Source: a virus
IMG/VR virus record: IMGVR_UViG_3300002835_000024
Reading direction: 5' to 3' (one strand)
DNA length: 64,000 nucleotides
The notes beneath the pieces were generated by a model. It saw nothing but the letters and a program-made list of their open reading frames with translations, had not been told where the DNA came from and made no database searches. A program made the translations under genes and the position numbers. Below are positions 1 to 64,000 of the stretch, in pieces; the stretch's first letter is position 1, and each line of letters starts with the position of its first letter.

Positions 1-8
1 ATATCCCC

Positions 9-536
9 ATGCCAGAAAACATCATGGGCGTTACTGGAGTTATGCCCATCGGCTCAGCGTTCCAATCTTCTAATATCTTTAACATCCAGTATCAGATCGC
101 AATGAACGAAATCTGGACTCTTACTTCTCTGCAACTGGTTCCGTATTATATGGCAATGGAACATCTTGCTCTTATCCAAGAATTATTCGTGGGCCACCAA
201 AGAGTTAGATTTAGCAGACATTCTAATAGATTGCATATCGACACCGACTGGTCCAGAATTTCAGAAGGATCTTGGATCGTTGTTGAGTGTCATGGAGTCA
301 TTGATCCTTCCACATATTCTGATATTTGGGGAGATCGTTGGCTTCAAGAGTACACAACTGCCAAGATAAAGTATCAGTGGGGTAGCAATCTAAGCAAATT
401 TACAGGTATGACTCTTCCTGGTGGAGTTCAGTTCAACGGACAGCTTATCAAAGAAGAAGCCGAAAGAGAGATAAACGATCTAGAAAACAAAATGATTGAT
501 GCCTACAGCCTACCCCCAGACATGATGGTGGCGTAA
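9..536 (+). CDS. gp13: Neck protein gp13 (5'-truncated by window edge)
   Basis: C-terminal KYQWGSNLSKF-G-LPGGV-NG motif of T4-like gp13; frame is open to the window start; synteny with gp14/gp15. Confidence 0.9.
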   Translation: MPENIMGVTGVMPIGSAFQSSNIFNIQYQIAMNEIWTLTSLQLVPYYMAMEHLALIQELFVGHQRVRFSRHSNRLHIDTDWSRISEGSWIVVECHGVIDPSTYSDIWGDRWLQEYTTAKIKYQWGSNLSKFTGMTLPGGVQFNGQLIKEEAEREINDLENKMIDAYSLPPDMMVA

Positions 537-1172
537 ATGCCTAATCCATATTTCAACAATTTTACCAGCACCAACGAGCAGCTTCTCGTTGAAAATTTAG
601 TTGTTGAAAGTCTTCAAATGTACGCCCATGGAGTACATTATCTTCCAAAAACTTTGGTAAATTTTGATGAGATATATGGAGAAGATTCTATATCTCAATA
701 TAATACTAACTTCTTTATGGACATATACATAAGAACTTATAACAGTTATCAAGGCGATGGAGTATTCCTCTCTAAATTTAATCTAGAAATTAGAGACACA
801 TTAATTGTTTGTGTAGCAAAAAGATTGTTCGAACAAACTGTAACTGATTATGATAGTAATATAGTAAGACCAAGAGAAGGTGATTTGATTCACATGCCTC
901 TTGACAATCGTATCTATCAGATTACATATGTCAATAAAACTCCAGTATTTTATCAGTTAGGAGCAATTCAATTTTATGAATTAACTCTGGAAATGTTCGA
1001 ACATTCTGGTGAAGTATTTAATACTGGAATAACTGAGATAGACCAGATATACACAAATACTAACGAACCACAAGATCTTATCGATGATACTGATGAGATA
1101 CAACAAGAGGCTAATACAAGCAATATATTCGACTGGACAGAGGTCGACCCCTTTTCAGAGGGAAATATCTGA
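537..1172 (+). CDS. gp14: Neck protein gp14
   Basis: NPYF, EQLLVENLVVES, SKF-LE, RPREGDLI, FYQLG motifs; synteny. Confidence 0.92.
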   Translation: MPNPYFNNFTSTNEQLLVENLVVESLQMYAHGVHYLPKTLVNFDEIYGEDSISQYNTNFFMDIYIRTYNSYQGDGVFLSKFNLEIRDTLIVCVAKRLFEQTVTDYDSNIVRPREGDLIHMPLDNRIYQITYVNKTPVFYQLGAIQFYELTLEMFEHSGEVFNTGITEIDQIYTNTNEPQDLIDDTDEIQQEANTSNIFDWTEVDPFSEGNI

Positions 1173-1183
1173 CACAGCTGTTT

Positions 1184-1191
1184 TATAAATA
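1184..1191 (+). promoter_or_regulatory. T4-type late promoter TATAAATA
   Basis: Exact consensus upstream of gp15; gp55 is encoded in the window. Confidence 0.8.
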
Positions 1192-1266
1192 CAATGGTAC
1201 ATTAATAAAGACATCTTTATTATACCAGATTTATAAAAAGAAGTCAAACACTTTTAGGAAGATATA

Positions 1267-2076
1267 ATGTTTGGTCAAACTTGGTCACATGATCTTATAA
1301 GAAAATATGTTATCATATTTGGCACATTGTTTAATAACATATATCTTACGAGAAAGAATTCTAGCGGAACCGTTGTTCAGACCATTAAGGTTCCTCTGAC
1401 TTATGCACCAAAAGAAAAGATGCTGGCTAGATTGACTGGAGATCCAGAATTTACCAATCAAGTAGCATTAACTCTTCCAAGAATGTCTTTCGAAATCTTA
1501 GGTTATCAATATGATGGTCAAAGGAAACTTAATACCATTGAAAAGATAACAAAGAAAACCGATACAGACGCGGATTATGTTTATAATCCAGTTCCATATG
1601 ATTTCCAGTTTCTTTTACATATAATGGTAAAGAATGCTGCTGATGGAACAAAAATCGTTGAACAGATTCTTCCCTACTTTACCCCAGAGTTTACGGTAAC
1701 AGCAAATATTCTTCCACAAATAGCAAAAAGCTATGACATCCCAATAGTACTTTATGATACCATTGTTCAGGATCTGTATGATGGCAGCTTCCAACAAAGA
1801 AGAACTATTGTTTGGACTCTTTCATTCTCATTGAAAGGCTATTTGTTTGGTCCAATTAAAACAAAACAAATGATAAGATTTGCCAATGTTGGGTTGACAG
1901 CAGTTAGTAGTTTGTCTAATTTAAATAATGTTGATAGGAATGTAACAATTACAGTGCAACCTGGACAAACAGCCAATGGTCAAGCAACTCTCGATATTAA
2001 TGAAACAGTTCCTTATGACGAAGTTGATCCAAATGATCCTTATGCTTTTATACAACAATTTGATGAGAATATCTAA
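1267..2076 (+). CDS. gp15: Tail sheath stabilizer/terminator gp15
   Basis: FGTLFNNI, VPLTYAPKEK, LPRMSFE, EQILPYF motifs. Confidence 0.92.
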   Translation: MFGQTWSHDLIRKYVIIFGTLFNNIYLTRKNSSGTVVQTIKVPLTYAPKEKMLARLTGDPEFTNQVALTLPRMSFEILGYQYDGQRKLNTIEKITKKTDTDADYVYNPVPYDFQFLLHIMVKNAADGTKIVEQILPYFTPEFTVTANILPQIAKSYDIPIVLYDTIVQDLYDGSFQQRRTIVWTLSFSLKGYLFGPIKTKQMIRFANVGLTAVSSLSNLNNVDRNVTITVQPGQTANGQATLDINETVPYDEVDPNDPYAFIQQFDENI

Positions 2077-2477
2077 TGAAAAATCCTATTGATGATATCT
2101 TTGGAATTGAAAGAGAAGAAGAAATAGAACAAGAAAAACCTCCTATTGTTCTACAAAAAGTAGAAGAAACCGATGATCAGGCAATACAAGACTTTGAGAT
2201 GGCCAGACAGAATATTATCGATACCATTGAGGAATCCAAAGAAGTTGTGGCCGAGATGATTAACGTAGCCAAGCTTTCTCAGCATCCAAGAGCATATGAA
2301 GTTCTTGGAACTCTTCTAAAAATGCAAATTGATTCAAACAAAGATCTTCTTGAGTTAAGAAGAACTAGAAACGAACTAATGGGGAAACAAGAAGAGAAGC
2401 CCAGCACCATTAACAATAATCTTATAATGAGCAGTGCTGATGTCTTAAAGCTTATTTCCGAATCAAAAAAGAAATAG
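2076..2477 (+). CDS. gp16: Terminase small subunit gp16
   Basis: DFEMAR, HPRAYEV motifs; directly upstream of gp17. Confidence 0.9.
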   Translation: MKNPIDDIFGIEREEEIEQEKPPIVLQKVEETDDQAIQDFEMARQNIIDTIEESKEVVAEMINVAKLSQHPRAYEVLGTLLKMQIDSNKDLLELRRTRNELMGKQEEKPSTINNNLIMSSADVLKLISESKKK

Positions 2478-2478
2478 T

Positions 2479-3402
2479 ATGCAACCAGCAAAGAAAACTT
2501 CTTACCTCGGCAATAAAAAACTAAAGAAATCTAACATTGCCATAGAGTGGACGCCAGATCGTATTCGTGAAATGATCAGGTGTAAAGAAGATGCCATTTA
2601 CTTTATTGAAACTTACTGTAAAATTATCCACGTTGACCGTGGACTTGTAAACTTTAAACTGCATCCCTTCCAAAAAGAAATGATAAGTGCCTATTCAGAT
2701 AACCGATTCGTTATCTGTAAGATGCCTCGTCAGGTCGGAAAAACAACCACAACTGCTGGATTTATTCTTTGGCGAGTTCTTTTCAACGAGCATTATAGCG
2801 TGGCTATTCTGGCCAACAAAGACAAAAAAGCCCGAGAAATCCTGGATAGAATCCAAAAGATGTTCGAAAACCTCCCACAGTGGATGCAGCAAGGTGTTAC
2901 TGAATGGAACAAAGGTAACATTGAGCTAGAAAATGGCTCTAAGATTGTGGCTACTTCTACCTCATCCTCCGCTGCTCGTGGTGATACCTATTCATGCGTA
3001 TATTTGGACGAATTTGCCCACGTCGAGAGGAATATACAGGAAGAATTCTTCGCATCAGTTTATCCTACTATTTCTTCGGGTGAAACAACCCAGCTGGTAA
3101 TGACCTCTACGCCAAAAGGTATGGAACTGTTTTACAAGATCTGGGTTGAATCAGAAGAAGGCAGAAACAGCTATAAAAGAGTTGAGGTGCACTGGTCTCA
3201 GGTTCCTGGAAGAGACCAAAAGTGGAAAGAAGAAACCATTGCGAACACCTCTGAGGATCTATTCAGGCAGGAACACGAGTGTGTTGACGGAAAAACACAA
3301 ATAACAGTTAGAAACAAAAAAACAGGAAAAACCAAGAAATTAACAATCAATAAATTTATAAATATGATTGTTAATTCTTTGGAGAATAATAATGCATTAT
3401 AG
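2479..3402 (+). CDS. gp17: Terminase large subunit N-terminal (ATPase) fragment fused to 40-aa N-intein
   Basis: Walker A RQVGKTT and Walker B YLDEFAH; extein ends FRQEHE, then CVDGKTQITV (intein block A) from nt 3280. Confidence 0.92.
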   Translation: MQPAKKTSYLGNKKLKKSNIAIEWTPDRIREMIRCKEDAIYFIETYCKIIHVDRGLVNFKLHPFQKEMISAYSDNRFVICKMPRQVGKTTTTAGFILWRVLFNEHYSVAILANKDKKAREILDRIQKMFENLPQWMQQGVTEWNKGNIELENGSKIVATSTSSSAARGDTYSCVYLDEFAHVERNIQEEFFASVYPTISSGETTQLVMTSTPKGMELFYKIWVESEEGRNSYKRVEVHWSQVPGRDQKWKEETIANTSEDLFRQEHECVDGKTQITVRNKKTGKTKKLTINKFINMIVNSLENNNAL

Positions 3403-4277
3403 AAAAATATGGGAATCGCATTTTGGCGAAATACCAGTTGATGAATATGGATTTAGGTATGAAATTCATCATATAGATGGAAATAGAAAAAATAATTCTA
3501 TTGATAATTTAAAATGTATTTCTATTTTTGAGCATCTTGATATACACATTAAACAAGGTGATTGGGCGGCAGCCGCTTTGATAGGAAAAAGAATTGGTCT
3601 TGGGCCAAACTATATGTCAGAAATACAAAAAGGAAAAAAACGACCTGGTGTTGGTGGAGCCAAAAAAGGAACAATTCCTTGGAACAAAAACAAAAAAGGA
3701 TGTTTTTCTGAAGAAACAATTGAAAAGTTTAAAGTATCCAGAAAAGGTAGAAGATTTTCTCCATTAAAGATAACAGATGAACAATGTAAAGAAATAATAA
3801 CTCAATATAATAAAAAACAAAAAATAAAAGAGGCTGGCACAAAAAGCAAGAATGGAAAAATCATATCATATGAAACAGCTTTTAGTAAGACGTTTTCTGT
3901 TAAATATAATGTAACAGCCAAACAGATATACAACATAATAACAGGAAAACGCAATGTTCTATAAGAACCAAGATTTTGAAATTTTAACACCAAGCGGATT
4001 TAAAAATTTTGCTGGTGTGCAAAAGGTTGTGAAGTGTGGTAAAATGGAACTCGTTTTAAATAATGGTAATCGTTTGGTTTGTGCTCCTAAACATAACATA
4101 TTAACCGATTCTGGTTGGATTGAGTGTTCAAGATTAAAAACAGAAAACAAGGTTATCACAAAAAACGGTTTGGTTGGAATATACCACATTGAACTCATGG
4201 AAGGTGAGCACACTTATTATGATATTGTTGGCGTGCCAAATTTTGAATATTACACAAACGGGATTGTTTCTCATAAC
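3280..4277 (+). mobile_element. Split intein (IntN 3280-3399, IntC 3954-4277) with free-standing HNH endonuclease gene between the halves
   Basis: Cys1 start, C-terminal YYTNGIVSHN/C; joined exteins restore conserved FRQEHE-CEFLGS. Confidence 0.9.
3392..3964 (+). CDS. HNH homing endonuclease with NUMOD-like tail
   Basis: EIHHIDGNRKNNSIDNL...H motif; GGAG RBS at 3381 before ATG 3392; IPWNK basic tail. Confidence 0.85.
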   Translation: MHYRKIWESHFGEIPVDEYGFRYEIHHIDGNRKNNSIDNLKCISIFEHLDIHIKQGDWAAAALIGKRIGLGPNYMSEIQKGKKRPGVGGAKKGTIPWNKNKKGCFSEETIEKFKVSRKGRRFSPLKITDEQCKEIITQYNKKQKIKEAGTKSKNGKIISYETAFSKTFSVKYNVTAKQIYNIITGKRNVL

Positions 4278-5153
4278 TGTGAATTCCTAGGTTCGGCAAA
4301 TACTCTCATCCACCCCACAAAACTTCGAGCAATGGTCCACAAAACGCCAACAATCAACAATAAAATAGGATTGAAAGAATATTACCCGCCAGAAAAAAAT
4401 GTTATCTATGCCATCATTGTAGACACGGCCAGAGGAGTTGGAGAAGACTCTTCAGCGTTTATTGTTGTGAATGTCAACACTTTCCCATATAAAATATGCT
4501 GCACTTTTAAGAACAACCTGATCAGTCCTCTAGTATATCCTAATATCATATACGAAACTGCAAAAAGATATAATGACGCTTTGGTGTTGGTGGAGACTAA
4601 CGATATTGGCCAACAGGTTGCTGATATCCTGCATCATGATCTAGAATACGAAGGCGTTCTAGTTACTGCTAATTCTGGAAGAGCGGGCCAATCTCTTTCG
4701 GGTGGATTTGCCACCTCAACTCATAGGGGCATTCGGACAACAAAACAGGTTAAGAGAATCGGCTGTGCTACGCTCAAAACTCTTGTTGAGTCTGATAAGT
4801 TTATCATAGAAGACTATGAAACTATCTATGAGTTGTCAAGATTTTCTCAAAAAGGGAATTCTTACGAGGCTGAAAGCGGCAATGATGACTTAGCTATGTG
4901 CTGCGTTCTTTTCTCGTGGCTTTCCACACAACATTATTTTAAAGAAATTACTGATCTGGATATTAGGAAAAGAATATTTGAGCAAAACGAAAATATGTTA
5001 GAAGAAGAAATGCTTCCGTTTGGGATATATTCTTCTGGAAATGAAGAAGATGATATTATTATAAATGAAATGCCAACTATGTTAGACCAAAAACAAAGAG
5101 ACGAGTTCAGTTCCTTTTTCGGAGAAAGAGACTTGGAGAAGCAAAATTTATAA
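3954..5153 (+). CDS. gp17: 108-aa C-intein fused to terminase large subunit C-terminal nuclease fragment
   Basis: ILTPSGF, CAPKH (block B), SHN/CEFLGS; then VDTARG-G-D-SA, VETNDIG, DDLAM nuclease motifs. Confidence 0.92.
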   Translation: MFYKNQDFEILTPSGFKNFAGVQKVVKCGKMELVLNNGNRLVCAPKHNILTDSGWIECSRLKTENKVITKNGLVGIYHIELMEGEHTYYDIVGVPNFEYYTNGIVSHNCEFLGSANTLIHPTKLRAMVHKTPTINNKIGLKEYYPPEKNVIYAIIVDTARGVGEDSSAFIVVNVNTFPYKICCTFKNNLISPLVYPNIIYETAKRYNDALVLVETNDIGQQVADILHHDLEYEGVLVTANSGRAGQSLSGGFATSTHRGIRTTKQVKRIGCATLKTLVESDKFIIEDYETIYELSRFSQKGNSYEAESGNDDLAMCCVLFSWLSTQHYFKEITDLDIRKRIFEQNENMLEEEMLPFGIYSSGNEEDDIIINEMPTMLDQKQRDEFSSFFGERDLEKQNL

Positions 5154-5156
5154 ATA
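5149..5156 (+). promoter_or_regulatory. Late promoter TATAAATA
   Basis: Exact consensus upstream of gp18. Confidence 0.8.
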
Positions 5157-5204
5157 AGAACGAAGATTGATTTAATAATCTAACCGTATTAGGAGAATTC
5201 ATAA

Positions 5205-7796
5205 ATGGCATTTCAAGTAAGTCCTGGAGTTAACGTAACAGAAGTTTCACTGGTTACTTCTGTACCCCAAAACGCGACCTCCACTGGAGCTATCGCTGGC
5301 CAATTTTCCTGGGGACCAGTTGGAAAAATAACACTGGTTTCCAATGAAACACAGCTTGTTGAAAAGTATGGTCGCCCCACAGCTAATAACTACGAAACGT
5401 TCTTCTCTGCGGCAAACTTTCTAGCTTATGCAAATAGAATGTATGTCTCAAGAGCCGCCAAAACATCAGGTGTGTCAACTGACGTTGAAAGTGCGTTACT
5501 TGGCAACACAACAGTCATAGCATACTCTAATACGGCTAATATTGCTGTTGGTCAAGTTGTTTTTGGTATTGGTATTGCTGATGGAACTCTCGTCACCGCA
5601 GTAAACAATTCTACTATTTCTAACAATTTCTTAGCAAATTCTTCAGGAGTTGCTGCCAATGGAACAATTACTATTTCTGGGGGACATCCTTTTGCTGATG
5701 GTGAAAGAGTCAAATATCTGGTAGCAGCAGGCAATACCGCTATTTCTGGACTTTCTAACAACGGCACATATTTCGTAAGAAATTCTAATTCCACCACTCT
5801 TTCGCTATCATCTACGATTAATGGTGCTGTTATCACTCTTACCGCGGGAACAAATGAATCAGGCCACAGTTTAACAAGATCAACTGATACCAGAGTAACC
5901 ATTTCTTCTAGCGCAACATTAGGCACGTCATCTGTTCCATTTCTTGTTTCTACGACTTCTGTTACCGCCGCTTCTGAATTAAACTACAGCGATTCTGCTG
6001 TTTCATATAACGCTTTTGCTAACACAAGCCCCCAAACAAACAGAACACAGGCTGTTGTTAAAAACGCAGACCATTATGATACGCTTACTTTCCCATCAAA
6101 TATAAAATGGATTGCAAAATATCCCGGAGAACTTGGAAATTCTCTAAAAGTTTCGGTTGTAGACACAGCAGATCAATATAGCTCAGTTATCAATCCATAT
6201 GCTATTGTTGCAGATGGAGTAACGACCAACTCAACAGCAGGCGTTGTTCCAGGACCATCTGGAATTACAATAAATGTTGGCGCGTCAACAGCTAATGTTT
6301 TTGTGACCAACTCTGTTTCTGTACCAAACGCATCTAATGTGGCCGCTGCTATTAAAAATAAACTGGTTGTTGGTGATTACATCGAGGTCGGAAATACCTC
6401 AATCAACAAACAAAAACTGCAAATCAAATCCCTTGGTTCTGTTTCAACAACAGGTGGAGGAGTTTCCACCTTTACAATAACCTTTGAGTCTCCATATAAA
6501 CTATCAACATCATTTTCTGGCAACACAGTTTCTCGTTATTGGGAATACTCGAATGTTGTCGGCAAAGCCCCTGGAACATCTAAATCTGTTTCAGACGTTG
6601 GGTCTTCAGCGGTGGATCAGGTTTCTGTGGTAGTTGTTGATGAAGATGGCAAGATTTCTGGAACTCCAGGAACAGTTCTAGAGTCTTTCGTTAATCTTTC
6701 CAGAGCGACTGATGCAAAAAATCAGGATGGAACAGTAGCTTATTATAAAGACGCTATTAATTCTCTATCGAAATATGTTTGGTTTGCGGGTGATCGTACT
6801 GGCGCAGTTTCCAACACAGCGGTAAATGTAGCTTCTTCAACAGAAACAACACCATTTACTGCCTCAATGATTGGTGGTCGCGACGGTTCTTCCGAATCTA
6901 CTGCAGCTATGGCTGATCTAGCTACAGCTTGGGATCTATTTGCTGATACTTCTTCAGTTGACGTAGCCCTTTTGGTTGCTGGTCGTCCAACTGGAGTAAA
7001 CGGAGTTCAGGCGGCAAATTATATCATCGATAACGTTGCTGATGTCAGAAAAGATTGTGTTGTGTTCGTTTCTCCCGAAAAGAGTGACGTTGTGAACGCT
7101 CCAGGATCTGAAACTGACAATGTTGTTGCGTTTAGAAACGCTCTAACAAACTCTTCTTATGCTGTTCTTGACTCTGGATACAAGTATCAATATGACAAAT
7201 ACAATGATGTGTATCGTTGGGTTCCTCTCAACGGAGATATCGCTGGTCTAGCGGCAAGAACCGATCAGGTAAGAGATCCATGGTTCTCTCCTGCTGGATT
7301 TAATCGCGGAGCTATCAAGAACGTTGTCAAGCTTGCATGGAATCCAACTAAAGCCCAGCGTGACGTTCTCTACTCAGCTGACATTAACCCAGTTGTAACT
7401 TTCCCAGGTCAGGGTACAGTTCTTTTCGGAGATAAAACTCTTCTTTCACAGGGAAGTGCTTTCGATTATATTAACGTCAGAAGGCTCTTTATTATCCTCG
7501 AAAAGACAATCGCCACAGCAGCCAATCAGCTTCTGTTCGAATTCAATGATGACTTTACACGTCTGCAGTTTAAGAACATTGTAGAACCTTTCCTCCGGGA
7601 AGTTGCTGGAAGAAGAGGTATTACTGATTTCCTAGTTGTTTGCGACGAAACAAACAACCCTGCTGAAATTGTTGACGCTGCTAAATTTGTTGGAGACATT
7701 TATATTAAACCAGCAAGATCGATTAATTTCATCCAGTTGAATTTCGTTGGTGTTGGATCTTCGGTTGAGTTCTCTGAAATCGTTGGCCAATTCTAA
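5205..7796 (+). CDS. gp18: Tail sheath protein gp18 (with insertion domain)
   Basis: SPGVNVTE, F-WGP, PWFSPAG-NRG, INVRRLF, IKPARSINFI-LNF. Confidence 0.96.
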   Translation: MAFQVSPGVNVTEVSLVTSVPQNATSTGAIAGQFSWGPVGKITLVSNETQLVEKYGRPTANNYETFFSAANFLAYANRMYVSRAAKTSGVSTDVESALLGNTTVIAYSNTANIAVGQVVFGIGIADGTLVTAVNNSTISNNFLANSSGVAANGTITISGGHPFADGERVKYLVAAGNTAISGLSNNGTYFVRNSNSTTLSLSSTINGAVITLTAGTNESGHSLTRSTDTRVTISSSATLGTSSVPFLVSTTSVTAASELNYSDSAVSYNAFANTSPQTNRTQAVVKNADHYDTLTFPSNIKWIAKYPGELGNSLKVSVVDTADQYSSVINPYAIVADGVTTNSTAGVVPGPSGITINVGASTANVFVTNSVSVPNASNVAAAIKNKLVVGDYIEVGNTSINKQKLQIKSLGSVSTTGGGVSTFTITFESPYKLSTSFSGNTVSRYWEYSNVVGKAPGTSKSVSDVGSSAVDQVSVVVVDEDGKISGTPGTVLESFVNLSRATDAKNQDGTVAYYKDAINSLSKYVWFAGDRTGAVSNTAVNVASSTETTPFTASMIGGRDGSSESTAAMADLATAWDLFADTSSVDVALLVAGRPTGVNGVQAANYIIDNVADVRKDCVVFVSPEKSDVVNAPGSETDNVVAFRNALTNSSYAVLDSGYKYQYDKYNDVYRWVPLNGDIAGLAARTDQVRDPWFSPAGFNRGAIKNVVKLAWNPTKAQRDVLYSADINPVVTFPGQGTVLFGDKTLLSQGSAFDYINVRRLFIILEKTIATAANQLLFEFNDDFTRLQFKNIVEPFLREVAGRRGITDFLVVCDETNNPAEIVDAAKFVGDIYIKPARSINFIQLNFVGVGSSVEFSEIVGQF

Positions 7797-7823
7797 TAAA
7801 TAAGACAACAGGAGATTAAGCGC

Positions 7824-8399
7824 ATGACTTTTAATATCAACGATATGAAAAACGAGCTGAAGTTTGGTGGAGCAAGACCAAATCTTTTTAGCGTTCAAAT
7901 CGAATTTCCAAGAAATATTGGTATTCCTTCTGACGCAGAAAGAGACACCACATTTAAAGTGCAATCAGCACAAATTCCTCCAGCAACACTTGGAATAATC
8001 CAGGTACCTTATTTTGGACGTTTCATGAAACTTGCTGGAGACAGAACGTATCCAGGTTGGCAGGTTAACGTTATCAATGACGAAGACTTTAAAATTCGTC
8101 ATGCTATGGAACTATGGTCCAATGCAATAAACGAGCTTGCTGGTAATAAAAGAAAAACCCAGGTGTCACGAAACGACTATAAGAAAACAGCAACCGTAAC
8201 ACAATATGGAAAAACTGGTTCTCCAATTAGAACATATAAATTTGAGGGTATCTTCCCTGTACAGGTTGGTGATATTGCTCTAGACTGGGCCAACGTAGAC
8301 CAGATTGAAGTTTTCCCAGTTCTATTCGAGTATGACTTCTGGAAAGTTGAGAGCGGAACTCCTTATGGTGGAATAAACAGAGGAACAATCGGAGAGTAA
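7824..8399 (+). CDS. gp19: Tail tube protein gp19
   Basis: GGARPNLF, AGDRT, NDEDF, YDFW motifs. Confidence 0.95.
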   Translation: MTFNINDMKNELKFGGARPNLFSVQIEFPRNIGIPSDAERDTTFKVQSAQIPPATLGIIQVPYFGRFMKLAGDRTYPGWQVNVINDEDFKIRHAMELWSNAINELAGNKRKTQVSRNDYKKTATVTQYGKTGSPIRTYKFEGIFPVQVGDIALDWANVDQIEVFPVLFEYDFWKVESGTPYGGINRGTIGE

Positions 8400-8438
8400 C
8401 TTCTTTGACTGCATCAAATATATATTGGAGTTTTTGAC

Positions 8439-10004
8439 ATGGACCTGAACTTTTTTGGATTCCGCATAACTAGAGAAGAAAAGCCCGTCGTCTCTTTCGC
8501 GCCAGAGATTAGAGACGACGGAGCTATCATCACAACTGCAACAGGCGGTGCACAAGGTTTTTATATTGACCTTGATGGAAGCGTAAGAAACGAAGCCGAA
8601 GCTGTTGCCAAATATAGAGAAATGGCACTAAATCCAGAAATTGATATTGCTATTGATGATATAGTCAACGAAGCTATTTGTTTGGAAGACGGTCTAGACA
8701 CTGTTAAGTTAAATCTGGATAAACTAGAGCAGCCACCAAAAATCAAAGAACTTATACTGCAAGAATTTCAAACAGTAATGAAAGTCTTAGATTTTAAAAA
8801 TAAAGGCTATGATATTTTCCGCAACTGGTATGTTGATGGGCGTTTGTACTACCATGTTATTATTGACAACAAGAATCCAGCTTTAGGAATTCAGCAACTA
8901 CGTTATGTTGATCCAAGAAAGATTAGAAAAGTTAGACAAGTCAAAAATGACAGAATACAAACAATTCCTATAGCACAAACGGTTGACGAATACTACGTCT
9001 ACAATCCTAGAGGCTTTGGTAAAATTCCAGCTTCTCCAGCTACAGCACCTGTTGATCATGCAGTAACTGGTATTAAGATCACAAAAGATTCAATCGCCCA
9101 TATCACAAGCGGTCTGACTAATACGACTGGAGATCTTGTGATTGGTTATCTTCACAAAGCCATCAAACCATTAAACCAATTAAAGGCTATGGAAGACAGC
9201 CTTGTCATCTATCGTATCTCTCGCGCTCCCGAGCGCAGGATATTCTATATCGACGTTGGCAATCTTCCCAAGATGAAAGCCGAACAATATCTAAAAGATA
9301 TTATGACCAAGTTTAAGAACAAGGTCACATATGATGCCTCGACTGGCGAAGTTCGAGACGAAAGAAAATATATGACAATGCTTGAAGATTTCTGGCTTCC
9401 TAGAAGAGAGGGCGGAAGAGGAACAGAAATCACAACACTTCCAGGCGGTCAAAACCTCGGTCAAATCGAAGACATTCAATATTTCCAAAATAACCTATTC
9501 AAAGCTTTGAACGTTCCAGTTTCTAGACTTGATCCTTCTGCAGTGTATTCTCTGGGAAGGGCTACTGAAATCTCAAGAGATGAAATTAAGTTTACCAAAT
9601 TCATCAAAAGAATGAGAGCTAAATTCTCTGAATTATTCAACGTTCTTCTCGAAAAACAACTGATTCTTCGCGGTATTATGAATGACCAAGAATGGGAAAT
9701 TTTCAAACCATATTTCGAATACATTTTCTTGGACGACAGCCACATGGCAGAAATGAAAGACATTGAGGTTATGAACACCAGAATGAATCTGTTGATGGAC
9801 ATGGATCCATTTATCGGCAAATATTTCTCTCATGAATATGTGAGGAAGAATATCTTAAAACAAACTGAAGAAGAAATAGAACAAGAAAACGAATTGATTG
9901 CACAAGAGATGCAAAATCCTATTCTCAACCCACAATTGTTAGAACAAGAACCGCAGCAAGCACCACCAACAAAAACAAAAGTTCCGAGAAATAAAAAAGC
10001 TTGA
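8439..10004 (+). CDS. gp20: Portal protein gp20
   Basis: WYVDGR, YRISRAPERRIFYIDVGNLP, EDFWLPRREGGRGTEI. Confidence 0.97.
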   Translation: MDLNFFGFRITREEKPVVSFAPEIRDDGAIITTATGGAQGFYIDLDGSVRNEAEAVAKYREMALNPEIDIAIDDIVNEAICLEDGLDTVKLNLDKLEQPPKIKELILQEFQTVMKVLDFKNKGYDIFRNWYVDGRLYYHVIIDNKNPALGIQQLRYVDPRKIRKVRQVKNDRIQTIPIAQTVDEYYVYNPRGFGKIPASPATAPVDHAVTGIKITKDSIAHITSGLTNTTGDLVIGYLHKAIKPLNQLKAMEDSLVIYRISRAPERRIFYIDVGNLPKMKAEQYLKDIMTKFKNKVTYDASTGEVRDERKYMTMLEDFWLPRREGGRGTEITTLPGGQNLGQIEDIQYFQNNLFKALNVPVSRLDPSAVYSLGRATEISRDEIKFTKFIKRMRAKFSELFNVLLEKQLILRGIMNDQEWEIFKPYFEYIFLDDSHMAEMKDIEVMNTRMNLLMDMDPFIGKYFSHEYVRKNILKQTEEEIEQENELIAQEMQNPILNPQLLEQEPQQAPPTKTKVPRNKKA

Positions 10005-10007
10005 TTA

Positions 10008-10015
10008 TATAAATA
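10008..10015 (+). promoter_or_regulatory. Late promoter TATAAATA
   Basis: Exact consensus after gp20. Confidence 0.8.
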
Positions 10016-10038
10016 GAAAGAATTTTAGGAGATAACAA

Positions 10039-10731
10039 ATGTACGGTACACGTAAAAAAAGTAAAGGTAAATCTTCTTGTGCAGAAGATACAAGAGAACT
10101 TCTTAAACTTGCTCTTGAAGAAAAACCAAACGCTTTCCGAGAAGTATTTGACGAAATCATGCTCGCCAAGATCGTAGATATCTCTGACGAGATGAAAGAC
10201 GAGATCGCCCAGTCAATGTTCGGCGAAAGCCATGATCAGGATCGGACTGATGAAGCTTTAAACCACTGGGATGAACATGTTGCACCAAAACTGCATAAAG
10301 GCGGAAACATAAATCCACAATTTACAAAAGCAGTTGACAGACACGTAAAATTATATGGACCTCATCAAGTTTGGAACCACCACGGTCATGATGGCTGGGA
10401 AAATTCAGGATATCCCGATTGGTTTGACGCCGAAAAAAAAGAATGCAAACCATTAAAACGAGCTTGGGTGCCAATTGATGAACAATTAGAACTACGTTGG
10501 GTGCCAATTGATGAAGAACGCGAGCATACGCTTAAAAAAGAATCTTTCGAACCAGAAGAAGATGAAGTCGATGAAGACGAGGATTTCGATATCTCCGACG
10601 AAGATCTTGAAGATCTAGATCTCGACGATGAAGATTTTGAAGATGAAGAAATTTCAGAAATGAAAAAACACGAAAACGAAAAGGGCGACGAAAAGCACCC
10701 AAGAAAATATTCTAAAAAAGGCAAATCCTAA
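10039..10731 (+). CDS. Prohead core protein, gp67-like, acidic
   Basis: Position between gp20 and gp21; helical N-terminus and very acidic C-terminus. Confidence 0.55.
   Translation: MYGTRKKSKGKSSCAEDTRELLKLALEEKPNAFREVFDEIMLAKIVDISDEMKDEIAQSMFGESHDQDRTDEALNHWDEHVAPKLHKGGNINPQFTKAVDRHVKLYGPHQVWNHHGHDGWENSGYPDWFDAEKKECKPLKRAWVPIDEQLELRWVPIDEEREHTLKKESFEPEEDEVDEDEDFDISDEDLEDLDLDDEDFEDEEISEMKKHENEKGDEKHPRKYSKKGKS
10464..10515 (+). repeat. 19-nt direct repeat TTGGGTGCCAATTGATGAA (WVPIDE twice), 33-nt period
   Basis: Identical copies at 10464-10482 and 10497-10515. Confidence 0.9.
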
Positions 10732-11786
10732 TGTCTAAGAACCTCAGACAACTCAGAGAAAAAGCTTCGGCCAAAGGCGGAAAGGTCAAATTAGAGCCTC
10801 TTCAGCCACCAAAAGACAATACTGTCGCAACACAGCATTTCTACAAAAAACATGTTGCTGTTCATCATCCTGATCCAGCTGGTAATGGAGATGATGTTTA
10901 TAAAGCATCAAACATTACTCCAGTAAAACGTTCTCCTGAGCATGGTTATGATCCTGGAAAAGACGAGGAAATTTATGAAAGTGCGTATAAAAGAATACAT
11001 ACTAAAAGACAAGAACGTCAACGTTTAATCAAAGGAAGAAAAGAACGCGCACGTTTAACCAAAGCTGTTAGAATCAATAATATTCAAGATATAATTGACG
11101 GCTTAGAAGACGATCATAGATCTTCGCGCAAAGCCTTTGGAAAAACCATGAGAGATAAATACAACAAATATCTCACTCAGAGTTTTGAGTATGATTACGT
11201 AACAGAATCTGCCCCTCCCGGAAAAGACGCCGAAAATTGGATTAGATCCAACAAATCTCGTTTTATCAAAGAATATGGCGAAGAAAAGGGTTTGAGAGTT
11301 TTATATGCAAGAGCTTGGAAATTATTTGGTGAGTCCCTTGTTTCTGAAGCTAAAAGACCATTATTGGCTTCCACTCAAGAACAACGAGCTGCTAGAATGG
11401 CTGCCAGAGCTGCTAAAGAAGCAGAAAAAGCAAAAACAAGAGAAATCCTTGCACAAGAAACAGACGCGATGAAAGTTATGGCAAATAAAAGTTTTGAAAG
11501 AGGAAAAGTTGTTCCATCAGACCCCGTTTCAGTAATAAACAGAACAACTCAACCTGGAGCTCCAAACTTATCATCAAGCGATACACTAAAGCGTTGGATG
11601 GGTTATTGGAAAAACCATTTTGGAATGGAAAATCCAAGGGTTCATAAAAATCATTTTGAATACGCAATCACAAGCCTCTACAACACTCTAAACGAAGAGA
11701 ACAGAGAAGTTATGTTAAAACTGATGGAAAGCGAAGAAGGCGTTGTAAGTCTTGTTGAATTCGCAATTGAAAAGGGAATCGACTAA
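10731..11786 (+). CDS. Prohead core / internal head protein (gp68 position)
   Basis: Synteny; charged modular sequence with possible gp21 cleavage sites (IYE, VTE, VSE). Confidence 0.5.
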   Translation: MSKNLRQLREKASAKGGKVKLEPLQPPKDNTVATQHFYKKHVAVHHPDPAGNGDDVYKASNITPVKRSPEHGYDPGKDEEIYESAYKRIHTKRQERQRLIKGRKERARLTKAVRINNIQDIIDGLEDDHRSSRKAFGKTMRDKYNKYLTQSFEYDYVTESAPPGKDAENWIRSNKSRFIKEYGEEKGLRVLYARAWKLFGESLVSEAKRPLLASTQEQRAARMAARAAKEAEKAKTREILAQETDAMKVMANKSFERGKVVPSDPVSVINRTTQPGAPNLSSSDTLKRWMGYWKNHFGMENPRVHKNHFEYAITSLYNTLNEENREVMLKLMESEEGVVSLVEFAIEKGID

Positions 11787-12196
11787 TGCCATATAGGATT
11801 ATGAATAATAAGAAAAATGGTTCTGTGGCAATTCACATGAATGCAAATTCTGGCAATATTGTTATTGCTGGAAATAACTCTGTTTCAAACATCGCTCTTC
11901 CCGGAGAAAACATCGTAACAGCTGTCATCAACCAGCTTTGGGCTGGTTCGCCATCTGGAGCAAACTCATATTGGGAAATCAAGCGCGGAGCCAATGTGGT
12001 TCTTGTTGTTGATTCTTCTTGCTGGCTAGATTTTTCTGGTAATGGAAGACAGCTTACCCTAGATGGTTCTGCAGATCTAACTGCAAATCTCATTGGTTCT
12101 ACAGCAGGAACTCTAATATTAGATTTGCAAAAGCTAGGAACAGGTGGAGCTCCCCCACTTGGTGCTAATAGCGATTATGTAGTACCAGGACAATAA
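11786..12196 (+). CDS. Hypothetical virion-associated protein
   Basis: ORF translationally coupled within the head operon. Confidence 0.6.
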   Translation: MPYRIMNNKKNGSVAIHMNANSGNIVIAGNNSVSNIALPGENIVTAVINQLWAGSPSGANSYWEIKRGANVVLVVDSSCWLDFSGNGRQLTLDGSADLTANLIGSTAGTLILDLQKLGTGGAPPLGANSDYVVPGQ

Positions 12197-12207
12197 GGAG
12201 GATCTAA

Positions 12208-12867
12208 ATGAAACTTATTTCTGAGCAAATTGAAGACGTAAAGATTATCACAGAAGCTGCCGAAAACGGTAAAAAGAACTTCTATATCGAAGGTATCTTT
12301 ATGATGGGCGAGGTTCAAAATCGTAACGGAAGATTTTATCCCGCCGCAGTGTTAGAATCAGCTGTTGACAAATATACAAAATCTCACATTACAGAAAAGA
12401 GAGCATTCGGAGAACTCGGTCATCCAGATGGTCCATCAATCAATCTTGATAGAGTTTCTCATCTGATCGAAAAACTTGAAAGAGACGGAAACAATTATAT
12501 CGGAAGAGCAAAAATTCTCTCAACGCCTATGGGTAACATTGCTTGTGGTATCATGGAAGCTGGTGGTAAACTCGGCGTTTCGACTCGTGGTCTCGGCACA
12601 CTCGAAGAAACAAACAAAGGATACAAACTGGTCAAAGATGACTTTTTCCTTTCAACAGCTGCTGATATTGTAGCTGATCCTTCTGCTCCTGATGCCTTTG
12701 TTAACGGCATTATGGAAGGTGTAGATTGGCTTTGGGAAAATAATCTTCTTGTTGCGCGCAAAGCTGAGAGACAAATCGAACAAGCTGTAACATCAAGAGA
12801 ACTGGACGATGACAAAAAACTTGAGATTTTTGAAAGATTTCTTAATGGTGTTGCAAAAAGAATATAA
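12208..12867 (+). CDS. gp21: Prohead protease gp21
   Basis: NRNGRFYP, GELGHP, GVSTRGLG, DIVADPSAPDAFV. Confidence 0.96.
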   Translation: MKLISEQIEDVKIITEAAENGKKNFYIEGIFMMGEVQNRNGRFYPAAVLESAVDKYTKSHITEKRAFGELGHPDGPSINLDRVSHLIEKLERDGNNYIGRAKILSTPMGNIACGIMEAGGKLGVSTRGLGTLEETNKGYKLVKDDFFLSTAADIVADPSAPDAFVNGIMEGVDWLWENNLLVARKAERQIEQAVTSRELDDDKKLEIFERFLNGVAKRI

Positions 12868-12879
12868 AACACAAAAAAT

Positions 12880-12887
12880 TATAAATA
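12880..12887 (+). promoter_or_regulatory. Late promoter TATAAATA
   Basis: Exact consensus upstream of gp22. Confidence 0.8.
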
Positions 12888-12915
12888 CAATATAGCTCAA
12901 ACGGAGTTTAAAATA

Positions 12916-13884
12916 ATGACTAAGAAAAGGTTAAACGAAGAAGAATCAGTAGCAGCTGCTACTCTCAAACCCAATCCTTCTCGTCCAGAAATGCTCTCAA
13001 CTCTTACGCAGATGTTAGCACAACTCGGACAAGAAGATCTCTCTCATTTCTTCAATGATGCAATGGCACAAATTGGCCATGAAGCAGATAACATTCCTCC
13101 TGGTGCCGCAGCCAAAAATGCAGCATCTATCATGGCAAAAACTGGTGGGGCCATGGCCACAAAAGAAGATATCGCTCAGATCTTTGGCAATGACAAAACA
13201 TTAACCGAAGAATTCACTGAAAGAGCTACAGACGTTTTCAATGCTCTAGTGGAAGCCAAAACTATCACAATTCGTGCTGAGCTTGAAGAACAGTATGAAC
13301 AAAAACTAGCAGAAGAAGCAGAAGAAACTGTTTCTCAGATTACAGAAGTTCTAGACCAATATCTTAATTATGTTGCTTCTGAGTGGGTCAAAGAAAATAA
13401 ACTTGAACTAGAATCATCACTCAAGAATGAAATCGCAGAATCTCTGATGCAGGGAATTTATAATGTTTTCGTTGAAAACAACTTAAACGTTCCTGAATCG
13501 AAGGTTGATGTGGTTGAAGCTCTGGTGAACAGAGTTGAAACTCTAGAATCAACTCTTGAAGAAGAAACCAAAGCTAATATTGAACTTAACAATCAACTCC
13601 AGGAAAAAGTCAAAAATGAAATTTTTGCTGAAGTTGCTGAAGGAATGACATCAACGGCTGCTGAAAAACTCAAAATGGTTGCAGAAAGTGTTGATTTCGT
13701 AGATGAGAATACTTTCCGGAAAAAACTCAATATCCTGAAAGAGTCTAACTTTGAAAAAAAGACATCAACAAAACCACAAGCACTTGTTGAAGAACAACTA
13801 CTGAATGATGAAGAAGAACAAGTTGAAAATCCAATTATGAACCGCTATGTTCAAGCAATTAGCAAAACACTCGTAAAAGATTAA
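12916..13884 (+). CDS. gp22: Prohead scaffolding protein gp22
   Basis: Acidic coiled coil, YLNYV-EW-EN, C-terminal MNRY; between gp21 and gp23. Confidence 0.92.
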   Translation: MTKKRLNEEESVAAATLKPNPSRPEMLSTLTQMLAQLGQEDLSHFFNDAMAQIGHEADNIPPGAAAKNAASIMAKTGGAMATKEDIAQIFGNDKTLTEEFTERATDVFNALVEAKTITIRAELEEQYEQKLAEEAEETVSQITEVLDQYLNYVASEWVKENKLELESSLKNEIAESLMQGIYNVFVENNLNVPESKVDVVEALVNRVETLESTLEEETKANIELNNQLQEKVKNEIFAEVAEGMTSTAAEKLKMVAESVDFVDENTFRKKLNILKESNFEKKTSTKPQALVEEQLLNDEEEQVENPIMNRYVQAISKTLVKD

Positions 13885-13888
13885 GTTA

Positions 13889-13896
13889 TATAAATA
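13889..13896 (+). promoter_or_regulatory. Late promoter TATAAATA
   Basis: Exact consensus upstream of gp23. Confidence 0.85.
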
Positions 13897-13926
13897 ATCA
13901 AGATTCCACTAAGGAGTAAATGAAAA

Positions 13927-15273
13927 ATGTCTAAACAGGAACTATACAAGAAGTGGCAGGCGGTTCTAGAGCACAAGGAGCTCTCAGAGATCAGCGGCCA
14001 AAAGAAGTTCGTCACAGCCCACGCTCTCGAGAATACTGAAAGAGCTCTCAGAGAGTCGGGTCAATTTGGTGGCCAGCAACTCCTTGGAGAAGCCACCCCA
14101 ACAAACGCAACAGGCTCCAGCATCGACAACTTCGACCCAGTTCTAATCTCACTGGTTCGTCGTTCTATGCCAAACCTCATCGCTTATGACGTTTGCGGCG
14201 TTCAGCCAATGACAGGACCAACTGGTCTTATCTTTGCAATGCGCAGCCGTTATGCCAACCAGGAAGGCACAGAAGCTTTCTATAACGAACCAGATGCTTC
14301 GTTCGCCTCACGTGGTGGAGCCAACGCAGCAGTTGCCGCAGTTGGTGCTTCTGCCGCGACAGACTTCGGCGCTAACACTGTTGGCACTTTCCCTGGCGCT
14401 TCTAACAACGCAGGTAACTCTACCTACAACACAACAATGGGTCTGATCCTCGGCACAGCTGAAGGTCTCGGATCTAACTCAACTGCCGTCTTCCCAGAGA
14501 TGGCATTCAGCATCGAGAAAGTGACGGTCTCCGCTAAGACACGTGCTCTCAAAGCTGAATACTCGCTCGAACTCGCCCAGGACCTCAAGGCAATTCACGG
14601 TCTTGATGCCGAGCAGGAACTCTCAAACATCCTCTCTTCCGAGATTCTTGCCGAAATCAACCGCGAAGTTATTCGCTCCATTATCATCACTGCTAAGCAG
14701 GGTGCAACTGAAGGGACAACAACTTCTGGTATCTTCGACCTCGACACCGACTCTAATGGTCGCTGGATGGTTGAGAAGTTTAAGGGCCTTATGTTCCAAA
14801 TCGAACGTGAAGCTAACAAGATCGCCAAAGACACACGTAGGGGTAAAGGCAACATGGTGCTCTGCTCCTCTGATGTTGCTTCCGCTCTTGCCTCTGCTGG
14901 CATCCTAGACTACACACCTGCACTAGCTGGTAACAACCTCCAGGTTGATGACACTGGTTATACTTTCGCTGGTGTTCTCAATGGTCGCACAAAGGTCTTC
15001 ATTGATCCATATGCTGGTGCTAACTTCATGGTTGCTGGTTTCAAAGGTGCTAACGCCTTTGACGCTGGTCTCTTCTATTGCCCATACGTCCCACTCCAGA
15101 TGGTCCGTGCAAACGACCCAAGCACCTTCCAGCCCAAGATCGGCTTTAAGACACGCTACGGCATGGCACCAAACCCCTTCGCTAAGGGAACAACAGCTGC
15201 TAACGCAACTGCTGCGCTCGAGCAGGACTCTAACGTTTACTATCGTCGGGTCATCGTCAATAACCTGATGTAA
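13927..15273 (+). CDS. gp23: Major capsid protein gp23
   Basis: GVQPMTGPTGLIFAMR, ELAQDLKAIHGLDAE, FQPKIGFKTRYG. Confidence 0.98.
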   Translation: MSKQELYKKWQAVLEHKELSEISGQKKFVTAHALENTERALRESGQFGGQQLLGEATPTNATGSSIDNFDPVLISLVRRSMPNLIAYDVCGVQPMTGPTGLIFAMRSRYANQEGTEAFYNEPDASFASRGGANAAVAAVGASAATDFGANTVGTFPGASNNAGNSTYNTTMGLILGTAEGLGSNSTAVFPEMAFSIEKVTVSAKTRALKAEYSLELAQDLKAIHGLDAEQELSNILSSEILAEINREVIRSIIITAKQGATEGTTTSGIFDLDTDSNGRWMVEKFKGLMFQIEREANKIAKDTRRGKGNMVLCSSDVASALASAGILDYTPALAGNNLQVDDTGYTFAGVLNGRTKVFIDPYAGANFMVAGFKGANAFDAGLFYCPYVPLQMVRANDPSTFQPKIGFKTRYGMAPNPFAKGTTAANATAALEQDSNVYYRRVIVNNLM

Positions 15274-15297
15274 AATATATACTTTCTATTTGTATAA

Positions 15298-15327
15298 ATA
15301 ATGGCGAGGCTTCGGTCTCGCCATTAT
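15298..15327 (+). terminator. Stable cUUCGg hairpin after gp23
   Basis: ATAATGGCGAGGC-TTCG-GTCTCGCCATTAT. Confidence 0.75.
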
Positions 15328-15370
15328 CATTTTAGAGAATAAAAACGCCTAAATATTATTGACATTTCAC

Positions 15371-15398
15371 TTGACTAAATTTAACACGCTAGTATAAT
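15371..15398 (+). promoter_or_regulatory. Sigma70-like promoter TTGACT-N16-TATAAT
   Basis: Consensus match in intergenic space. Confidence 0.55.
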
Positions 15399-15431
15399 CA
15401 GTAATGTCTGTTTCTATAGATTGGATCAATT

Positions 15432-15932
15432 ATGGCTGATATTGCTAATCCAAATTTTCTTAGTCAATTTGGTTATAAGGCGATAATTTCTAGAATTCCT
15501 CATCTAGAATATTTTCAACAATCATTAGAAATTCCTGGTCTTAATCTTGGCACTGCTAGTATTCCAACCCCATTTACCAGAATTCCTTTTCCTGGAAATA
15601 TTACATACCAGCCTTTAACATTAAGATTTAAAGTTGATGAAAATTTAGAAAATTGGAAAGCTTTATTTGATTGGATGCTAGCTTTGGGTAACGCAAAAGA
15701 TTTCCAAGGCTATAGAAATCTTGCAAATGTTGAAAATGGTTCTAAATTTACCTTGACTTCTGATATTACTATTAGTATACTTAAAAGTAGTATGAACCCA
15801 AACAAGAAATTTGTCTTTAAAGACGCTTTTCCAGTCAATGTCGGCGATTTGTCTTTTAATACAATAGATACCGACATAAATTATATTGAGTCCTCAGTTA
15901 CTTTCCAATACACATATTATGAATTAGGATAA
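15432..15932 (+). CDS. gp3: Tail completion/tube terminator gp3
   Basis: NPNFLS, IPG-LG, F-VDENLENW, FKDAFP, F-YTYY. Confidence 0.88.
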   Translation: MADIANPNFLSQFGYKAIISRIPHLEYFQQSLEIPGLNLGTASIPTPFTRIPFPGNITYQPLTLRFKVDENLENWKALFDWMLALGNAKDFQGYRNLANVENGSKFTLTSDITISILKSSMNPNKKFVFKDAFPVNVGDLSFNTIDTDINYIESSVTFQYTYYELG

Positions 15933-15936
15933 TAAC

Positions 15937-16101
15937 ATGTCACTTAAATTGCTTTGGTTACTTTTGTTCCTGTTTTTTGCAGGAGTTTATATCATGCTCC
16001 CAGCACAGTTTTCTTTTGTATTGTTTATTTTTCTTGCTTTAATTTCTGCATTTGGTATAGTTTTGTTTTATGCGATATATAAAGCTCTTAGGAATTTATA
16101 A
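15937..16101 (+). CDS. Small two-TM membrane protein (54 aa; not in ORF track)
   Basis: AGGA RBS, MSLKLLWLLLFLFF...; stop overlaps the uvsY start. Confidence 0.55.
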   Translation: MSLKLLWLLLFLFFAGVYIMLPAQFSFVLFIFLALISAFGIVLFYAIYKALRNL

Positions 16102-16538
16102 TGAAACTTGAAGAAATTACTTCGTTATGGGAACAAGATAGCAAAATTGATAAAACTGAGTTGGCTGAGGAATCTTTGAAAATTCCTCAGCTTCATCACA
16201 AGTATTATAAAATCTATTCCAACGAAAAACTTATATTAAGAAAACTCAACACAGAATATAAACAGCTTCGACTTGAGAAATATGAGTTTTACACACAAGG
16301 ACCTAATGAAGAAACAGATAATAAGGGTTGGAAACTTCCTGCCAGCGGTAGAATTTTAAAGGCAGATGTTCTTCAATATATTGAAGCTGATACAGATCTT
16401 ATCAATCTTTCTCTTAAGATTGGTATACAAGAGGAAAAAATAGAATTCTTAGAATCAATAATCAAAACTCTAAACAACAGAGGGTACAATATACATACTG
16501 CTCTTGAGTTTATTAAATTTATGAATGGACTTTCATGA
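16101..16538 (+). CDS. uvsY: Recombination mediator UvsY
   Basis: W-DSKID, IPQLH-KY, RGYNI; upstream of UvsW. Confidence 0.9.
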   Translation: MKLEEITSLWEQDSKIDKTELAEESLKIPQLHHKYYKIYSNEKLILRKLNTEYKQLRLEKYEFYTQGPNEETDNKGWKLPASGRILKADVLQYIEADTDLINLSLKIGIQEEKIEFLESIIKTLNNRGYNIHTALEFIKFMNGLS

Positions 16539-18004
16539 GCTCAGAATCGGTGCATCTAGAATATGTGGATAACGTTTACTCTCGTTTAGTTTGCGAACCT
16601 GGAATTTTGAGAGAAGTTTCAGATCACTTTACGTATTTTGCGCCGAATTATAAGTTCCACCCAAAATTTCGTTCTAGAGTTTGGGATGGCAAAATAAGAC
16701 TGGTTAATCTACAATCTGGATTAGTATATGCTGGTCTAGCGAAAAGAATCAAGAAGTTTTGTGATTCTAGAAATTATCAATTCACTTTTGATCGCGAGTT
16801 GGTTTATGATAATGTCTCTGAGCACGAAATACTTTCTCACATAAACAAATTAAAAATACCAGAAAAGTTTGACAAGAGAGATTATCAGATTGAATCTGTT
16901 ATCAAATGTATAAGAACAGGCAGAAGAACTCTGCTTTCTCCGACATCATCAGGTAAATCTCTCATCATATATTTTATTGCAACTTGGTATAGCAAACACA
17001 AAAAACTTATTATCGTTCCCACCATCCAGCTTGTCAATCAAATGGAGGGTGATTTTAGAGATTATGGATTTAAAGGAAAAATACACAAATCAACTGATGG
17101 TCTGTCCAGAGAAAACAATATAGACGCTGATGTTGTGATAACTACGTGGCAATCTTTGAATAATGGGAAAACAAAGATGAAGCCACAGTGGTACAAACAA
17201 TTTGGTGTTGTGTTCGGGGACGAAGCTCACGGAGCCAAAGCTACTTCTATGATAGAAATTATGTGCAATTTAAAAGATTGCAAATATAGATTCGGAACAA
17301 CTGGAACTCTAGATGATCAGCCTCTTAATCAAGCGACCATTGAAGGATTGTTTGGACCACAATATAGTTCTATTTCAACTAAAGAAATGATAGAAAGAGG
17401 ATTTGCTTCAAAACTAAAAATCAAATGTATAGTTCTAAGATATCAAAAACACGAAACACAAATTGTTAAAGATATGGATTATAATTCAGAAGTGGATTTT
17501 CTTGTTAACCACAACAAAAGAAATGAATTCATAAAAAACTTGACTCTTTCATTGAAAGGTAATAGACTAGTATTCTTTAGGCTGAGAGATCACGGAGAAA
17601 GAATATATTCCGAGCTACAAGATTCTGAAGTTTCGAATGTTTTTCATATTGATGGAACAGTTGATGTAGAATCAAGAGAAGATATAAGAAAAACAATGGA
17701 AACAACCAATGATGCTATTCTTGTTGCTTCATTAGGAACTACTTCTACAGGAACAAATATCAAAAGACTTCATCATATGATTGCGGCAAGCCCAAGCAAA
17801 TCTAAAATTAAAGTGCTGCAGTCTATTGGACGTATGTTAAGATTGCATGAAGAAAAAGAACAGAAAGGTGCGATTCTTTATGATATTGTTGATGATCTAA
17901 GTCACGGAAAGAAACAAAATTTTACTCTTAAACATTTCATAGAAAGATGTAAAATATATGACCAAGAACAATTTGAATATAAAATTTACAATGTTGCATT
18001 ATAA
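16535..18004 (+). CDS. uvsW: RNA-DNA/DNA helicase UvsW
   Basis: WDGKIRL, SPTSSGKS, DEAH, LQSIGR-LR. Confidence 0.95.
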   Translation: MSSESVHLEYVDNVYSRLVCEPGILREVSDHFTYFAPNYKFHPKFRSRVWDGKIRLVNLQSGLVYAGLAKRIKKFCDSRNYQFTFDRELVYDNVSEHEILSHINKLKIPEKFDKRDYQIESVIKCIRTGRRTLLSPTSSGKSLIIYFIATWYSKHKKLIIVPTIQLVNQMEGDFRDYGFKGKIHKSTDGLSRENNIDADVVITTWQSLNNGKTKMKPQWYKQFGVVFGDEAHGAKATSMIEIMCNLKDCKYRFGTTGTLDDQPLNQATIEGLFGPQYSSISTKEMIERGFASKLKIKCIVLRYQKHETQIVKDMDYNSEVDFLVNHNKRNEFIKNLTLSLKGNRLVFFRLRDHGERIYSELQDSEVSNVFHIDGTVDVESREDIRKTMETTNDAILVASLGTTSTGTNIKRLHHMIAASPSKSKIKVLQSIGRMLRLHEEKEQKGAILYDIVDDLSHGKKQNFTLKHFIERCKIYDQEQFEYKIYNVAL

Positions 18005-18405
18005 TGATTGACGAATACAGAATATTTTTCGTTGATGGTATGAAGATAATGGGCCAAATATCAGAGGTCACAACTACTGTTGTTGTGGTGAAAAACCCAA
18101 TAGAAATACAGTATGAAGAAACAGAATACGGTCAAATTATCGTTGTTAGCGACCCTATCAAAGAATCCAAATCTGTTACTATTAACATACCAAAATCTAA
18201 TATATCTTTGACTTGTGATGTTTCAGAAGAAATGGTCATGTATTATCAAAATATAGTAAAGAAGTTTTTAGAACAAAGAAGCAAAACAAAAAGTTACTTA
18301 AATTCCCTGACCAATTTAATGGTCGAGCAGCATATATTAGACAATGTTATTGAGCAGCTTTCAATGGGAAAGGTAATACAGGTGACGCCCAATAATTTAA
18401 ATTAA
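18004..18405 (+). CDS. Hypothetical protein between uvsW and gp55
   Basis: Coupled ORF in a conserved T4-like position. Confidence 0.6.
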   Translation: MIDEYRIFFVDGMKIMGQISEVTTTVVVVKNPIEIQYEETEYGQIIVVSDPIKESKSVTINIPKSNISLTCDVSEEMVMYYQNIVKKFLEQRSKTKSYLNSLTNLMVEQHILDNVIEQLSMGKVIQVTPNNLN

Positions 18406-18414
18406 GAGAATACA

Positions 18415-18969
18415 ATGAAAAAGAAGTCAGGAATACATTACGTAGACAATAAAAAGTTATACGCTGAAATGGTAAAGTTTATCGCAGCATATAGAGAATC
18501 AGTAGCAAACGATACTCCAAAACCAAAGGTGCCAGAATACATTGGAGAAGCCATCATTAAGATAGCTACCAGATTAGCGAACAGACCTAATTTTATCGGA
18601 TACACTTACAAAGAAGAAATGATTGGCGATGGTATTGAAAATGTCCTCGCATACATTCACAATTTTAATCCGGATAAACACAACAATCCGTTTGCTTATT
18701 TTACTATGATCATAAGCAATGCTTTTCTTAGAAGATTGGAAAAGGAAAAGAAACAAACTTATATTAAGCACAAAATGCTGGAAAGAAACTATCTAAATAA
18801 TACGCTAACAGATAATTCAGAAGACGATCCGCACGTTTCGATTGACATCAACACAGATGGAAGACTTGATAATCTTATTAATAGATTTGAGAAGAAACCA
18901 AACAAAAAGAAAAAAGTAAAAGGCCTGGAAAAATTCTTAGACGAAGATGTGACGGATAAAGTCGTTTAA
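18415..18969 (+). CDS. gp55: Late transcription sigma factor gp55
   Basis: HYVDNK, PNF-YTYKEEMIGDG, NPFAYFT. Confidence 0.95.
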   Translation: MKKKSGIHYVDNKKLYAEMVKFIAAYRESVANDTPKPKVPEYIGEAIIKIATRLANRPNFIGYTYKEEMIGDGIENVLAYIHNFNPDKHNNPFAYFTMIISNAFLRRLEKEKKQTYIKHKMLERNYLNNTLTDNSEDDPHVSIDINTDGRLDNLINRFEKKPNKKKKVKGLEKFLDEDVTDKVV

Positions 18970-18986
18970 GCTGAGAGAGAAATAAT

Positions 18987-20045
18987 ATGACAAAAATCGC
19001 TTTAATTTGTGATACTCACTGGGGCGCGCGAGGCGACAGCCAGATATTCGCTGAGTTCTTCAATAAATTTTATTATGACTTTTTCTTTCCATATTTGGCC
19101 AAGAACAACATAAACAGGATTTTCCATCTTGGTGATATCGTTGATAGAAGAAAGTATATCAACTATATGACTGCCAGACATTTAAGAAAGTTCTTCGAGA
19201 AGTGCACAGAGAACAATATATTCGTTGATGCTATTGTCGGAAATCATGATACGACATTTAAGAACATCAATGAGGTTAACTCGATGCGAGAGCTTTTTTC
19301 AAACTCAAATCTCAATATAAGATTTTATGATGAGGCTACTGAAGTTGACGTGGATGGCGTGAGCATAGCCATGCTTCCTTGGATATGTTCCGGTAATTAT
19401 CATGACAGTATGCAATTCATTAAAAACACCAAAGCCCAGATACTTTTCGGACATTTAGAAATTGCTGGGTTCGAAATGTATAAAGGATCTTATACTGAAG
19501 AAGGTATGTCAGAAGAAACCTTCAATAAATTCGATGTTGTTTGTTCTGGTCACTTTCACCACAAATCAACCAGAGGCAATATCAACTATCTGGGAGCTCC
19601 ATATGAAATGACTTGGTCAGATTATGACGATGACAGGGGCTTTCACATATTTGATACTGAGACAAGAGAACTGACGTTTGTCAAAAATCCATTCACCATA
19701 TTTGAAAAGGTCTATTATAGAGATGATCAGTGGAAGATCGAAGATCTGAACAAGATTGATTATTCTAAATTTACTGGCAAATATGTAAAACTGATTATAG
19801 AAAACAAAACCAATCCGTATTTCTTTAATATGTTCATTGAACGTTTAGAAAAAGCTGGTCCAGCAAATCTTCAAATCATGGAAGATTATTTCTCTATAAG
19901 CCAAGAAGAAGAATCAGTGAACGAATCAGAAGACACTCTTTCTATATTAAGAAAAGTAACTGATCAACTGGACGTACAAGTAGATAAGAAAAAGCTTGAC
20001 AAATTTCTAGAAGAGTTGTATAATGAAGCCTTGTCGGTGGAGTAA
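18987..20045 (+). CDS. gp47: Recombination endonuclease subunit gp47 (Mre11-like)
   Basis: DTHWG, GD-DRRK, GNHD, SGHFH. Confidence 0.95.
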   Translation: MTKIALICDTHWGARGDSQIFAEFFNKFYYDFFFPYLAKNNINRIFHLGDIVDRRKYINYMTARHLRKFFEKCTENNIFVDAIVGNHDTTFKNINEVNSMRELFSNSNLNIRFYDEATEVDVDGVSIAMLPWICSGNYHDSMQFIKNTKAQILFGHLEIAGFEMYKGSYTEEGMSEETFNKFDVVCSGHFHHKSTRGNINYLGAPYEMTWSDYDDDRGFHIFDTETRELTFVKNPFTIFEKVYYRDDQWKIEDLNKIDYSKFTGKYVKLIIENKTNPYFFNMFIERLEKAGPANLQIMEDYFSISQEEESVNESEDTLSILRKVTDQLDVQVDKKKLDKFLEELYNEALSVE

Positions 20046-20053
20046 TTCTCAGA

Positions 20054-21778
20054 ATGCATATTCATTTCAAAAAAATTCGTTATATGAATTTTCTGTCGAG
20101 CGGCAATCAGTTCACCGAAATTATTCTTGATAAATCAAAATCTACTCTAATTATCGGCGAAAATGGCGCTGGCAAGTCCACGATTCTGGACGCTTTGTCG
20201 TTTGCTCTATATGGAAAAGCCTTTCGAAACATCAACAAACCGCAATTGGTCAATTCAATAACAGGAAAAAATTGTGTTGTTGAATGTGAATTTGATGTTG
20301 CAGGAAAACAATATCTGATCAGAAGAGGTATGAAGCCTTACTTCTTTGAGATCTTTCAAAACAAAAAACTGATCAATCAGGACTCAAAAGTAACAGAATA
20401 TCAGGAAGTGCTCGAGAAGCAGATTCTCAAGCTCACACACAAATCTTTCAGCCAGATTGTTGTTCTTGGCTCGGCAAACTTTGTTCCATTTATGCAGCTT
20501 CCTCCATATATTAGGAGGGAAGTTATTGAAGATTTGCTAGACATTCAAATCTTCTCTATTATGAATTCTCTTCTAAAATCTAAGATAGACGAGAACAAAT
20601 CAGACATATCAGCAGTAGAACAGTCTATTTTTGTTATTGAGAATCAAATTGATTTACAGAAACGGCATGTAAGCAGCATCAAACAAAACAATGATGAGAT
20701 TGTTTCGAAAAAGAGACAATCTATTGAAAAAATCAGTTCTCAAATTCAAGAAGCTAATGAAGAACTCTCAAACTTAAATGAGAGTTTACAGAAGCATATG
20801 GACTCTATTGAAGATAAAACTTCAATACAAAAGAAACTTCAGAAAACTCTAGACTTTGATAAACAAATTGATGATAAGCTTAAAAGTGTAAGAAAAGAAT
20901 TAAAATTCTATCAGGATAATGATAACTGTCCTACATGTCGTCAAACTCTAGAAGAATCTTTTAAATCTAAGAAAGTTGCAAAGAAAACAGAACAAGTTGA
21001 TAAACTTGTAGAAGGCTCTGTAAAACTCGAGCAAGATATAGAAGCTTTCAATAAAAGACTTGAGGAAATAAACAGAACACAAAAACACATTGACAGTATC
21101 AATAAACAGATTCAATTATTAAACAATAGAATATATTCTTGGAATGAGAACATAACTTTATTAAATGATGAGATCGAATCTATTCGAAAGAACACAAAGA
21201 TTATTGATGGAACTAAAGAAGAAATTAAGAAACTAAAGGATAAACTAAAATCAGAGTTACAACTCAAAGAACAATTGTATGAGAAAAGAAATCTCATAAA
21301 TGTATCAAGTTATCTATTGAAAGATAATGGAGTAAAGACTAAGATTATCAAACAGTATGTTCCTATTATGAACAAACTGATCAACAAATATCTTGCTGCA
21401 TTAGATTTCTTTATTCAGTTCGAACTCAATGAGAAATTTGAAGAGACCATTAAGAGTAGATTTAGAGATGAATTCTCTTACAATTCATTCTCTGAGGGCG
21501 AAAAAATGCGAGTAGATTTGGCGCTTCTTTTCACTTGGAGATCTATTGCTAAAATGAGAAATTCTGCTTCTACCAATCTATTGATTATGGACGAAGTATT
21601 TGATAGTTCTCTTGATAATAATGGAACAGAAGAATTTATGAAGATACTCGAGAACCTTACTTCAGATGTAAACGTTTTTGTTATATCACACAAAGCTGAC
21701 GGATTGTATGATAAATTCCACTCAGTAATTAAATTCAAGAAAGAAAAGAATTTTAGTAAAATGGAAGCAAGAGCATAA
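20054..21778 (+). CDS. gp46: Recombination ATPase subunit gp46 (Rad50-like)
   Basis: GENGAGKST, CPTC zinc hook, FSEGEK, DEVFDSSLD. Confidence 0.96.
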   Translation: MHIHFKKIRYMNFLSSGNQFTEIILDKSKSTLIIGENGAGKSTILDALSFALYGKAFRNINKPQLVNSITGKNCVVECEFDVAGKQYLIRRGMKPYFFEIFQNKKLINQDSKVTEYQEVLEKQILKLTHKSFSQIVVLGSANFVPFMQLPPYIRREVIEDLLDIQIFSIMNSLLKSKIDENKSDISAVEQSIFVIENQIDLQKRHVSSIKQNNDEIVSKKRQSIEKISSQIQEANEELSNLNESLQKHMDSIEDKTSIQKKLQKTLDFDKQIDDKLKSVRKELKFYQDNDNCPTCRQTLEESFKSKKVAKKTEQVDKLVEGSVKLEQDIEAFNKRLEEINRTQKHIDSINKQIQLLNNRIYSWNENITLLNDEIESIRKNTKIIDGTKEEIKKLKDKLKSELQLKEQLYEKRNLINVSSYLLKDNGVKTKIIKQYVPIMNKLINKYLAALDFFIQFELNEKFEETIKSRFRDEFSYNSFSEGEKMRVDLALLFTWRSIAKMRNSASTNLLIMDEVFDSSLDNNGTEEFMKILENLTSDVNVFVISHKADGLYDKFHSVIKFKKEKNFSKMEARA

Positions 21779-21800
21779 TTTCTTGTCTAAATATTATTAA

Positions 21801-22334
21801 ATGGAGGGTGTGATGGAAGAAATAGAAACGCTATCTTTGGTATCAGAAACAAATCCAATACTTCGTATGAACACAGAAGTGTTTGATTTTAAGAATCCTC
21901 CAACAAATCCTGTTATTTTGTATAGACAGATGGCAAATACAATGCTAAAGAATAATGGTATTGGATTGGCGGCACCACAAGTAGGTCTTCCATATAGAAT
22001 GTTTGTGATGAGAACTCATCCAGACGTTATTGGAGTATTCAATCCACTTTTGCTTGACACTTCCGAAGAAACCATTATACTAGAAGAAGGTTGTCTGAGT
22101 TTTGATATGCTTTTTATTAAAGTAAAAAGACCGAAACGTATTCGGGTTCGTTTTACAAATCCCGACGGGCAAACTGAAACTAGGGTGTTTGATGGTATGA
22201 CGGCTCGTTGTTTTCTTCACGAGTTGGACCATCTTAATGGAATTACCTATCTGCAAAAAGCAAATAAATTTCATATTGAGACCGCCAAGAAAAGACGCAA
22301 ACAAATTAAAGAAGAGAACCAAAGGATTGCATAA
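21801..22334 (+). CDS. def: Peptide deformylase
   Basis: GIGLAAPQVG, EGCLS, HELDHLNG. Confidence 0.93.
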   Translation: MEGVMEEIETLSLVSETNPILRMNTEVFDFKNPPTNPVILYRQMANTMLKNNGIGLAAPQVGLPYRMFVMRTHPDVIGVFNPLLLDTSEETIILEEGCLSFDMLFIKVKRPKRIRVRFTNPDGQTETRVFDGMTARCFLHELDHLNGITYLQKANKFHIETAKKRRKQIKEENQRIA

Positions 22335-23704
22335 TGGTTAAGGTGATTGTTGCAAAAGAGAAACATGACTGTGAACATTTGCTGGGGCAATATTTAGATG
22401 AGAGCCACTATGATATACTTGTACAAGAAGATACTGATTGCTTCATGCCTCCTGATTGTGACCTTGCTACTCAAATGCAATGTGATAAAAATTGCTCAGA
22501 CTGCCCCACAGGAAAGTCAGAAGCCAGAGTAGCATTTAAATTCCGCAAGAATTATTTCAATAAGAAAATGCAAAGAGACGCATACGAGGGTCTGCGCGAA
22601 GCTGCAACTGAATCACAGAATCGTGGTCTAGCTGCTGGCCCAAGAGGTCCGACTCTCAGTGTCGATGGTCGAGGCGGAAGAGATTGGGTCACTGATTATG
22701 AGCTTGAGATTCTAGACTTCTTTATGAATGAGCGCAGTTCTTTGTTTGACAAAGAAGATATTTCTTCAATCAAACAAAAATATGCAAAAAACAAAAGCAA
22801 ATCTGATGAGACACGCGGAACTGTTTGGCTGAGATCTCAGGTCACAAAACGATATCCTGAGTATCATGGCTGGTTTGATGTTTGGGTTGATGAGGTCCAA
22901 AAACTCCCCAGACAAAAACAAATTGCTGAAGCTACTGAGATTGCTACCAAATGGATATCTTTCACAAATTATGCAAAATCAGTATACTCTGGCGTTGCTG
23001 GCTGGTACGATAGATATCCTAGAATTCCTTTCGGAAGAGCGACATCATACACTCGTGATAATCCGGAAAAATTTGCCAAAGCTTTTCCGTTCCTACAAAA
23101 ACTCAATCAGGGTTATAAAGATTTGATGCCTTGGCGCTGGGGCAATCAAAAGGCTGCCTGTGATAAAATTGATAGCAGGTTTCTTGTACCAGAAACAGTA
23201 TTCACAACAATCACTGTGAACAAAAGCTTTAGGACTGCCGCGCATCGTGACGCTGGAGATTTTCAAGACGGTCTTTCAAATCTTCTTACTCTCGGAGACG
23301 GAGAATACACAGGCGGATATCTGATTTTCCCTGAATATCGAATCGCTGTTGATGTTCGCCCAGGAGATCTTCTTCTGGTAAACAATCATGAAATTATTCA
23401 TGGTAATACTGAGATCAAACTTAATTTCCCAGAAGCAGAAAGAGTTTCTATTGTTTGTTATTTCCGAGAAAAGATGTTGGAGCTTGGATCTTGGGAATAT
23501 GAGAGGACAAGAGAACAATATGTAGAGGATCGAAGAAAAAATAAAGATCATCCTCTGCAAAGACCATTGTGGAATGGAATCTCGCCTTCGATGTGGGATG
23601 AAAAAGAATGGTATGATTATTTGACTGACAAACTGGGCAAAAAAACGTTAGAGAAATATCACCCAGAAGCCTTTGTTTCTTCTCTTGATAGTTTCTTCAA
23701 CTAG
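22334..23704 (+). CDS. TET/JBP-family 2OG-Fe(II) dioxygenase (5-methylpyrimidine oxidase)
   Basis: HRD (HxD), GGYL-FPEY, HGNT, RVSIVCYFR signature; Cys-rich N-terminus. Confidence 0.8.
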   Translation: MVKVIVAKEKHDCEHLLGQYLDESHYDILVQEDTDCFMPPDCDLATQMQCDKNCSDCPTGKSEARVAFKFRKNYFNKKMQRDAYEGLREAATESQNRGLAAGPRGPTLSVDGRGGRDWVTDYELEILDFFMNERSSLFDKEDISSIKQKYAKNKSKSDETRGTVWLRSQVTKRYPEYHGWFDVWVDEVQKLPRQKQIAEATEIATKWISFTNYAKSVYSGVAGWYDRYPRIPFGRATSYTRDNPEKFAKAFPFLQKLNQGYKDLMPWRWGNQKAACDKIDSRFLVPETVFTTITVNKSFRTAAHRDAGDFQDGLSNLLTLGDGEYTGGYLIFPEYRIAVDVRPGDLLLVNNHEIIHGNTEIKLNFPEAERVSIVCYFREKMLELGSWEYERTREQYVEDRRKNKDHPLQRPLWNGISPSMWDEKEWYDYLTDKLGKKTLEKYHPEAFVSSLDSFFN

Positions 23705-23861
23705 GTTTTATAAATATGTCTACGATTAAACGTTGGGTGATTCTTGTTGTGTTTGTTTTACTCATATATCCTTTTTTAATCTTTTTTCATACAGGAATTT
23801 AAAAATAAACTTATAAATATTACTTAGCCGTTTTGTTTTTTATTTTTTCGGAGTATTTTCC

Positions 23862-24098
23862 ATGACAATTCTGAACAGGATTCTGGGCGCGTTTCAAAGA
23901 GCAAAAGATGATATTAAAAATCCATACACTCCGAGAAATGGCAGATTTTCAGCAGCTCAACAGATTGGGATGTTCTTAGATCCAGAAATGTTAAGGGGAA
24001 ACCGCCCAGTTCCAGGAACTTCTGAAGCCGAAAGAGATGCTAGAGAATTTCACAGATTGCAGAGAAATACAAACCGGAGGAGCAGACCACGAGGATAA
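23862..24098 (+). CDS. Small basic hypothetical protein preceded by late promoters (23709-23716, 23812-23819)
   Basis: GGAG RBS; two upstream TATAAATA. Confidence 0.55.
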   Translation: MTILNRILGAFQRAKDDIKNPYTPRNGRFSAAQQIGMFLDPEMLRGNRPVPGTSEAERDAREFHRLQRNTNRRSRPRG

Positions 24099-24117
24099 GA
24101 AATAAGGAATTTATATC

Positions 24118-24825
24118 ATGTGTTCTGTTATTGGGGCGTTTTTTGATCACCCATCAAAAAAACAATTGACTCTTCTGAAAAACGTTTTCATCGAATCTAA
24201 AATAAGAGGAATGCACGCAACAGGCATTTCTTATATTCAAAACAACGAAATTATAACAATAAAAAAACCAATTCCGTCTGACGAGTTCTTCAAAGATGTC
24301 GATTTTGAAGACCATTTTATCAATGAAGACGGCAATCTATACATGATTGGGCATTGTCGATATTCTACCTCAGACCTAGAATATAATCAGCCAATCTATA
24401 ATGATGACATTTCTATTGTTCACAATGGTGTGATCACACAGGAACTTCCAGAAAACTGGAAGTCCATTTACGACATTGTGTGTCAAACTAAAAACGATTC
24501 AGAATTTATTCTAAAGACTCTTGAGCAGAAAAAAGAACCTCTTTCTGCTTGGCCTGATACGTCTATGGCGGTTTGTGAATTATATTCTGACAAAAAGATT
24601 CGTTTTTATAGAAACGCTAAAAGACCGTTAACAATGGCTGTGTTTAATAATGGTGTTATTGTTTCTTCTACAAAAGATATTTTAAAAAGAGCGAATACAG
24701 TTGAAGAAGATTTTATAACGCTTGATTGTGACATGAATGTCATATATACTATAGATAGTCAAAGATTCCAAATTTCTAATGAGTTGATTTCTACGAACAG
24801 GAAAGATTTACAGTATGAATTATGA
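24118..24825 (+). CDS. Class II (Ntn) glutamine amidotransferase
   Basis: N-terminal MC, RG-HATG, GHCRYST, HNGVI, DSE. Confidence 0.85.
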   Translation: MCSVIGAFFDHPSKKQLTLLKNVFIESKIRGMHATGISYIQNNEIITIKKPIPSDEFFKDVDFEDHFINEDGNLYMIGHCRYSTSDLEYNQPIYNDDISIVHNGVITQELPENWKSIYDIVCQTKNDSEFILKTLEQKKEPLSAWPDTSMAVCELYSDKKIRFYRNAKRPLTMAVFNNGVIVSSTKDILKRANTVEEDFITLDCDMNVIYTIDSQRFQISNELISTNRKDLQYEL

Positions 24826-25690
24826 TCCTAAGAGTTTTACTTGGGGGTATGAAATAGAGTGGGGTGATATTGATCGTAGGCTGAATATTCCGGAACATCT
24901 CGGAAAATGGGAATATGCCGAAACAGATATTGTCAATATCAGAGAGCCATACAAATATATTGCTTGTGATCCATTGGGCCTTGATCCTCCTTTTGGTGGA
25001 GAAATCAACACAAAGCCCACTAAAACCTGGCAAGAGCAGGTTGATCGCATTATGGAAATTTATGAGCTCTTTGTTAAAAACGGCAACCAACCATCAGCAT
25101 CATGCGTCAACCACGGTCATCTTCACGTTTTTGTTCCTGGGCTGAAAAATGATATCGAAGGTCTAAAAAATCTAACCAAATATATTCGTCGAAATCAAAA
25201 AGAGACTATAGCTGCTTGTTATAGATTCTATGACGGATATAATATGAAAAAACTCAAAAACGCCACAACATATCTAAAGTTTGACGGTGGCCGAGAAATG
25301 CCAGATTATATGTGTAGCAACATTATAAATTTGGCGAAAGACTTCGACACTTTTATCAAATTGCAATGCGCAGGTAAAGATGGTATATCTATGGGTCGCC
25401 CACTTAGATACGCTATCAATACGTATTGTATGAAACATACAGGTACTATTGAGTTTAGATGTTTTCGTTCTACAACTAATAGATTGGAAATTGAATCTCA
25501 GTTTAAATTTGTAGAAAGATTTATTGACGCTGCTTTGAATAACGGACCAGATGTTTGGGAAATTTTAGCAGATGTTAGTTTAAAGTTCCCAGAATTCAAC
25601 TGGGATGATCTGGAATATGAAGGTTGGATTAAGACAAAATATGACAAATCACGCGGAGAGAAAAAACGCGAATTCCATGAAGTTGCGTAA
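24815..25690 (+). CDS. Amidoligase (COOH-NH2 ligase, Amidoligase_2-like)
   Basis: TWGYEIE, GEINTKP, HGHLHV, GTIEFR. Confidence 0.78.
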   Translation: MNYDPKSFTWGYEIEWGDIDRRLNIPEHLGKWEYAETDIVNIREPYKYIACDPLGLDPPFGGEINTKPTKTWQEQVDRIMEIYELFVKNGNQPSASCVNHGHLHVFVPGLKNDIEGLKNLTKYIRRNQKETIAACYRFYDGYNMKKLKNATTYLKFDGGREMPDYMCSNIINLAKDFDTFIKLQCAGKDGISMGRPLRYAINTYCMKHTGTIEFRCFRSTTNRLEIESQFKFVERFIDAALNNGPDVWEILADVSLKFPEFNWDDLEYEGWIKTKYDKSRGEKKREFHEVA

Positions 25691-26222
25691 GACTTCCAAA
25701 GAAGAATTCGTTCGCCATATTACCGACAAAAAAGAAGATAGATTCGCCAAGACTTTTGTGGCAAAGGCTAATATGCAGGATATCTGGGACAACTGTTATG
25801 GGTTGTGGCTAGAAGAAGATCTTTGTGGTGCTATAATCACAACAGTGTCCAAGAATTACCCCAAGATAATGAATCTTCAATTGCTGCACACATTTCATAA
25901 ACACAGAGGCTCAGGTGTTGGAAAGAAACTCTGTCAGTGGGCTTTGCAAAAAGCTGTTGATGATGGGGTGAATTACTTCAGAGTTTCAGCTGAGCCAGAT
26001 GCTGTTTTGTTTTATGAGAAATGTGGATTTGTATTTCAGGGTAGACAAAAATCAAATAGCCAACTTTCTATTTTTCGCATAATAGATAATAATTTTTCAA
26101 ACGGCGATTATTCTATCTCTGATCCTATCATAAACAAAGCAGTTTACAGAAAAGGCAAAGGTGGATGTGTAGAAGTGTTTGTTAAGTCTGAACAATCTGA
26201 TTTGGAAAAATTCTATGGATAG
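25677..26222 (+). CDS. GNAT acetyltransferase
   Basis: HRGSGVGKKL acetyl-CoA motif, AVLFYEKCGF; probable start ATG 25677. Confidence 0.85.
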   Translation: MKLRKTSKEEFVRHITDKKEDRFAKTFVAKANMQDIWDNCYGLWLEEDLCGAIITTVSKNYPKIMNLQLLHTFHKHRGSGVGKKLCQWALQKAVDDGVNYFRVSAEPDAVLFYEKCGFVFQGRQKSNSQLSIFRIIDNNFSNGDYSISDPIINKAVYRKGKGGCVEVFVKSEQSDLEKFYG

Positions 26223-27219
26223 CAGAGAGCTCTTTATTCGATGGTATGCATGGTCTCTGGAATATAAAGATTGTGATCCTTCTGTTTGGATGACAAATTA
26301 TCTTAATAAAAGATATCAGCATAATGACGAGGAAAGAATATGGCTTTGCTGGCTTTATGGTAACACATATTATCTTCCGACATCATGGGTGTTAAAGAAT
26401 GAGTTTCCCGATTATGAGTTGGCTACTGTAGATAGAATAACAAAATGGAACAACACCAACTATAAAAGACTTAGATATCAAACAGACACAAAATACAATA
26501 AAGGCCATTTGCCTTCTATGTTTGAGTCTTACCAAAAATATTTTGGAAACAAATTGCAAAGAGATGTATTAGAATCATTATACTCTGACAATGAAAAACA
26601 AAATTTCGATAATATATGGAATTCTGTAAATAAAAACTTCTATAAGTTTGGGAGATATACAACATGGTTTTATCTTCAACATCTTAAACATACCGCAGGA
26701 ATAAAAATAGAACCAACATCACTAATGCTGTCAGATTATTCTGGGAGTAAATCACACAGAAATGGTTTGTGTTATGCTCTAAGCAAACAAGATTGGATAA
26801 ATAATAAACTTACTGAGAAAGAATATCAGTGGCTGCAAGCAAAGAGCGACGATATTCTAATTGAAATGAGACAAAGATTTCCTCAGTTGTCCTCACAATT
26901 AGATTATTTTACTATGGAAACATGTCTCTGTAGTTTTAAGAAAATATTCAGAGAGAATTCTTCTAGATATTTGGGATATTATCTCGATAGACAAGCTGAA
27001 GAGATATCTACTGTTTCTTCTGATAGTTGGAACGGGATAGACTGGGACGTTTTGTGGCAAGCTCGAAAAGAAACTATTGATAAAAAGCTTGACAAACGCA
27101 CAGGAATAGACAAGAATAGGTTTGGCGAATACCTGAAGACTGGTTCCATTGATAGAGTAGAGTGGATGTTTAAAGATTCCGTTAAAAAAGATATTGGATT
27201 GGAGATGTTTTTCGCATGA
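26215..27219 (+). CDS. Alpha-glutamyl/putrescinyl-thymine pyrophosphorylase-like (aGPT-Pplase, amino acid:DNA transferase)
   Basis: DCDP, WL-WLYG-TY, FGRYTTWFYLQ (HhH-like), ETCLC-FKK, RYLGYY; adjacent kinase. Confidence 0.72.
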   Translation: MDSRELFIRWYAWSLEYKDCDPSVWMTNYLNKRYQHNDEERIWLCWLYGNTYYLPTSWVLKNEFPDYELATVDRITKWNNTNYKRLRYQTDTKYNKGHLPSMFESYQKYFGNKLQRDVLESLYSDNEKQNFDNIWNSVNKNFYKFGRYTTWFYLQHLKHTAGIKIEPTSLMLSDYSGSKSHRNGLCYALSKQDWINNKLTEKEYQWLQAKSDDILIEMRQRFPQLSSQLDYFTMETCLCSFKKIFRENSSRYLGYYLDRQAEEISTVSSDSWNGIDWDVLWQARKETIDKKLDKRTGIDKNRFGEYLKTGSIDRVEWMFKDSVKKDIGLEMFFA

Positions 27220-27752
27220 AAGTTATTGCTATATTTGGAGAGCCAGGCAGCGGTAAATCCACCCTGATGAATGAATTGATGGCGCGTATTGGGATCTCAA
27301 GAGAAGTCAAAACTGATTTCAAACTTGTGCCATATCATCAAAAAGAAAATATCTATATTCTCGGTAAATATGAAGTCGGAGAAGTTTTTGGTGGGACTGA
27401 TAAAATGTCTATGGCTGTTCAGCCAGAAGCCATAAAATTTCTTGCTAGTTTAGATGATAATTCAGTTGTTCTTTTCGAAGGCGATAGGCTATGCACTTCG
27501 TCTTTTCTTGATCACTGCAACGATAAATATAATCTGACGATGGTATATCTCTCCACGTCAAAATCAATCCGTACAGAAAGATTTAAAGAACGAAACAGCA
27601 ATCAAGATGAAACTTGGTTGAAAGGTCGTGAAAGCAAAATCAATAATATACTTTCTAATCTTAATCTTAAATTCATTACTGAAATCTTTGAGAACAATAA
27701 AAGAGAGGATTCAGAAAAAATTATAAACTTTATCATGGAAAAAATTAAATGA
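27216..27752 (+). CDS. P-loop nucleotide kinase (5-hmU DNA kinase-like)
   Basis: GEPGSGKST, LGKY, GGTD-SM, EGDRL. Confidence 0.75.
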   Translation: MKVIAIFGEPGSGKSTLMNELMARIGISREVKTDFKLVPYHQKENIYILGKYEVGEVFGGTDKMSMAVQPEAIKFLASLDDNSVVLFEGDRLCTSSFLDHCNDKYNLTMVYLSTSKSIRTERFKERNSNQDETWLKGRESKINNILSNLNLKFITEIFENNKREDSEKIINFIMEKIK

Positions 27753-28135
27753 CACCAGTTGAGAAATGGTACTTGAGAAAAAATTCTGACATAGAGAATG
27801 GCGGCGTCAAATACGATAAAGATAAGCCGCCGATGGATCTTATACCCACAGAAGCTTTGTTTGAAGTCGCTGAAATATTAAAATTCGGGGCTGAAAAATA
27901 TGAGCCATACAATTGGGCCAAAGGTATGGCGTATTCGAGACTCACTGCGGCGGCACTGAGACATATCTTCAAATTCAATTCTGGAGAGGATAATGATCCT
28001 GAAACTGGGAAATCTCACATTTCCCATGCCATTTGTTGTCTTCTCTTCTTAGCAGAATACGAAAAACGGAAAGAACATTATGAGTCTTTTGACGATAGAT
28101 TTGATTGGAATACAAAAAAGACTAAAAACGCTTGA
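27749..28135 (+). CDS. DUF5664 dATP/dGTP diphosphohydrolase-like protein
   Basis: GVKYD-DKP-DLIP, GAEKY-NW-KG, D-DPETG-SH-HA. Confidence 0.82.
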   Translation: MTPVEKWYLRKNSDIENGGVKYDKDKPPMDLIPTEALFEVAEILKFGAEKYEPYNWAKGMAYSRLTAAALRHIFKFNSGEDNDPETGKSHISHAICCLLFLAEYEKRKEHYESFDDRFDWNTKKTKNA

Positions 28136-28159
28136 CTTTATGACCAGTTGCAGTATAAT
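28132..28159 (+). promoter_or_regulatory. Sigma70-like promoter TTGACT-N16-TATAAT
   Basis: Shares AAAAACGCTTGACT...GCAGTATA with the promoter at 33772. Confidence 0.65.
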
Positions 28160-28182
28160 AAACAAATAATGAAGGAATCACC

Positions 28183-29073
28183 ATGGAATCCCAAACAAAA
28201 ATGAACCTAGAGGACGGATCTCTCAAGATCGAAGTCCCAACAGAAGTATTGAAAAATAGAAAACTATTTGTTGCCACTCCAATGTATGGCGGACAATGCG
28301 CGGGAATGTTTGCTCGATCGATCGCAGACCTTTCCGCTCTTTGTCAGAAATACGGAATTCAGCTGAGACTTTATTTCCTATTCAACGAGTCTCTGATTAC
28401 TCGAGGTAGGAACTACTGTGCTGACGAATTCATGAGGTCTGGTGACACCCACCTAATGTTCATCGACTCGGATATCGGCTTCAATGCCAACGATGTTATC
28501 GCTCTTCTTGCTCTGCAATCAGAGAATCCAGAGGAAGATGAATATGATATTCTCTGCGGCCCATATCCTAAGAAGTGTATCTCTTGGGAGAAAATTAAAC
28601 AAGCTGTTGATAAAGGATTCGCGGATCAAGATCCTAGCGTCCTAGATCGATTTGTTGGCGATTATGTCTTCAATCCTGCTAACGGTAAGACTGAAATTTC
28701 TCTTACCAAACCAGCGGAAATTCTTGAGGCTGGTACAGGCTTCATGATGATTCGACGCAATACTTTTGAGAAGTTTGCTGAGGCTTACCCACAGCAATCT
28801 TATAAACCAGATCACGTAAGAACTGAACACTTTGACGGTTCTCGTGAGATCATGGCGTTCTTCGACACGCCAATTGATCCTGAATCCAAACGCTATCTGT
28901 CAGAAGATTATATGTTCTGTCAGTGGTCTAGGAAAATTGGACTGAAGGTTTGGCTGTGCCCATGGATGCAGCTGAAGCATGTTGGTTCATATATATTTGG
29001 CGGTTCTCTTGTTGATCTTGCCCAAATCGGTGCTGCCGCAACGGCAGACGTAAGCAAACTAAAGAAAAAATAG
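28183..29073 (+). CDS. GT-A-fold glycosyltransferase-like protein
   Basis: VATPMYGG, SLITRGRN, FIDSDI (DxD), GTGFMMI, LSEDY. Confidence 0.6.
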   Translation: MESQTKMNLEDGSLKIEVPTEVLKNRKLFVATPMYGGQCAGMFARSIADLSALCQKYGIQLRLYFLFNESLITRGRNYCADEFMRSGDTHLMFIDSDIGFNANDVIALLALQSENPEEDEYDILCGPYPKKCISWEKIKQAVDKGFADQDPSVLDRFVGDYVFNPANGKTEISLTKPAEILEAGTGFMMIRRNTFEKFAEAYPQQSYKPDHVRTEHFDGSREIMAFFDTPIDPESKRYLSEDYMFCQWSRKIGLKVWLCPWMQLKHVGSYIFGGSLVDLAQIGAAATADVSKLKKK

Positions 29074-29086
29074 GAGTATTTTTATT

Positions 29087-29749
29087 ATGAAACTTTCCAA
29101 AGAAACCCTTGGAGTTCTTGAGAACTTCTCTTCTATCAACCCAGTTATCCTTGTTCGAAAGGGTAAACAACTCAGGACTATTTCTCCTTCAAAGGCTGTT
29201 TTTGCAGTTGCTAATGTTGAAGAAGAGTTCGATCGTCAGTTCGCGATCTTTGATCTTAAGAAGTTTATTGGTTGTCTTTCTCTGTTTGATTCTCCAGATC
29301 TAGAATTCAATGACAAGTTCGTGAATATTTCAGAGGATGATCAACAACTGTCTTATTATTTTGCTGATCCAGAACAAATCTCGTCAGCAGCACCAGAAAA
29401 AACAATCAATCTTCCTTCTGAAGATGTTGAATTCAAACTGCTGGCCAAAGATTTCCAGAAGATCGTGAAGGCTATGTCTGTTGCTGGTCTGTCCAACATC
29501 TCTGTTGTTGGTGATGGATCTAACCTTATGCTTAAAGCTCTCGATCCAGAAGGAAAAACTAATGATGCCTTCACGATCAATATCGGCAAAACTGATATGA
29601 AATTCAAGGCAGTTTTCCGAGCAGAGAATCTTAAGATGCTTTCTGATGACTACGATGTTGTTATCTGCTCTAGGGGTATCGCAAGTTTCACAGGGAGCAA
29701 AGTGAAATACTTCATTGCTACTGAGGAAAAGTACAGCAAGTTTCAATAA
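29087..29749 (+). CDS. gp45: Sliding clamp gp45
   Basis: MKLSKETL-NFSSIN, FAIFDL-F, YFIA-E. Confidence 0.92.
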   Translation: MKLSKETLGVLENFSSINPVILVRKGKQLRTISPSKAVFAVANVEEEFDRQFAIFDLKKFIGCLSLFDSPDLEFNDKFVNISEDDQQLSYYFADPEQISSAAPEKTINLPSEDVEFKLLAKDFQKIVKAMSVAGLSNISVVGDGSNLMLKALDPEGKTNDAFTINIGKTDMKFKAVFRAENLKMLSDDYDVVICSRGIASFTGSKVKYFIATEEKYSKFQ

Positions 29750-29789
29750 ATAATTTGTTGTGCTTTTGATTATTATATTATGAGGAGTT

Positions 29790-30731
29790 ATGATTATGTC
29801 TAGAGATATTCTTTTTGTAGAAAAATATCGCCCACGTCGAGTGCAAGATTGCATTCTTCCAGAAAAACTTAAAAGTGTATTCCAAAAATTCGTTGATGAT
29901 AAACAAGTTCCCAATCTTATTTTGGCGGGATCTTCCGGTACAGGTAAAACCACAATCGCAAGAGCCATGCTTGAAGAAATTGGTTGCGACTATATTATCA
30001 TCAACGGATCGCTCAATGGTGGCATTGATACCCTGAGAACTGATATCACCAACTTTGCTTCTTCTGTTTCTCTGACAGGTGGAAGGAAGTATGTGATTCT
30101 TGATGAGGCCGATTATCTGACAAACTCAACTCAGCCTGCTCTTCGAAACTTCATGGAAGAGTTCTCTAAGAACTGTGGGTTTATTCTGACCTGCAACTAC
30201 AAAGATAAGATCATAGCTCCTCTTCATTCTCGCTGTTCTGTTGTTGACTTTAAAATCAGCAAAGAAGAGAAAGATGTTCTGGCAAAACAGTTCTATAAGC
30301 GCGTAGTAGATATTCTCAAGAAAGAAAATATCGAAGCTGAAAAGGGCGCTGTTGCTGGGGTTATCGTTAAGTTTTTCCCTGATTGGAGGCGAGTTCTTAA
30401 CGAGATTCAACTTTATTCTGCTACTGGTAAAATCGACTCTGGCATCCTGGCCAATCTACAGGATGTCAGTCTTTCTCAACTTGTTGGGTTTATCAAAAAC
30501 AAAAACTTCAGCGCAATGAGGAAGTGGGTTACCGAATCAGATATTGATGGAATTGCTTTGTTCCGTTCTTTCTATGATAAGGCTGATGACTATCTCACTA
30601 AAGAATCTATCCCCGCTCTTGTTCTTTTGATTGGCAAATATCAATACCAACATTCTTTCGTGGCGAATCCTGATATCAACGTTGCTGCGTTCTTTACCGA
30701 GGTTATGGTTGAGTGCTCTTTCAAGGAGTAG
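29790..30731 (+). CDS. gp44: Clamp loader large subunit gp44
   Basis: VEKYRP, GTGKTT, ILDEAD, SRC, FPDWRR. Confidence 0.95.
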   Translation: MIMSRDILFVEKYRPRRVQDCILPEKLKSVFQKFVDDKQVPNLILAGSSGTGKTTIARAMLEEIGCDYIIINGSLNGGIDTLRTDITNFASSVSLTGGRKYVILDEADYLTNSTQPALRNFMEEFSKNCGFILTCNYKDKIIAPLHSRCSVVDFKISKEEKDVLAKQFYKRVVDILKKENIEAEKGAVAGVIVKFFPDWRRVLNEIQLYSATGKIDSGILANLQDVSLSQLVGFIKNKNFSAMRKWVTESDIDGIALFRSFYDKADDYLTKESIPALVLLIGKYQYQHSFVANPDINVAAFFTEVMVECSFKE

Positions 30732-30737
30732 ATAAAT

Positions 30738-30923
30738 ATGGATGTCCTTGCTTCGTTAAGAAGATGTAATATTTGCAAAGACAGAAGACCCAAAGATTCA
30801 GCCAAAATTATTCTTGAGGCTGTTGATGGGAAAAAGACTCTTAGAGTTTGCTCGAAATGCGAGAAGATTCTAGAGTTATCAAACAGAGCAGCATACGGTG
30901 ATCATGATGAGCGCGAGAATTAG
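30738..30923 (+). CDS. Small CxxC...CxxC hypothetical protein
   Basis: GGAG RBS; CNIC and CSKC. Confidence 0.5.
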   Translation: MDVLASLRRCNICKDRRPKDSAKIILEAVDGKKTLRVCSKCEKILELSNRAAYGDHDEREN

Positions 30924-31296
30924 TCCTTGGGATTTTACCAATAGTATCAATCTAAATAAAAACGACTTGATGGAAGAAGATCCTTCCCTCGAGAAAGATT
31001 ATCTGCCATTTATAGTTAACGCAAGTTTATCATATTTTCCGGATACGATTGAGTATGCGAATATGATGAACATGAACCACCATCTAGACAACAAACTTCA
31101 ATATTCTTTTTACCTAAATAGTGTCAGACCCAAGAAACGTTTCAGTAAATGGGCTAAGAAAATTGACGACGAGAATCTTGATGCTGTGGTAAAGTATTTC
31201 GGGTATAATCGAACTAAAGCTAAAGAAGTTATCAAGCTACTGTCGCCAGAACAAATAGAAGAGATAAAAATAAAAAATGAAGGCGGTGGAGTTTAA
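30898..31296 (+). CDS. gp62: Clamp loader small subunit gp62 (true start probably 30904/30907)
   Basis: Y-PFIVN-LS, QY-FYLNS-RPKKRFSKW. Confidence 0.92.
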   Translation: MIMMSARISPWDFTNSINLNKNDLMEEDPSLEKDYLPFIVNASLSYFPDTIEYANMMNMNHHLDNKLQYSFYLNSVRPKKRFSKWAKKIDDENLDAVVKYFGYNRTKAKEVIKLLSPEQIEEIKIKNEGGGV

Positions 31297-31299
31297 TAA

Positions 31300-31689
31300 A
31301 TGCTGGACGATTTACTTGAAATAACCCTTAAGGAACCAGATGATTTTTTAAAAGTCAAAGAAACTCTGACCAGAATTGGCGTGGCTTCTCAAAAGCTCAA
31401 CACCCTTTATCAGTCTTGCCATATTCTTCATAAAAGGGGCAAATATTATATTGTTCATTTCAAAGAACTTTTTCGTATGGACGGAAAAAAGACTGACATA
31501 GACGAAACAGATATAAGAAGAAGAAATGCCATCGCCCTTCTCCTCGAAAGTTGGGAATTGTTAAAAATTGTTAATAAACAGAAAGCGGAAGCTTTTTGTG
31601 TTTCTTTGAATCAAATCAAGGTCTTACCTCACAAAGAAAAAGAAAACTGGAAACTTTCCGCTAAATACAACATAGGCAAAAAAAGGTAA
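31300..31689 (+). CDS. regA: Translational repressor RegA
   Basis: DDFLKVKETLTRIG, LYQSCHILHKRGKYYIVHFKE. Confidence 0.97.
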   Translation: MLDDLLEITLKEPDDFLKVKETLTRIGVASQKLNTLYQSCHILHKRGKYYIVHFKELFRMDGKKTDIDETDIRRRNAIALLLESWELLKIVNKQKAEAFCVSLNQIKVLPHKEKENWKLSAKYNIGKKR

Positions 31690-31698
31690 ATTTTTTGC

Positions 31699-31727
31699 TT
31701 GACAATCCTGTCTGGGTCAGGTATGAT
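31699..31727 (+). promoter_or_regulatory. Sigma70-like promoter TTGACA-N17-TATGAT
   Basis: Consensus upstream of a small ORF and tRNAs. Confidence 0.7.
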
Positions 31728-31757
31728 GTGTTAAACTGAACGTTGTGAGGCGATAAA

Positions 31758-31934
31758 ATGAACGTGAGAATCTTCAATTTTCCTTGTCTTCAAGATGGCG
31801 AAACACAAATCGAAAAGGTAGCCATTGAGTTGGAGCTACGCGAACGACGTGGTCAAAATCTAGAGCCAGAAGAAAGAGATTGGCTTGATTGGGCGAATAG
31901 TGTGACTATTCAGTCAACTCAAACTACATTTTGA
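31758..31934 (+). CDS. Hypothetical protein (58 aa; not in ORF track)
   Basis: GAGG RBS, open frame MNVRIFNF...TTF. Confidence 0.5.
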   Translation: MNVRIFNFPCLQDGETQIEKVAIELELRERRGQNLEPEERDWLDWANSVTIQSTQTTF

Positions 31935-31942
31935 TAACATTA

Positions 31943-32020
31943 GACCGCGTAGCTCAGCAGGATTAGAGCAACAGCCTTCTAAGCTGTGGGTCGAAGGTTC
32001 GATTCCTTCCGTGGTCGCCA
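31943..32020 (+). tRNA. tRNA-Arg(TCT)
   Basis: Cloverleaf, anticodon loop CTTCTAA, GTTCGATTC, encoded CCA. Confidence 0.93.
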
Positions 32021-32026
32021 AATTAT

Positions 32027-32102
32027 TCCGCGGTAGCTCAGTTGGTAGAGCAGTCGACTGTTAATCGACTGGTCGTTGGTTCGAGTCCAACCCGCGGAGC
32101 CA
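32027..32102 (+). tRNA. tRNA-Asn(GTT)
   Basis: Cloverleaf, loop CTGTTAA, GTTCGAGTC, CCA. Confidence 0.95.
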
Positions 32103-32142
32103 AAAAAGAATATACGTGAAATAAACAGGAACTGGAATAAAA

Positions 32143-32706
32143 ATGCCTGCTGTATTTCTTTACGCTGACCCGCACTTCGGACACGAAGGCGTATGTAAGT
32201 TTCTGCGTCACGACGGAACTAAGCTGCGTCCTTTTGACAACGCAGAGCAGATGGACGTTGAGCTTATCAAGCGTTACAACGCTGTGGTGAAGCCAAATGA
32301 CAAGGTGTATTTTCTTGGCGACGTAGCAATGCGTACCAAAGAAATGCATCGCGTACTTTTTCAACTTAACGGTGACAAGGTGCTTATAAAAGGCAACCAC
32401 GACATCTTTAAGATGGACGAGTACGCTAAGCACTTCCGTGACATACGTGGCTACCATGTTATGAACGGTTGTCTACTGTCCCATATACCCGTGCATACAG
32501 AGAGTTTAGCACGCTTTGGATGTAACATACATGGGCATCTGCACTACAGGGAAGTTATGCACAATCAGCAGGTTGATCCCCGCTACATGTGTGTTTCAGT
32601 AGAGCATACTGACTATGCCCCTATACTGTTTGAAGACGCCCTAAAGCGCATAAAAGCGCGTGGTGGGCACGTTGGGTTTAAAGATAAAGGCGAGGTTGCA
32701 CTATGA
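32143..32706 (+). CDS. Calcineurin-like metallophosphoesterase
   Basis: D-HFGH, LGD, GNHD, HGHLH. Confidence 0.88.
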   Translation: MPAVFLYADPHFGHEGVCKFLRHDGTKLRPFDNAEQMDVELIKRYNAVVKPNDKVYFLGDVAMRTKEMHRVLFQLNGDKVLIKGNHDIFKMDEYAKHFRDIRGYHVMNGCLLSHIPVHTESLARFGCNIHGHLHYREVMHNQQVDPRYMCVSVEHTDYAPILFEDALKRIKARGGHVGFKDKGEVAL

Positions 32707-32900
32707 AAGACATTTTTACAGAATCTAGTGCGTACGTTATTAAATCGCCTCCTAGCTCAGGATGGATATGCCATCTGTTTGGAGAACATTCGCCTTTCTT
32801 AACATGGGAGCCCGCTGAAGGTCGCGTACCAAATTGGTGGGTTCGTTTCTGGATGCGAGTATTTTTTGGATCAGTGTGGAAACGTAAAGGCGCGTTATGA
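32703..32900 (+). CDS. Hypothetical protein
   Basis: Coupled ORF with GAGG RBS. Confidence 0.55.
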   Translation: MKDIFTESSAYVIKSPPSSGWICHLFGEHSPFLTWEPAEGRVPNWWVRFWMRVFFGSVWKRKGAL

Positions 32901-33064
32901 AAAACGTAGAAATTGTTTTGTGGCTTGCTATTTTTGCTATTTTTGTAGCATGGTATAGTTCTATTACTGTTTTAGAAAGAACGTTCCAATCTCAAGCCAT
33001 AGAAAATGGGGCTGCTCAATATAATCCGCAAACAGGCGAGTTTGAGTGGAAGGTAAACAAATGA
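32897..33064 (+). CDS. Small membrane protein (55 aa; not in ORF track)
   Basis: ATGA overlaps on both sides; N-terminal TM; AIENGAAQYNPQTGEFEW. Confidence 0.55.
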   Translation: MKNVEIVLWLAIFAIFVAWYSSITVLERTFQSQAIENGAAQYNPQTGEFEWKVNK

Positions 33065-33765
33065 AAGTACGTATTGGAAAACACCCAAGCTGGTTTGGCC
33101 CATATCAGTTAGCAGAAAAACTCTGCTTCTGGGCCAAACCAGTAACAAACGAATATGGGTTCAAAGATCCTCCAGATTGGGTGCATAACTTTGGTACCTG
33201 GTTGGCGCATGGGAAAACTCTACCCACTCCAAAAAAGCTGGGAGAAGATCATCCCAGAACTTTGCTGTATAAGTTTCTTGCTTGGGTTTACCGCAAAAGA
33301 CAGCAAAAAGTGTATGTTCGTATTGACCGCTGGGATACTTGGGGTATGGATCATACTCTAGCACACATAGTTCTTCCTATGTTGGTGCAACTTAAGGCAA
33401 CTAAACAGGGGGCGCCTTATGTCGATAACGAAGATGTTCCGGAAGAACTTCGTAGTACTAATGCTACAAATGAGGGAGAAGTTGACAATCTTCATTTCAA
33501 GCGCTGGGATTGGGTTCTTAATGAAATGATTTTTGCATTTCATAATAAACTTGACGATAACTGGGAAGCCAAGTTTGAAACCGGTATCCATGACTGGAGT
33601 TTTGAGCCAACCATCGGTGAAAACGGGAAGCCAAAATATTACGAGATGGTACACGGTCCTAACCATACTTATAAAGTGGATCAAGAAGCGCGTAATGCAT
33701 ACCAAAAACGTATCTCCAATGGATTTCTTCTTTTTGGAAAATATTACGAGTGTTTGTGGAATTAA
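33061..33765 (+). CDS. Hypothetical phage protein
   Basis: Long ORF; WDTW-MDHTLA, RWDWVLNEMIFAF. Confidence 0.7.
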   Translation: MKVRIGKHPSWFGPYQLAEKLCFWAKPVTNEYGFKDPPDWVHNFGTWLAHGKTLPTPKKLGEDHPRTLLYKFLAWVYRKRQQKVYVRIDRWDTWGMDHTLAHIVLPMLVQLKATKQGAPYVDNEDVPEELRSTNATNEGEVDNLHFKRWDWVLNEMIFAFHNKLDDNWEAKFETGIHDWSFEPTIGENGKPKYYEMVHGPNHTYKVDQEARNAYQKRISNGFLLFGKYYECLWN

Positions 33766-33771
33766 AAACGC

Positions 33772-33800
33772 TTGACTATTTGATTCCAATGCAGTATACT
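33772..33800 (+). promoter_or_regulatory. Sigma70-like promoter TTGACT-N17-TATACT
   Basis: Consensus; resembles the promoter at 28132. Confidence 0.65.
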
Positions 33801-33875
33801 GTCATAGTGGATTTTAATGGAGACTGTGATGTATAAGCCAATGCCAGAAGATACCAACTGATTCGGAACTTCAAT

Positions 33876-34190
33876 ATGATTGATATGGAAAATGATATCA
33901 AAGACTCTTTTATCTACAGAAAGGTAAGGGCTAGTAAAAATTATGCACAAAGTCTCTATGCGGCTATGTGTAATAATGTTTTTGTAAAAGAAGGCGTAGA
34001 GTGGAGTTGTAGCTGGAGGTCCTCTGGTGCTGTTGTTTCTTCTATGCGTACAAATGAAGATTATATAGATTATTACTGTTCTGGTATGGGAGTTTTTGAG
34101 GAAAGACCCGCTACCAAGGAAGGCGAGGTAACTGACGAGATCAGAGAAGATCTAGCAAGAATTGGGTGGAGTGTTAAAGATGGTGATTGA
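33876..34190 (+). CDS. Hypothetical phage protein
   Basis: YAAMCNN, WSCSWR, YCSG. Confidence 0.65.
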   Translation: MIDMENDIKDSFIYRKVRASKNYAQSLYAAMCNNVFVKEGVEWSCSWRSSGAVVSSMRTNEDYIDYYCSGMGVFEERPATKEGEVTDEIREDLARIGWSVKDGD

Positions 34191-34395
34191 AAACGTTTTT
34201 CCAAAACTGTATTGGGGTATTAAAGTTCCCATGGACGGTAGGGACGGTAGCTATTTGTGGGTTGTCAATGGATATCCGGATATAGAAATACTGAAATATG
34301 AATCCCAACAAGAAGCAGAAAAAGCTGCTAATGATATGGGATGGAAAATGTTTAAAATCGAGCCAATACAAGAAGGCATAAATTATGAGCCCTGA
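34162..34395 (+). CDS. Hypothetical protein (start probably ~34180)
   Basis: ORF in a coupled operon. Confidence 0.5.
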   Translation: MGGVLKMVIENVFPKLYWGIKVPMDGRDGSYLWVVNGYPDIEILKYESQQEAEKAANDMGWKMFKIEPIQEGINYEP

Positions 34396-34882
34396 ACTAG
34401 ACAAACAACTTTGTGAAAAATATCCGCTTATATTTGCGGACCGTCACGCAGATATGACCCAAACAGCAATGTGTTGGGGATTTGACTGTGGCGACGGCTG
34501 GTACAACATTATCGATATAATGTGTTTTGCTATTCAAAGTCACATTAATTACTCTGTAAAAGCAAGAGAGTATGACATTAAATTTAACAAAGATCTTGAA
34601 CAGGCTATTGCTTCAAACTTTCAAGACTGGCCAGCCTATTATAACAGAGAACCCAGAAAACTAACTGAAGTTATTCCTCAAGTAGTGGCAACACAAGTTA
34701 AAGAAAAGTTTGGTGGTCTTCGTTTTTATTACACAGGCGGGGACGATCACATTACGGGTATAGTTACCATGGCTGAACTTATGAGTGAGCGGACATGTGA
34801 GGAGTGTGGAGATCCTGGTCAACTGTATACTAATGGCTGGCATAAAACTCTATGCGTAAAACATGCTAAGGAAGCGGGCTGA
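34385..34882 (+). CDS. Hypothetical phage protein with CxxC
   Basis: GDGW, QVKEKFGGLRFY, TCEECG. Confidence 0.7.
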   Translation: MSPELDKQLCEKYPLIFADRHADMTQTAMCWGFDCGDGWYNIIDIMCFAIQSHINYSVKAREYDIKFNKDLEQAIASNFQDWPAYYNREPRKLTEVIPQVVATQVKEKFGGLRFYYTGGDDHITGIVTMAELMSERTCEECGDPGQLYTNGWHKTLCVKHAKEAG

Positions 34883-34909
34883 CCCGCTAGGCTACTGAGA
34901 GAAAAATAG

Positions 34910-35086
34910 ATGCAAGAGTCCGAACCCAAACATTCTGTAGAAAACATGACTGAGATACAACTGGAATTATCAGAAGAAGATTATGAGTATATAAAAACTG
35001 CTTCCGCTTTGAGAGGAATTTCTATTGACGAGTTTATACAACAGGCGTTGCAAAAAGTTATTGATAAATATGAGGGGAAGACCTAA
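34910..35086 (+). CDS. Small ribbon-helix-helix-like protein (58 aa; not in ORF track)
   Basis: IQLELSEEDYEYIKTASALRGISIDEFIQQAL pattern. Confidence 0.4.
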   Translation: MQESEPKHSVENMTEIQLELSEEDYEYIKTASALRGISIDEFIQQALQKVIDKYEGKT

Positions 35087-35088
35087 TT

Positions 35089-35292
35089 ATGAGAGATAAA
35101 ATCGTATATTCTTTGAAGAAATATTTCGAAGCAGAAATCGACAAACGTATAGTAAATATCGAAATCATGCTCGCGAACCCTATGGCAATTCACGAACATA
35201 CTGATTATACTGCTGCCATGGAACTTGAATTAGCAAAAATTAGTGAATATCAAGACAAGTTAGAAGTCCTAGAAAAATATTTTATCAATTGA
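35089..35292 (+). CDS. Hypothetical protein
   Basis: RBS and open frame. Confidence 0.6.
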   Translation: MRDKIVYSLKKYFEAEIDKRIVNIEIMLANPMAIHEHTDYTAAMELELAKISEYQDKLEVLEKYFIN

Positions 35293-35299
35293 TCAATAC

Positions 35300-35376
35300 G
35301 CCCACTTAGCTCAGTCGGTAGCAGCGTCTGCCTTGTAAGCAGAAGGTCATCCGTTCGATTCGGATAGTGGGCACCA
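35300..35376 (+). tRNA. tRNA-Thr(TGT)
   Basis: Cloverleaf, loop CTTGTAA, GTTCGATTC, CCA. Confidence 0.9.
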
Positions 35377-35379
35377 TAA

Positions 35380-35721
35380 ATGCGAAAGAAAGAAATGCTT
35401 AAACAAATATTGTTCTCCTTGCTAATGGCCACTCCTGCAATAGCACAACCAGTAGCATCAGATGGTTATGTTTTTAAAGGCAGCCCGCCTGCCGTAAGAA
35501 AAGACTTTCGAGTTATTATAGAAGAATATAATACTCGTAATGAACTTGTAAAAGGTATACAAAAATATGGCGTCGCTCATGGTGATGTTCATGCTTTTGC
35601 TGTAATTGATCCAAACAAAAATACCTGCACAATACATATAATTAGACCAGCAAAACGTTATATGCCAGAACATATGGGTCACGAACTGACTCATTGCATT
35701 TATGGAGGGTGGCACAAATGA
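35380..35721 (+). CDS. Secreted protein with HExxH motif
   Basis: Signal peptide (PAIA-Q), GHELTHC. Confidence 0.55.
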   Translation: MRKKEMLKQILFSLLMATPAIAQPVASDGYVFKGSPPAVRKDFRVIIEEYNTRNELVKGIQKYGVAHGDVHAFAVIDPNKNTCTIHIIRPAKRYMPEHMGHELTHCIYGGWHK

Positions 35722-35957
35722 GCGACAACATTAAAGAACGCATTTCTACTTTTTTCCAACTTTCTGGGCTTTTGCTTTTCTTTGGTCTGTTCATTTATTC
35801 TTTTGTTGTAAGAGATTTTACATATTTCGGGATCCTTCTTCTTGGCATATTGATTGTTGTTTTCTTGTCTCTTTTTCTCGTTGTAACTGCATCAATTTTG
35901 TATTATATGTACAAAGCTTCAATTTTTGTCATCACAGGCAAAGAATTTGATTTATAA
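35718..35957 (+). CDS. Two-TM membrane protein
   Basis: Hydrophobic ORF with ATGA overlap. Confidence 0.5.
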   Translation: MSDNIKERISTFFQLSGLLLFFGLFIYSFVVRDFTYFGILLLGILIVVFLSLFLVVTASILYYMYKASIFVITGKEFDL

Positions 35958-35964
35958 ATAGGGT

Positions 35965-36225
35965 GTGGCCGTTTTATGGGGATCCCCTATGACTTTATTA
36001 GAAAAAGTGAAACATATTCTAGACAAAAAGACTCTTTCTCCTGAAAGTATAGCAACAAAACATAAAGTTCCTCTAGATACTGTTTTTAGACAATTAGAAA
36101 TAGGTATTGATGTTGAGAAAGAGCACACCACTGATAAAAAAGTTGCACGAGAAATTGCTTTAGATCATTTGGGGGAAGATCCAAAATATTATACAAAACT
36201 GGTTAAAATTGAAACCACAAAATAA
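35965..36225 (+). CDS. DUF5661-like protein (start probably 35989), late promoter 35953-35960
   Basis: G-VEKEHT, A-EIALDHL-EDP-YY-KL. Confidence 0.7.
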   Translation: MAVLWGSPMTLLEKVKHILDKKTLSPESIATKHKVPLDTVFRQLEIGIDVEKEHTTDKKVAREIALDHLGEDPKYYTKLVKIETTK

Positions 36226-36277
36226 GACAAAGTTTAATATTATAAATAGAGGCATAGTAAATGTGGAAACGTATTAA

Positions 36278-37360
36278 ATGTCTCTGATGGAAGCTATAAT
36301 TGACGTTCTCAACGCAAAAACTCCCCCATCGGCGGAGCAAAAAGCCAAACTTGATGAAAACGAAAGTCCGTTTGGTCCCTCCAAGCTTGCGATTAAATCT
36401 ATTATAGATAATATACCAAAAGTTTCAAGATATACTGATGAAATAGAAAAAACATTTCAAGAAGAAATATCGAAAAAAGATAAAATTCCTTCAAAACTGA
36501 TAACTGTTTCTAATGGATCTGATCCATTATTAAGAGTTTTTGGACAGATGATCGCCAAAGACGGGCAAGGACAGCTTATTGTTCCAAATACTACCTACGA
36601 ATCAGTAGTCACAGAATCTAAAAAATATGGAGCTTTGATAACTGGCGTTGATATGAACAAAGATTTGTCTATAAATTTAACAGCCATAGAAAACAAAATA
36701 AATAAACAAACCACTGGAATATATATTTGTAATCCCAACAACCCAACAGGTAATAAAGTTAACATAGCACAATTGAGAGATTTTATAGCACGAGTATCAA
36801 AATATACTCCATGTTTAATCGACGAAGCCTATATACATATGGTAGATAACTGGGAGAAAAACACCGTAATAGATATGGTCGAGAAATTCGATAATGTTAT
36901 GGTAACTCGAACGTTTTCCAAAATTTATGGACTGGCTGGACAAAGAATTGGTTATGCTGCAGCTAGTCCCAATTTAATGTATAAATTGAATAAAATTCTT
37001 CCCGGACCAGGTTTTACCAACTCTTTGGGGTTGTATGCGGCTTTAGCGAGCATGGAAGATCAGAAATTTTTACCTGACGCAAAGAACAAATTTAAAAAAG
37101 CCAGAAATTCAATTTATGATATAGTTAAAAATTTGGGTTTAGAAATGGCGGCTGATCCCCAGGCATGTTTTGTTTATTTCAATACCAAAATGAATGCAGA
37201 AAATTTTCAAAAACAAATGGCTAAATTCGGCGTTCTTGTTGTTGGAAGAGTTTGGGCTAAATATCCAACTTGGTCTCGCGTGTCAGTGGGATTAGACTGG
37301 GAGATAGACAAATTTAAAAACTCTATCGAGAAAGTAATTAAAGCGGAGAAACAAAAATAA
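36278..37360 (+). CDS. hisC: Histidinol-phosphate aminotransferase-like PLP enzyme, late promoter 36241-36248
   Basis: NESPFGPS, NGSD, CNPNNPTG, DEAY, RTFSKIYGLAG-RIGY. Confidence 0.85.
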   Translation: MSLMEAIIDVLNAKTPPSAEQKAKLDENESPFGPSKLAIKSIIDNIPKVSRYTDEIEKTFQEEISKKDKIPSKLITVSNGSDPLLRVFGQMIAKDGQGQLIVPNTTYESVVTESKKYGALITGVDMNKDLSINLTAIENKINKQTTGIYICNPNNPTGNKVNIAQLRDFIARVSKYTPCLIDEAYIHMVDNWEKNTVIDMVEKFDNVMVTRTFSKIYGLAGQRIGYAAASPNLMYKLNKILPGPGFTNSLGLYAALASMEDQKFLPDAKNKFKKARNSIYDIVKNLGLEMAADPQACFVYFNTKMNAENFQKQMAKFGVLVVGRVWAKYPTWSRVSVGLDWEIDKFKNSIEKVIKAEKQK

Positions 37361-38067
37361 TGGCAAATACCAATCTCCACTATACCCGAATGCTCCAACA
37401 GATCAACGAAGTTTTTGATGAACTTGGTTGGAATGGAACAGATATTACAGTTACAGCAAACTCTTTAATTCTTTCTTCTAATACTGCAAAGGGAATGAAG
37501 GTTGATGTGTTTCAACCCTCTTATCCTTTCTTTGATCTTTTGGGGGAAATTCGTGTTGATGAAGCTGGTGGGGCAACAAAACCAGATTTTAACATCTACA
37601 AGGGCAACATTAAACAATATCAGTTTGCTGTAGACGATCATGTTTTTGGTGTTTATCATCTGCCGCATGACTATGTACCAAACTCCAATATCTTTATTCA
37701 TGTGCATTGGTCAACAAACGCCGCTTCATCAGCTGGATCTCCAACCTTTGAAATAGAAGCTTCTTACTCTAAGGGGTTTGGTCAAATGCAGTTTTCTAAC
37801 AACGTAACTGTTACTGTGTCAAATGCATATATCAATTCTTATACTCATATGGTTTCTGAAACACAACTTTCTTCTCCTAATGGAGTTTCACTCGGATCAG
37901 GCCAACTTCTGGTAACTCAAGATCTTGAGACAGATGGTATAATTATAATTAGAGCTAAACTTTTGACAAACACCATGAGTGTTTTGCCGTTCGTACACCA
38001 TATGGATATACATTATCAGTCTACTAATATTGGAACGAAAAACAGAAACCCAGCTTTCTACACATAA
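37360..38067 (+). CDS. Hypothetical beta-rich protein, possibly virion-associated
   Basis: Coupled to the hisC-like gene in a late unit; LPHDY, HVHWS. Confidence 0.55.
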   Translation: MANTNLHYTRMLQQINEVFDELGWNGTDITVTANSLILSSNTAKGMKVDVFQPSYPFFDLLGEIRVDEAGGATKPDFNIYKGNIKQYQFAVDDHVFGVYHLPHDYVPNSNIFIHVHWSTNAASSAGSPTFEIEASYSKGFGQMQFSNNVTVTVSNAYINSYTHMVSETQLSSPNGVSLGSGQLLVTQDLETDGIIIIRAKLLTNTMSVLPFVHHMDIHYQSTNIGTKNRNPAFYT

Positions 38068-38106
38068 TCGTTTTATAAATATACAGGTATAAGATAGGAG
38101 CAAAAT

Positions 38107-38472
38107 ATGTCATTCGACCTTTTAACTTTTCTAGAACCACTTTTCAATCTTCTTATGGCTGCAGCTTCAGCTGCTGTTCTCGCACTAGTTCCCCCACTTG
38201 TGAAAATGTTTCTACAAAAAATTAAACTTGATGGACTTGTTTCAGATGACATCGTCAGAGGCTACCTAGAAAAAGCCCTCGCAAACGGTATTCTTCTAGC
38301 CAAAACTAAAATTGCCGAGCAGAAAATCACTGTTGACGTTGACAATCAAATTGTTTCAACTGTTCTCGTTTATCTTCGTCAAAACGTCCCAGACGCCCTC
38401 AACCATTTCGGTTTGACGGAAGCAAAAGTAGCAGAGCTTGTTAAAGCTCGACTCTCTGCTGCTTATCTCTAA
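38107..38472 (+). CDS. Holin-like membrane protein, late promoter 38074-38081
   Basis: N-terminal TM; Y-VPDAL-FGL pattern; next to a cell-wall hydrolase. Confidence 0.5.
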   Translation: MSFDLLTFLEPLFNLLMAAASAAVLALVPPLVKMFLQKIKLDGLVSDDIVRGYLEKALANGILLAKTKIAEQKITVDVDNQIVSTVLVYLRQNVPDALNHFGLTEAKVAELVKARLSAAYL

Positions 38473-38495
38473 TAGTAAATAAAATGAAATAAAAC

Positions 38496-38519
38496 AGCGG
38501 CAGCTTAGGCTGCCGCTTT
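38496..38519 (+). terminator. Hairpin AGCGGCAGC-TTAG-GCTGCCGCT followed by a short T run
   Basis: 9-bp stem. Confidence 0.7.
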
Positions 38520-38559
38520 CATTTCCTCATAAATTATTGAAATTATTTGTATTTTTAGC

Positions 38560-38588
38560 TTTACTTTCTAAGAAAAGCGAGGTACAAT
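38560..38588 (+). promoter_or_regulatory. Sigma70-like promoter TTTACT-N17-TACAAT
   Basis: Consensus-like, upstream of the hydrolase. Confidence 0.5.
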
Positions 38589-38616
38589 CATATTAGCTAT
38601 AAAAAGGAAAAAGAAC

Positions 38617-39132
38617 ATGTTCAAAGTTCTTGTTATAATTTTAGGTGGAATATTCACCGTAGATCAACTAACTTTTGAAAAATATTCAGAACCTAATCCA
38701 GTTTTGGAAACTGTTATTTATACCTCTCAAAAAACTCTTGAAGAAGAAATACGAGAGGAAGAAATCGATTGTTTGACCAGAAACATTTATTTCGAGGCCA
38801 GAAATCAATCAACAGAGGGACAATATGCCGTGGCAGAAGTTGTTCTGAATAGAGCAGAGAATCCAGATTTTCCAGAAAATATTTGCGAGATTGTTCAACA
38901 AAAAAACGAAAGGGGATGTCAATTCTCTTGGTACTGTGATGGGAAATCGGACAAAATGAGAGACAAAAGAGCGATCATAAAGGCTAAACAGATCGCCATC
39001 AAATCCTTAGAACAAAAAACCAATTATACAAATGGAGCTCTTTTTTATCATGCAAATTATGTAACGCCAGATTGGCAAAATCTAAGAAAGACTGCGGAAA
39101 TTGAAGATCATATTTTCTACTCTTCAATTTAA
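38617..39132 (+). CDS. SleB-like cell wall hydrolase (Hydrolase_2)
   Basis: CL-NIYFEAR, AVAEVVLNR, CQFSW-CDG, FYHA-YV-P-W, HIFY. Confidence 0.9.
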   Translation: MFKVLVIILGGIFTVDQLTFEKYSEPNPVLETVIYTSQKTLEEEIREEEIDCLTRNIYFEARNQSTEGQYAVAEVVLNRAENPDFPENICEIVQQKNERGCQFSWYCDGKSDKMRDKRAIIKAKQIAIKSLEQKTNYTNGALFYHANYVTPDWQNLRKTAEIEDHIFYSSI

Positions 39133-39161
39133 CTAAGTATGTTATGGCGTAGGAGAATTGG

Positions 39162-39680
39162 ATGCTTATATACGTAAGAGGCGTAAAATCTAAACGTATT
39201 AGAGACAGAATAAGAAGTTGCGCTAAATTCTGTTTGTCCAAACTGCTCAACAAGACTAAACAAAAAAATCTGACTGTTTTCATAAATATCAAAAGCAAAG
39301 CGAAAGCTGAAACTTATGGATTCTGCAATCCTCTAGGAAAAAATATCAAAACTGGAAGAGATGAATATGAAATCACTTGTGTGCATCAACCAAAAATAGA
39401 TCCACTACAAGGAAACGTATACAGAACCCTAGCCCACGAGCTTGTCCACGTTAAGCAATTTGCTACTGGACAAATGAATAGGCATATCGTGACGAAAAAA
39501 ACTTCATCTGGAAAAAGGGTGACTGGTACTCTCTGGGAAGGCAAAATATACTCCAGCAGTAAGTATGAAGACAGCGAGGAAGGATATTACGACTCTCCAT
39601 GGGAAATCGAAGCTTATGGAAGAGAAGTTGGGCTGTATCGGCTCTGGAAACAATCAATGAACGAGGAGGAAGATCTTTGA
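39162..39680 (+). CDS. HExxH zinc-metallopeptidase-like protein
   Basis: LAHELVHVKQ, Y-PWEIEA. Confidence 0.7.
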   Translation: MLIYVRGVKSKRIRDRIRSCAKFCLSKLLNKTKQKNLTVFINIKSKAKAETYGFCNPLGKNIKTGRDEYEITCVHQPKIDPLQGNVYRTLAHELVHVKQFATGQMNRHIVTKKTSSGKRVTGTLWEGKIYSSSKYEDSEEGYYDSPWEIEAYGREVGLYRLWKQSMNEEEDL

Positions 39681-39785
39681 GTGAGTTTGATAAAGTAAAA
39701 TCATACATCCTAAGATGTTACGAACAAAACAAACAAATTTCCCAAGTTGATGTGTTAAAAGCTTTTGTTGTAATTATGGAAAAAA

Positions 39786-40106
39786 TTGATGAAATCGAAA
39801 AAACCAAAAAAGAAAGCTGTATCTGCCAAACCACAGAGGACGCTCCAGAAATCTCTGAAGAAAAAAGCGGCGACTCCTTATGTTTGCTACACGCTCAAAG
39901 AGATTTTTGATAAAAGAGTAGAAAATAACTACGGCATTGCTGCTGTTGATGCTTTGACTGACGCATTCAAAAACAAAAAACGATTAGCAATAGTAGATAG
40001 AAATATAGATCCCAAAAAAATTCCACAAGTTTGGTATAGTCTGTCTGATTATATTGAAATAGATGGTATTGTTTTAAAATCGACAGGATTATATAATGTT
40101 CAATAA
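39786..40106 (+). CDS. Hypothetical protein (overlaps alternative ORF 39677-39910)
   Basis: ORF track; overlap makes the call ambiguous. Confidence 0.4.
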   Translation: MMKSKKPKKKAVSAKPQRTLQKSLKKKAATPYVCYTLKEIFDKRVENNYGIAAVDALTDAFKNKKRLAIVDRNIDPKKIPQVWYSLSDYIEIDGIVLKSTGLYNVQ

Positions 40107-40551
40107 AAAATGGGTTGACAGATTTATGGATCTGTCCAGAACAATTTCTCATTGGTCAAAAGACCCAAGCACAAAAGTTGGTGCTGTGATCGTTGATGAT
40201 AAGAAAAGAATCATCGGTGTTGGATATAACGGATTTCCTAGAGGCGTTGATGATGATGAGGAAAGATATGCTGATAGGCAAACCAAATACAAAATGGTTT
40301 CTCATGCTGAAAGAAACGCCTTAGATAATTGCCCAATCTCAGCCGAAGGCACAACTATGTTTGTTACCTTGATGCCTTGTAGTGATTGTGCAAAATCCAT
40401 TATTCAAAGAGGAATAAAAAGAGTGATCGTCGCCCCAATGCTAATCCAAAATGACTTAGCGGAAAATTATAACTGGGACACGGATATCTATAATTGGAAA
40501 ATAACCCAACTGATGTTCAAAGAAGCTGGAGTTGAGTTGATTTTTTCTTGA
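40096..40551 (+). CDS. cd: dCMP deaminase
   Basis: SKDPSTKVGA, GYNGFPRG, HAE-NA, PC-DC. Confidence 0.92.
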   Translation: MFNKKWVDRFMDLSRTISHWSKDPSTKVGAVIVDDKKRIIGVGYNGFPRGVDDDEERYADRQTKYKMVSHAERNALDNCPISAEGTTMFVTLMPCSDCAKSIIQRGIKRVIVAPMLIQNDLAENYNWDTDIYNWKITQLMFKEAGVELIFS

Positions 40552-40557
40552 AAACGC

Positions 40558-40586
40558 TTTACAAATCATTGAATACGCGGTATAGT
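40558..40586 (+). promoter_or_regulatory. Sigma70-like promoter TTTACA-N17-TATAGT
   Basis: AAAACGC-prefixed like 28132/33772; upstream of gp43. Confidence 0.55.
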
Positions 40587-40611
40587 ATTTGTTGGTCGAT
40601 GGAGTATCAGC

Positions 40612-43095
40612 ATGGGAAGTTTTTACACAAACGTTTCTAGAAAGGGTAACGATCTTCTCGTGAGAGGATTCGACTCCAACGGAAATCGTTTCAACCGAAA
40701 GGTTAAATACCAGCCATATCTTTTCATACCCTCTCAAACAGAGGATAAATTCAAGACCATTGAAGGCAAATCTGTCTCCAAGATTGAATTTGATTCGATG
40801 TCTGAAGCCAGAGAATTCCTGAAGCAATATGAAGATGTTGCTGGTATGGAAATCTATGGCTTCACTGATTTTATCTACGCTTATATCAACGACAGATACA
40901 AGTCCCAGATATCCTATGATCCTTCTCTGATCAGAACAGTGTTTATCGACATCGAGGTTTCCTCTGCTGGAGGATTCCCAGACATTGCAACTGCAGACAA
41001 GCCGATTACAGCCATCACTATTTCTTGGCGTGGGCGCAAACATGTGTTTGGTCTGAGAGACTTCAAGCCCCACAAAGACAATGTGATATACTATCACTGC
41101 AAAGACGAAGAGACTCTGCTGGCGAAGTTCCTGACTTATTGGCAGGAAATATCGCCAGATTGTGTTACAGGCTGGAACGTAGAGTTCTTCGATATTCCGT
41201 ATATCATCAACAGAATCAAAGCGGTCTTTGATGACGCCCAAGCTGCCAGGCTTTCTCCCTGGTTTCTCTTGAGAGAATACGAAGTTGAGATCAGAGGTAA
41301 GATGAACAAGGCTTACACTCCTGTTGGCATCAACGTTCTCGATTACATTAACCTGTACAAGAAGTTTACCTACTCTCAGCAAGAGTCTTATACTCTCAAT
41401 CATATATCGTATGTCGAGCTTGGTGAGAAGAAGGTTGACTATTCTCAGTATGGTTCTCTTAATGATTTGTATGAGAAGAATCACCAGCTGTTCATTGAAT
41501 ATAACGTCAAAGACGTTGAGCTTGTTGAGCGCCTAGAAGACAAGATGAAACTGATTGAGCTTGTCTTTGCCATGGCTTATGATGCCAAGGTCAACTTCGA
41601 AGATACTCTTGGTTCAGTTAAGCAGTGGGATGTTATCATCCACAACTATCTGCTTTCTCAGAATATTGTTGTCCCACAATTCAAGAAAAAGCCAAACTCT
41701 GAAATCGTTGGTGGCTACGTCAAAGAGCCTGTCATCGGAATGAGCAAGTGGGTCGTCTCAATGGACTTCAAGAGTCTGTATCCCCACCTGATCATGACCT
41801 ATAACATCTCGCCAGAAACTCTAGCTGGCAAAGTTGACAGATTCTATTCTGTTGACGAACTCTTACAGAAGCAGTTCGAGCACGATGGCCAATACAGTTA
41901 CTGCGCCAACGGAACCTATTACTCTAAAGATAAGCAGGGGTTCCTTCCTTATCTTATGCAGAAGATGTATAATGATCGCGCTGAAGCCCAGAAGCAGCTT
42001 AAGCAAATCAAGAAGCAATATAACGATACAAAAGATGAGAGTTTGCTGAAGCAAATATCCGCTCTCAACAACAAGCAGATGGCCAAGAAGATTCAGCTGA
42101 ACTCAGCTTACGGTGCTCTTGCCAATATGTATTTCCGTTGGTTCAATGCTGATATTGCCGAGGCTATCACCCTTTCTGGTCAGCTTGCCATTCGTTGGGT
42201 TGAGACGAACGTCAACAGATATCTCAATGGTATGTTCAAGACCAAAAAAGATTATGTCATTGCGGTTGATACCGATTCAAACTATATCACCCTCGAGAAA
42301 TTGGTTGAGCAATATCAATCTTTCTCCAAAACCGATGATGTGAAAAAGATCGTTGATGTGATTGATAAATTCGTTGAGAGTAAGCTGAAGCCTTTCATTG
42401 ATTCAGCTTGCCAAGATCTCCACGAATATATGAATTCTTATGAGCAAAAGCTTGTTATGAACCGAGAGGCTATCGCAGATAAAGGTATCTGGAAAGCCAA
42501 GAAGATGTATATCCTGAACGTTCTTGATCAAGAAGGCGTTCGTTACGATTCCCCCAAGCTAAAGATGATGGGCATCGAGGCGATCAAATCCTCAACTCCA
42601 ACTTCCTGTAGACAGAATCTCAAGAAGGCATTTGAGATTGTCATGAATCAAACAGAGGGCCAACTCCAGCAATTCGTTGCTGACTTCAAGAGTCAGTTTT
42701 CTAGTTTGCCGTTTGAAGAGGTTGCGTTCCCTCGAGGTGTCAAGGATATCGAAAAGTGGGAAGGCAAGAACGGAAACTATCTTTCAGGAACACCAATCCA
42801 CGTCAAAGCCTCTATGGCGTTCAATGCTATTGTTGATGATCTTGGTCTTCAGAATAAATATGAGAAGATCGTCTCTGGTTCCAAGATCAAATTCTGTTAT
42901 ATGAGAACTCCCAATCGCTACAACATACAGGTATTGGGGTGTCCATCAACAATGCCAGACGAATTCAAGATGCAGAAACACATAAACTATGACATGCAAT
43001 TTGATAAGGGCTTCATTGAACCGCTACGCAGTATCACCGAAACCATTGGCTGGAATATCGAGAAGCTCTCAACCCTCGAAGATTTTTGGAATTAA
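40612..43095 (+). CDS. gp43: DNA polymerase gp43 (family B)
   Basis: DIEV exonuclease motif, DFKSLYP, K-LNSAYG, DTDS, KKMY. Confidence 0.98.
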   Translation: MGSFYTNVSRKGNDLLVRGFDSNGNRFNRKVKYQPYLFIPSQTEDKFKTIEGKSVSKIEFDSMSEAREFLKQYEDVAGMEIYGFTDFIYAYINDRYKSQISYDPSLIRTVFIDIEVSSAGGFPDIATADKPITAITISWRGRKHVFGLRDFKPHKDNVIYYHCKDEETLLAKFLTYWQEISPDCVTGWNVEFFDIPYIINRIKAVFDDAQAARLSPWFLLREYEVEIRGKMNKAYTPVGINVLDYINLYKKFTYSQQESYTLNHISYVELGEKKVDYSQYGSLNDLYEKNHQLFIEYNVKDVELVERLEDKMKLIELVFAMAYDAKVNFEDTLGSVKQWDVIIHNYLLSQNIVVPQFKKKPNSEIVGGYVKEPVIGMSKWVVSMDFKSLYPHLIMTYNISPETLAGKVDRFYSVDELLQKQFEHDGQYSYCANGTYYSKDKQGFLPYLMQKMYNDRAEAQKQLKQIKKQYNDTKDESLLKQISALNNKQMAKKIQLNSAYGALANMYFRWFNADIAEAITLSGQLAIRWVETNVNRYLNGMFKTKKDYVIAVDTDSNYITLEKLVEQYQSFSKTDDVKKIVDVIDKFVESKLKPFIDSACQDLHEYMNSYEQKLVMNREAIADKGIWKAKKMYILNVLDQEGVRYDSPKLKMMGIEAIKSSTPTSCRQNLKKAFEIVMNQTEGQLQQFVADFKSQFSSLPFEEVAFPRGVKDIEKWEGKNGNYLSGTPIHVKASMAFNAIVDDLGLQNKYEKIVSGSKIKFCYMRTPNRYNIQVLGCPSTMPDEFKMQKHINYDMQFDKGFIEPLRSITETIGWNIEKLSTLEDFWN

Positions 43096-43186
43096 AAATG
43101 AAAGATCCTATTGAAAGAGAACTGGGAGTTGTGGTTTTCATGACGGCCTTGATTTTGGTGGTAATAATAATTGCGGAGATTATTCT

Positions 43187-43510
43187 ATGAAAGAAAGAGA
43201 AGAAATATTTTTTGATTTTGGCTTTACTACACAAGACGAAAATGATATAATAGCCAATAGTGATCTACACTATGATGTGGAGACGACTCGAGACAGAGTT
43301 GTTCAACTAGAAACATTGTTGAAAACAATGAACAAAAAAGTCCATACCATTTATGATAGAATATCGCCTTTGTTGAATAATCTTTTAAAAGATGCAGATG
43401 AGAAACCAATTATCAATTGGCCAAACAGAAAAGAAAAGATTACAGAATTTCAAAAGATACTGAAGAAAATTGTCGATGAAGCTGACCAGATTATTAAAGG
43501 AGAGAGTTGA
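43187..43510 (+). CDS. Hypothetical protein
   Basis: FDFGFT, PLLNNL, I-WPNR; between gp43 and uvsX. Confidence 0.7.
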   Translation: MKEREEIFFDFGFTTQDENDIIANSDLHYDVETTRDRVVQLETLLKTMNKKVHTIYDRISPLLNNLLKDADEKPIINWPNRKEKITEFQKILKKIVDEADQIIKGES

Positions 43511-44580
43511 TGGCCAAGAAGAATGATTTTTTGAGGGACTTCATTTCCGAACTAGGAGATGAGAATACTTCTATTGCAGCCGATGGAGTTTCGGCGGGAG
43601 AGTTTGCTGGATTTGTTGATACGGGTTGTTATGCACTGAACGCTGTGCTTTCTGGTTCAATCTATGGTGGAATCGCTGATAATAAAGTGACAGGGTTCGC
43701 TGGCGAAAGCTCAACTGGCAAAACCTTTTTCGTTCTTGGCATTGTCAAGAATTTCCTTGATGCGAATGAAGATGGATTCGTTGTTTATTATGATACAGAA
43801 GCAGCTGTCACTAAGGATATGATGGAGAGCAGAGGTATTGACACTTCTCGTGTTGTTATCTCAGAACAAGAAACTATCCAGAAATTCAGGCATCATGCTA
43901 TCAAGATCATTGACAGTTATGTTGCCAAACCAGAAGCAAAACGCCCGAAGATGATGATGGTTCTTGATTCTCTTGGTATGCTTTCAACTACGAAAGAGTT
44001 GGAAGATTCTACTGAAGGAAAAGAAACTCGTGATATGACCAAAGCCCAAGTCATTAAAGCTGCATTCAGGGTTCTAACTTTGAAGCTGGCAAGAGCGAAG
44101 ATTCCTCTGATTATTACCAACCATGTTTATGCGGCTGTTGGTGCATATGTTCCAACAAATGAAATCTCTGGTGGGTCTGGTTTCAAGTTTGCTGCAACTA
44201 CCATTGCAATGCTTTCGAAGAAAAAAGAAAGAGAAGGTACTGATGTTGTTGGTAATATTGTTACCGTCAAGATGTATAAGTCTCGCCTGTCGAAAGAAAA
44301 TCAAATGGTCCACGTCAGGCTTTCTTATGCAACAGGACTTGATAGATATTATGGACTAGCAGAAATTGCCGAAGAAGCTGGTGTGTTTGAAAAGGTTGGC
44401 AACAAACTGAAGATGCCAGACGGCAAAACTATTTTTGAAAAAGCGCTTAATCGCGAGCCTGAAAAGTATTATACTCAAGAAGTGCTTGATGCCATCGAGA
44501 AGCAAGTGAAACAAAAATTTGCTTACGGAGTTAACAGCCTTGACGATGAGCTAGAGGAAGTTTATGAAGAGGAAGAATAG
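43507..44580 (+). CDS. uvsX: RecA-like recombinase UvsX
   Basis: GESSTGKT, YDTE, DSLGML, TNHVY, GGSG. Confidence 0.95.
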   Translation: MMAKKNDFLRDFISELGDENTSIAADGVSAGEFAGFVDTGCYALNAVLSGSIYGGIADNKVTGFAGESSTGKTFFVLGIVKNFLDANEDGFVVYYDTEAAVTKDMMESRGIDTSRVVISEQETIQKFRHHAIKIIDSYVAKPEAKRPKMMMVLDSLGMLSTTKELEDSTEGKETRDMTKAQVIKAAFRVLTLKLARAKIPLIITNHVYAAVGAYVPTNEISGGSGFKFAATTIAMLSKKKEREGTDVVGNIVTVKMYKSRLSKENQMVHVRLSYATGLDRYYGLAEIAEEAGVFEKVGNKLKMPDGKTIFEKALNREPEKYYTQEVLDAIEKQVKQKFAYGVNSLDDELEEVYEEEE

Positions 44581-44853
44581 GTGAGCAGTAATAATTGTGT
44601 TGTCTTTTATTGGTATGAGAAAGAAGGACAGCGTTTCTATCGGTGTAGGGGTTACGGAGCAAAATACGATAAGTTCTATAGGGAGTGGATCAACTCATCC
44701 TCGTACAGATGTACTTATGAGAATTTTCCGTGGGACTTTTTCGTTTTTGACAATCCTATAGACTGGGCACGATTGGAACGGGACTTTCCAGGTGACGTTT
44801 ATGAGGACAATAGAGAGGATGAGCTAGAGGAAGTTTATGAAGAGGAAGAATAG
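44545..44853 (+). repeat. 36-bp perfect direct repeat (44545-44580 and 44818-44853)
   Basis: GATGAGCTAGAGGAAGTTTATGAAGAGGAAGAATAG occurs twice. Confidence 0.95.
44581..44853 (+). CDS. Inserted hypothetical protein ending in the same DELEEVYEEEE as UvsX
   Basis: GTG start immediately after repeat copy 1. Confidence 0.55.
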   Translation: MSSNNCVVFYWYEKEGQRFYRCRGYGAKYDKFYREWINSSSYRCTYENFPWDFFVFDNPIDWARLERDFPGDVYEDNREDELEEVYEEEE

Positions 44854-46281
44854 ATGACATCAGAGAGAGTTGAAGACGCCATATTTTCGAATCTCTTGCA
44901 TAATGAGAATTATGCCAGAAAAGTTATTCCTTTTATCAAAGAAAGTTATTTCCAGGATGTAACAGACAGGACGCTCTTCAATCTTATCGACACCTTTGTT
45001 GCCAAGTATAATAAATTCCCAACCAAAGAATCTCTTCTAGTTGATCTACAGGCAATCAACAATCTTCAAGAATCCACATTCAAAGATCTCAAGAAATATA
45101 TCTCCGATATCTCTGAAAAGAAATTTGAGGACCAGTGGCTTGTTGATAAAACTGAAGAGTTCTGCAAAGACAAAGCGTTGTATAATGCTTTGATGGACGC
45201 CATCAAGATTGTCGATGATGGCAAAAACAAGGGCAATCTATCAGTAGGATCTATCCCTAAGATTCTATCTGATGCTCTTGGTGTTTCTTTTGACACGAGT
45301 ATCGGCCATGACTTTCTTGACAATGCCGATCAACGATATGACTTCTATCATTTGGTTGAGAACAAAGTCAAGTTCGATCTTGATTACTTCAACAAGATCA
45401 CAAAGGGTGGCATTGCCAACAAAACTCTGAACATCATCATGGCTTCCACTGGTGTTGGTAAAAGTTTGTTCATGTGTCACTGTGCGGCCAACAATCTCTC
45501 GGAGGGATTGAACGTTCTTTATATCACTCTGGAAATGGCCGAGGAAAGAATCGCCGAAAGGATAGACGCCAATCTTCTTGATATGACTATTGACGAGCTC
45601 AAACAACTTCCTAAAGATTCTTATCTGAAAAAGATCAATAGGGTGAAGAAAAAGACTGATGGTAAATTGATCATCAAAGAATATCCGACAGCTTCAGTCG
45701 GATCTGCCAACTTCAGGCATCTGTTGAATGAGCTAAGTCTGAAGAAAGACTTCAAACCTGATATCATATATATAGATTACCTAAACATATGTTGCAGTTC
45801 TCGTTTTAAAAATATGGCTGGCGTTAATTCTTACACTCTGGTCAAATCTATTGCTGAAGAATTGAGAGGACTGGCTATTGAGTTTGATGTGCCTATTATT
45901 TCGGCGACCCAAACGAATAGATCAGGTTATGATAACAGCGATGTGGATTTAAGTAACACTTCTGAATCGTTTGGTCTGCCAGCAACTTGTGACTTTATGT
46001 TTGCTCTGATATCTAATGAACAACTGGAATCTCTAAATCAAATTATGGTGAAACAACTTAAGAATCGCTATAATGATCTAAACTATTACAAGAAGTTTGT
46101 GATTGGTGTTGATAGGTCGAAGATGAGATTGTATGATGTCGAGGAAAGCGCCCAAAGCGATATAGTTGACAACAGTTCTAAGAAGGAGGAAGACAGGCCA
46201 GTTATGGATAATACCGTTTTCGGAAGTCGTATGAATGATGATGCAGATTATAGGAAGCAGAAGATGAGGGAATTCTTTTGA
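44854..46281 (+). CDS. gp41: Replicative helicase gp41
   Basis: GVGKS, TLEMAEE-IAER-DAN, IDYLNI, ATQTNR, SESFGLP, KQLKNR. Confidence 0.97.
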   Translation: MTSERVEDAIFSNLLHNENYARKVIPFIKESYFQDVTDRTLFNLIDTFVAKYNKFPTKESLLVDLQAINNLQESTFKDLKKYISDISEKKFEDQWLVDKTEEFCKDKALYNALMDAIKIVDDGKNKGNLSVGSIPKILSDALGVSFDTSIGHDFLDNADQRYDFYHLVENKVKFDLDYFNKITKGGIANKTLNIIMASTGVGKSLFMCHCAANNLSEGLNVLYITLEMAEERIAERIDANLLDMTIDELKQLPKDSYLKKINRVKKKTDGKLIIKEYPTASVGSANFRHLLNELSLKKDFKPDIIYIDYLNICCSSRFKNMAGVNSYTLVKSIAEELRGLAIEFDVPIISATQTNRSGYDNSDVDLSNTSESFGLPATCDFMFALISNEQLESLNQIMVKQLKNRYNDLNYYKKFVIGVDRSKMRLYDVEESAQSDIVDNSSKKEEDRPVMDNTVFGSRMNDDADYRKQKMREFF

Positions 46282-46493
46282 GAAAAGAGTTGATTGAAAA
46301 AATAAAGCGCATGACTGGTGCTCTTGACCCAGTGCCTGAAGAAGCAATTCAAATTGGCTTTGGCGATCACGTTCCTGATTTTATCTCAGAGTCATTAATG
46401 AGATTTAATGAATTCTCGCAGAAAATGAAGCCACAAAAGAATAAATAGTATCCGAGCACTTCGCTCAAATCACACACACAAAAGGAGACTAAC

Positions 46494-46826
46494 ATGAACA
46501 AAAGTGGATATATGCAAACTAATCTTCCCGAATTTAAGGTCAATGCCTCTAAAAACGGATATGAGATTCGTACTGAGATTCTCAATATGGCCCTCGGTTT
46601 CGTTCAAAACGAATTCAGTTCTAAATTCACTGGATGGGAACTGTCTTGCAAACGCGATGAAAAGACCAACCAACTTGTGACAACAGTTGGTATGCCAAGT
46701 TTTCCAGGATTAGATGTTGTGCTTGATACAGCCGAAAGGATGTACTCTTTCGTCAGCACTAATACTCCTCCCACACCAAAGGTGGAAAAAACTGAGAAGC
46801 GTTCTAGCAAACACTCTGACGAGTAA
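46494..46826 (+). CDS. Hypothetical protein
   Basis: AGGAG RBS; KNGYEIRTEIL, AERMYSFV. Confidence 0.7.
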   Translation: MNKSGYMQTNLPEFKVNASKNGYEIRTEILNMALGFVQNEFSSKFTGWELSCKRDEKTNQLVTTVGMPSFPGLDVVLDTAERMYSFVSTNTPPTPKVEKTEKRSSKHSDE

Positions 46827-46877
46827 ACATTAAAAAGATTTAATGTTGATAAGGCATAATCTATTATAAATAGAAGC

Positions 46878-47033
46878 TCTAAGAATGTGGAGAAACCAAG
46901 AGAGTTCTTCGGTTTCAGCATGGCAAGTGGTCTTTGTATAGAAGATGAACGGAACAGACGGGGCAAAAGGTGGGGTTCCTCCCGTTACACATTCTTCAAC
47001 TCGAACAAGTAAGGCGACCTTCGGGTCGCCTTA
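46878..47033 (+). ncRNA. Candidate structured ncRNA from late promoter 46865-46872
   Basis: Closing stem AAGAATGTG/CACATTCTT, internal hairpin, terminal cUUCGg hairpin; no ORF. Confidence 0.45.
47010..47033 (+). terminator. Hairpin TAAGGCGACC-TTCG-GGTCGCCTTA
   Basis: 10-bp stem with UUCG loop; lacks a U-tract. Confidence 0.6.
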
Positions 47034-47056
47034 TCCACAAGTAGAATCGCTGCGAA

Positions 47057-47103
47057 GACTTATATATAAGTCCTAACCTCTCGATAAGACTTATATATAA
47101 GTC
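47057..47103. repeat. Two copies of the 16-bp palindrome GACTTATATATAAGTC
   Basis: 47057-47072 and 47088-47103. Confidence 0.9.
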
Positions 47104-47136
47104 TACATTAAATTTTGTTAATGTTTATAGAAAGAG

Positions 47137-47165
47137 TTGACTTTGATGCTTTCTCATAATAGAAT
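47137..47165 (+). promoter_or_regulatory. Sigma70-like promoter TTGACT-N17-TAGAAT
   Basis: Consensus-like. Confidence 0.65.
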
Positions 47166-47188
47166 AAAGCGTTATAGGAGATATTGAA

Positions 47189-47380
47189 ATGAAATTTAAA
47201 GTTGGCGATAAAGTCTACAAATATACTGGAGACTATCAGCTTGCTGGAGAAATCCGAGCAGCGTTCACAACTTCTGCAGGCAAAGAACGATACGTAGTTG
47301 AACACTATGGTGGAATGTTACATATCTATAGCGAGAAAAACTTGATGTTTTTCACGGAAGAGTCGTCGTCTATCGGTTAG
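47189..47380 (+). CDS. Small SH3-like protein resembling type II (R67/DfrB) DHFR
   Basis: F-GD-V-K-G...Y-VE...G-LHIY...L aligns by eye with the R67 core. Confidence 0.45.
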   Translation: MKFKVGDKVYKYTGDYQLAGEIRAAFTTSAGKERYVVEHYGGMLHIYSEKNLMFFTEESSSIG

Positions 47381-47408
47381 AACGTTTCGATTCCTACAGG
47401 GGTTGCCA
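47366..47408 (+). pseudogene. tRNA relic (D-arm plus T-loop/acceptor 3' part, anticodon arm missing)
   Basis: TCGTCTATCGGTTAG identical to the tRNA-Glu D-arm; TTCGATTCC...GCCA end. Confidence 0.45.
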
Positions 47409-48238
47409 TGGAGAATATAATGAAAATCGCATATATGAGCGATCTGCATCTTGAGTTTGGAAACAACTTTCTTCCAAAAAACAAAGAGAAAGCAGACCTT
47501 CTTGTTCTTGCTGGAGACATCATCCTTGCTTATGATCTGGTTGACCAGAATCCTAAGAGAAAGAAGCTCTATGATAAATTCTTTGATCGTGTAAGCAAAG
47601 AATACCCCCATGTTCTTATAATTGGCGGGAATCACGAGCTCTATCGCTGGAGAGAAAAAGAACTTGTGAATCATGGAAGCTATATCGATGTGATCAAAGA
47701 CTATCTTTCCAAATATAACAATATTCGGTTTCTGGAAAACGAATATGTGGAGTTTGGCGACACTCGATTCTTCGGTGCCACTCTGTGGACTGATTTTGGT
47801 AACGCGAATCCCCTTGTGATGCAGCAAGCTAGAGGTCAAATGAACGACTATAGGTGGCTGTATTCTCCAGAGAACACCCTTGTGTGGCATCGCGAGAGCA
47901 TGCACACGCTCGAGAAAGCTCTGGACCACAAGAAGGTCGTTGTTATCAGTCATACAGCACCCAGTTATCTGAGCGTGCACGAAAGATTCAAAGGCGATCC
48001 CATGAATGCAGCTTACGCCACTGAATTGTTCGAATTCATCTCAGATAGACCCCAGATCAAACTGTGGTTTCATGGTCATATGCATCATAACAATGATTAT
48101 ATGATCGGCTCGACTCGCATTCTGTGCAATCCCTTTGGGTACCACGGACTCGAAAAGAATCGCGGCTTCAAACCAGAAGCTACGGTTGATCTTGATAGTG
48201 ATTGGTCTGCGTTTGTTCCGGAAGTCGTGGAGAACTGA
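47408..48238 (+). CDS. Metallophosphoesterase (start probably 47420)
   Basis: SDLHLE, LAGDI, GNHE, TLWTDF, HGHMH, NP-GY. Confidence 0.88.
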   Translation: MENIMKIAYMSDLHLEFGNNFLPKNKEKADLLVLAGDIILAYDLVDQNPKRKKLYDKFFDRVSKEYPHVLIIGGNHELYRWREKELVNHGSYIDVIKDYLSKYNNIRFLENEYVEFGDTRFFGATLWTDFGNANPLVMQQARGQMNDYRWLYSPENTLVWHRESMHTLEKALDHKKVVVISHTAPSYLSVHERFKGDPMNAAYATELFEFISDRPQIKLWFHGHMHHNNDYMIGSTRILCNPFGYHGLEKNRGFKPEATVDLDSDWSAFVPEVVEN

Positions 48239-48241
48239 GAT

Positions 48242-48496
48242 ATGGAAAATCTTCTGCTAAACATAAACGAGTACAACTACCCATATAAATTTTATCATCA
48301 ATCAGAAATGGTGGGTCCTGTTAATCCAGACTATATCCCCAAAGAAAGGATAAGCGTGGAACTGCCTTTCAATTTACAATACAACGATTACACAGAGATG
48401 AAAATGCAGACAAACATCATTGTTCAGTTTATCAACGATTTTCCTCTTGATATCAAAAAGGGTCTTATCGTCATTCGCCTGAAGTGGGATATTTGA
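48242..48496 (+). CDS. Hypothetical protein
   Basis: GGAG RBS, open frame. Confidence 0.5.
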   Translation: MENLLLNINEYNYPYKFYHQSEMVGPVNPDYIPKERISVELPFNLQYNDYTEMKMQTNIIVQFINDFPLDIKKGLIVIRLKWDI

Positions 48497-48557
48497 CGTT
48501 TTTAGGCGTGTTTTGGCATTTATTAATGAAAATTAACGAAAAAGTTTGGGGTTAACG

Positions 48558-48767
48558 GAAAAAACCTAATAAAATCAGTCAAACATTACCAATATTTAAT
48601 GTTGAGGGGGATTTACTTCCTCTTCCATTGGGGTAGAATGGTCCTGTTCTGGGAAGGCTCTGTGACTATCGAGGCCGATCCTACCTGACTATCGGTTTGA
48701 TCACTGTCCGCAGATACCGCTGTTTGACATCGTGGAAAGATTGACGGGCCACCGATCTAGGTGTCCC
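48558..48767 (+). promoter_or_regulatory. Early promoter/leader copy 1: palindrome, TTTACT-N16-TAGAAT, boxA-like GCTGTTTGACA
   Basis: Homologous to 51561-51750. Confidence 0.65.
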
Positions 48768-48875
48768 ATGGGGCTCGCTGGGCTTAAACCCAGCGATGCC
48801 ATGTTTGTTGCGAAAGTCAGCTTAGTGCGCTGACGCCCCAAAACACGACTTTGTTGCATTTTTAAGCGCCTGGTT

Positions 48876-48905
48876 GGGCTTGTAGCTCAATTGGTTAGAG
48901 CCGAC
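48876..48905 (+). pseudogene. 5' fragment of a disrupted tRNA
   Basis: GGGCTTGTAGCTCAATTGGTTAGAGCCGAC; acceptor strand pairs with the fragment at 49516-49538. Confidence 0.8.
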
Positions 48906-48953
48906 TGTAAATTTTGTTATTTTATAAATAAGTCATAGGTTTGGAGAAATTCT

Positions 48954-49457
48954 ATGTATACTGTTTATAAGATAACAAATTTGGTCAACCAAAAATATTA
49001 CATCGGCGTCCACAAAACAGATAACCCATATGATTCTTATATGGGGTCTGGATATGCAGTAAAATCCGCCATCAAAAAACACGGCAGAAAGAATTTTATA
49101 AAGGAAATTCTTTTTACCACAGTTGATAAAGAAGAAGCTTACGCTTTCGAGAAAAAATTAACTGAAGATTATATGACAAGAGATTCATATAATATGAAAA
49201 TTGGTGGCGTTGGAGGGTTTTCTAGAGAGAACGCTTTAAAGGGGCATGCCGCTTCTCTAAAGAAATTAACAAAACAACAACGTTCTGATAATGGAAAACT
49301 TGGTTACGCTGCAATGCTTCCCAAAATCAATCTAAATGAGATTGGCAGAAGGGGAGGTCAGGCTAACAGAGGCAAACCAAAATCCGAAGCGCATAAAGAA
49401 AAACTTCGGCAAGTTTGGAGAGACAAAAAAATAAGGGCGAGTCGCCAAGAGGTCTAA
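48954..49457 (+). CDS. GIY-YIG homing endonuclease (Seg-like) with late promoter 48923-48930
   Basis: VYKITN-KYYIGVH, YMGSG, YN-GG; NUMOD3-like KSEAHKEKL. Confidence 0.9.
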   Translation: MYTVYKITNLVNQKYYIGVHKTDNPYDSYMGSGYAVKSAIKKHGRKNFIKEILFTTVDKEEAYAFEKKLTEDYMTRDSYNMKIGGVGGFSRENALKGHAASLKKLTKQQRSDNGKLGYAAMLPKINLNEIGRRGGQANRGKPKSEAHKEKLRQVWRDKKIRASRQEV

Positions 49458-49511
49458 GGCCGCCACCTCATAAGTGGTTCATCGCAGGTTCAAATCCTGC
49501 CTCGCCTACCA
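49435..49511 (+). tRNA. tRNA-Met/Ile2(CAT)
   Basis: Cloverleaf GGGCGAG/CTCGCCT, loop CTCATAA, GTTCAAATC, CCA; overlaps the endonuclease 3' end. Confidence 0.85.
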
Positions 49512-49515
49512 TTTT

Positions 49516-49538
49516 TTCAAGTCCAGCCGAGCCTACCA
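49516..49538 (+). pseudogene. 3' fragment of the disrupted tRNA
   Basis: TTCAAGTCCAGC-CGAGCCT-ACCA. Confidence 0.75.
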
Positions 49539-49572
49539 GACGCTTAAATGTGCAACAACGAAAGGAAAGCTA

Positions 49573-49857
49573 ATGACCGTTGCCAACTTTGTCTCGAAAA
49601 AACCCTACTCGGGTCAAAACGTGGACATCCTTGAAGCTGCCGTGGAAGCTCGTGAGTTTAGCTCGAACTTCTTCCTGACTTATCGGCAAGCTCAAGAAAA
49701 CGGCTTCCAAGTCCGTAAGGGCGAATCGGGATTCATGATCACTCGTGTGGTTCTGGTTGAGGAAGCTGATAAGAAAACTGGTAAGAAGCGCATGATGAAA
49801 CGCCCAAAGCATTTCACAGTGTTTAACCTTGATCAGTGCGATAAAGTGGAAGCCTAA
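49573..49857 (+). CDS. ArdC-like N-terminal ssDNA-binding domain (DUF1738)
   Basis: PYSGQN, TYRQAQ-G-QVRKGE, FTVFNLDQ; AAGGA RBS. Confidence 0.8.
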   Translation: MTVANFVSKKPYSGQNVDILEAAVEAREFSSNFFLTYRQAQENGFQVRKGESGFMITRVVLVEEADKKTGKKRMMKRPKHFTVFNLDQCDKVEA

Positions 49858-49920
49858 GCTTCCATCTGACCCCAGTGGAAACCCACTGGGGTACAGGCGT
49901 AGTTGAAATGGAGAAAATGA

Positions 49921-50166
49921 ATGCAAACCGAAACGTCCAACGTAGAAGTCTTCGCTCTTATTGCAAGGCTTGAATGGAACGATTTCGAAGACTCTGACTA
50001 TCAGTCTTTCTCTGGCGTAATAAGCAAAACGCCTCTGATTGCTGAAGATGAAGAGCTTCAACTCATCTATGTCCTAGATGATCAGGTTCTGCAGGTGCTC
50101 GACTCCCGTGGTAATGTGAAGAAAATATACACTCTTCGCGCCACTGAAGCGATCAGAGCTCTGTAA
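49921..50166 (+). CDS. Hypothetical early protein
   Basis: GGAG RBS after hairpin 1. Confidence 0.65.
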   Translation: MQTETSNVEVFALIARLEWNDFEDSDYQSFSGVISKTPLIAEDEELQLIYVLDDQVLQVLDSRGNVKKIYTLRATEAIRAL

Positions 50167-50223
50167 TCTGCCTACCCCTACGCAAAAGCGTGGGGGTTTT
50201 GGCGTGTCTAATGGAGAAAAACT

Positions 50224-50448
50224 ATGTTTTCTAACTGGAAATACCGTGTATATGATACGGTAGAAAAGAAATATGCCATCAAGAAACGTTATGCTTCTGA
50301 TGCAGAAGCAATGGTCGCTGTAGAGCGTCTAAGACGTAGGCATAAAGACAGTCCCTTTGGCAGGTTCATGGTTCTTGTCGATCCTGGTATAAAGAAAAAA
50401 CGCCATAGTGACTATTATCAATCCCGAATCGTCTATGTCGGTGATTGA
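50224..50448 (+). CDS. Hypothetical early protein
   Basis: GGAG RBS after hairpin 2. Confidence 0.65.
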   Translation: MFSNWKYRVYDTVEKKYAIKKRYASDAEAMVAVERLRRRHKDSPFGRFMVLVDPGIKKKRHSDYYQSRIVYVGD

Positions 50449-50503
50449 TTCCTTACCCCAGCGAAAACTCGCTGGGGTCAAGGCGTAGTTAGGAGTGTGT
50501 AAC

Positions 50504-50605
50504 ATGAGAAATATAAACTGGGGTTTCATTTTCGGAATGCTATTCTGTGTGGCCTTTTGGCTATCAGTTATTGTTTCGATCAACATCTTGATTCAAGGAA
50601 ACTAA
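50504..50605 (+). CDS. 33-aa single-TM peptide (not in ORF track)
   Basis: AGGAG RBS after hairpin 3; MRNINWGFIFGMLF... Confidence 0.5.
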   Translation: MRNINWGFIFGMLFCVAFWLSVIVSINILIQGN

Positions 50606-50607
50606 TT

Positions 50608-50829
50608 ATGGAAACCTTTACCGTAGACAACGCTGCTATGGGTCGAGCCAAGGTCTGGGAATACAAACAGGAAGAAACTGTTCGTGAAATTCCCTGCCAG
50701 GGCTGTAAATTCATTGTTCGATGCACTGATTCGCTCACTGATTGCTTCGCCTTCAGGCGTTGGACTCATAGTGGTAACTACAGCGATCGCCAGATCAACC
50801 ATCTGGTTCGTCCTTTTGAAACGGAGTAA
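50608..50829 (+). CDS. Cys-rich hypothetical protein
   Basis: AAGGA RBS; PCQGC, C, C. Confidence 0.55.
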   Translation: METFTVDNAAMGRAKVWEYKQEETVREIPCQGCKFIVRCTDSLTDCFAFRRWTHSGNYSDRQINHLVRPFETE

Positions 50830-50832
50830 ATT

Positions 50833-51096
50833 ATGATCAATCGCAAACTCAAACTCATCGAAGAAAAAGGATCTATCAATACTCTTCGATTCGTCAACGA
50901 GATGACAAAACTTCCAGTTGGAATCATCTATAAGACGAGAGACGAAAAAGGAATACTCTGGCAAGTTGAAGCCTTTGATGACTTCAACGGCAAGACCAAG
51001 GGATTCCGAAGCTTGGAAGCGGCAAGATATTACTTGTGCGCTTTCGCCGTTGAGGCTTGGGAAGAAGAAGTCGCAGAGATGCGATTTGCGAGTTAA
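50833..51096 (+). CDS. Hypothetical protein
   Basis: GGAG RBS. Confidence 0.6.
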   Translation: MINRKLKLIEEKGSINTLRFVNEMTKLPVGIIYKTRDEKGILWQVEAFDDFNGKTKGFRSLEAARYYLCAFAVEAWEEEVAEMRFAS

Positions 51097-51161
51097 ACTC
51101 CTCACCCCACTGGAAACCCAGTGGGGTCGAGGCGTAGCTAAAGCATGTATGGAGAAAAATA

Positions 51162-51539
51162 ATGCTTCCTGCTGGTGAATACTATATCGGTGATCTTTGC
51201 TACGTCATTGATGACGAGAATTGGGATAACTTCTGTGCAATGACTTGTTTCGGGAACCATGTTCTCGATGGCGAGTTTAATTTCCAGGGTACTGCTATCG
51301 CTTGCTACGGAACTATGTACGGCGATGGTTGCTACAGAGATCAAACGGGCCACGAATATCCTGTGGATGCTGGTTTGATTGGTTGTATCCTTCTGAGCGA
51401 AATCACCAAACCAGAAGGTGTCGAACATGGAAGGGTTGTCACTTTTGAGAGATCTTTCAGAACGTTCAGTTATAGAGGCGTCATCGGGTTCGATAACGTC
51501 CAAATCGACACCAGCGATAACGAAAAAGACGAATATTAA
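51162..51539 (+). CDS. Hypothetical phage protein
   Basis: YYIGDLCYV, GDG-Y, VDAGLIG; after hairpin 4. Confidence 0.7.
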   Translation: MLPAGEYYIGDLCYVIDDENWDNFCAMTCFGNHVLDGEFNFQGTAIACYGTMYGDGCYRDQTGHEYPVDAGLIGCILLSEITKPEGVEHGRVVTFERSFRTFSYRGVIGFDNVQIDTSDNEKDEY

Positions 51540-51560
51540 CGAAAAATATTCGTCCCTGCA

Positions 51561-51750
51561 GAAAAAACCTAATAAAATCAGTCCAACATTACGAAGATTT
51601 AATGTTGGAGGGGTTTACTTCCTCGTTCGATAGGGTAGAATGGTTGTGTTCTGGAAGGGTTCAGTGACTATCGAGACCTGCCTTCGGGCACTCCCAGTTC
51701 CACTGTTTGACATTGTAGAGAGACTGACGCGACCTCCGCCTAGGAGGCGC
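51561..51750 (+). promoter_or_regulatory. Early promoter/leader copy 2: palindrome, TTTACT-N16-TAGAAT, UUCG hairpin, boxA-like ACTGTTTGACA
   Basis: Homologous to 48558-48767. Confidence 0.65.
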
Positions 51751-51830
51751 AATTGCCGACCTCACCCCAGTGGAAACCCACTGGGGTAGAGGCGTAGCTA
51801 GCAATCAGGCTAGAATGAGGAAACTTGATT

Positions 51831-51992
51831 ATGAAAAATGCGAAAAAAGCTGCTGCTCCGTTTGTTATCAAGCACAAGAATGCCAGGACTGGCCAGACTT
51901 TTGTGCTGACGTATACTGATGGTGAAGTTGCGCGTCGCGCTTCTGCTTACTTCACCGAACTCGGTATCGAACATAAGCTGATCGCTGCTTAA
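51831..51992 (+). CDS. 53-aa basic protein (not in ORF track)
   Basis: GAGG RBS after hairpin 5. Confidence 0.6.
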   Translation: MKNAKKAAAPFVIKHKNARTGQTFVLTYTDGEVARRASAYFTELGIEHKLIAA

Positions 51993-52041
51993 TTACCCGC
52001 CCACCCCACTGGAAACCCAGTGGGGTCGAGGCGTAGTTAGA

Positions 52042-52230
52042 ATGGAGAAACTTATGTCTAAGATGGCTATCTTCTTTCAAGAAACTGGTGAAGAAGGAAT
52101 CATCCACTATAATGATGGGGAAACCCTAGAACAGCTTCTAGAGCGTTCTCCCCCTGAGTGGCGATATCGCTACACAGAAACTCCTCGTCGTTATCAGTAC
52201 GATCCTGATCGTGATGATTACGATTACTGA
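52042..52230 (+). CDS. Hypothetical protein (start probably 52054)
   Basis: After hairpin 6. Confidence 0.55.
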   Translation: MEKLMSKMAIFFQETGEEGIIHYNDGETLEQLLERSPPEWRYRYTETPRRYQYDPDRDDYDY

Positions 52231-52301
52231 TCGACCTCACCCCAGTGGAAACCCACTGGGGTAGAGGCGTAGCTGAATTAGCAGCAAATGGAGAATATTG
52301 A

Positions 52302-52532
52302 ATGGCTAAGTCCCGTGTCCAACGCATCCGCAGCCTTGCTAACGCTTTCGAGCGTATCACTCGCGGTGTGATCGTTACGGATAATCTCCTCAATACCTAC
52401 TTCGATAAGAAAGCTGATGAGATAGAGGCGTTCAACGCCGAGCTCACTGATGTTCTTACTACGAAAGAGGAGCTCGTCGAGCCTACCGAAACGGTAGTTC
52501 GCGCAGCGAAACGACGTAAGAAAAGGTCGTAA
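52302..52532 (+). CDS. Hypothetical protein
   Basis: GGAG RBS after hairpin 7. Confidence 0.65.
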   Translation: MAKSRVQRIRSLANAFERITRGVIVTDNLLNTYFDKKADEIEAFNAELTDVLTTKEELVEPTETVVRAAKRRKKRS

Positions 52533-52593
52533 CGCCCAACACCCCAGCAGAAACCTGCTGGGGTAGAGGCGTAGTTGAAAGAAGGAAATCGAT

Positions 52594-52812
52594 ATGACCT
52601 GTCTTAAAACTATCTGCGAACTCGCCGCCAAAGTTGGTGTCGATTTAACTGGTAAGCTGACTCGTTCAGAAATGAGACGAGTGATATGGGATCATTATGA
52701 CGAGAAGCATCGCGAAGCTTATGCTGCTGGTCTGCGTGATCTAATATGGATAACTCAAGCTGATATTGATCTGCTTGATTCTTTAGAAATTAGCAGCTTC
52801 AGAAAGCCTTAA
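52594..52812 (+). CDS. Hypothetical protein
   Basis: AAGGA RBS after hairpin 8. Confidence 0.6.
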   Translation: MTCLKTICELAAKVGVDLTGKLTRSEMRRVIWDHYDEKHREAYAAGLRDLIWITQADIDLLDSLEISSFRKP

Positions 52813-52821
52813 TTTCCTTGA

Positions 52822-52909
52822 GCGGGCGTGGCGAAATTGGTAGACGCACCAGACTTAAAATCTGTTAGGCCGTAGGCCTGTGTCGGTTCGAGTCCGATCG
52901 CCCGCACCA
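52822..52909 (+). tRNA. tRNA-Leu(TAA)
   Basis: Long variable arm, loop CTTAAAA, GTTCGAGTC, CCA. Confidence 0.93.
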
Positions 52910-52914
52910 ATTAA

Positions 52915-52989
52915 GGTCCCTTCGTCTATCGGTTAGGACGCTAGGTTTTCAACCTAGAAAGACGGGTTCGACTCCCGTAGGGACTACCA
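52915..52989 (+). tRNA. tRNA-Glu(TTC)
   Basis: Loop TTTTCAA, GTTCGACTC, CCA. Confidence 0.93.
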
Positions 52990-53056
52990 ATCACATAACC
53001 TTCGCCCCAGCGAAAACTCGCTGGGGTAGAGGCGTAGCTAGAATGGAGAAAAACAT

Positions 53057-53917
53057 ATGCTACTTCGAATATTCGGAGTTGTTCTGATCGTTGCTGGTTT
53101 CGGTCTGGCAGCGATATCTGGCTATCTGGCGTATTTCGGTTTTGAGCACACCATCAAGCTGCCATTTATCGGTATGATTGGTCCCTTCGTGGCCCTTTCG
53201 CTGGCTTCTCTCGGCGTTGCCGTCGAGGTTGCCTTTCGTCGCCGTAAGTGGTTGGCCTTCGTGCCCCTGTTCGCTCTGATGGTTGTTGCTGGTTTGATCG
53301 ATAAGAATGGTGGCGAGATCGCCCTCAAGAATATCGTCAACGACGCGACCCAAGGTGACTCTGACCGTAATACTGCCTATAGTACAGCTCTTTCTACCAA
53401 AGCCGATCTTGAGAAACAGATCGCAGACCTTGAGGCTGAATACAAGGTTATGACTGGTAGCGATATCGCTGCCGCCCAGGAAGTCCTGTTGGCGCGTGGT
53501 CTGTATGTTGATGCGGCTGGAAATCCGATGCCCATCGACGGAAAGCGTGGCCCCTTTACGTTGAAAGCTATGGCTGATCGTGGAAAGGCTATCACTGCGG
53601 AACTGGGTAATGTCCGTAGTGATCTTAAGAGTGCGACGGCAACGGTCGCCTCTGGTGCTGCAGTTACTGAAGCACCCTTTACCCTCCACCAAGCAGAGCT
53701 CTATGCTCTGATGATCACAGTCATGTCTGTGCTCTTTGCGATGGCTGGTTCTTTCGTTTACGGCGGTTTCGGCGACGATGAGCCGAATATCGATGAAGAA
53801 ATCGAGCAGGTCGAAGAAATTGCTTCCAAGATGGAAAACAATATCGTTCGCCTTGCAGAGCACTTCGGTGCCTTCGAATTCGACGATGAGCCTGCAGCCA
53901 AGCGCAAGCGTGGATAA
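53057..53917 (+). CDS. Multi-TM membrane protein with coiled coil and peptidoglycan-binding-like motif
   Basis: Three N-terminal TMs, AQEVL-RGLY...IDGKRGPFT, C-terminal TM; after hairpin 9. Confidence 0.65.
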   Translation: MLLRIFGVVLIVAGFGLAAISGYLAYFGFEHTIKLPFIGMIGPFVALSLASLGVAVEVAFRRRKWLAFVPLFALMVVAGLIDKNGGEIALKNIVNDATQGDSDRNTAYSTALSTKADLEKQIADLEAEYKVMTGSDIAAAQEVLLARGLYVDAAGNPMPIDGKRGPFTLKAMADRGKAITAELGNVRSDLKSATATVASGAAVTEAPFTLHQAELYALMITVMSVLFAMAGSFVYGGFGDDEPNIDEEIEQVEEIASKMENNIVRLAEHFGAFEFDDEPAAKRKRG

Positions 53918-53983
53918 TCGACCCGTAAGGGTGGCACTACCTCTACCCCTGCTCAAACGAGTGGGGGTAGAGTCGTAGTTAGA

Positions 53984-54313
53984 ATGGAGAAACAAATGGC
54001 TGATATTGAAATTGTTGCATCTGATGGACATGGAATCTACCTTCCTCAGCATGTCGCCGGATCTTGCGGCGCTGAGTTGTTTCCGATAAGGAACAACCCA
54101 AAGAATGCAAACCAGCTTAAAGAATGCATCAACATTCTTATGAGTGGTCCTACAAACAACGACTATTGGGAAGCTTGGCACTGGGTGTTGGATAATGCCT
54201 GCATAAAAGTCAATCGTTCGCGTTGGTCTCTTTACCAAGACGGAGATTGTTGGGCTATTCCAATGAACAAAAAAGGTCGTCAAGAGGCCGCAAAATTGTT
54301 TGGCTGGGAATAA
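53984..54313 (+). CDS. Hypothetical phage protein (start probably 53996)
   Basis: GIYLPQ, GP-YWEAW, LYQDGD; after hairpin 10. Confidence 0.65.
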   Translation: MEKQMADIEIVASDGHGIYLPQHVAGSCGAELFPIRNNPKNANQLKECINILMSGPTNNDYWEAWHWVLDNACIKVNRSRWSLYQDGDCWAIPMNKKGRQEAAKLFGWE

Positions 54314-54510
54314 TGGAGAAATATATGATAACGCAGACACGTTATGAGATATTTGGTGAGCTCAAAAACGGAGAGGTTGTTCACTGTTTCGTTTGGCGAG
54401 GAACTCCTGAAGATGGTATTCGCCGAGCCGAGAGAGACGCAAGACTTTTCGGTAAATCTTTTAAAAGGTTTTGGAGCCAACCTATTCAGGTTCAACAAAC
54501 ATTCGTCTAA
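54223..54510 (+). CDS. Hypothetical protein (start probably ~54325)
   Basis: ATGGAGAAAT RBS before MITQTRY. Confidence 0.5.
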   Translation: MVSLPRRRLLGYSNEQKRSSRGRKIVWLGIMEKYMITQTRYEIFGELKNGEVVHCFVWRGTPEDGIRRAERDARLFGKSFKRFWSQPIQVQQTFV

Positions 54511-54513
54511 ATT

Positions 54514-54542
54514 AAAACCCAGCCCAGCGCTGGGTTTTTTTT
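54514..54542 (+). terminator. Rho-independent terminator ending the hairpin-array operon
   Basis: AAAACCCAGC-CCAGC-GCTGGGTTTT followed by T-tract. Confidence 0.8.
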
Positions 54543-54551
54543 CATTTTTGT

Positions 54552-54580
54552 TTGACTTCTCGGAATCAATAAGGTATAAT
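54552..54580 (+). promoter_or_regulatory. Sigma70-like promoter TTGACT-N17-TATAAT
   Basis: Near-consensus. Confidence 0.75.
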
Positions 54581-54612
54581 TAATATGTTGTTTCGCTGAA
54601 TAGGATTATATT

Positions 54613-54927
54613 ATGTCTGACGACGTTTTCTATATTCGTACTGGTGATAAGATCGGTAAGCCTTTTCGGTTTGGGTTCTTTTCTAGATTGGCATTTCTGA
54701 GTTTCGTCATATACACTTCATATATCACATATGAATATTTTCGCGTTGATGCCATGAAAGCTGAGATAGCTAAACTGCGAAACTTTACCCAAGCTAAATA
54801 TAACTTGATAGAAAAATATGATGAAGCTATCGGTCAAATAAACTCAGCCAATATTGATTACGTCAACTTCATGCGTATGATAGAAAACGTCCAACAAACA
54901 GAGGATAAAGATGCAAAATCTCGTTAA
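54613..54927 (+). CDS. Single-TM hypothetical protein
   Basis: AGGA RBS, TM followed by coiled coil. Confidence 0.6.
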   Translation: MSDDVFYIRTGDKIGKPFRFGFFSRLAFLSFVIYTSYITYEYFRVDAMKAEIAKLRNFTQAKYNLIEKYDEAIGQINSANIDYVNFMRMIENVQQTEDKDAKSR

Positions 54928-55306
54928 TGAAAACTTAAAAAAAGCTCTAGAGCTCACACGTCTAGAAGAAACCATCAATAGAGATCTGAGCAGACTACGC
55001 GAAGAAATTAGTTTTATCGGAAAAACTGTTAACAGCAAAGTGCAGCAGCTGGAAAAAGTTAAAGCTGATATCATTGAGATTCAAAAAGAAACCAGCGCTT
55101 ATATTATGACAGGCAAGTGGCTTATGAAAGAAGAACCAGCTAAGGCTGATGTCTTATCTGGCATACCAGCTACTTCAGCCGCTGTGATACTTCCCGCTCT
55201 TCATAGGAATAGTCTTTGGAACTCTTTGAAAAATACGCTCAAAAATATATGGAATTTCTTCTCGAAGAAGCGAAAGGTCAAGAACCAGTCAAATCCAGTA
55301 GAATAA
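54911..55306 (+). CDS. Coiled-coil hypothetical protein
   Basis: GAGG RBS. Confidence 0.55.
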   Translation: MQNLVNENLKKALELTRLEETINRDLSRLREEISFIGKTVNSKVQQLEKVKADIIEIQKETSAYIMTGKWLMKEEPAKADVLSGIPATSAAVILPALHRNSLWNSLKNTLKNIWNFFSKKRKVKNQSNPVE

Positions 55307-55629
55307 GAGCAGGTCTGGTTTATAAAAATCAACTTCTTTGTGTTGGTCAGAATAAACTAAAAAGCCATCCGTTTCAGAAAAGATTTGGTAAAAACGAATC
55401 GGCTATCTATCTTCATGCTGAAGTTGATTGTATTGTAAACGCTATCCGCAGTAATATCCCTCTTTCTGATATCTCAAAAAGCAGTTTGATCGTGGTTCGA
55501 ATTAAGAAAAATGTCAACGAGTGGATAGTAGCTACAGCAAAACCTTGTTCTGGTTGCCAGAGAGCTATAGCTCATTTCGATATAAACAAAGTTTTGTATA
55601 CAACAGACAACGGAACTGATTATTTATGA
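55216..55629 (+). CDS. Cytidine/deoxycytidylate deaminase-family protein (start probably 55249)
   Basis: HP-Q, LHAE, KPC-GC. Confidence 0.75.
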   Translation: MELFEKYAQKYMEFLLEEAKGQEPVKSSRIRAGLVYKNQLLCVGQNKLKSHPFQKRFGKNESAIYLHAEVDCIVNAIRSNIPLSDISKSSLIVVRIKKNVNEWIVATAKPCSGCQRAIAHFDINKVLYTTDNGTDYL

Positions 55630-55719
55630 ATAAGAACCAACTGGTAGTTTATTCTCAGAAAATTAGATTGACTTTTTTGCAAAAAATAAGGTATTATATG
55701 TGGTTGCTGTTCGATAAGG

Positions 55720-56016
55720 TTGATGATGAGTCTCGATAAGTTTTTCGATATAGATGTTGCTGAAAAACAAAGACGTATATGTGTAGCTCTGTGGGCTTGG
55801 GCTTATGAGCAGCATTCAGATTCAATTGTCTCAGACGCTAAGTTTGACGACACCTGCAAAAGAATAGACACAAGTATTGAAACTGGCAACATTCTTTTGG
55901 ATAATTTTTTCAAAAGAGAATTTAGCCCCCATACTGGACAATGGGTACATAAGCATCCTGAGAAACACAAACTAGAAGCTTTATATCAAAGATTGAGAAA
56001 GACGAAAAATGGTTGA
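55720..56016 (+). CDS. Stand-alone protein resembling the N-terminal (Ia) domain of NAD-dependent DNA ligase
   Basis: AYE...IVSDAKFD pattern, F-P-TG-W. Confidence 0.5.
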   Translation: MMMSLDKFFDIDVAEKQRRICVALWAWAYEQHSDSIVSDAKFDDTCKRIDTSIETGNILLDNFFKREFSPHTGQWVHKHPEKHKLEALYQRLRKTKNG

Positions 56017-56227
56017 TGAGTTTATTGTTGGACACAAATATCGATTCGTTGGAAACAGATTACACCCAAGAAACTATTATGGTGCAACCAGCAACACGTT
56101 GTTTACTTGTGTTGCTTCTGGCGAAAGGTATGTCGTTTTGTATTGGGATGCCAGAGTTTGCGGTAAAAAAGAAACCACTATAGTTGCAGAACACGGAACG
56201 AATAACTGGACTTTGGTTGATCGCTAA
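56009..56227 (+). CDS. Hypothetical protein
   Basis: Coupled ORF. Confidence 0.45.
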   Translation: MVDEFIVGHKYRFVGNRLHPRNYYGATSNTLFTCVASGERYVVLYWDARVCGKKETTIVAEHGTNNWTLVDR

Positions 56228-56248
56228 ATAATAAAAGGAATTCGCTTC

Positions 56249-56554
56249 ATGAGGAACAACTCTATGGAAAAGAAAAGCCAAAGAAAAACAAAACGCAGAA
56301 CAGCTGCTTATAACGGAAAACCTTTGACTCTTCGATATAGAAAGCAGTTTCTTGAGCAGATGATGTGTGGCGAAACAAATTTGCCAGATCCATTTAATCA
56401 TCCAGTAGGAAACATACCAGACTACTTTATAGAGATTTTGCAGTCTACCTTTGATTATATGAAGCTTAAGAAAAATCAGGCCAAAGTTTATTATGATGAA
56501 GATGACGACAACGTTTACTTTAAGATTGTTCCCAATCTAGAGAAAACTCCTTAA
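56249..56554 (+). CDS. Hypothetical protein
   Basis: AAGGA RBS. Confidence 0.5.
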   Translation: MRNNSMEKKSQRKTKRRTAAYNGKPLTLRYRKQFLEQMMCGETNLPDPFNHPVGNIPDYFIEILQSTFDYMKLKKNQAKVYYDEDDDNVYFKIVPNLEKTP

Positions 56555-56558
56555 CAAT

Positions 56559-56633
56559 GCGGACGTGGTCTAGATATATGGGCCTTGGTCTTCCAAACCA
56601 AAGAGGCAGGCGAGATACCTGTCGTCCGCTCCA
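56559..56633 (+). tRNA. tRNA-Gly(TCC), atypical D- and T-loops
   Basis: GCGGACG/CGTCCGC acceptor, U73, CCA, loop CTTCCAA; T-loop CGAGATA. Confidence 0.75.
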
Positions 56634-57346
56634 ATCCCCCCTAACTTTGAAAAGGATTAAATATGATAGGACAGTACGATGAAAATTGAGCTAGGCACCG
56701 ATTCCGGTGATTATGAATTGCTGCGCGAGGCGGTGCAGTTGGCGCCGAACGGCTACTACCTTGCCACCGAGATCGGCGTGCGAGAAGGCGGCTCCACCCA
56801 AATGATTATGGAAGAGCTTGCCGCGAAGAAGTTTCGCGGGATGCTGACCCTGATCGACCACTACGGTGGGATGCCGCAATGGCACTCGGATACAGAGTGT
56901 GTCGTGCTCGACTACACGAACGAAATGCGTAACCGAGCGATGTCGTCGATCTACCAGTTGGCCAACCACCACAAGATCAACTTCCAGTTTTTCAATCTGG
57001 CCGACGACGACTTCTTCGCCTTCTTTCCAGACGGCGTACCGATCTATAGCGGCGGTGTGCGGATGTTGGTGAACGAATACTGTTTCGCTCACTTGGACGG
57101 CCCGCACCGCGTAGAACTGGTGGAGAAGGAAGCCGCGTTTTTCGCACCACGCATGGTGAGGGGTGGTGTGATCGTCACTGACGACATCCAACTCTTCAAC
57201 TTCAAACAGTTCACCAAGTTCGCCAAGACTATTGGCCTAGAGCTTGTGAAGAAGGGCGGCCTCAAAGCGGTGTTCCAGAAGCAATGACGTTGTCGCCTCG
57301 AAGCTAAAACCAAAGAGGCAGGCGAGATACCTGTCGTCCGCTCCAA
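56595..57346 (+). mobile_element. Islet flanked by 40-bp direct repeats of the tRNA-Gly 3' half (56595-56634; 57307-57346)
   Basis: Identical AAACCAAAGAGGCAGGCGAGATACCTGTCGTCCGCTCCAA; cargo visibly more GC-rich. Confidence 0.8.
56679..57287 (+). CDS. Class I SAM-dependent methyltransferase (Methyltransf_24-like)
   Basis: EIGVREGGS, HLDGPH, GGVIVTDD. Confidence 0.8.
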   Translation: MKIELGTDSGDYELLREAVQLAPNGYYLATEIGVREGGSTQMIMEELAAKKFRGMLTLIDHYGGMPQWHSDTECVVLDYTNEMRNRAMSSIYQLANHHKINFQFFNLADDDFFAFFPDGVPIYSGGVRMLVNEYCFAHLDGPHRVELVEKEAAFFAPRMVRGGVIVTDDIQLFNFKQFTKFAKTIGLELVKKGGLKAVFQKQ

Positions 57347-57357
57347 AGGACAATATC

Positions 57358-57708
57358 TTGATGAAGTTTTCCTTTATAAAAGAAACCAGAAAATGGGTTG
57401 TCGATACATTCGGCAAAGAATCAATCTTAAACAAAAAGATTCGTAATGAGAGATTTCTGGAAGAGTGTCTAGAATTGGTGCAATCTTGCAACATGACTAA
57501 AGAGGATGCTTCCAAGATTCTTGATTATGTTTATTCCAGACCGAAAGGAAAAATGGAACAAGAAGTTGGCGGTGTAATGGTTACTTTCGCCGCCCATGCT
57601 AGCTGTTATAATTATGATCCAGATTTTTGCGGCAAGTTAGAAATAGCTAGATGCTGGAAAAAGCAAGAAGAAATTAGACAGAAAAATTCTGAAAAGCCAA
57701 ACCTATAA
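57358..57708 (+). CDS. MazG-like NTP pyrophosphohydrolase-fold protein
   Basis: RFLEE-LEL, QEVGGV. Confidence 0.5.
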   Translation: MMKFSFIKETRKWVVDTFGKESILNKKIRNERFLEECLELVQSCNMTKEDASKILDYVYSRPKGKMEQEVGGVMVTFAAHASCYNYDPDFCGKLEIARCWKKQEEIRQKNSEKPNL

Positions 57709-57721
57709 TAAAGGAATTGTT

Positions 57722-58765
57722 ATGAGAGAATACCTTGATTTTCAAGACGTACTGCTGCTGCCTGAAATGTTCTCTAGACTGAATTCAAGATCTCAACCAC
57801 AACTACACACATCTGAAAACTCTGTGCCTCTATCGATAGCCAATATGGAAAATATTGGAACTCTTAAAGTGGCAAAGATTGCATCGGCTCGTGGTTGGAA
57901 AACATACATCGACAAACACGTTTCCATCATTGATTGGAGAACGTTTATCAAAGAATCAGATTGGTCTTTGGTCAAAAATGTTATTCCAACCTTTGGGTTT
58001 ACAGATCAAGACTTTGCAAAGATGAAAGAGATTTGGTATCTTCTGAGCGAGAAGTTTGTTCTTTGTGATAAGACTGTTTGTTTTGATTTGGCCAATGGAC
58101 ATTCGGATAACTTTTGGACCTCCACAATCAGATTTTTGAGAGAAGCGCCATTCAAAAATGTTATTTTTGGAAATCTGGGTAACGCGGAGACAATTCATTA
58201 TTTGATTGCATATCTCCGAGCTCGAGAATCTTTTCCAAATATCAAATCAATAGGACTGAAGTTTGGTATTGGTTCTGGCTCAGTTTGCACAACAAGATTG
58301 ATGACTGGAGTCGGCGCTCCTCAATATAGTCTTATTTGTGATGCGAGAAAACAACTAGAAGCTTGCAAAAAAGAAAACGAAAAGCTTTTCGAAAACGTTT
58401 ATATCATTTCCGATGGTGGCATTCGCAATCCCGGAGATGTAACAAAAGCTTTTGTGGCGGGTGCCCATGAGGTTATGATGGGCGGAATGTTTGCTGGTTT
58501 GACTGAAACTGGAAATAAGTTTTATGGTTCTTCTAGTGAAGAGTCTAAATCTTATAAACCAGAGAATAAATATTCTTCACCAGAAGGTAAATCTGTTTTG
58601 ATTTCCAGAAACATGAGCGTTGAGGAAAGAATCACTGAGATTGAAAACGGACTTCGTTCTGCCATGACATATTTAAATATTGCCTGTGTTGACGATCTCA
58701 TCAAAGACTATTATTATCTTCAAAATAATGTTGTGAAAGTTAGGAGACAAACGGATAATTACTAG
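57722..58765 (+). CDS. guaC: GMP reductase / IMPDH-family enzyme lacking CBS domains
   Basis: LDF-DVLLLP, SRS, ANM, D-ANGH, GIGSGSVCTTR, SDGG, GLRSAMTY. Confidence 0.85.
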   Translation: MREYLDFQDVLLLPEMFSRLNSRSQPQLHTSENSVPLSIANMENIGTLKVAKIASARGWKTYIDKHVSIIDWRTFIKESDWSLVKNVIPTFGFTDQDFAKMKEIWYLLSEKFVLCDKTVCFDLANGHSDNFWTSTIRFLREAPFKNVIFGNLGNAETIHYLIAYLRARESFPNIKSIGLKFGIGSGSVCTTRLMTGVGAPQYSLICDARKQLEACKKENEKLFENVYIISDGGIRNPGDVTKAFVAGAHEVMMGGMFAGLTETGNKFYGSSSEESKSYKPENKYSSPEGKSVLISRNMSVEERITEIENGLRSAMTYLNIACVDDLIKDYYYLQNNVVKVRRQTDNY

Positions 58766-58781
58766 TAAACAAAGAATCCTT

Positions 58782-59027
58782 TTGGGAATAAAACGGGGAA
58801 AGAAAAAAATGACCGAACAACCCTCGCTGAGACATCCAGAACTCTCAATCAGAATTTCACCTGATGATCATTCTTTCACAATCATCAGCAAAGTAACTCG
58901 AGTTTTGCGAAACAACAGCAAACATGATTCCATTGAGGATTTTATGAAACAGGTTTTGGTAGCAGAAACTGATGAAGAGTTTATGGCTATAGTCAATAGT
59001 TTTTTGAGGGTGGTTGATGACAATTGA
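58782..59027 (+). CDS. Hypothetical protein (start probably 58809)
   Basis: ORF track. Confidence 0.5.
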   Translation: MGIKRGKKKMTEQPSLRHPELSIRISPDDHSFTIISKVTRVLRNNSKHDSIEDFMKQVLVAETDEEFMAIVNSFLRVVDDN

Positions 59028-59631
59028 AATTGATTATGACTGCACTATCTCTGATATGGATATAATGGATCCATATCGCACAAGAGATATGATGTATGAG
59101 ATTAGAGAAGCGAGAAACTATTTCGGTCTTCATGGTTATATTCACTGGGTCGAGAAAGCTGTCATTCCTCAACAAAAAGCCCATGGTGTTTTTCCTAGAG
59201 AGCTCTTAGGAAACATGCCATTTCTTTCTAGACTCTTTTATAAAAAGTTACCACAACAGGGCAAATATATGTTTGTCGAAAACGACAAGATTCATCTTGT
59301 TGTTGTGTGTGACAAGAGCGATATGAAAAAATTCAGAGGCAACACCCAATCAGTTGTTTCTCTATTCGTGGCATTCCTAGGTGTTTATAACGAGAAAACA
59401 GGAGTGGCCCATGCAGTCGTCAACGAGAACAACACTTTGCTGGGTCAATCTGTTATAGCCAAATGTTCAACTAAAGTTATTGGTGGGCAGGCTGTTATCG
59501 TGAACACCTTTTATCCAATAACTCAAAAACTTCTAGAAGATAATAATCTACAGTTTCCAGTTGAAGAACAATTAGAGACTATCGGCATGGACGATATCTC
59601 GGAAGATTTTTCTTTTATTCATAAAAATTAA
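59014..59631 (+). CDS. Hypothetical protein
   Basis: GAGG RBS, 205 aa. Confidence 0.6.
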   Translation: MMTIEIDYDCTISDMDIMDPYRTRDMMYEIREARNYFGLHGYIHWVEKAVIPQQKAHGVFPRELLGNMPFLSRLFYKKLPQQGKYMFVENDKIHLVVVCDKSDMKKFRGNTQSVVSLFVAFLGVYNEKTGVAHAVVNENNTLLGQSVIAKCSTKVIGGQAVIVNTFYPITQKLLEDNNLQFPVEEQLETIGMDDISEDFSFIHKN

Positions 59632-59642
59632 TAAAAAAAGAC

Positions 59643-59671
59643 TTGACAATTACCAAAATTTATAGTAGACT
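59643..59671 (+). promoter_or_regulatory. Sigma70-like promoter TTGACA-N17-TAGACT
   Basis: Consensus-like. Confidence 0.65.
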
Positions 59672-59702
59672 TATAAGTTGTAATAATTGAAAGGATTTTG
59701 TT

Positions 59703-60002
59703 ATGGCAGTCTTAGGATCGCTAAGGAAAAAGCCTCGCACGCGAAGAAAGCCTCTGCGTGGTCGTAGCTGGAACGCTCCTGACTTTTCTTGGATGAGGGA
59801 AACTCCCGATCTTCCAGAGTGTTCCAACAATATGGTGTATACTCCTGCTAGAAATTTCTTCGATCAAACTCGTAATGAGTCGAAACAAGTTAAAGCAGAA
59901 ATGACTTTGAATATGACAAGCGTTGCCCCTATTTGCAACAAAGGCGCGTATCAATTCGTGACCAAAAAAGATGATGCTAACGCACTAGGAAGAAAGAAGT
60001 AA
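59703..60002 (+). CDS. Hypothetical T4-like protein
   Basis: C-terminal AP-NKGAYQ motif. Confidence 0.65.
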   Translation: MAVLGSLRKKPRTRRKPLRGRSWNAPDFSWMRETPDLPECSNNMVYTPARNFFDQTRNESKQVKAEMTLNMTSVAPICNKGAYQFVTKKDDANALGRKK

Positions 60003-60535
60003 TGAATATATTTTATTTGTCTGAGAATCCTGTTCAGTGTGCGCGTTGGATGGTTGACAAACATGTCGTAAAAATGATCCTCGAAACAGCACAGCTGCTA
60101 TCAACTGCCCATCGCGTTCTTGATGGGACGATGAGAGTGGATGTTGTTAATGGCAGGAAGAAAAAGGTTTATGCTCTTCCCGATTCGCGAAACGAAACTA
60201 TCTATTCGGCGACTCACATAAACCATCCATCGGCTATTTGGGCCAGAGAAACCTCTGGTAATTACAACTGGCTCTATCGCCACCTTCTTGCTTTGCTGGA
60301 GGAATACACCTATCGATATGGAAAGAAACACAAGGTAGAAACAACGGGAATGATTTTCGTTCTTGGAACTCTTCCCGGAAGAATTAAAATAGACGACTGC
60401 ACTGTGATGCCTTCTTGTATGGACGAAAAATATAAAGTGTCGGTAGACCCAATTTTGAATTATCGCAATTACTATCGACAAGGTAAAACGCATCTTCACA
60501 GTTGGAAGAAACGAGTCGCCCCTTCTTGGATTTAA
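60002..60535 (+). CDS. Pyrimidine-dimer DNA glycosylase-like (DenV family) protein
   Basis: MNIFYL, DKHVVKMILETAQLLSTAH, THINHP-W-R, YRNYY. Confidence 0.8.
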   Translation: MNIFYLSENPVQCARWMVDKHVVKMILETAQLLSTAHRVLDGTMRVDVVNGRKKKVYALPDSRNETIYSATHINHPSAIWARETSGNYNWLYRHLLALLEEYTYRYGKKHKVETTGMIFVLGTLPGRIKIDDCTVMPSCMDEKYKVSVDPILNYRNYYRQGKTHLHSWKKRVAPSWI

Positions 60536-60581
60536 ATTATAGTTTTTATAAATAGATAGAAACAAAATCCAGGGAGCCAAA

Positions 60582-61250
60582 ATGTCTAATATTGATCGTT
60601 ACGCCAAGTTTATATCAGAGCAAGCTCGTATTGCTAGACTGGATGGACCAAAACAATTGAGCGAAGAATGGACAGCGCATGAAGTGAACGCCGAACCCCT
60701 ACACCCAGATAATGATGGGAGGGGATATGGTGGTCACGATCCAGACGTACCCTTAGTAAGCGGCAAACTTCATCACACAGATGGCCATACAGCTGAATTT
60801 GTTAGATCACCTAATGGCGTATTAAGTGTTGATGTTCATCATGCAAAAACAATAGAAATTGCTGGTGGGTATGCCGAATTACAAAGATCTGCAGAAAAAG
60901 CAGCACAGGAAATATGCGATAAACACGATGGATTAAATGAATCAAAACAGCTGAGCGAAGAATGGACAGTGCATAAAGTGGAAGGCGGTGAAGTCACTCT
61001 ACATCATCAAGAAGATGGTCATAAAGCTGTTGTTAAGAATGGTAAAGTTACTTTGACAGTTGATAAAGAAAAATTGCTGGACAGGGCTTTTATTCCACCT
61101 CCGAGCTTGAAGGATTTCTTCGCCGCCCATCCGGAAGGCGATATGGGACAATTTTCTACATATATAGAAACCACTCGTGAAGCTCCAGAAATGAAACGTT
61201 TAGAAAAAACTGCTCGTGAAGCAGCAACTGCTGCATTGGAAAAAAAATAG
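60582..61250 (+). CDS. Late protein with two tandem homologous domains, probable internal head protein; late promoter 60547-60554
   Basis: KQLSEEWT-H-V repeated; N-terminal FISE. Confidence 0.6.
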   Translation: MSNIDRYAKFISEQARIARLDGPKQLSEEWTAHEVNAEPLHPDNDGRGYGGHDPDVPLVSGKLHHTDGHTAEFVRSPNGVLSVDVHHAKTIEIAGGYAELQRSAEKAAQEICDKHDGLNESKQLSEEWTVHKVEGGEVTLHHQEDGHKAVVKNGKVTLTVDKEKLLDRAFIPPPSLKDFFAAHPEGDMGQFSTYIETTREAPEMKRLEKTAREAATAALEKK

Positions 61251-61292
61251 AAGCCTGAACATTAGAATATTAACCTGTCTGTATCTAAACAG

Positions 61293-61319
61293 ATCCCCGC
61301 TTCGGCGGGGATTTTTTTT
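61293..61319 (+). terminator. Rho-independent terminator
   Basis: ATCCCCGC-TTCG-GCGGGGAT followed by T-tract. Confidence 0.9.
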
Positions 61320-61331
61320 ATTATAAATAAT

Positions 61332-62789
61332 ATGACTTCTATAATCGTTTCAGGAGAGCCTCCTTTGCACAGTTTTAAATATTTTGTGGAAAATTTTTTA
61401 ACAGAAGCACAGTTAAGTAAAGGCGAACTTACTGATGCAAATGGAAGAATTTCCGAACACGCTTTTCATCATGCAATAAACTCCTATTACAATAAAAGAG
61501 TTTCTGGAATGAGCCATGAACAAGCTTTGGATGAACTGCATCATCAATCCTCTCAAGCTAGTTTTAAAAAAGATGGCGGCGAATCAGATGAAATGAAACC
61601 GTTTAAAAAAAAATTAAAACACGGTAGATTTGATAAACTGTATTCTGATACAGTAAAATCTGCGGCTCATTTTATTCATCATCTTCATACTGAGGGGTTC
61701 TCCGTAGCTGGGCCTCCGCATGCCACTGGAGCTGGTCAAGAAAGGGGTGTTGAAGAAAAATATGGAGTTTCCTCTAATGCTGATGTGGTTGTCCCGATAG
61801 TAAAACATAGCACAGAAACTTCGGAACATTCTGAAGATCCTCTTTCTTCGTTAAAACATGGAGAAGGATTGTTAGCTGGTGTCTCTCTCAAAGTTTCTGG
61901 ATATGGAGAAAGCGGCAAAAAAAGTGCATCAGACAAACTAAGAGGGCCAGGATTTGCAGTTTTACACCATCACATTAGTAATTTGGTTGGTGCTGTTTTG
62001 GGGCCGACAGCCAAAAAAAATCTGGATTCTCTACACAAAAAAGCAAAAAGTTCGTTGGATTTTGATGAAGATCATCCTTTGATGCAAAAAACGCCTGATG
62101 GTAAACAAACAAAATTACTTGCTGTCAAAGGTGTGATTAATTCTAATCCCCAATTATTTAAAAAAACAGATAAATCTGGTAAAGAATTGCTTGCTAAAAT
62201 AACCAGAAGAATCCCAAAGGGATCAGAACAAGCAAAACAATATGATGAGATAGCAAAAGAAAAAAAATTACCAACATCTGATGAGCTACATAAACATCAT
62301 GAAGAATCTTCTGATAAAAACTCTATACCAAATTATTATTCTGCTGCTGCACGCGCTCTTAATAGAGTCTATAGCAAAGTTAGAACGCACCCAGATGAAC
62401 ATGGTCGTTTGTTGAAAAATTTTCATTCTGAAATATCTGGAATACCAGACAGACAATCAAAAGAGAGAAAAGTCATTAGAATTTTTCACGTAAGCGTAGC
62501 TAATGATGGAGAAGAACCAAAAACTAAAGTGGCCAATCTTCCGCGTTTGTTAAGAAACGCTCACGATTTTGATATCAAAAATGCATCTGATCCAAACAGA
62601 CAGTTTTCAGTTTCTTATACTCCCGGATCTCAGTCTTTCACTATAAAAAGATCGACAGGTAGTACGTTATTTTCTGTTAGCCATGATAGAAGATTTACAA
62701 ACATTAAATCGGGGTCTGGTTTGATGCCAAATAAACCCATAGGAAAATCTTTGGCATTTTACAAAGACAGATCTTGGTCAGGAAGATAA
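61332..62789 (+). CDS. His-rich late protein, possible PD-(D/E)xK-like fold; late promoter 61322-61329
   Basis: E, ADVVV, GVSLK pattern; N-terminal FLTE. Confidence 0.5.
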   Translation: MTSIIVSGEPPLHSFKYFVENFLTEAQLSKGELTDANGRISEHAFHHAINSYYNKRVSGMSHEQALDELHHQSSQASFKKDGGESDEMKPFKKKLKHGRFDKLYSDTVKSAAHFIHHLHTEGFSVAGPPHATGAGQERGVEEKYGVSSNADVVVPIVKHSTETSEHSEDPLSSLKHGEGLLAGVSLKVSGYGESGKKSASDKLRGPGFAVLHHHISNLVGAVLGPTAKKNLDSLHKKAKSSLDFDEDHPLMQKTPDGKQTKLLAVKGVINSNPQLFKKTDKSGKELLAKITRRIPKGSEQAKQYDEIAKEKKLPTSDELHKHHEESSDKNSIPNYYSAAARALNRVYSKVRTHPDEHGRLLKNFHSEISGIPDRQSKERKVIRIFHVSVANDGEEPKTKVANLPRLLRNAHDFDIKNASDPNRQFSVSYTPGSQSFTIKRSTGSTLFSVSHDRRFTNIKSGSGLMPNKPIGKSLAFYKDRSWSGR

Positions 62790-62792
62790 AAA

Positions 62793-63989
62793 ATGCTCAC
62801 TTATAAACAGTTTATCACAGAAGCTGAATCAAAAGGCGGTCACGGCCACCTTGGACACGCAGCTGAAGCAGCTATTCGTCTTGATGGAACTAAACCCATG
62901 ATTGGGTTGCTTCGTGATGTTGTTTCTAGAAAGGCAGAAATCACAAGAAAAATTGATGGAGCCATTTCTTTAGCTCGTAAAGATAAAGCAATAAGTTATA
63001 AATCAGACGCCGCAAAATGGCTTGGGTCTCCGGAAGAAGTTGGAGCATTGCACGGACCACAAGGTTCTGTTCCAAAACCGCATCTTCATGATATATTACG
63101 TCCATTGGCACAGCATCTACATGCAACTTTAAAAGAACCTGGATCCCACCAATTTGATGTTCTTTCAAAAAACCCAGAAGGGGGATTTGGCGGAAATATA
63201 GTAACATATCACCCAACGACTGGCGGGACTGAAAACGCATCACATCTTGTCGCTTTCCACACTGAAATGGATCCGAAAAAAGGTCCAACCCCTATTAAAC
63301 CTTCATTTGCTGGAACCACAACTCAACATCCACAGGGCAAAATTGCACATATGGATGTTAGTATGCATCCAGATGAGTTGGATATTTCCCCAAAACGTAA
63401 AGCAGAAGCTTTAAAACATCTAACAGCTGCCGAAGAAGAACACTCTCATCCTAATTACACAGAATCTCACTTGTTTGAAAATGGTCACGTTCATCCTCTG
63501 TTACGCAAAGGAAATCCAACAGCCAAGACCAAACCATTGAATTATGTTGAGATGTATCTCAATAGCACTCTTAACAGCAACAAACAGTCAAACGTGAAAG
63601 ATTTAAAGAAATTTGTTCGCGCAAGATATCAAAAAGATGGAAAAGATTCGACTGCTGCTTTACAACACATCGATGAAAACCAAGAACATTTTAATAGAAC
63701 ATTCAGAATACACAACCATTTACAACGAGCAGTTAATGCCATCACTAAAGGTATTGGTGAGAAATCAGAAAAAGTTGGAAGATTTCCATTCAGAATGACA
63801 GCCAGAATGCCTGGCGGTCGTCAAGGCAATACAAATGTTGGCGAAGGATTTTATGCTAAAAATGGAGAAACCCACGCCAAATTAGTTATGAGCTCTATAG
63901 CTTTGCCCAAAAAAGATCATCCAGCTGAACCAGACAATTTTGCCAGAAACAATCGTCTTAATGATAAATTTTCTAGACAGCCCGTTTAA
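62793..63989 (+). CDS. DUF6267-like (ligase/nucleotidyltransferase-like) protein with capsid-targeting-like N-terminus
   Basis: MLTYKQFITE; HL-H-E, KIDGA, EGF, KLV, F-N. Confidence 0.55.
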   Translation: MLTYKQFITEAESKGGHGHLGHAAEAAIRLDGTKPMIGLLRDVVSRKAEITRKIDGAISLARKDKAISYKSDAAKWLGSPEEVGALHGPQGSVPKPHLHDILRPLAQHLHATLKEPGSHQFDVLSKNPEGGFGGNIVTYHPTTGGTENASHLVAFHTEMDPKKGPTPIKPSFAGTTTQHPQGKIAHMDVSMHPDELDISPKRKAEALKHLTAAEEEHSHPNYTESHLFENGHVHPLLRKGNPTAKTKPLNYVEMYLNSTLNSNKQSNVKDLKKFVRARYQKDGKDSTAALQHIDENQEHFNRTFRIHNHLQRAVNAITKGIGEKSEKVGRFPFRMTARMPGGRQGNTNVGEGFYAKNGETHAKLVMSSIALPKKDHPAEPDNFARNNRLNDKFSRQPV

Positions 63990-64000
63990 TATTTGGGAAC

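Follow-up and report, generated by a model that had tools for sequence, protein, structure and literature searches.

An array of ten repeated elements and its genes

The stretch of phage DNA analysed here, 64 kb in length and referred to as the window, carries between positions 49862 and 53979 an array of ten copies of a repeated element, all on the + (coding) strand (Table 1). Exactly ten matches in the 64 kb were returned by a covariance model run with its filters off, with scores of 46.5–55.6 bits and E values of about 1e-11 to 1e-13, and the next-best match, at 18 bits, was the reverse strand of one of the ten. The 15-mer GGGGTNNAGGCGTAG was found in the array eight times exactly and ten times with at most three mismatches, against a chance expectation of 3.5 for the whole window. 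All ten fixed-geometry elements of the original prediction are thus present.

Table 1. Features of the array region, all on the + strand (CM, covariance model; aa, length of the encoded protein)
Feature	Coordinates	CCCC start	Description	RBS	CM score (bits)
Promoter/leader copy 1	48528..48768		Palindrome AACATTAC..TTTAATGTT; TTTACT-N16-TAGAAT; leader block CTGTTTGACATCGTG..GATTGACG plus hairpin
ArdC-N-like gene	49573..49857		94 aa, just 5' of element 1; Pfam PF08401, E = 1e-18; phrog_7245
Element 1	49862..49903	49870	Flank CTGA; CCCCAGTGG-AAAC-CCACTGGGG; tail TACAGGCGTAGT	ATGGAGAA at 49908	51.7
Cassette ORF	49921..50166		81 aa (F16); homologue at a different array position in G1
Element 2	50167..50208	50175	CCCCTACGC-AAAA-GCGTGGGGG (U.G wobble); U-type tail TTTTGGCGTGTC	at 50211	49.1
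Cassette ORF	50224..50448		74 aa; homologue of a 76-aa ORF of L057 (BLASTP 51% identity, E = 2e-19), missing from G1
Element 3	50448..50489	50456	CCCCAGCGA-AAAC-TCGCTGGGG; tail TCAAGGCGTAGT	TAGGAG	55.6
Three ORFs	50504..51096		33 aa (hydrophobic), 73 aa (F17), 87 aa (F18); no element between
Element 4	51097..51138	51105	CCCCACTGG-AAAC-CCAGTGGGG; tail TCGAGGCGTAGC	at 51149	54.3
Cassette ORF	51162..51539		125 aa; phrog_20074 (function unknown)
Promoter/leader copy 2	51531..51751		TTTACT-N16-TAGAAT at 51614-51641
Element 5	51757..51798	51765	CCCCAGTGG-AAAC-CCACTGGGG; tail TAGAGGCGTAGC; RNA fold -35.7 kcal/mol, z = -5.3		54.2
Cassette ORF	51831..51992		53 aa (F4); in 4/4 arrays compared
Element 6	51996..52037	52004	CCCCACTGG-AAAC-CCAGTGGGG; tail TCGAGGCGTAGT	at 52042	49.7
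Cassette ORF	52054..52230		58-62 aa; only in the present phage among those compared
Element 7	52232..52273	52240	42-nt core same as element 5	at 52288	54.2
Cassette ORF	52302..52532		76 aa (F5); in 4/4 arrays compared
Element 8	52534..52575	52542	CCCCAGCAG-AAAC-CTGCTGGGG; tail TAGAGGCGTAGT	AGAAGGAAA	53.2
Cassette ORF	52594..52812		72 aa (F7)
tRNA-Leu(TAA), tRNA-Glu(TTC)	52822..52989		Non-protein cassette inside the array; ARAGORN, Rfam
Element 9	52997..53038	53005	CCCCAGCGA-AAAC-TCGCTGGGG; tail TAGAGGCGTAGC	at 53043	51.9
Cassette ORF	53057..53917		286 aa (F6); ends hydrophobic by eye; in 4/4 arrays
Element 10	53938..53979	53946	14-bp perfect helix CTCTACCCCTGCTC-AAAC-GAGTGGGGGTAGAG, including U.G and G.U wobbles; tail TCGTAGT	at 53984	46.5
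Cassette ORF	53996..54313		105-109 aa, after element 10
Terminator and promoter	54514..54580		Canonical terminator (10-bp stem, then 8 T's); sigma-70 promoter TTGACT-17-TATAAT

Each element consists of a 9-bp stem with an additional A-U pair, a 4-nt loop (AAAC in nine copies, AAAA in one) and a tail, with median distances of 8 nt from the stop codon to the stem and 29 nt from the stem to the start codon. The original prediction had given the elements one tail sequence, described the RBS as usually ATGGAGAA and the elements as lying mostly right after a stop codon, and each description applies to the majority of copies. The tail is exactly AGGCGTAG in eight of the ten, but reads TTTTGGCGTGT, with a U4 tract, in element 2 and AGTCGTAG in element 10; the RBS was found as ATGGAGAA in seven copies and differs in the other three. 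A stop codon lies 7–12 nt upstream in seven cases and 28 nt upstream of element 10, whereas two elements have no upstream cistron: element 9, which begins 15 nt past tRNA-Glu, and element 5, because it lies directly 3' of the second promoter and its conserved 5' leader. Some elements of relatives close the array with no ORF downstream, so that the role of the element is not bound to one kind of neighbour.

The array appears to be supplied by a duplicated sigma-70-type promoter with leader, of which copy 1 would serve the first half and copy 2 the second. Copy 1 is supported by the direct repeat families D2, D3 and D5 together with a promoter scan and is kept in relatives, and copy 2 is 82–84% identical to the mid-array leaders of the relatives G1, L141 and L168. 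The unit at 54514 is the distal end of the array transcription unit and a true promoter-early stem-loop (PeSL)-like unit; four further T's lie within the 3' arm of its terminator stem, and the arrays of the window and of G1 both end in a long-U terminator followed by TTGACT-17-TATAAT.

Covariation of the stem on the sense strand

Covariation was assessed in 59 distinct copies from the present phage and its relatives. At the four variable stem pairs 235 of 236 cells are paired, with four to five pair types per position, and the covariation score was 0.507 compared with 0.145 for shuffles (0 of 500 reached 0.507) and no more than 0.10 when the registers were slid. The apparent covariation is partly inflated because entire hairpins have been copied from site to site, yet the 25 distinct stem alleles of the family stay paired. 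Read on the + strand, each of the 29 wobbles is G.U or U.G; the copies that bear them fold worse on the - strand, and element 2 folds better on + than on -. The CCCC/GGGG base of the stem is invariant in 59 of 59 copies, whereas the inner 5 bp vary freely. Within the loop A19 never varies, and A18 and A20, like C37 and T39 of the tail, show conservation of at least 90%; the tail box takes at least two forms that can stand in for one another (CGTAGT, CGTGTC and CATTGT). A purely thermodynamic role leaves the invariant base and the loop unexplained. The real flanks add 2.8 kcal/mol relative to shuffled flanks (p = 3e-10), and the predicted imperfect helices reach 13–22 bp in total.

On the basis of the covariation, the wobble asymmetry and the invariant stem base, we conclude that selection acts on the hairpin as a structure of the sense strand, of which RNA is the simplest form; folded sense-strand DNA is formally still an option, as G.T pairs form in DNA too. 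The original prediction had proposed a single-stranded structured element, which is borne out here, and the compensatory inner-stem changes and G-U wobbles that it cited are all correct. Its outer CCTC/GAGG extension is real but weaker, with 46–80% of copies paired per position.

Distribution and exchange of cassettes among relatives

The same element family is present in several related uncultured T4-like phage contigs, each with one array of 4–6 kb at the same conserved locus. Of the searches advocated in the original prediction, those of Rfam and of 50,697 deposited phage genomes gave no match, and the family was not found by a pattern scan of 185,579 prokaryote species with one genome per species. 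The elements have changed less than the genes on either side of them, with identities of 38–80% for the cassette proteins and 66–82% for gp41.

Cassettes bounded by the elements are shuffled among relatives, as had been predicted, with gene order between the repeats differing in the four phages compared. The order F4..F5 of the present phage is reversed in relatives; in G1, elements and other cassettes lie between F17 and F18; and the G1 orthologue of the 286-aa gene is preceded by the same stem as element 9. Whole cassettes distinguish strains that are about 99% identical, with junctions inside the elements at varying positions: an extra 289-bp cassette lies between perfect 31-nt repeats (stop, spacer and hairpin), a second was lost via a crossover in the tail/RBS, and another lies between identical hairpins. 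One of the deletions is imprecise. The repeats are therefore places of gain, loss and reordering of whole single-gene cassettes, and, because the crossover points vary within the element, we attribute the exchange to homology and the phage's own recombination system rather than to an attC-type process.

An attC-like process, in which the elements are folded single-stranded DNA sites where a site-specific recombinase excises and inserts cassettes, had been offered as an option, and we regard it as very improbable. The elements do resemble integron attC sites as imperfect palindromes that bound promoter-less single-gene cassettes under a shared upstream promoter, cassette order varies among relatives, and one strand folds better than the other. 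However, that strand is the mRNA-sense strand, the elements have neither a GTTRRRY-type core nor the extrahelical-base pattern, and in place of a fixed crossover point the site differs per event (hairpin; tail/RBS; edge of a hairpin whose partner is imprecise). Searches of 146 kb of contigs from three relatives gave no match to Phage_integrase or Resolvase, and no recombinase family was obtained among the window ORFs scanned, mostly those of at least 200 aa, in keeping with the earlier statement that no integrase is seen in the window.

Proposed role on RNA and comparison with known systems

We consider it probable that the ten repeats are promoter-less intercistronic connectors in a polycistronic mRNA, punctuating the RNA and supporting homology-driven cassette exchange. 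The proposed connector would run from the stop codon through a spacer of about 8 nt, a G+C-rich hairpin of 10 bp that flank pairing often lengthens, and a conserved box (GGCGTAG or GGCGTGT) to the Shine-Dalgarno sequence and start codon. The array, which lies in a hyperplastic region of early genes in a divergent T4-like phage, would be read as polycistronic mRNA from the two promoter/leader copies up to the ordinary terminator, with the hairpins punctuating the transcript. After endonucleolytic processing the hairpin may guard the upstream cistron at its 3' end, the downstream cistron at its 5' end, or both, and it may also shield a standard ribosome-binding site from any upstream gene; with the site so insulated, any cassette placed between two connectors could be expressed. 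The candidate RNA roles are thus those of stabiliser, processing site or insulator.

The early polycistronic mRNA of phage T7 has RNase III processing sites (Dunn and Studier). As there, a series of related hairpins lies between early genes on one long transcript with a single terminator, and the helices are imperfect, interrupted on the 3' side by an internal loop or bulge. Unlike in the T7 sites, the lower stem is short and variable, and the predicted helices are at most compatible with the analogy.

PeSLs are elements of T4-type phages (Arbiol, Comeau and Krisch 2010, PMC2839356; Comeau et al. 2014, PMC4122927), for which crossover at variable positions inside the element was reported and homology-driven exchange proposed (PMC2839356, PMC4122927). 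Both they and the present elements are repeated composite intergenic cassettes of about 50–60 nt in hyperplastic regions of T4-like phages, combine an upstream stop codon, stem-loop, Shine-Dalgarno sequence and start codon, flank ORFans, and lie where close relatives differ by indels and gene swaps, the crossovers falling at different positions in the element. The original prediction had named the missing promoter as the difference, which holds against the published definition (PMC2839356, PMC4122927). In contrast to PeSLs, moreover, a U-tract is missing from most of the present copies, the stem is conserved by strict compensation, its CCCC/GGGG base never changes and the loop is rich in A, the genes rely for expression on common upstream promoters whose leader is conserved, and the sequences do not resemble those of published PeSLs. 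The SAS/ESAS repeats of Cluster K mycobacteriophages are likewise orientation-specific conserved repeats that include the RBS of non-structural genes, in many cases closely preceded by an inverted repeat, and are likewise confined to one phage clade. Arm changes in ESAS lend no support to a hairpin in RNA (Pope et al. 2011, PMC3203893), whereas stem compensation in the present elements is essentially complete; sequences and hosts are unrelated.

Given their location and behaviour, the elements could be ordinary PeSLs (stem-loop terminator plus early promoter) whose promoter has diverged beyond recognition, and a -10-like TAGAAT does lie just before GGAG in elements 6, 9 and 10 and before GAGG in element 5. 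This reading has, in our view, hardly any likelihood: a -35 hexamer at 16–18 nt is absent, a start 7 nt after TAGAAT would fall within or past the Shine-Dalgarno sequence, and clear TTGACT/TTTACT-N16-17-TATAAT/TAGAAT promoters exist elsewhere in the phage. Because the entire stem-to-ATG gap is so short, the element has no room for a promoter, which agrees with the earlier claim that none lies inside. The accompanying claim that there is no U-tract stands for nine of the ten copies, where the 9 nt that follow the extended (A-U) stem contain one T, but not for element 2 (TTTTGG) or for the 15 of 55 distinct family copies with TTTT, TTTC or ATTT directly after the stem. In the present phage the element is therefore neither a promoter nor a canonical terminator, and, with about a quarter of distinct copies U-rich, some members of the family may attenuate transcription.

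The elements might be leaky intrinsic terminators or attenuators, read through by a polymerase that is modified at the promoter-proximal leader for processive antitermination, with the hairpins timing or grading cassette expression. A G+C-rich hairpin about 6–12 nt past stop codons and the U-rich tails fit such a scheme, as does the conserved leader of about 120 nt, with its invariant block CTGTTTGACATTGTG..GATTGACG and hairpin, that opens each half of the array. We nevertheless hold it to be an unlikely, if credible, account: the hairpin remains under strict compensation in copies that lack a U-tract, the clade uses ordinary long-U terminators at real transcription ends (54514, 61291, 38496 and 15298 in the present phage), Rfam gave no match to the leader for E values up to 5, and efficient termination would silence downstream genes that have no promoter of their own. 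It is also rather doubtful that the hairpin and the GGCGUAG box form the site of one dedicated protein, a translational repressor or hairpin-specific endoribonuclease, with recognition rather than stability under selection. No candidate for such a protein was obtained, the small proteins F4 and F5, present in every array, gave no informative family or fold lead, and the box is interchangeable between forms; yet the stem base and the loop and tail positions are conserved across phages as divergent as their gp41 helicases indicate. For the connectors themselves, the constancy of the CCCC/GGGG base, together with a loop rich in A, suggests that the hairpin is recognised by a sequence-specific reader.

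A repeated hairpin under strand-specific selection

The ten repeats of the original prediction were confirmed in the sequence (49862-53979, + strand). Each element runs from a pyrimidine-rich flank ending in A through a hairpin, a tail and a ribosome-binding site (RBS) to a start codon, the hairpin itself being composed of CCCC, five variable bases, the loop AAAC (AAAA once), five complementary bases and GGGG. The tail is TAGAGGCGTAG or a near variant (TTTTGGCGTGT once), a GGAG-type Shine-Dalgarno sequence (SD) lies 7-9 nt upstream of ATG in all ten copies, and the RBS is spelled ATGGAGAA in seven of them; a conserved 15-mer has eight exact occurrences. A covariance model built from 42 copies and run over the 64 kb with filters off returned exactly the ten elements (46.5-55.6 bits), the next-best match, at 18 bits, being the reverse strand of one of the ten. 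Representative copies folded with z = -4 to -6 against shuffled sequence.

The inner stem has four variable pairs; tallied over 59 distinct copies, pairing is intact in 235 of 236 cells and each position shows 4-5 pair types, although whole-hairpin copying inflates the cell counts. The covariation score was 0.507 versus 0.145 for column shuffles (0/500 reached the observed value), slid registers gave at most 0.10, and the 25 stem alleles are essentially all paired. Each of the 29 wobble cells reads G.U or U.G on the + strand and would become an A.C mismatch on the other, and copies with wobbles fold less well when taken from the - strand. Strong selection acts on the structure of the sense strand. 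Such near-perfect compensatory conservation of an RNA hairpin implies a selected function in the message itself, whether in stability, processing, translation insulation or recognition by a specific reader. The outer pairing (CCTC/GAGG, CCTT/AAGG, CTG/CAG, CTCTA/TAGAG) is weaker than the core, with 46-80% of copies paired per position, yet it is real: true flanks contribute 2.8 kcal/mol more to folding than shuffled ones (p = 3e-10). With flank pairing included, the predicted imperfect helices span 13-22 bp.

The stem follows the upstream stop codon at a median of 8 nt. The element at 51765 follows a leader and that at 53005 follows tRNA-Glu, neither having an upstream cistron, and in relatives elements also close the array with no ORF downstream; the role of the element is therefore not tied to one neighbor. 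Across phages, stem identity went with the gene downstream in 7 of 21 pairs and with the one upstream in 4 of 29 (background, 28 of 686), a suggestive pattern in a sample whose small size does not allow the hairpin to be assigned to one neighbor or the other.

An exact 15-mer scan of IMG/VR gave 32 matches, all chance or coding and none with the hairpin. Using a structure-aware pattern that left the inner stem free, we found the family in four viral contigs (three distinct phages) and five further metagenome fragments. Every contig of 30-65 kb carries a single array, in which 10-14 elements occupy 4-6 kb of one strand; its locus is constant, with the gp41 helicase/phosphoesterase block on one side and a conserved downstream block on the other. 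No family member was present in 50,697 deposited phage genomes queried at the nucleotide level with the 4.9-kb region and a 71-nt element, a search that returned only tRNA matches or noise. A pattern scan of 185,579 prokaryote species, one genome each, likewise gave no family member and no host clue; its matches were unrelated hairpins, including one repeat of different sequence in an Omnitrophota MAG. In Rfam, with which the original prediction had proposed a comparison, no described family matches the element: only tRNAs reach the gathering score, and nothing at E up to 5 overlaps elements or leader.

Transcriptional context and relation to known systems

The claim that the elements contain no promoter was borne out by a promoter scan, which found no site inside any element and clear TTGACT-17-TATAAT and TTTACT-16-TAGAAT sites elsewhere nearby. 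The element is not a promoter because the stem-to-start gap (median ~29 nt) is too short for -35/-10 boxes plus an SD-bearing leader. TAGAAT was rejected as a -10 box, as it has no -35 and would place the start of transcription within or past the SD. A promoter/leader unit is present twice in the window, comprising an operator-like palindrome, TTTACT-N16-TAGAAT, an invariant leader block and a hairpin; in its leader of ~120 nt, a CCTCC/GGAGG hairpin comes after the invariant block CTGTTTGACATTGTG..GATTGACG. This unit is kept in relatives, and in G1, a related uncultured T4-like phage, there are also two copies, one ahead of the array and one in its middle. In both the window and G1 a long-U terminator and strong promoter close the array ahead of the first conserved downstream gene. 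Given the duplicated and conserved promoter/leader, the elements fall within two polycistronic units, whose end is the terminator at 54514. The duplicated leader could be a processive-antitermination or regulatory leader.

The elements share a G+C-rich hairpin with intrinsic terminators, but the direct U-tract is missing in nine of ten. The original prediction of no U-tract thus held for nine window copies, which have one T in the 9 nt past the extended (A-U) stem, and failed for the copy at 50175, the only one with TTTT. Family-wide, a TTTT, TTTC or ATTT tail is found in 15 of 55 distinct copies, and this U-tailed subset may act as attenuators. The obvious terminators of this phage have T-runs, some with UUCG loops; judged by its sequence, the element is neither a canonical terminator in this phage nor the terminator type of the clade.

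The closest likeness is to the promoter-early stem-loops (PeSLs) of T4-type phages, which are defined by an early promoter (PMC2839356; PMC4122927) and for which homology-driven exchange is the proposed mechanism. As a class, PeSLs are further characterized by terminator activity of the stem-loop and by mini-circle formation. Like them, the element places a stem-loop directly past the upstream stop codon, carries an SD and start codon at its 3' end, and lies between ORFans in a hyperplastic region, where synteny and junctions put it at indels and swaps with the crossover inside the element. It differs in having no sigma-70-like -35/-10 between stem-loop and SD, and because that defining promoter is absent it is not a member of the PeSLs. 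We rate the family as promoter-less kin of PeSLs and a new sequence family. PeSLs explained the shuffling of accessory genes in T4-type phages but were promoter-defined, whereas this family behaves alike without a promoter.

The SAS/ESAS repeats of Cluster K mycobacteriophages are also RBS-linked and have inverted repeats without compensatory support (PMC3203893); the 13-bp GGGATAGGAGCCC is absent from the elements, and tail and RBS are unlike. A CRISPR-like array was rejected, as the elements stand 236-941 nt apart with ORFs between them. So was a MITE, the elements being always intergenic, in one orientation and in fixed register to stop and start codons. A protein-binding palindrome in double-stranded DNA would have no need for compensated inner pairs or strand-specific wobbles, and this reading too was discarded. 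A T7-type RNase III site lies within a polycistronic transcript and consists of an imperfect duplex, about two helical turns long, that includes an internal loop. The elements have the same layout within the transcript as the T7 early sites; their predicted helices measure 13-22 bp with flank pairing, the outer pairs being present in 46-80% of copies.

The hairpin probably punctuates the mRNA, as a putative 3' and/or 5' stabilizer after processing and as an insulator of a standard RBS. The CCCC/GGGG stem base is invariant, as is one loop A, and two more loop positions are at least 90% conserved; these features point to a putative sequence-specific reader. PHROGs and Pfam searches of the cassette proteins, nearly all ORFans, gave no reader candidate, and an ESM Atlas search with the two small proteins common to all arrays gave no usable lead to an RNA-binding reader. 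We offer as a tentative and rather improbable model that the hairpin and a GGCGUAG box are read by a dedicated RNA-binding or -cleaving factor that cuts the long early transcript into individually stabilized, translated messages, the module doubling as a recombinase-free adaptor for foreign genes and being one of a widespread, unrecognized class of "connectors" in phage early regions.

Cassette gain, loss and permutation at the elements

Most genes between elements are ORFans by PHROGs and Pfam; immediately ahead of the first element lies an ArdC-N-like gene. The array ORFs (49573-54510) have a visibly higher G+C content than the phage backbone (GC 46% and GC3 46% versus 39% and 36% for core genes), a composition consistent with foreign origin. 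Gene order, which the original prediction had proposed to compare between relatives, differs among the four phages compared. The cassette protein families run F5-F4-F6 in three phages versus F4-x-F5-F7-tRNAs-F6 in the window, and the positions of F7, F11, F12, F13 and F14 all vary from phage to phage.

Individual exchange events were read from fragments ~99% identical to G1, and these junctions between near-identical strains supply concrete cassettes and breakpoints. Fragment L057 carries an extra 289-bp cassette, made up of a 244-nt unique segment and a second element copy and flanked by a perfect 31-nt direct repeat (stop codon, spacer, hairpin); its ORF of 76 aa is 51% identical to the window gene 50224-50448. 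L133 is one cassette short, the crossover lying within the tail/RBS portions of two elements, and in L141 an additional cassette with identical hairpins on both sides follows the leader. G1 itself lost a cassette by an imprecise deletion that begins exactly at the hairpin 5' edge and spares the final 9 nt of the ORF. The elements are thus sites of cassette gain, loss and permutation.

The four junctions fall at three different positions, so there is no fixed crossover point. This bears on the earlier suggestion of an attC-like recombination unit, since integron attC sites have an adjacent IntI tyrosine recombinase and a fixed crossover in a conserved core, neither of which was found in these partial genomes, and resemble the elements superficially only. 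No tyrosine or serine recombinase (PF00589, PF00239) was found in 146 kb of contigs from three relatives, which are partial genomes, and Pfam revealed no recombinase family among the window ORFs scanned, mostly of at least 200 aa, the window being a genome fragment. Because crossover points vary and a recombinase is absent from these sequences, homology-driven exchange is favored and the attC-type reading disfavored. The compact module of ~60 nt appears to make any inserted gene expressible; it bears on how phages acquire anti-defense and host-takeover genes and could be a standard part for polycistronic expression.

Gene content around the array

The window is part of a divergent T4-like myovirus with every gene on the + strand and a portal at most ~53% identical to those of deposited phages. 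Its structural and packaging core genes encode a neck protein, gp15, a split large terminase, sheath, portal gp20, prohead protease, scaffold and major capsid protein gp23; those for replication and recombination encode UvsW, gp46/47-like proteins, clamp, clamp loader, DNA polymerase gp43, UvsX and helicase gp41.

Features of the window and of the related phages G1 and G2
Feature	Sequence	Position	Content
Split large terminase	Window	2479-5153	N-terminal ATPase domain 2479-3402; C-terminal nuclease domain 3954-5153
ORF between terminase domains	Window	3368-3964	198 aa
Possible DNA base hypermodification cluster	Window	22334-27219; 36278-37360	TET/JBP dioxygenase, glutamine amidotransferase, GNAT acetyltransferase, amino-acid:DNA transferase (PF18724); further on, class I/II aminotransferase
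Promoter/leader unit, ~220 nt, two copies	Window	48528-48768; 51531-51751	Palindrome + TTTACT-N16-TAGAAT + leader + hairpin
Promoter/leader unit, two copies	G1 (L047)	6101-6343; 9822-10043	
GIY-YIG (SegE-like) homing endonuclease gene	Window	48954-49511	Overlaps tRNA-Met(CAT) start; just upstream of array
PeSL-like unit	Window	54514-54580	Long-U terminator, then at once TTGACT-17-TATAAT
PeSL-like unit	G1 (L047)	12925-12995	Long-U terminator, then at once TTGACT-17-TATAAT
SAM-dependent methyltransferase (Methyltransf_24) and IMPDH/GMP-reductase-family gene	Window	56679-58765	Downstream of array
Conserved non-coding segment, ~100 nt	G1 (L047)	12803-12900	GTCCCTAGTACCACTC...GGGATAGCAGGGCTCGCG
Conserved non-coding segment, ~100 nt	G2 (L048)	10545-10640	GTCCCTAGTACCACTC...GGGATAGCAGGGCTCGCG
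gp41-like helicase called as two pieces	G2 (L048)	330-2478	214 aa + 401 aa, ~300 nt apart

The two-part gene set that includes the TET/JBP dioxygenase looks like a DNA base hypermodification pathway, and the genes for the methyltransferase and the IMPDH/GMP-reductase-family protein are possible auxiliary metabolic genes. The split of the large terminase may reflect an intron, an intein or a homing-endonuclease insertion. In the relative G2, the two-piece helicase suggests an insertion, intron or frameshift. In both G1 and G2, the last hairpin element is followed by the conserved non-coding segment, ahead of a canonical terminator, and this segment is a candidate for a small RNA that forms a cassette.
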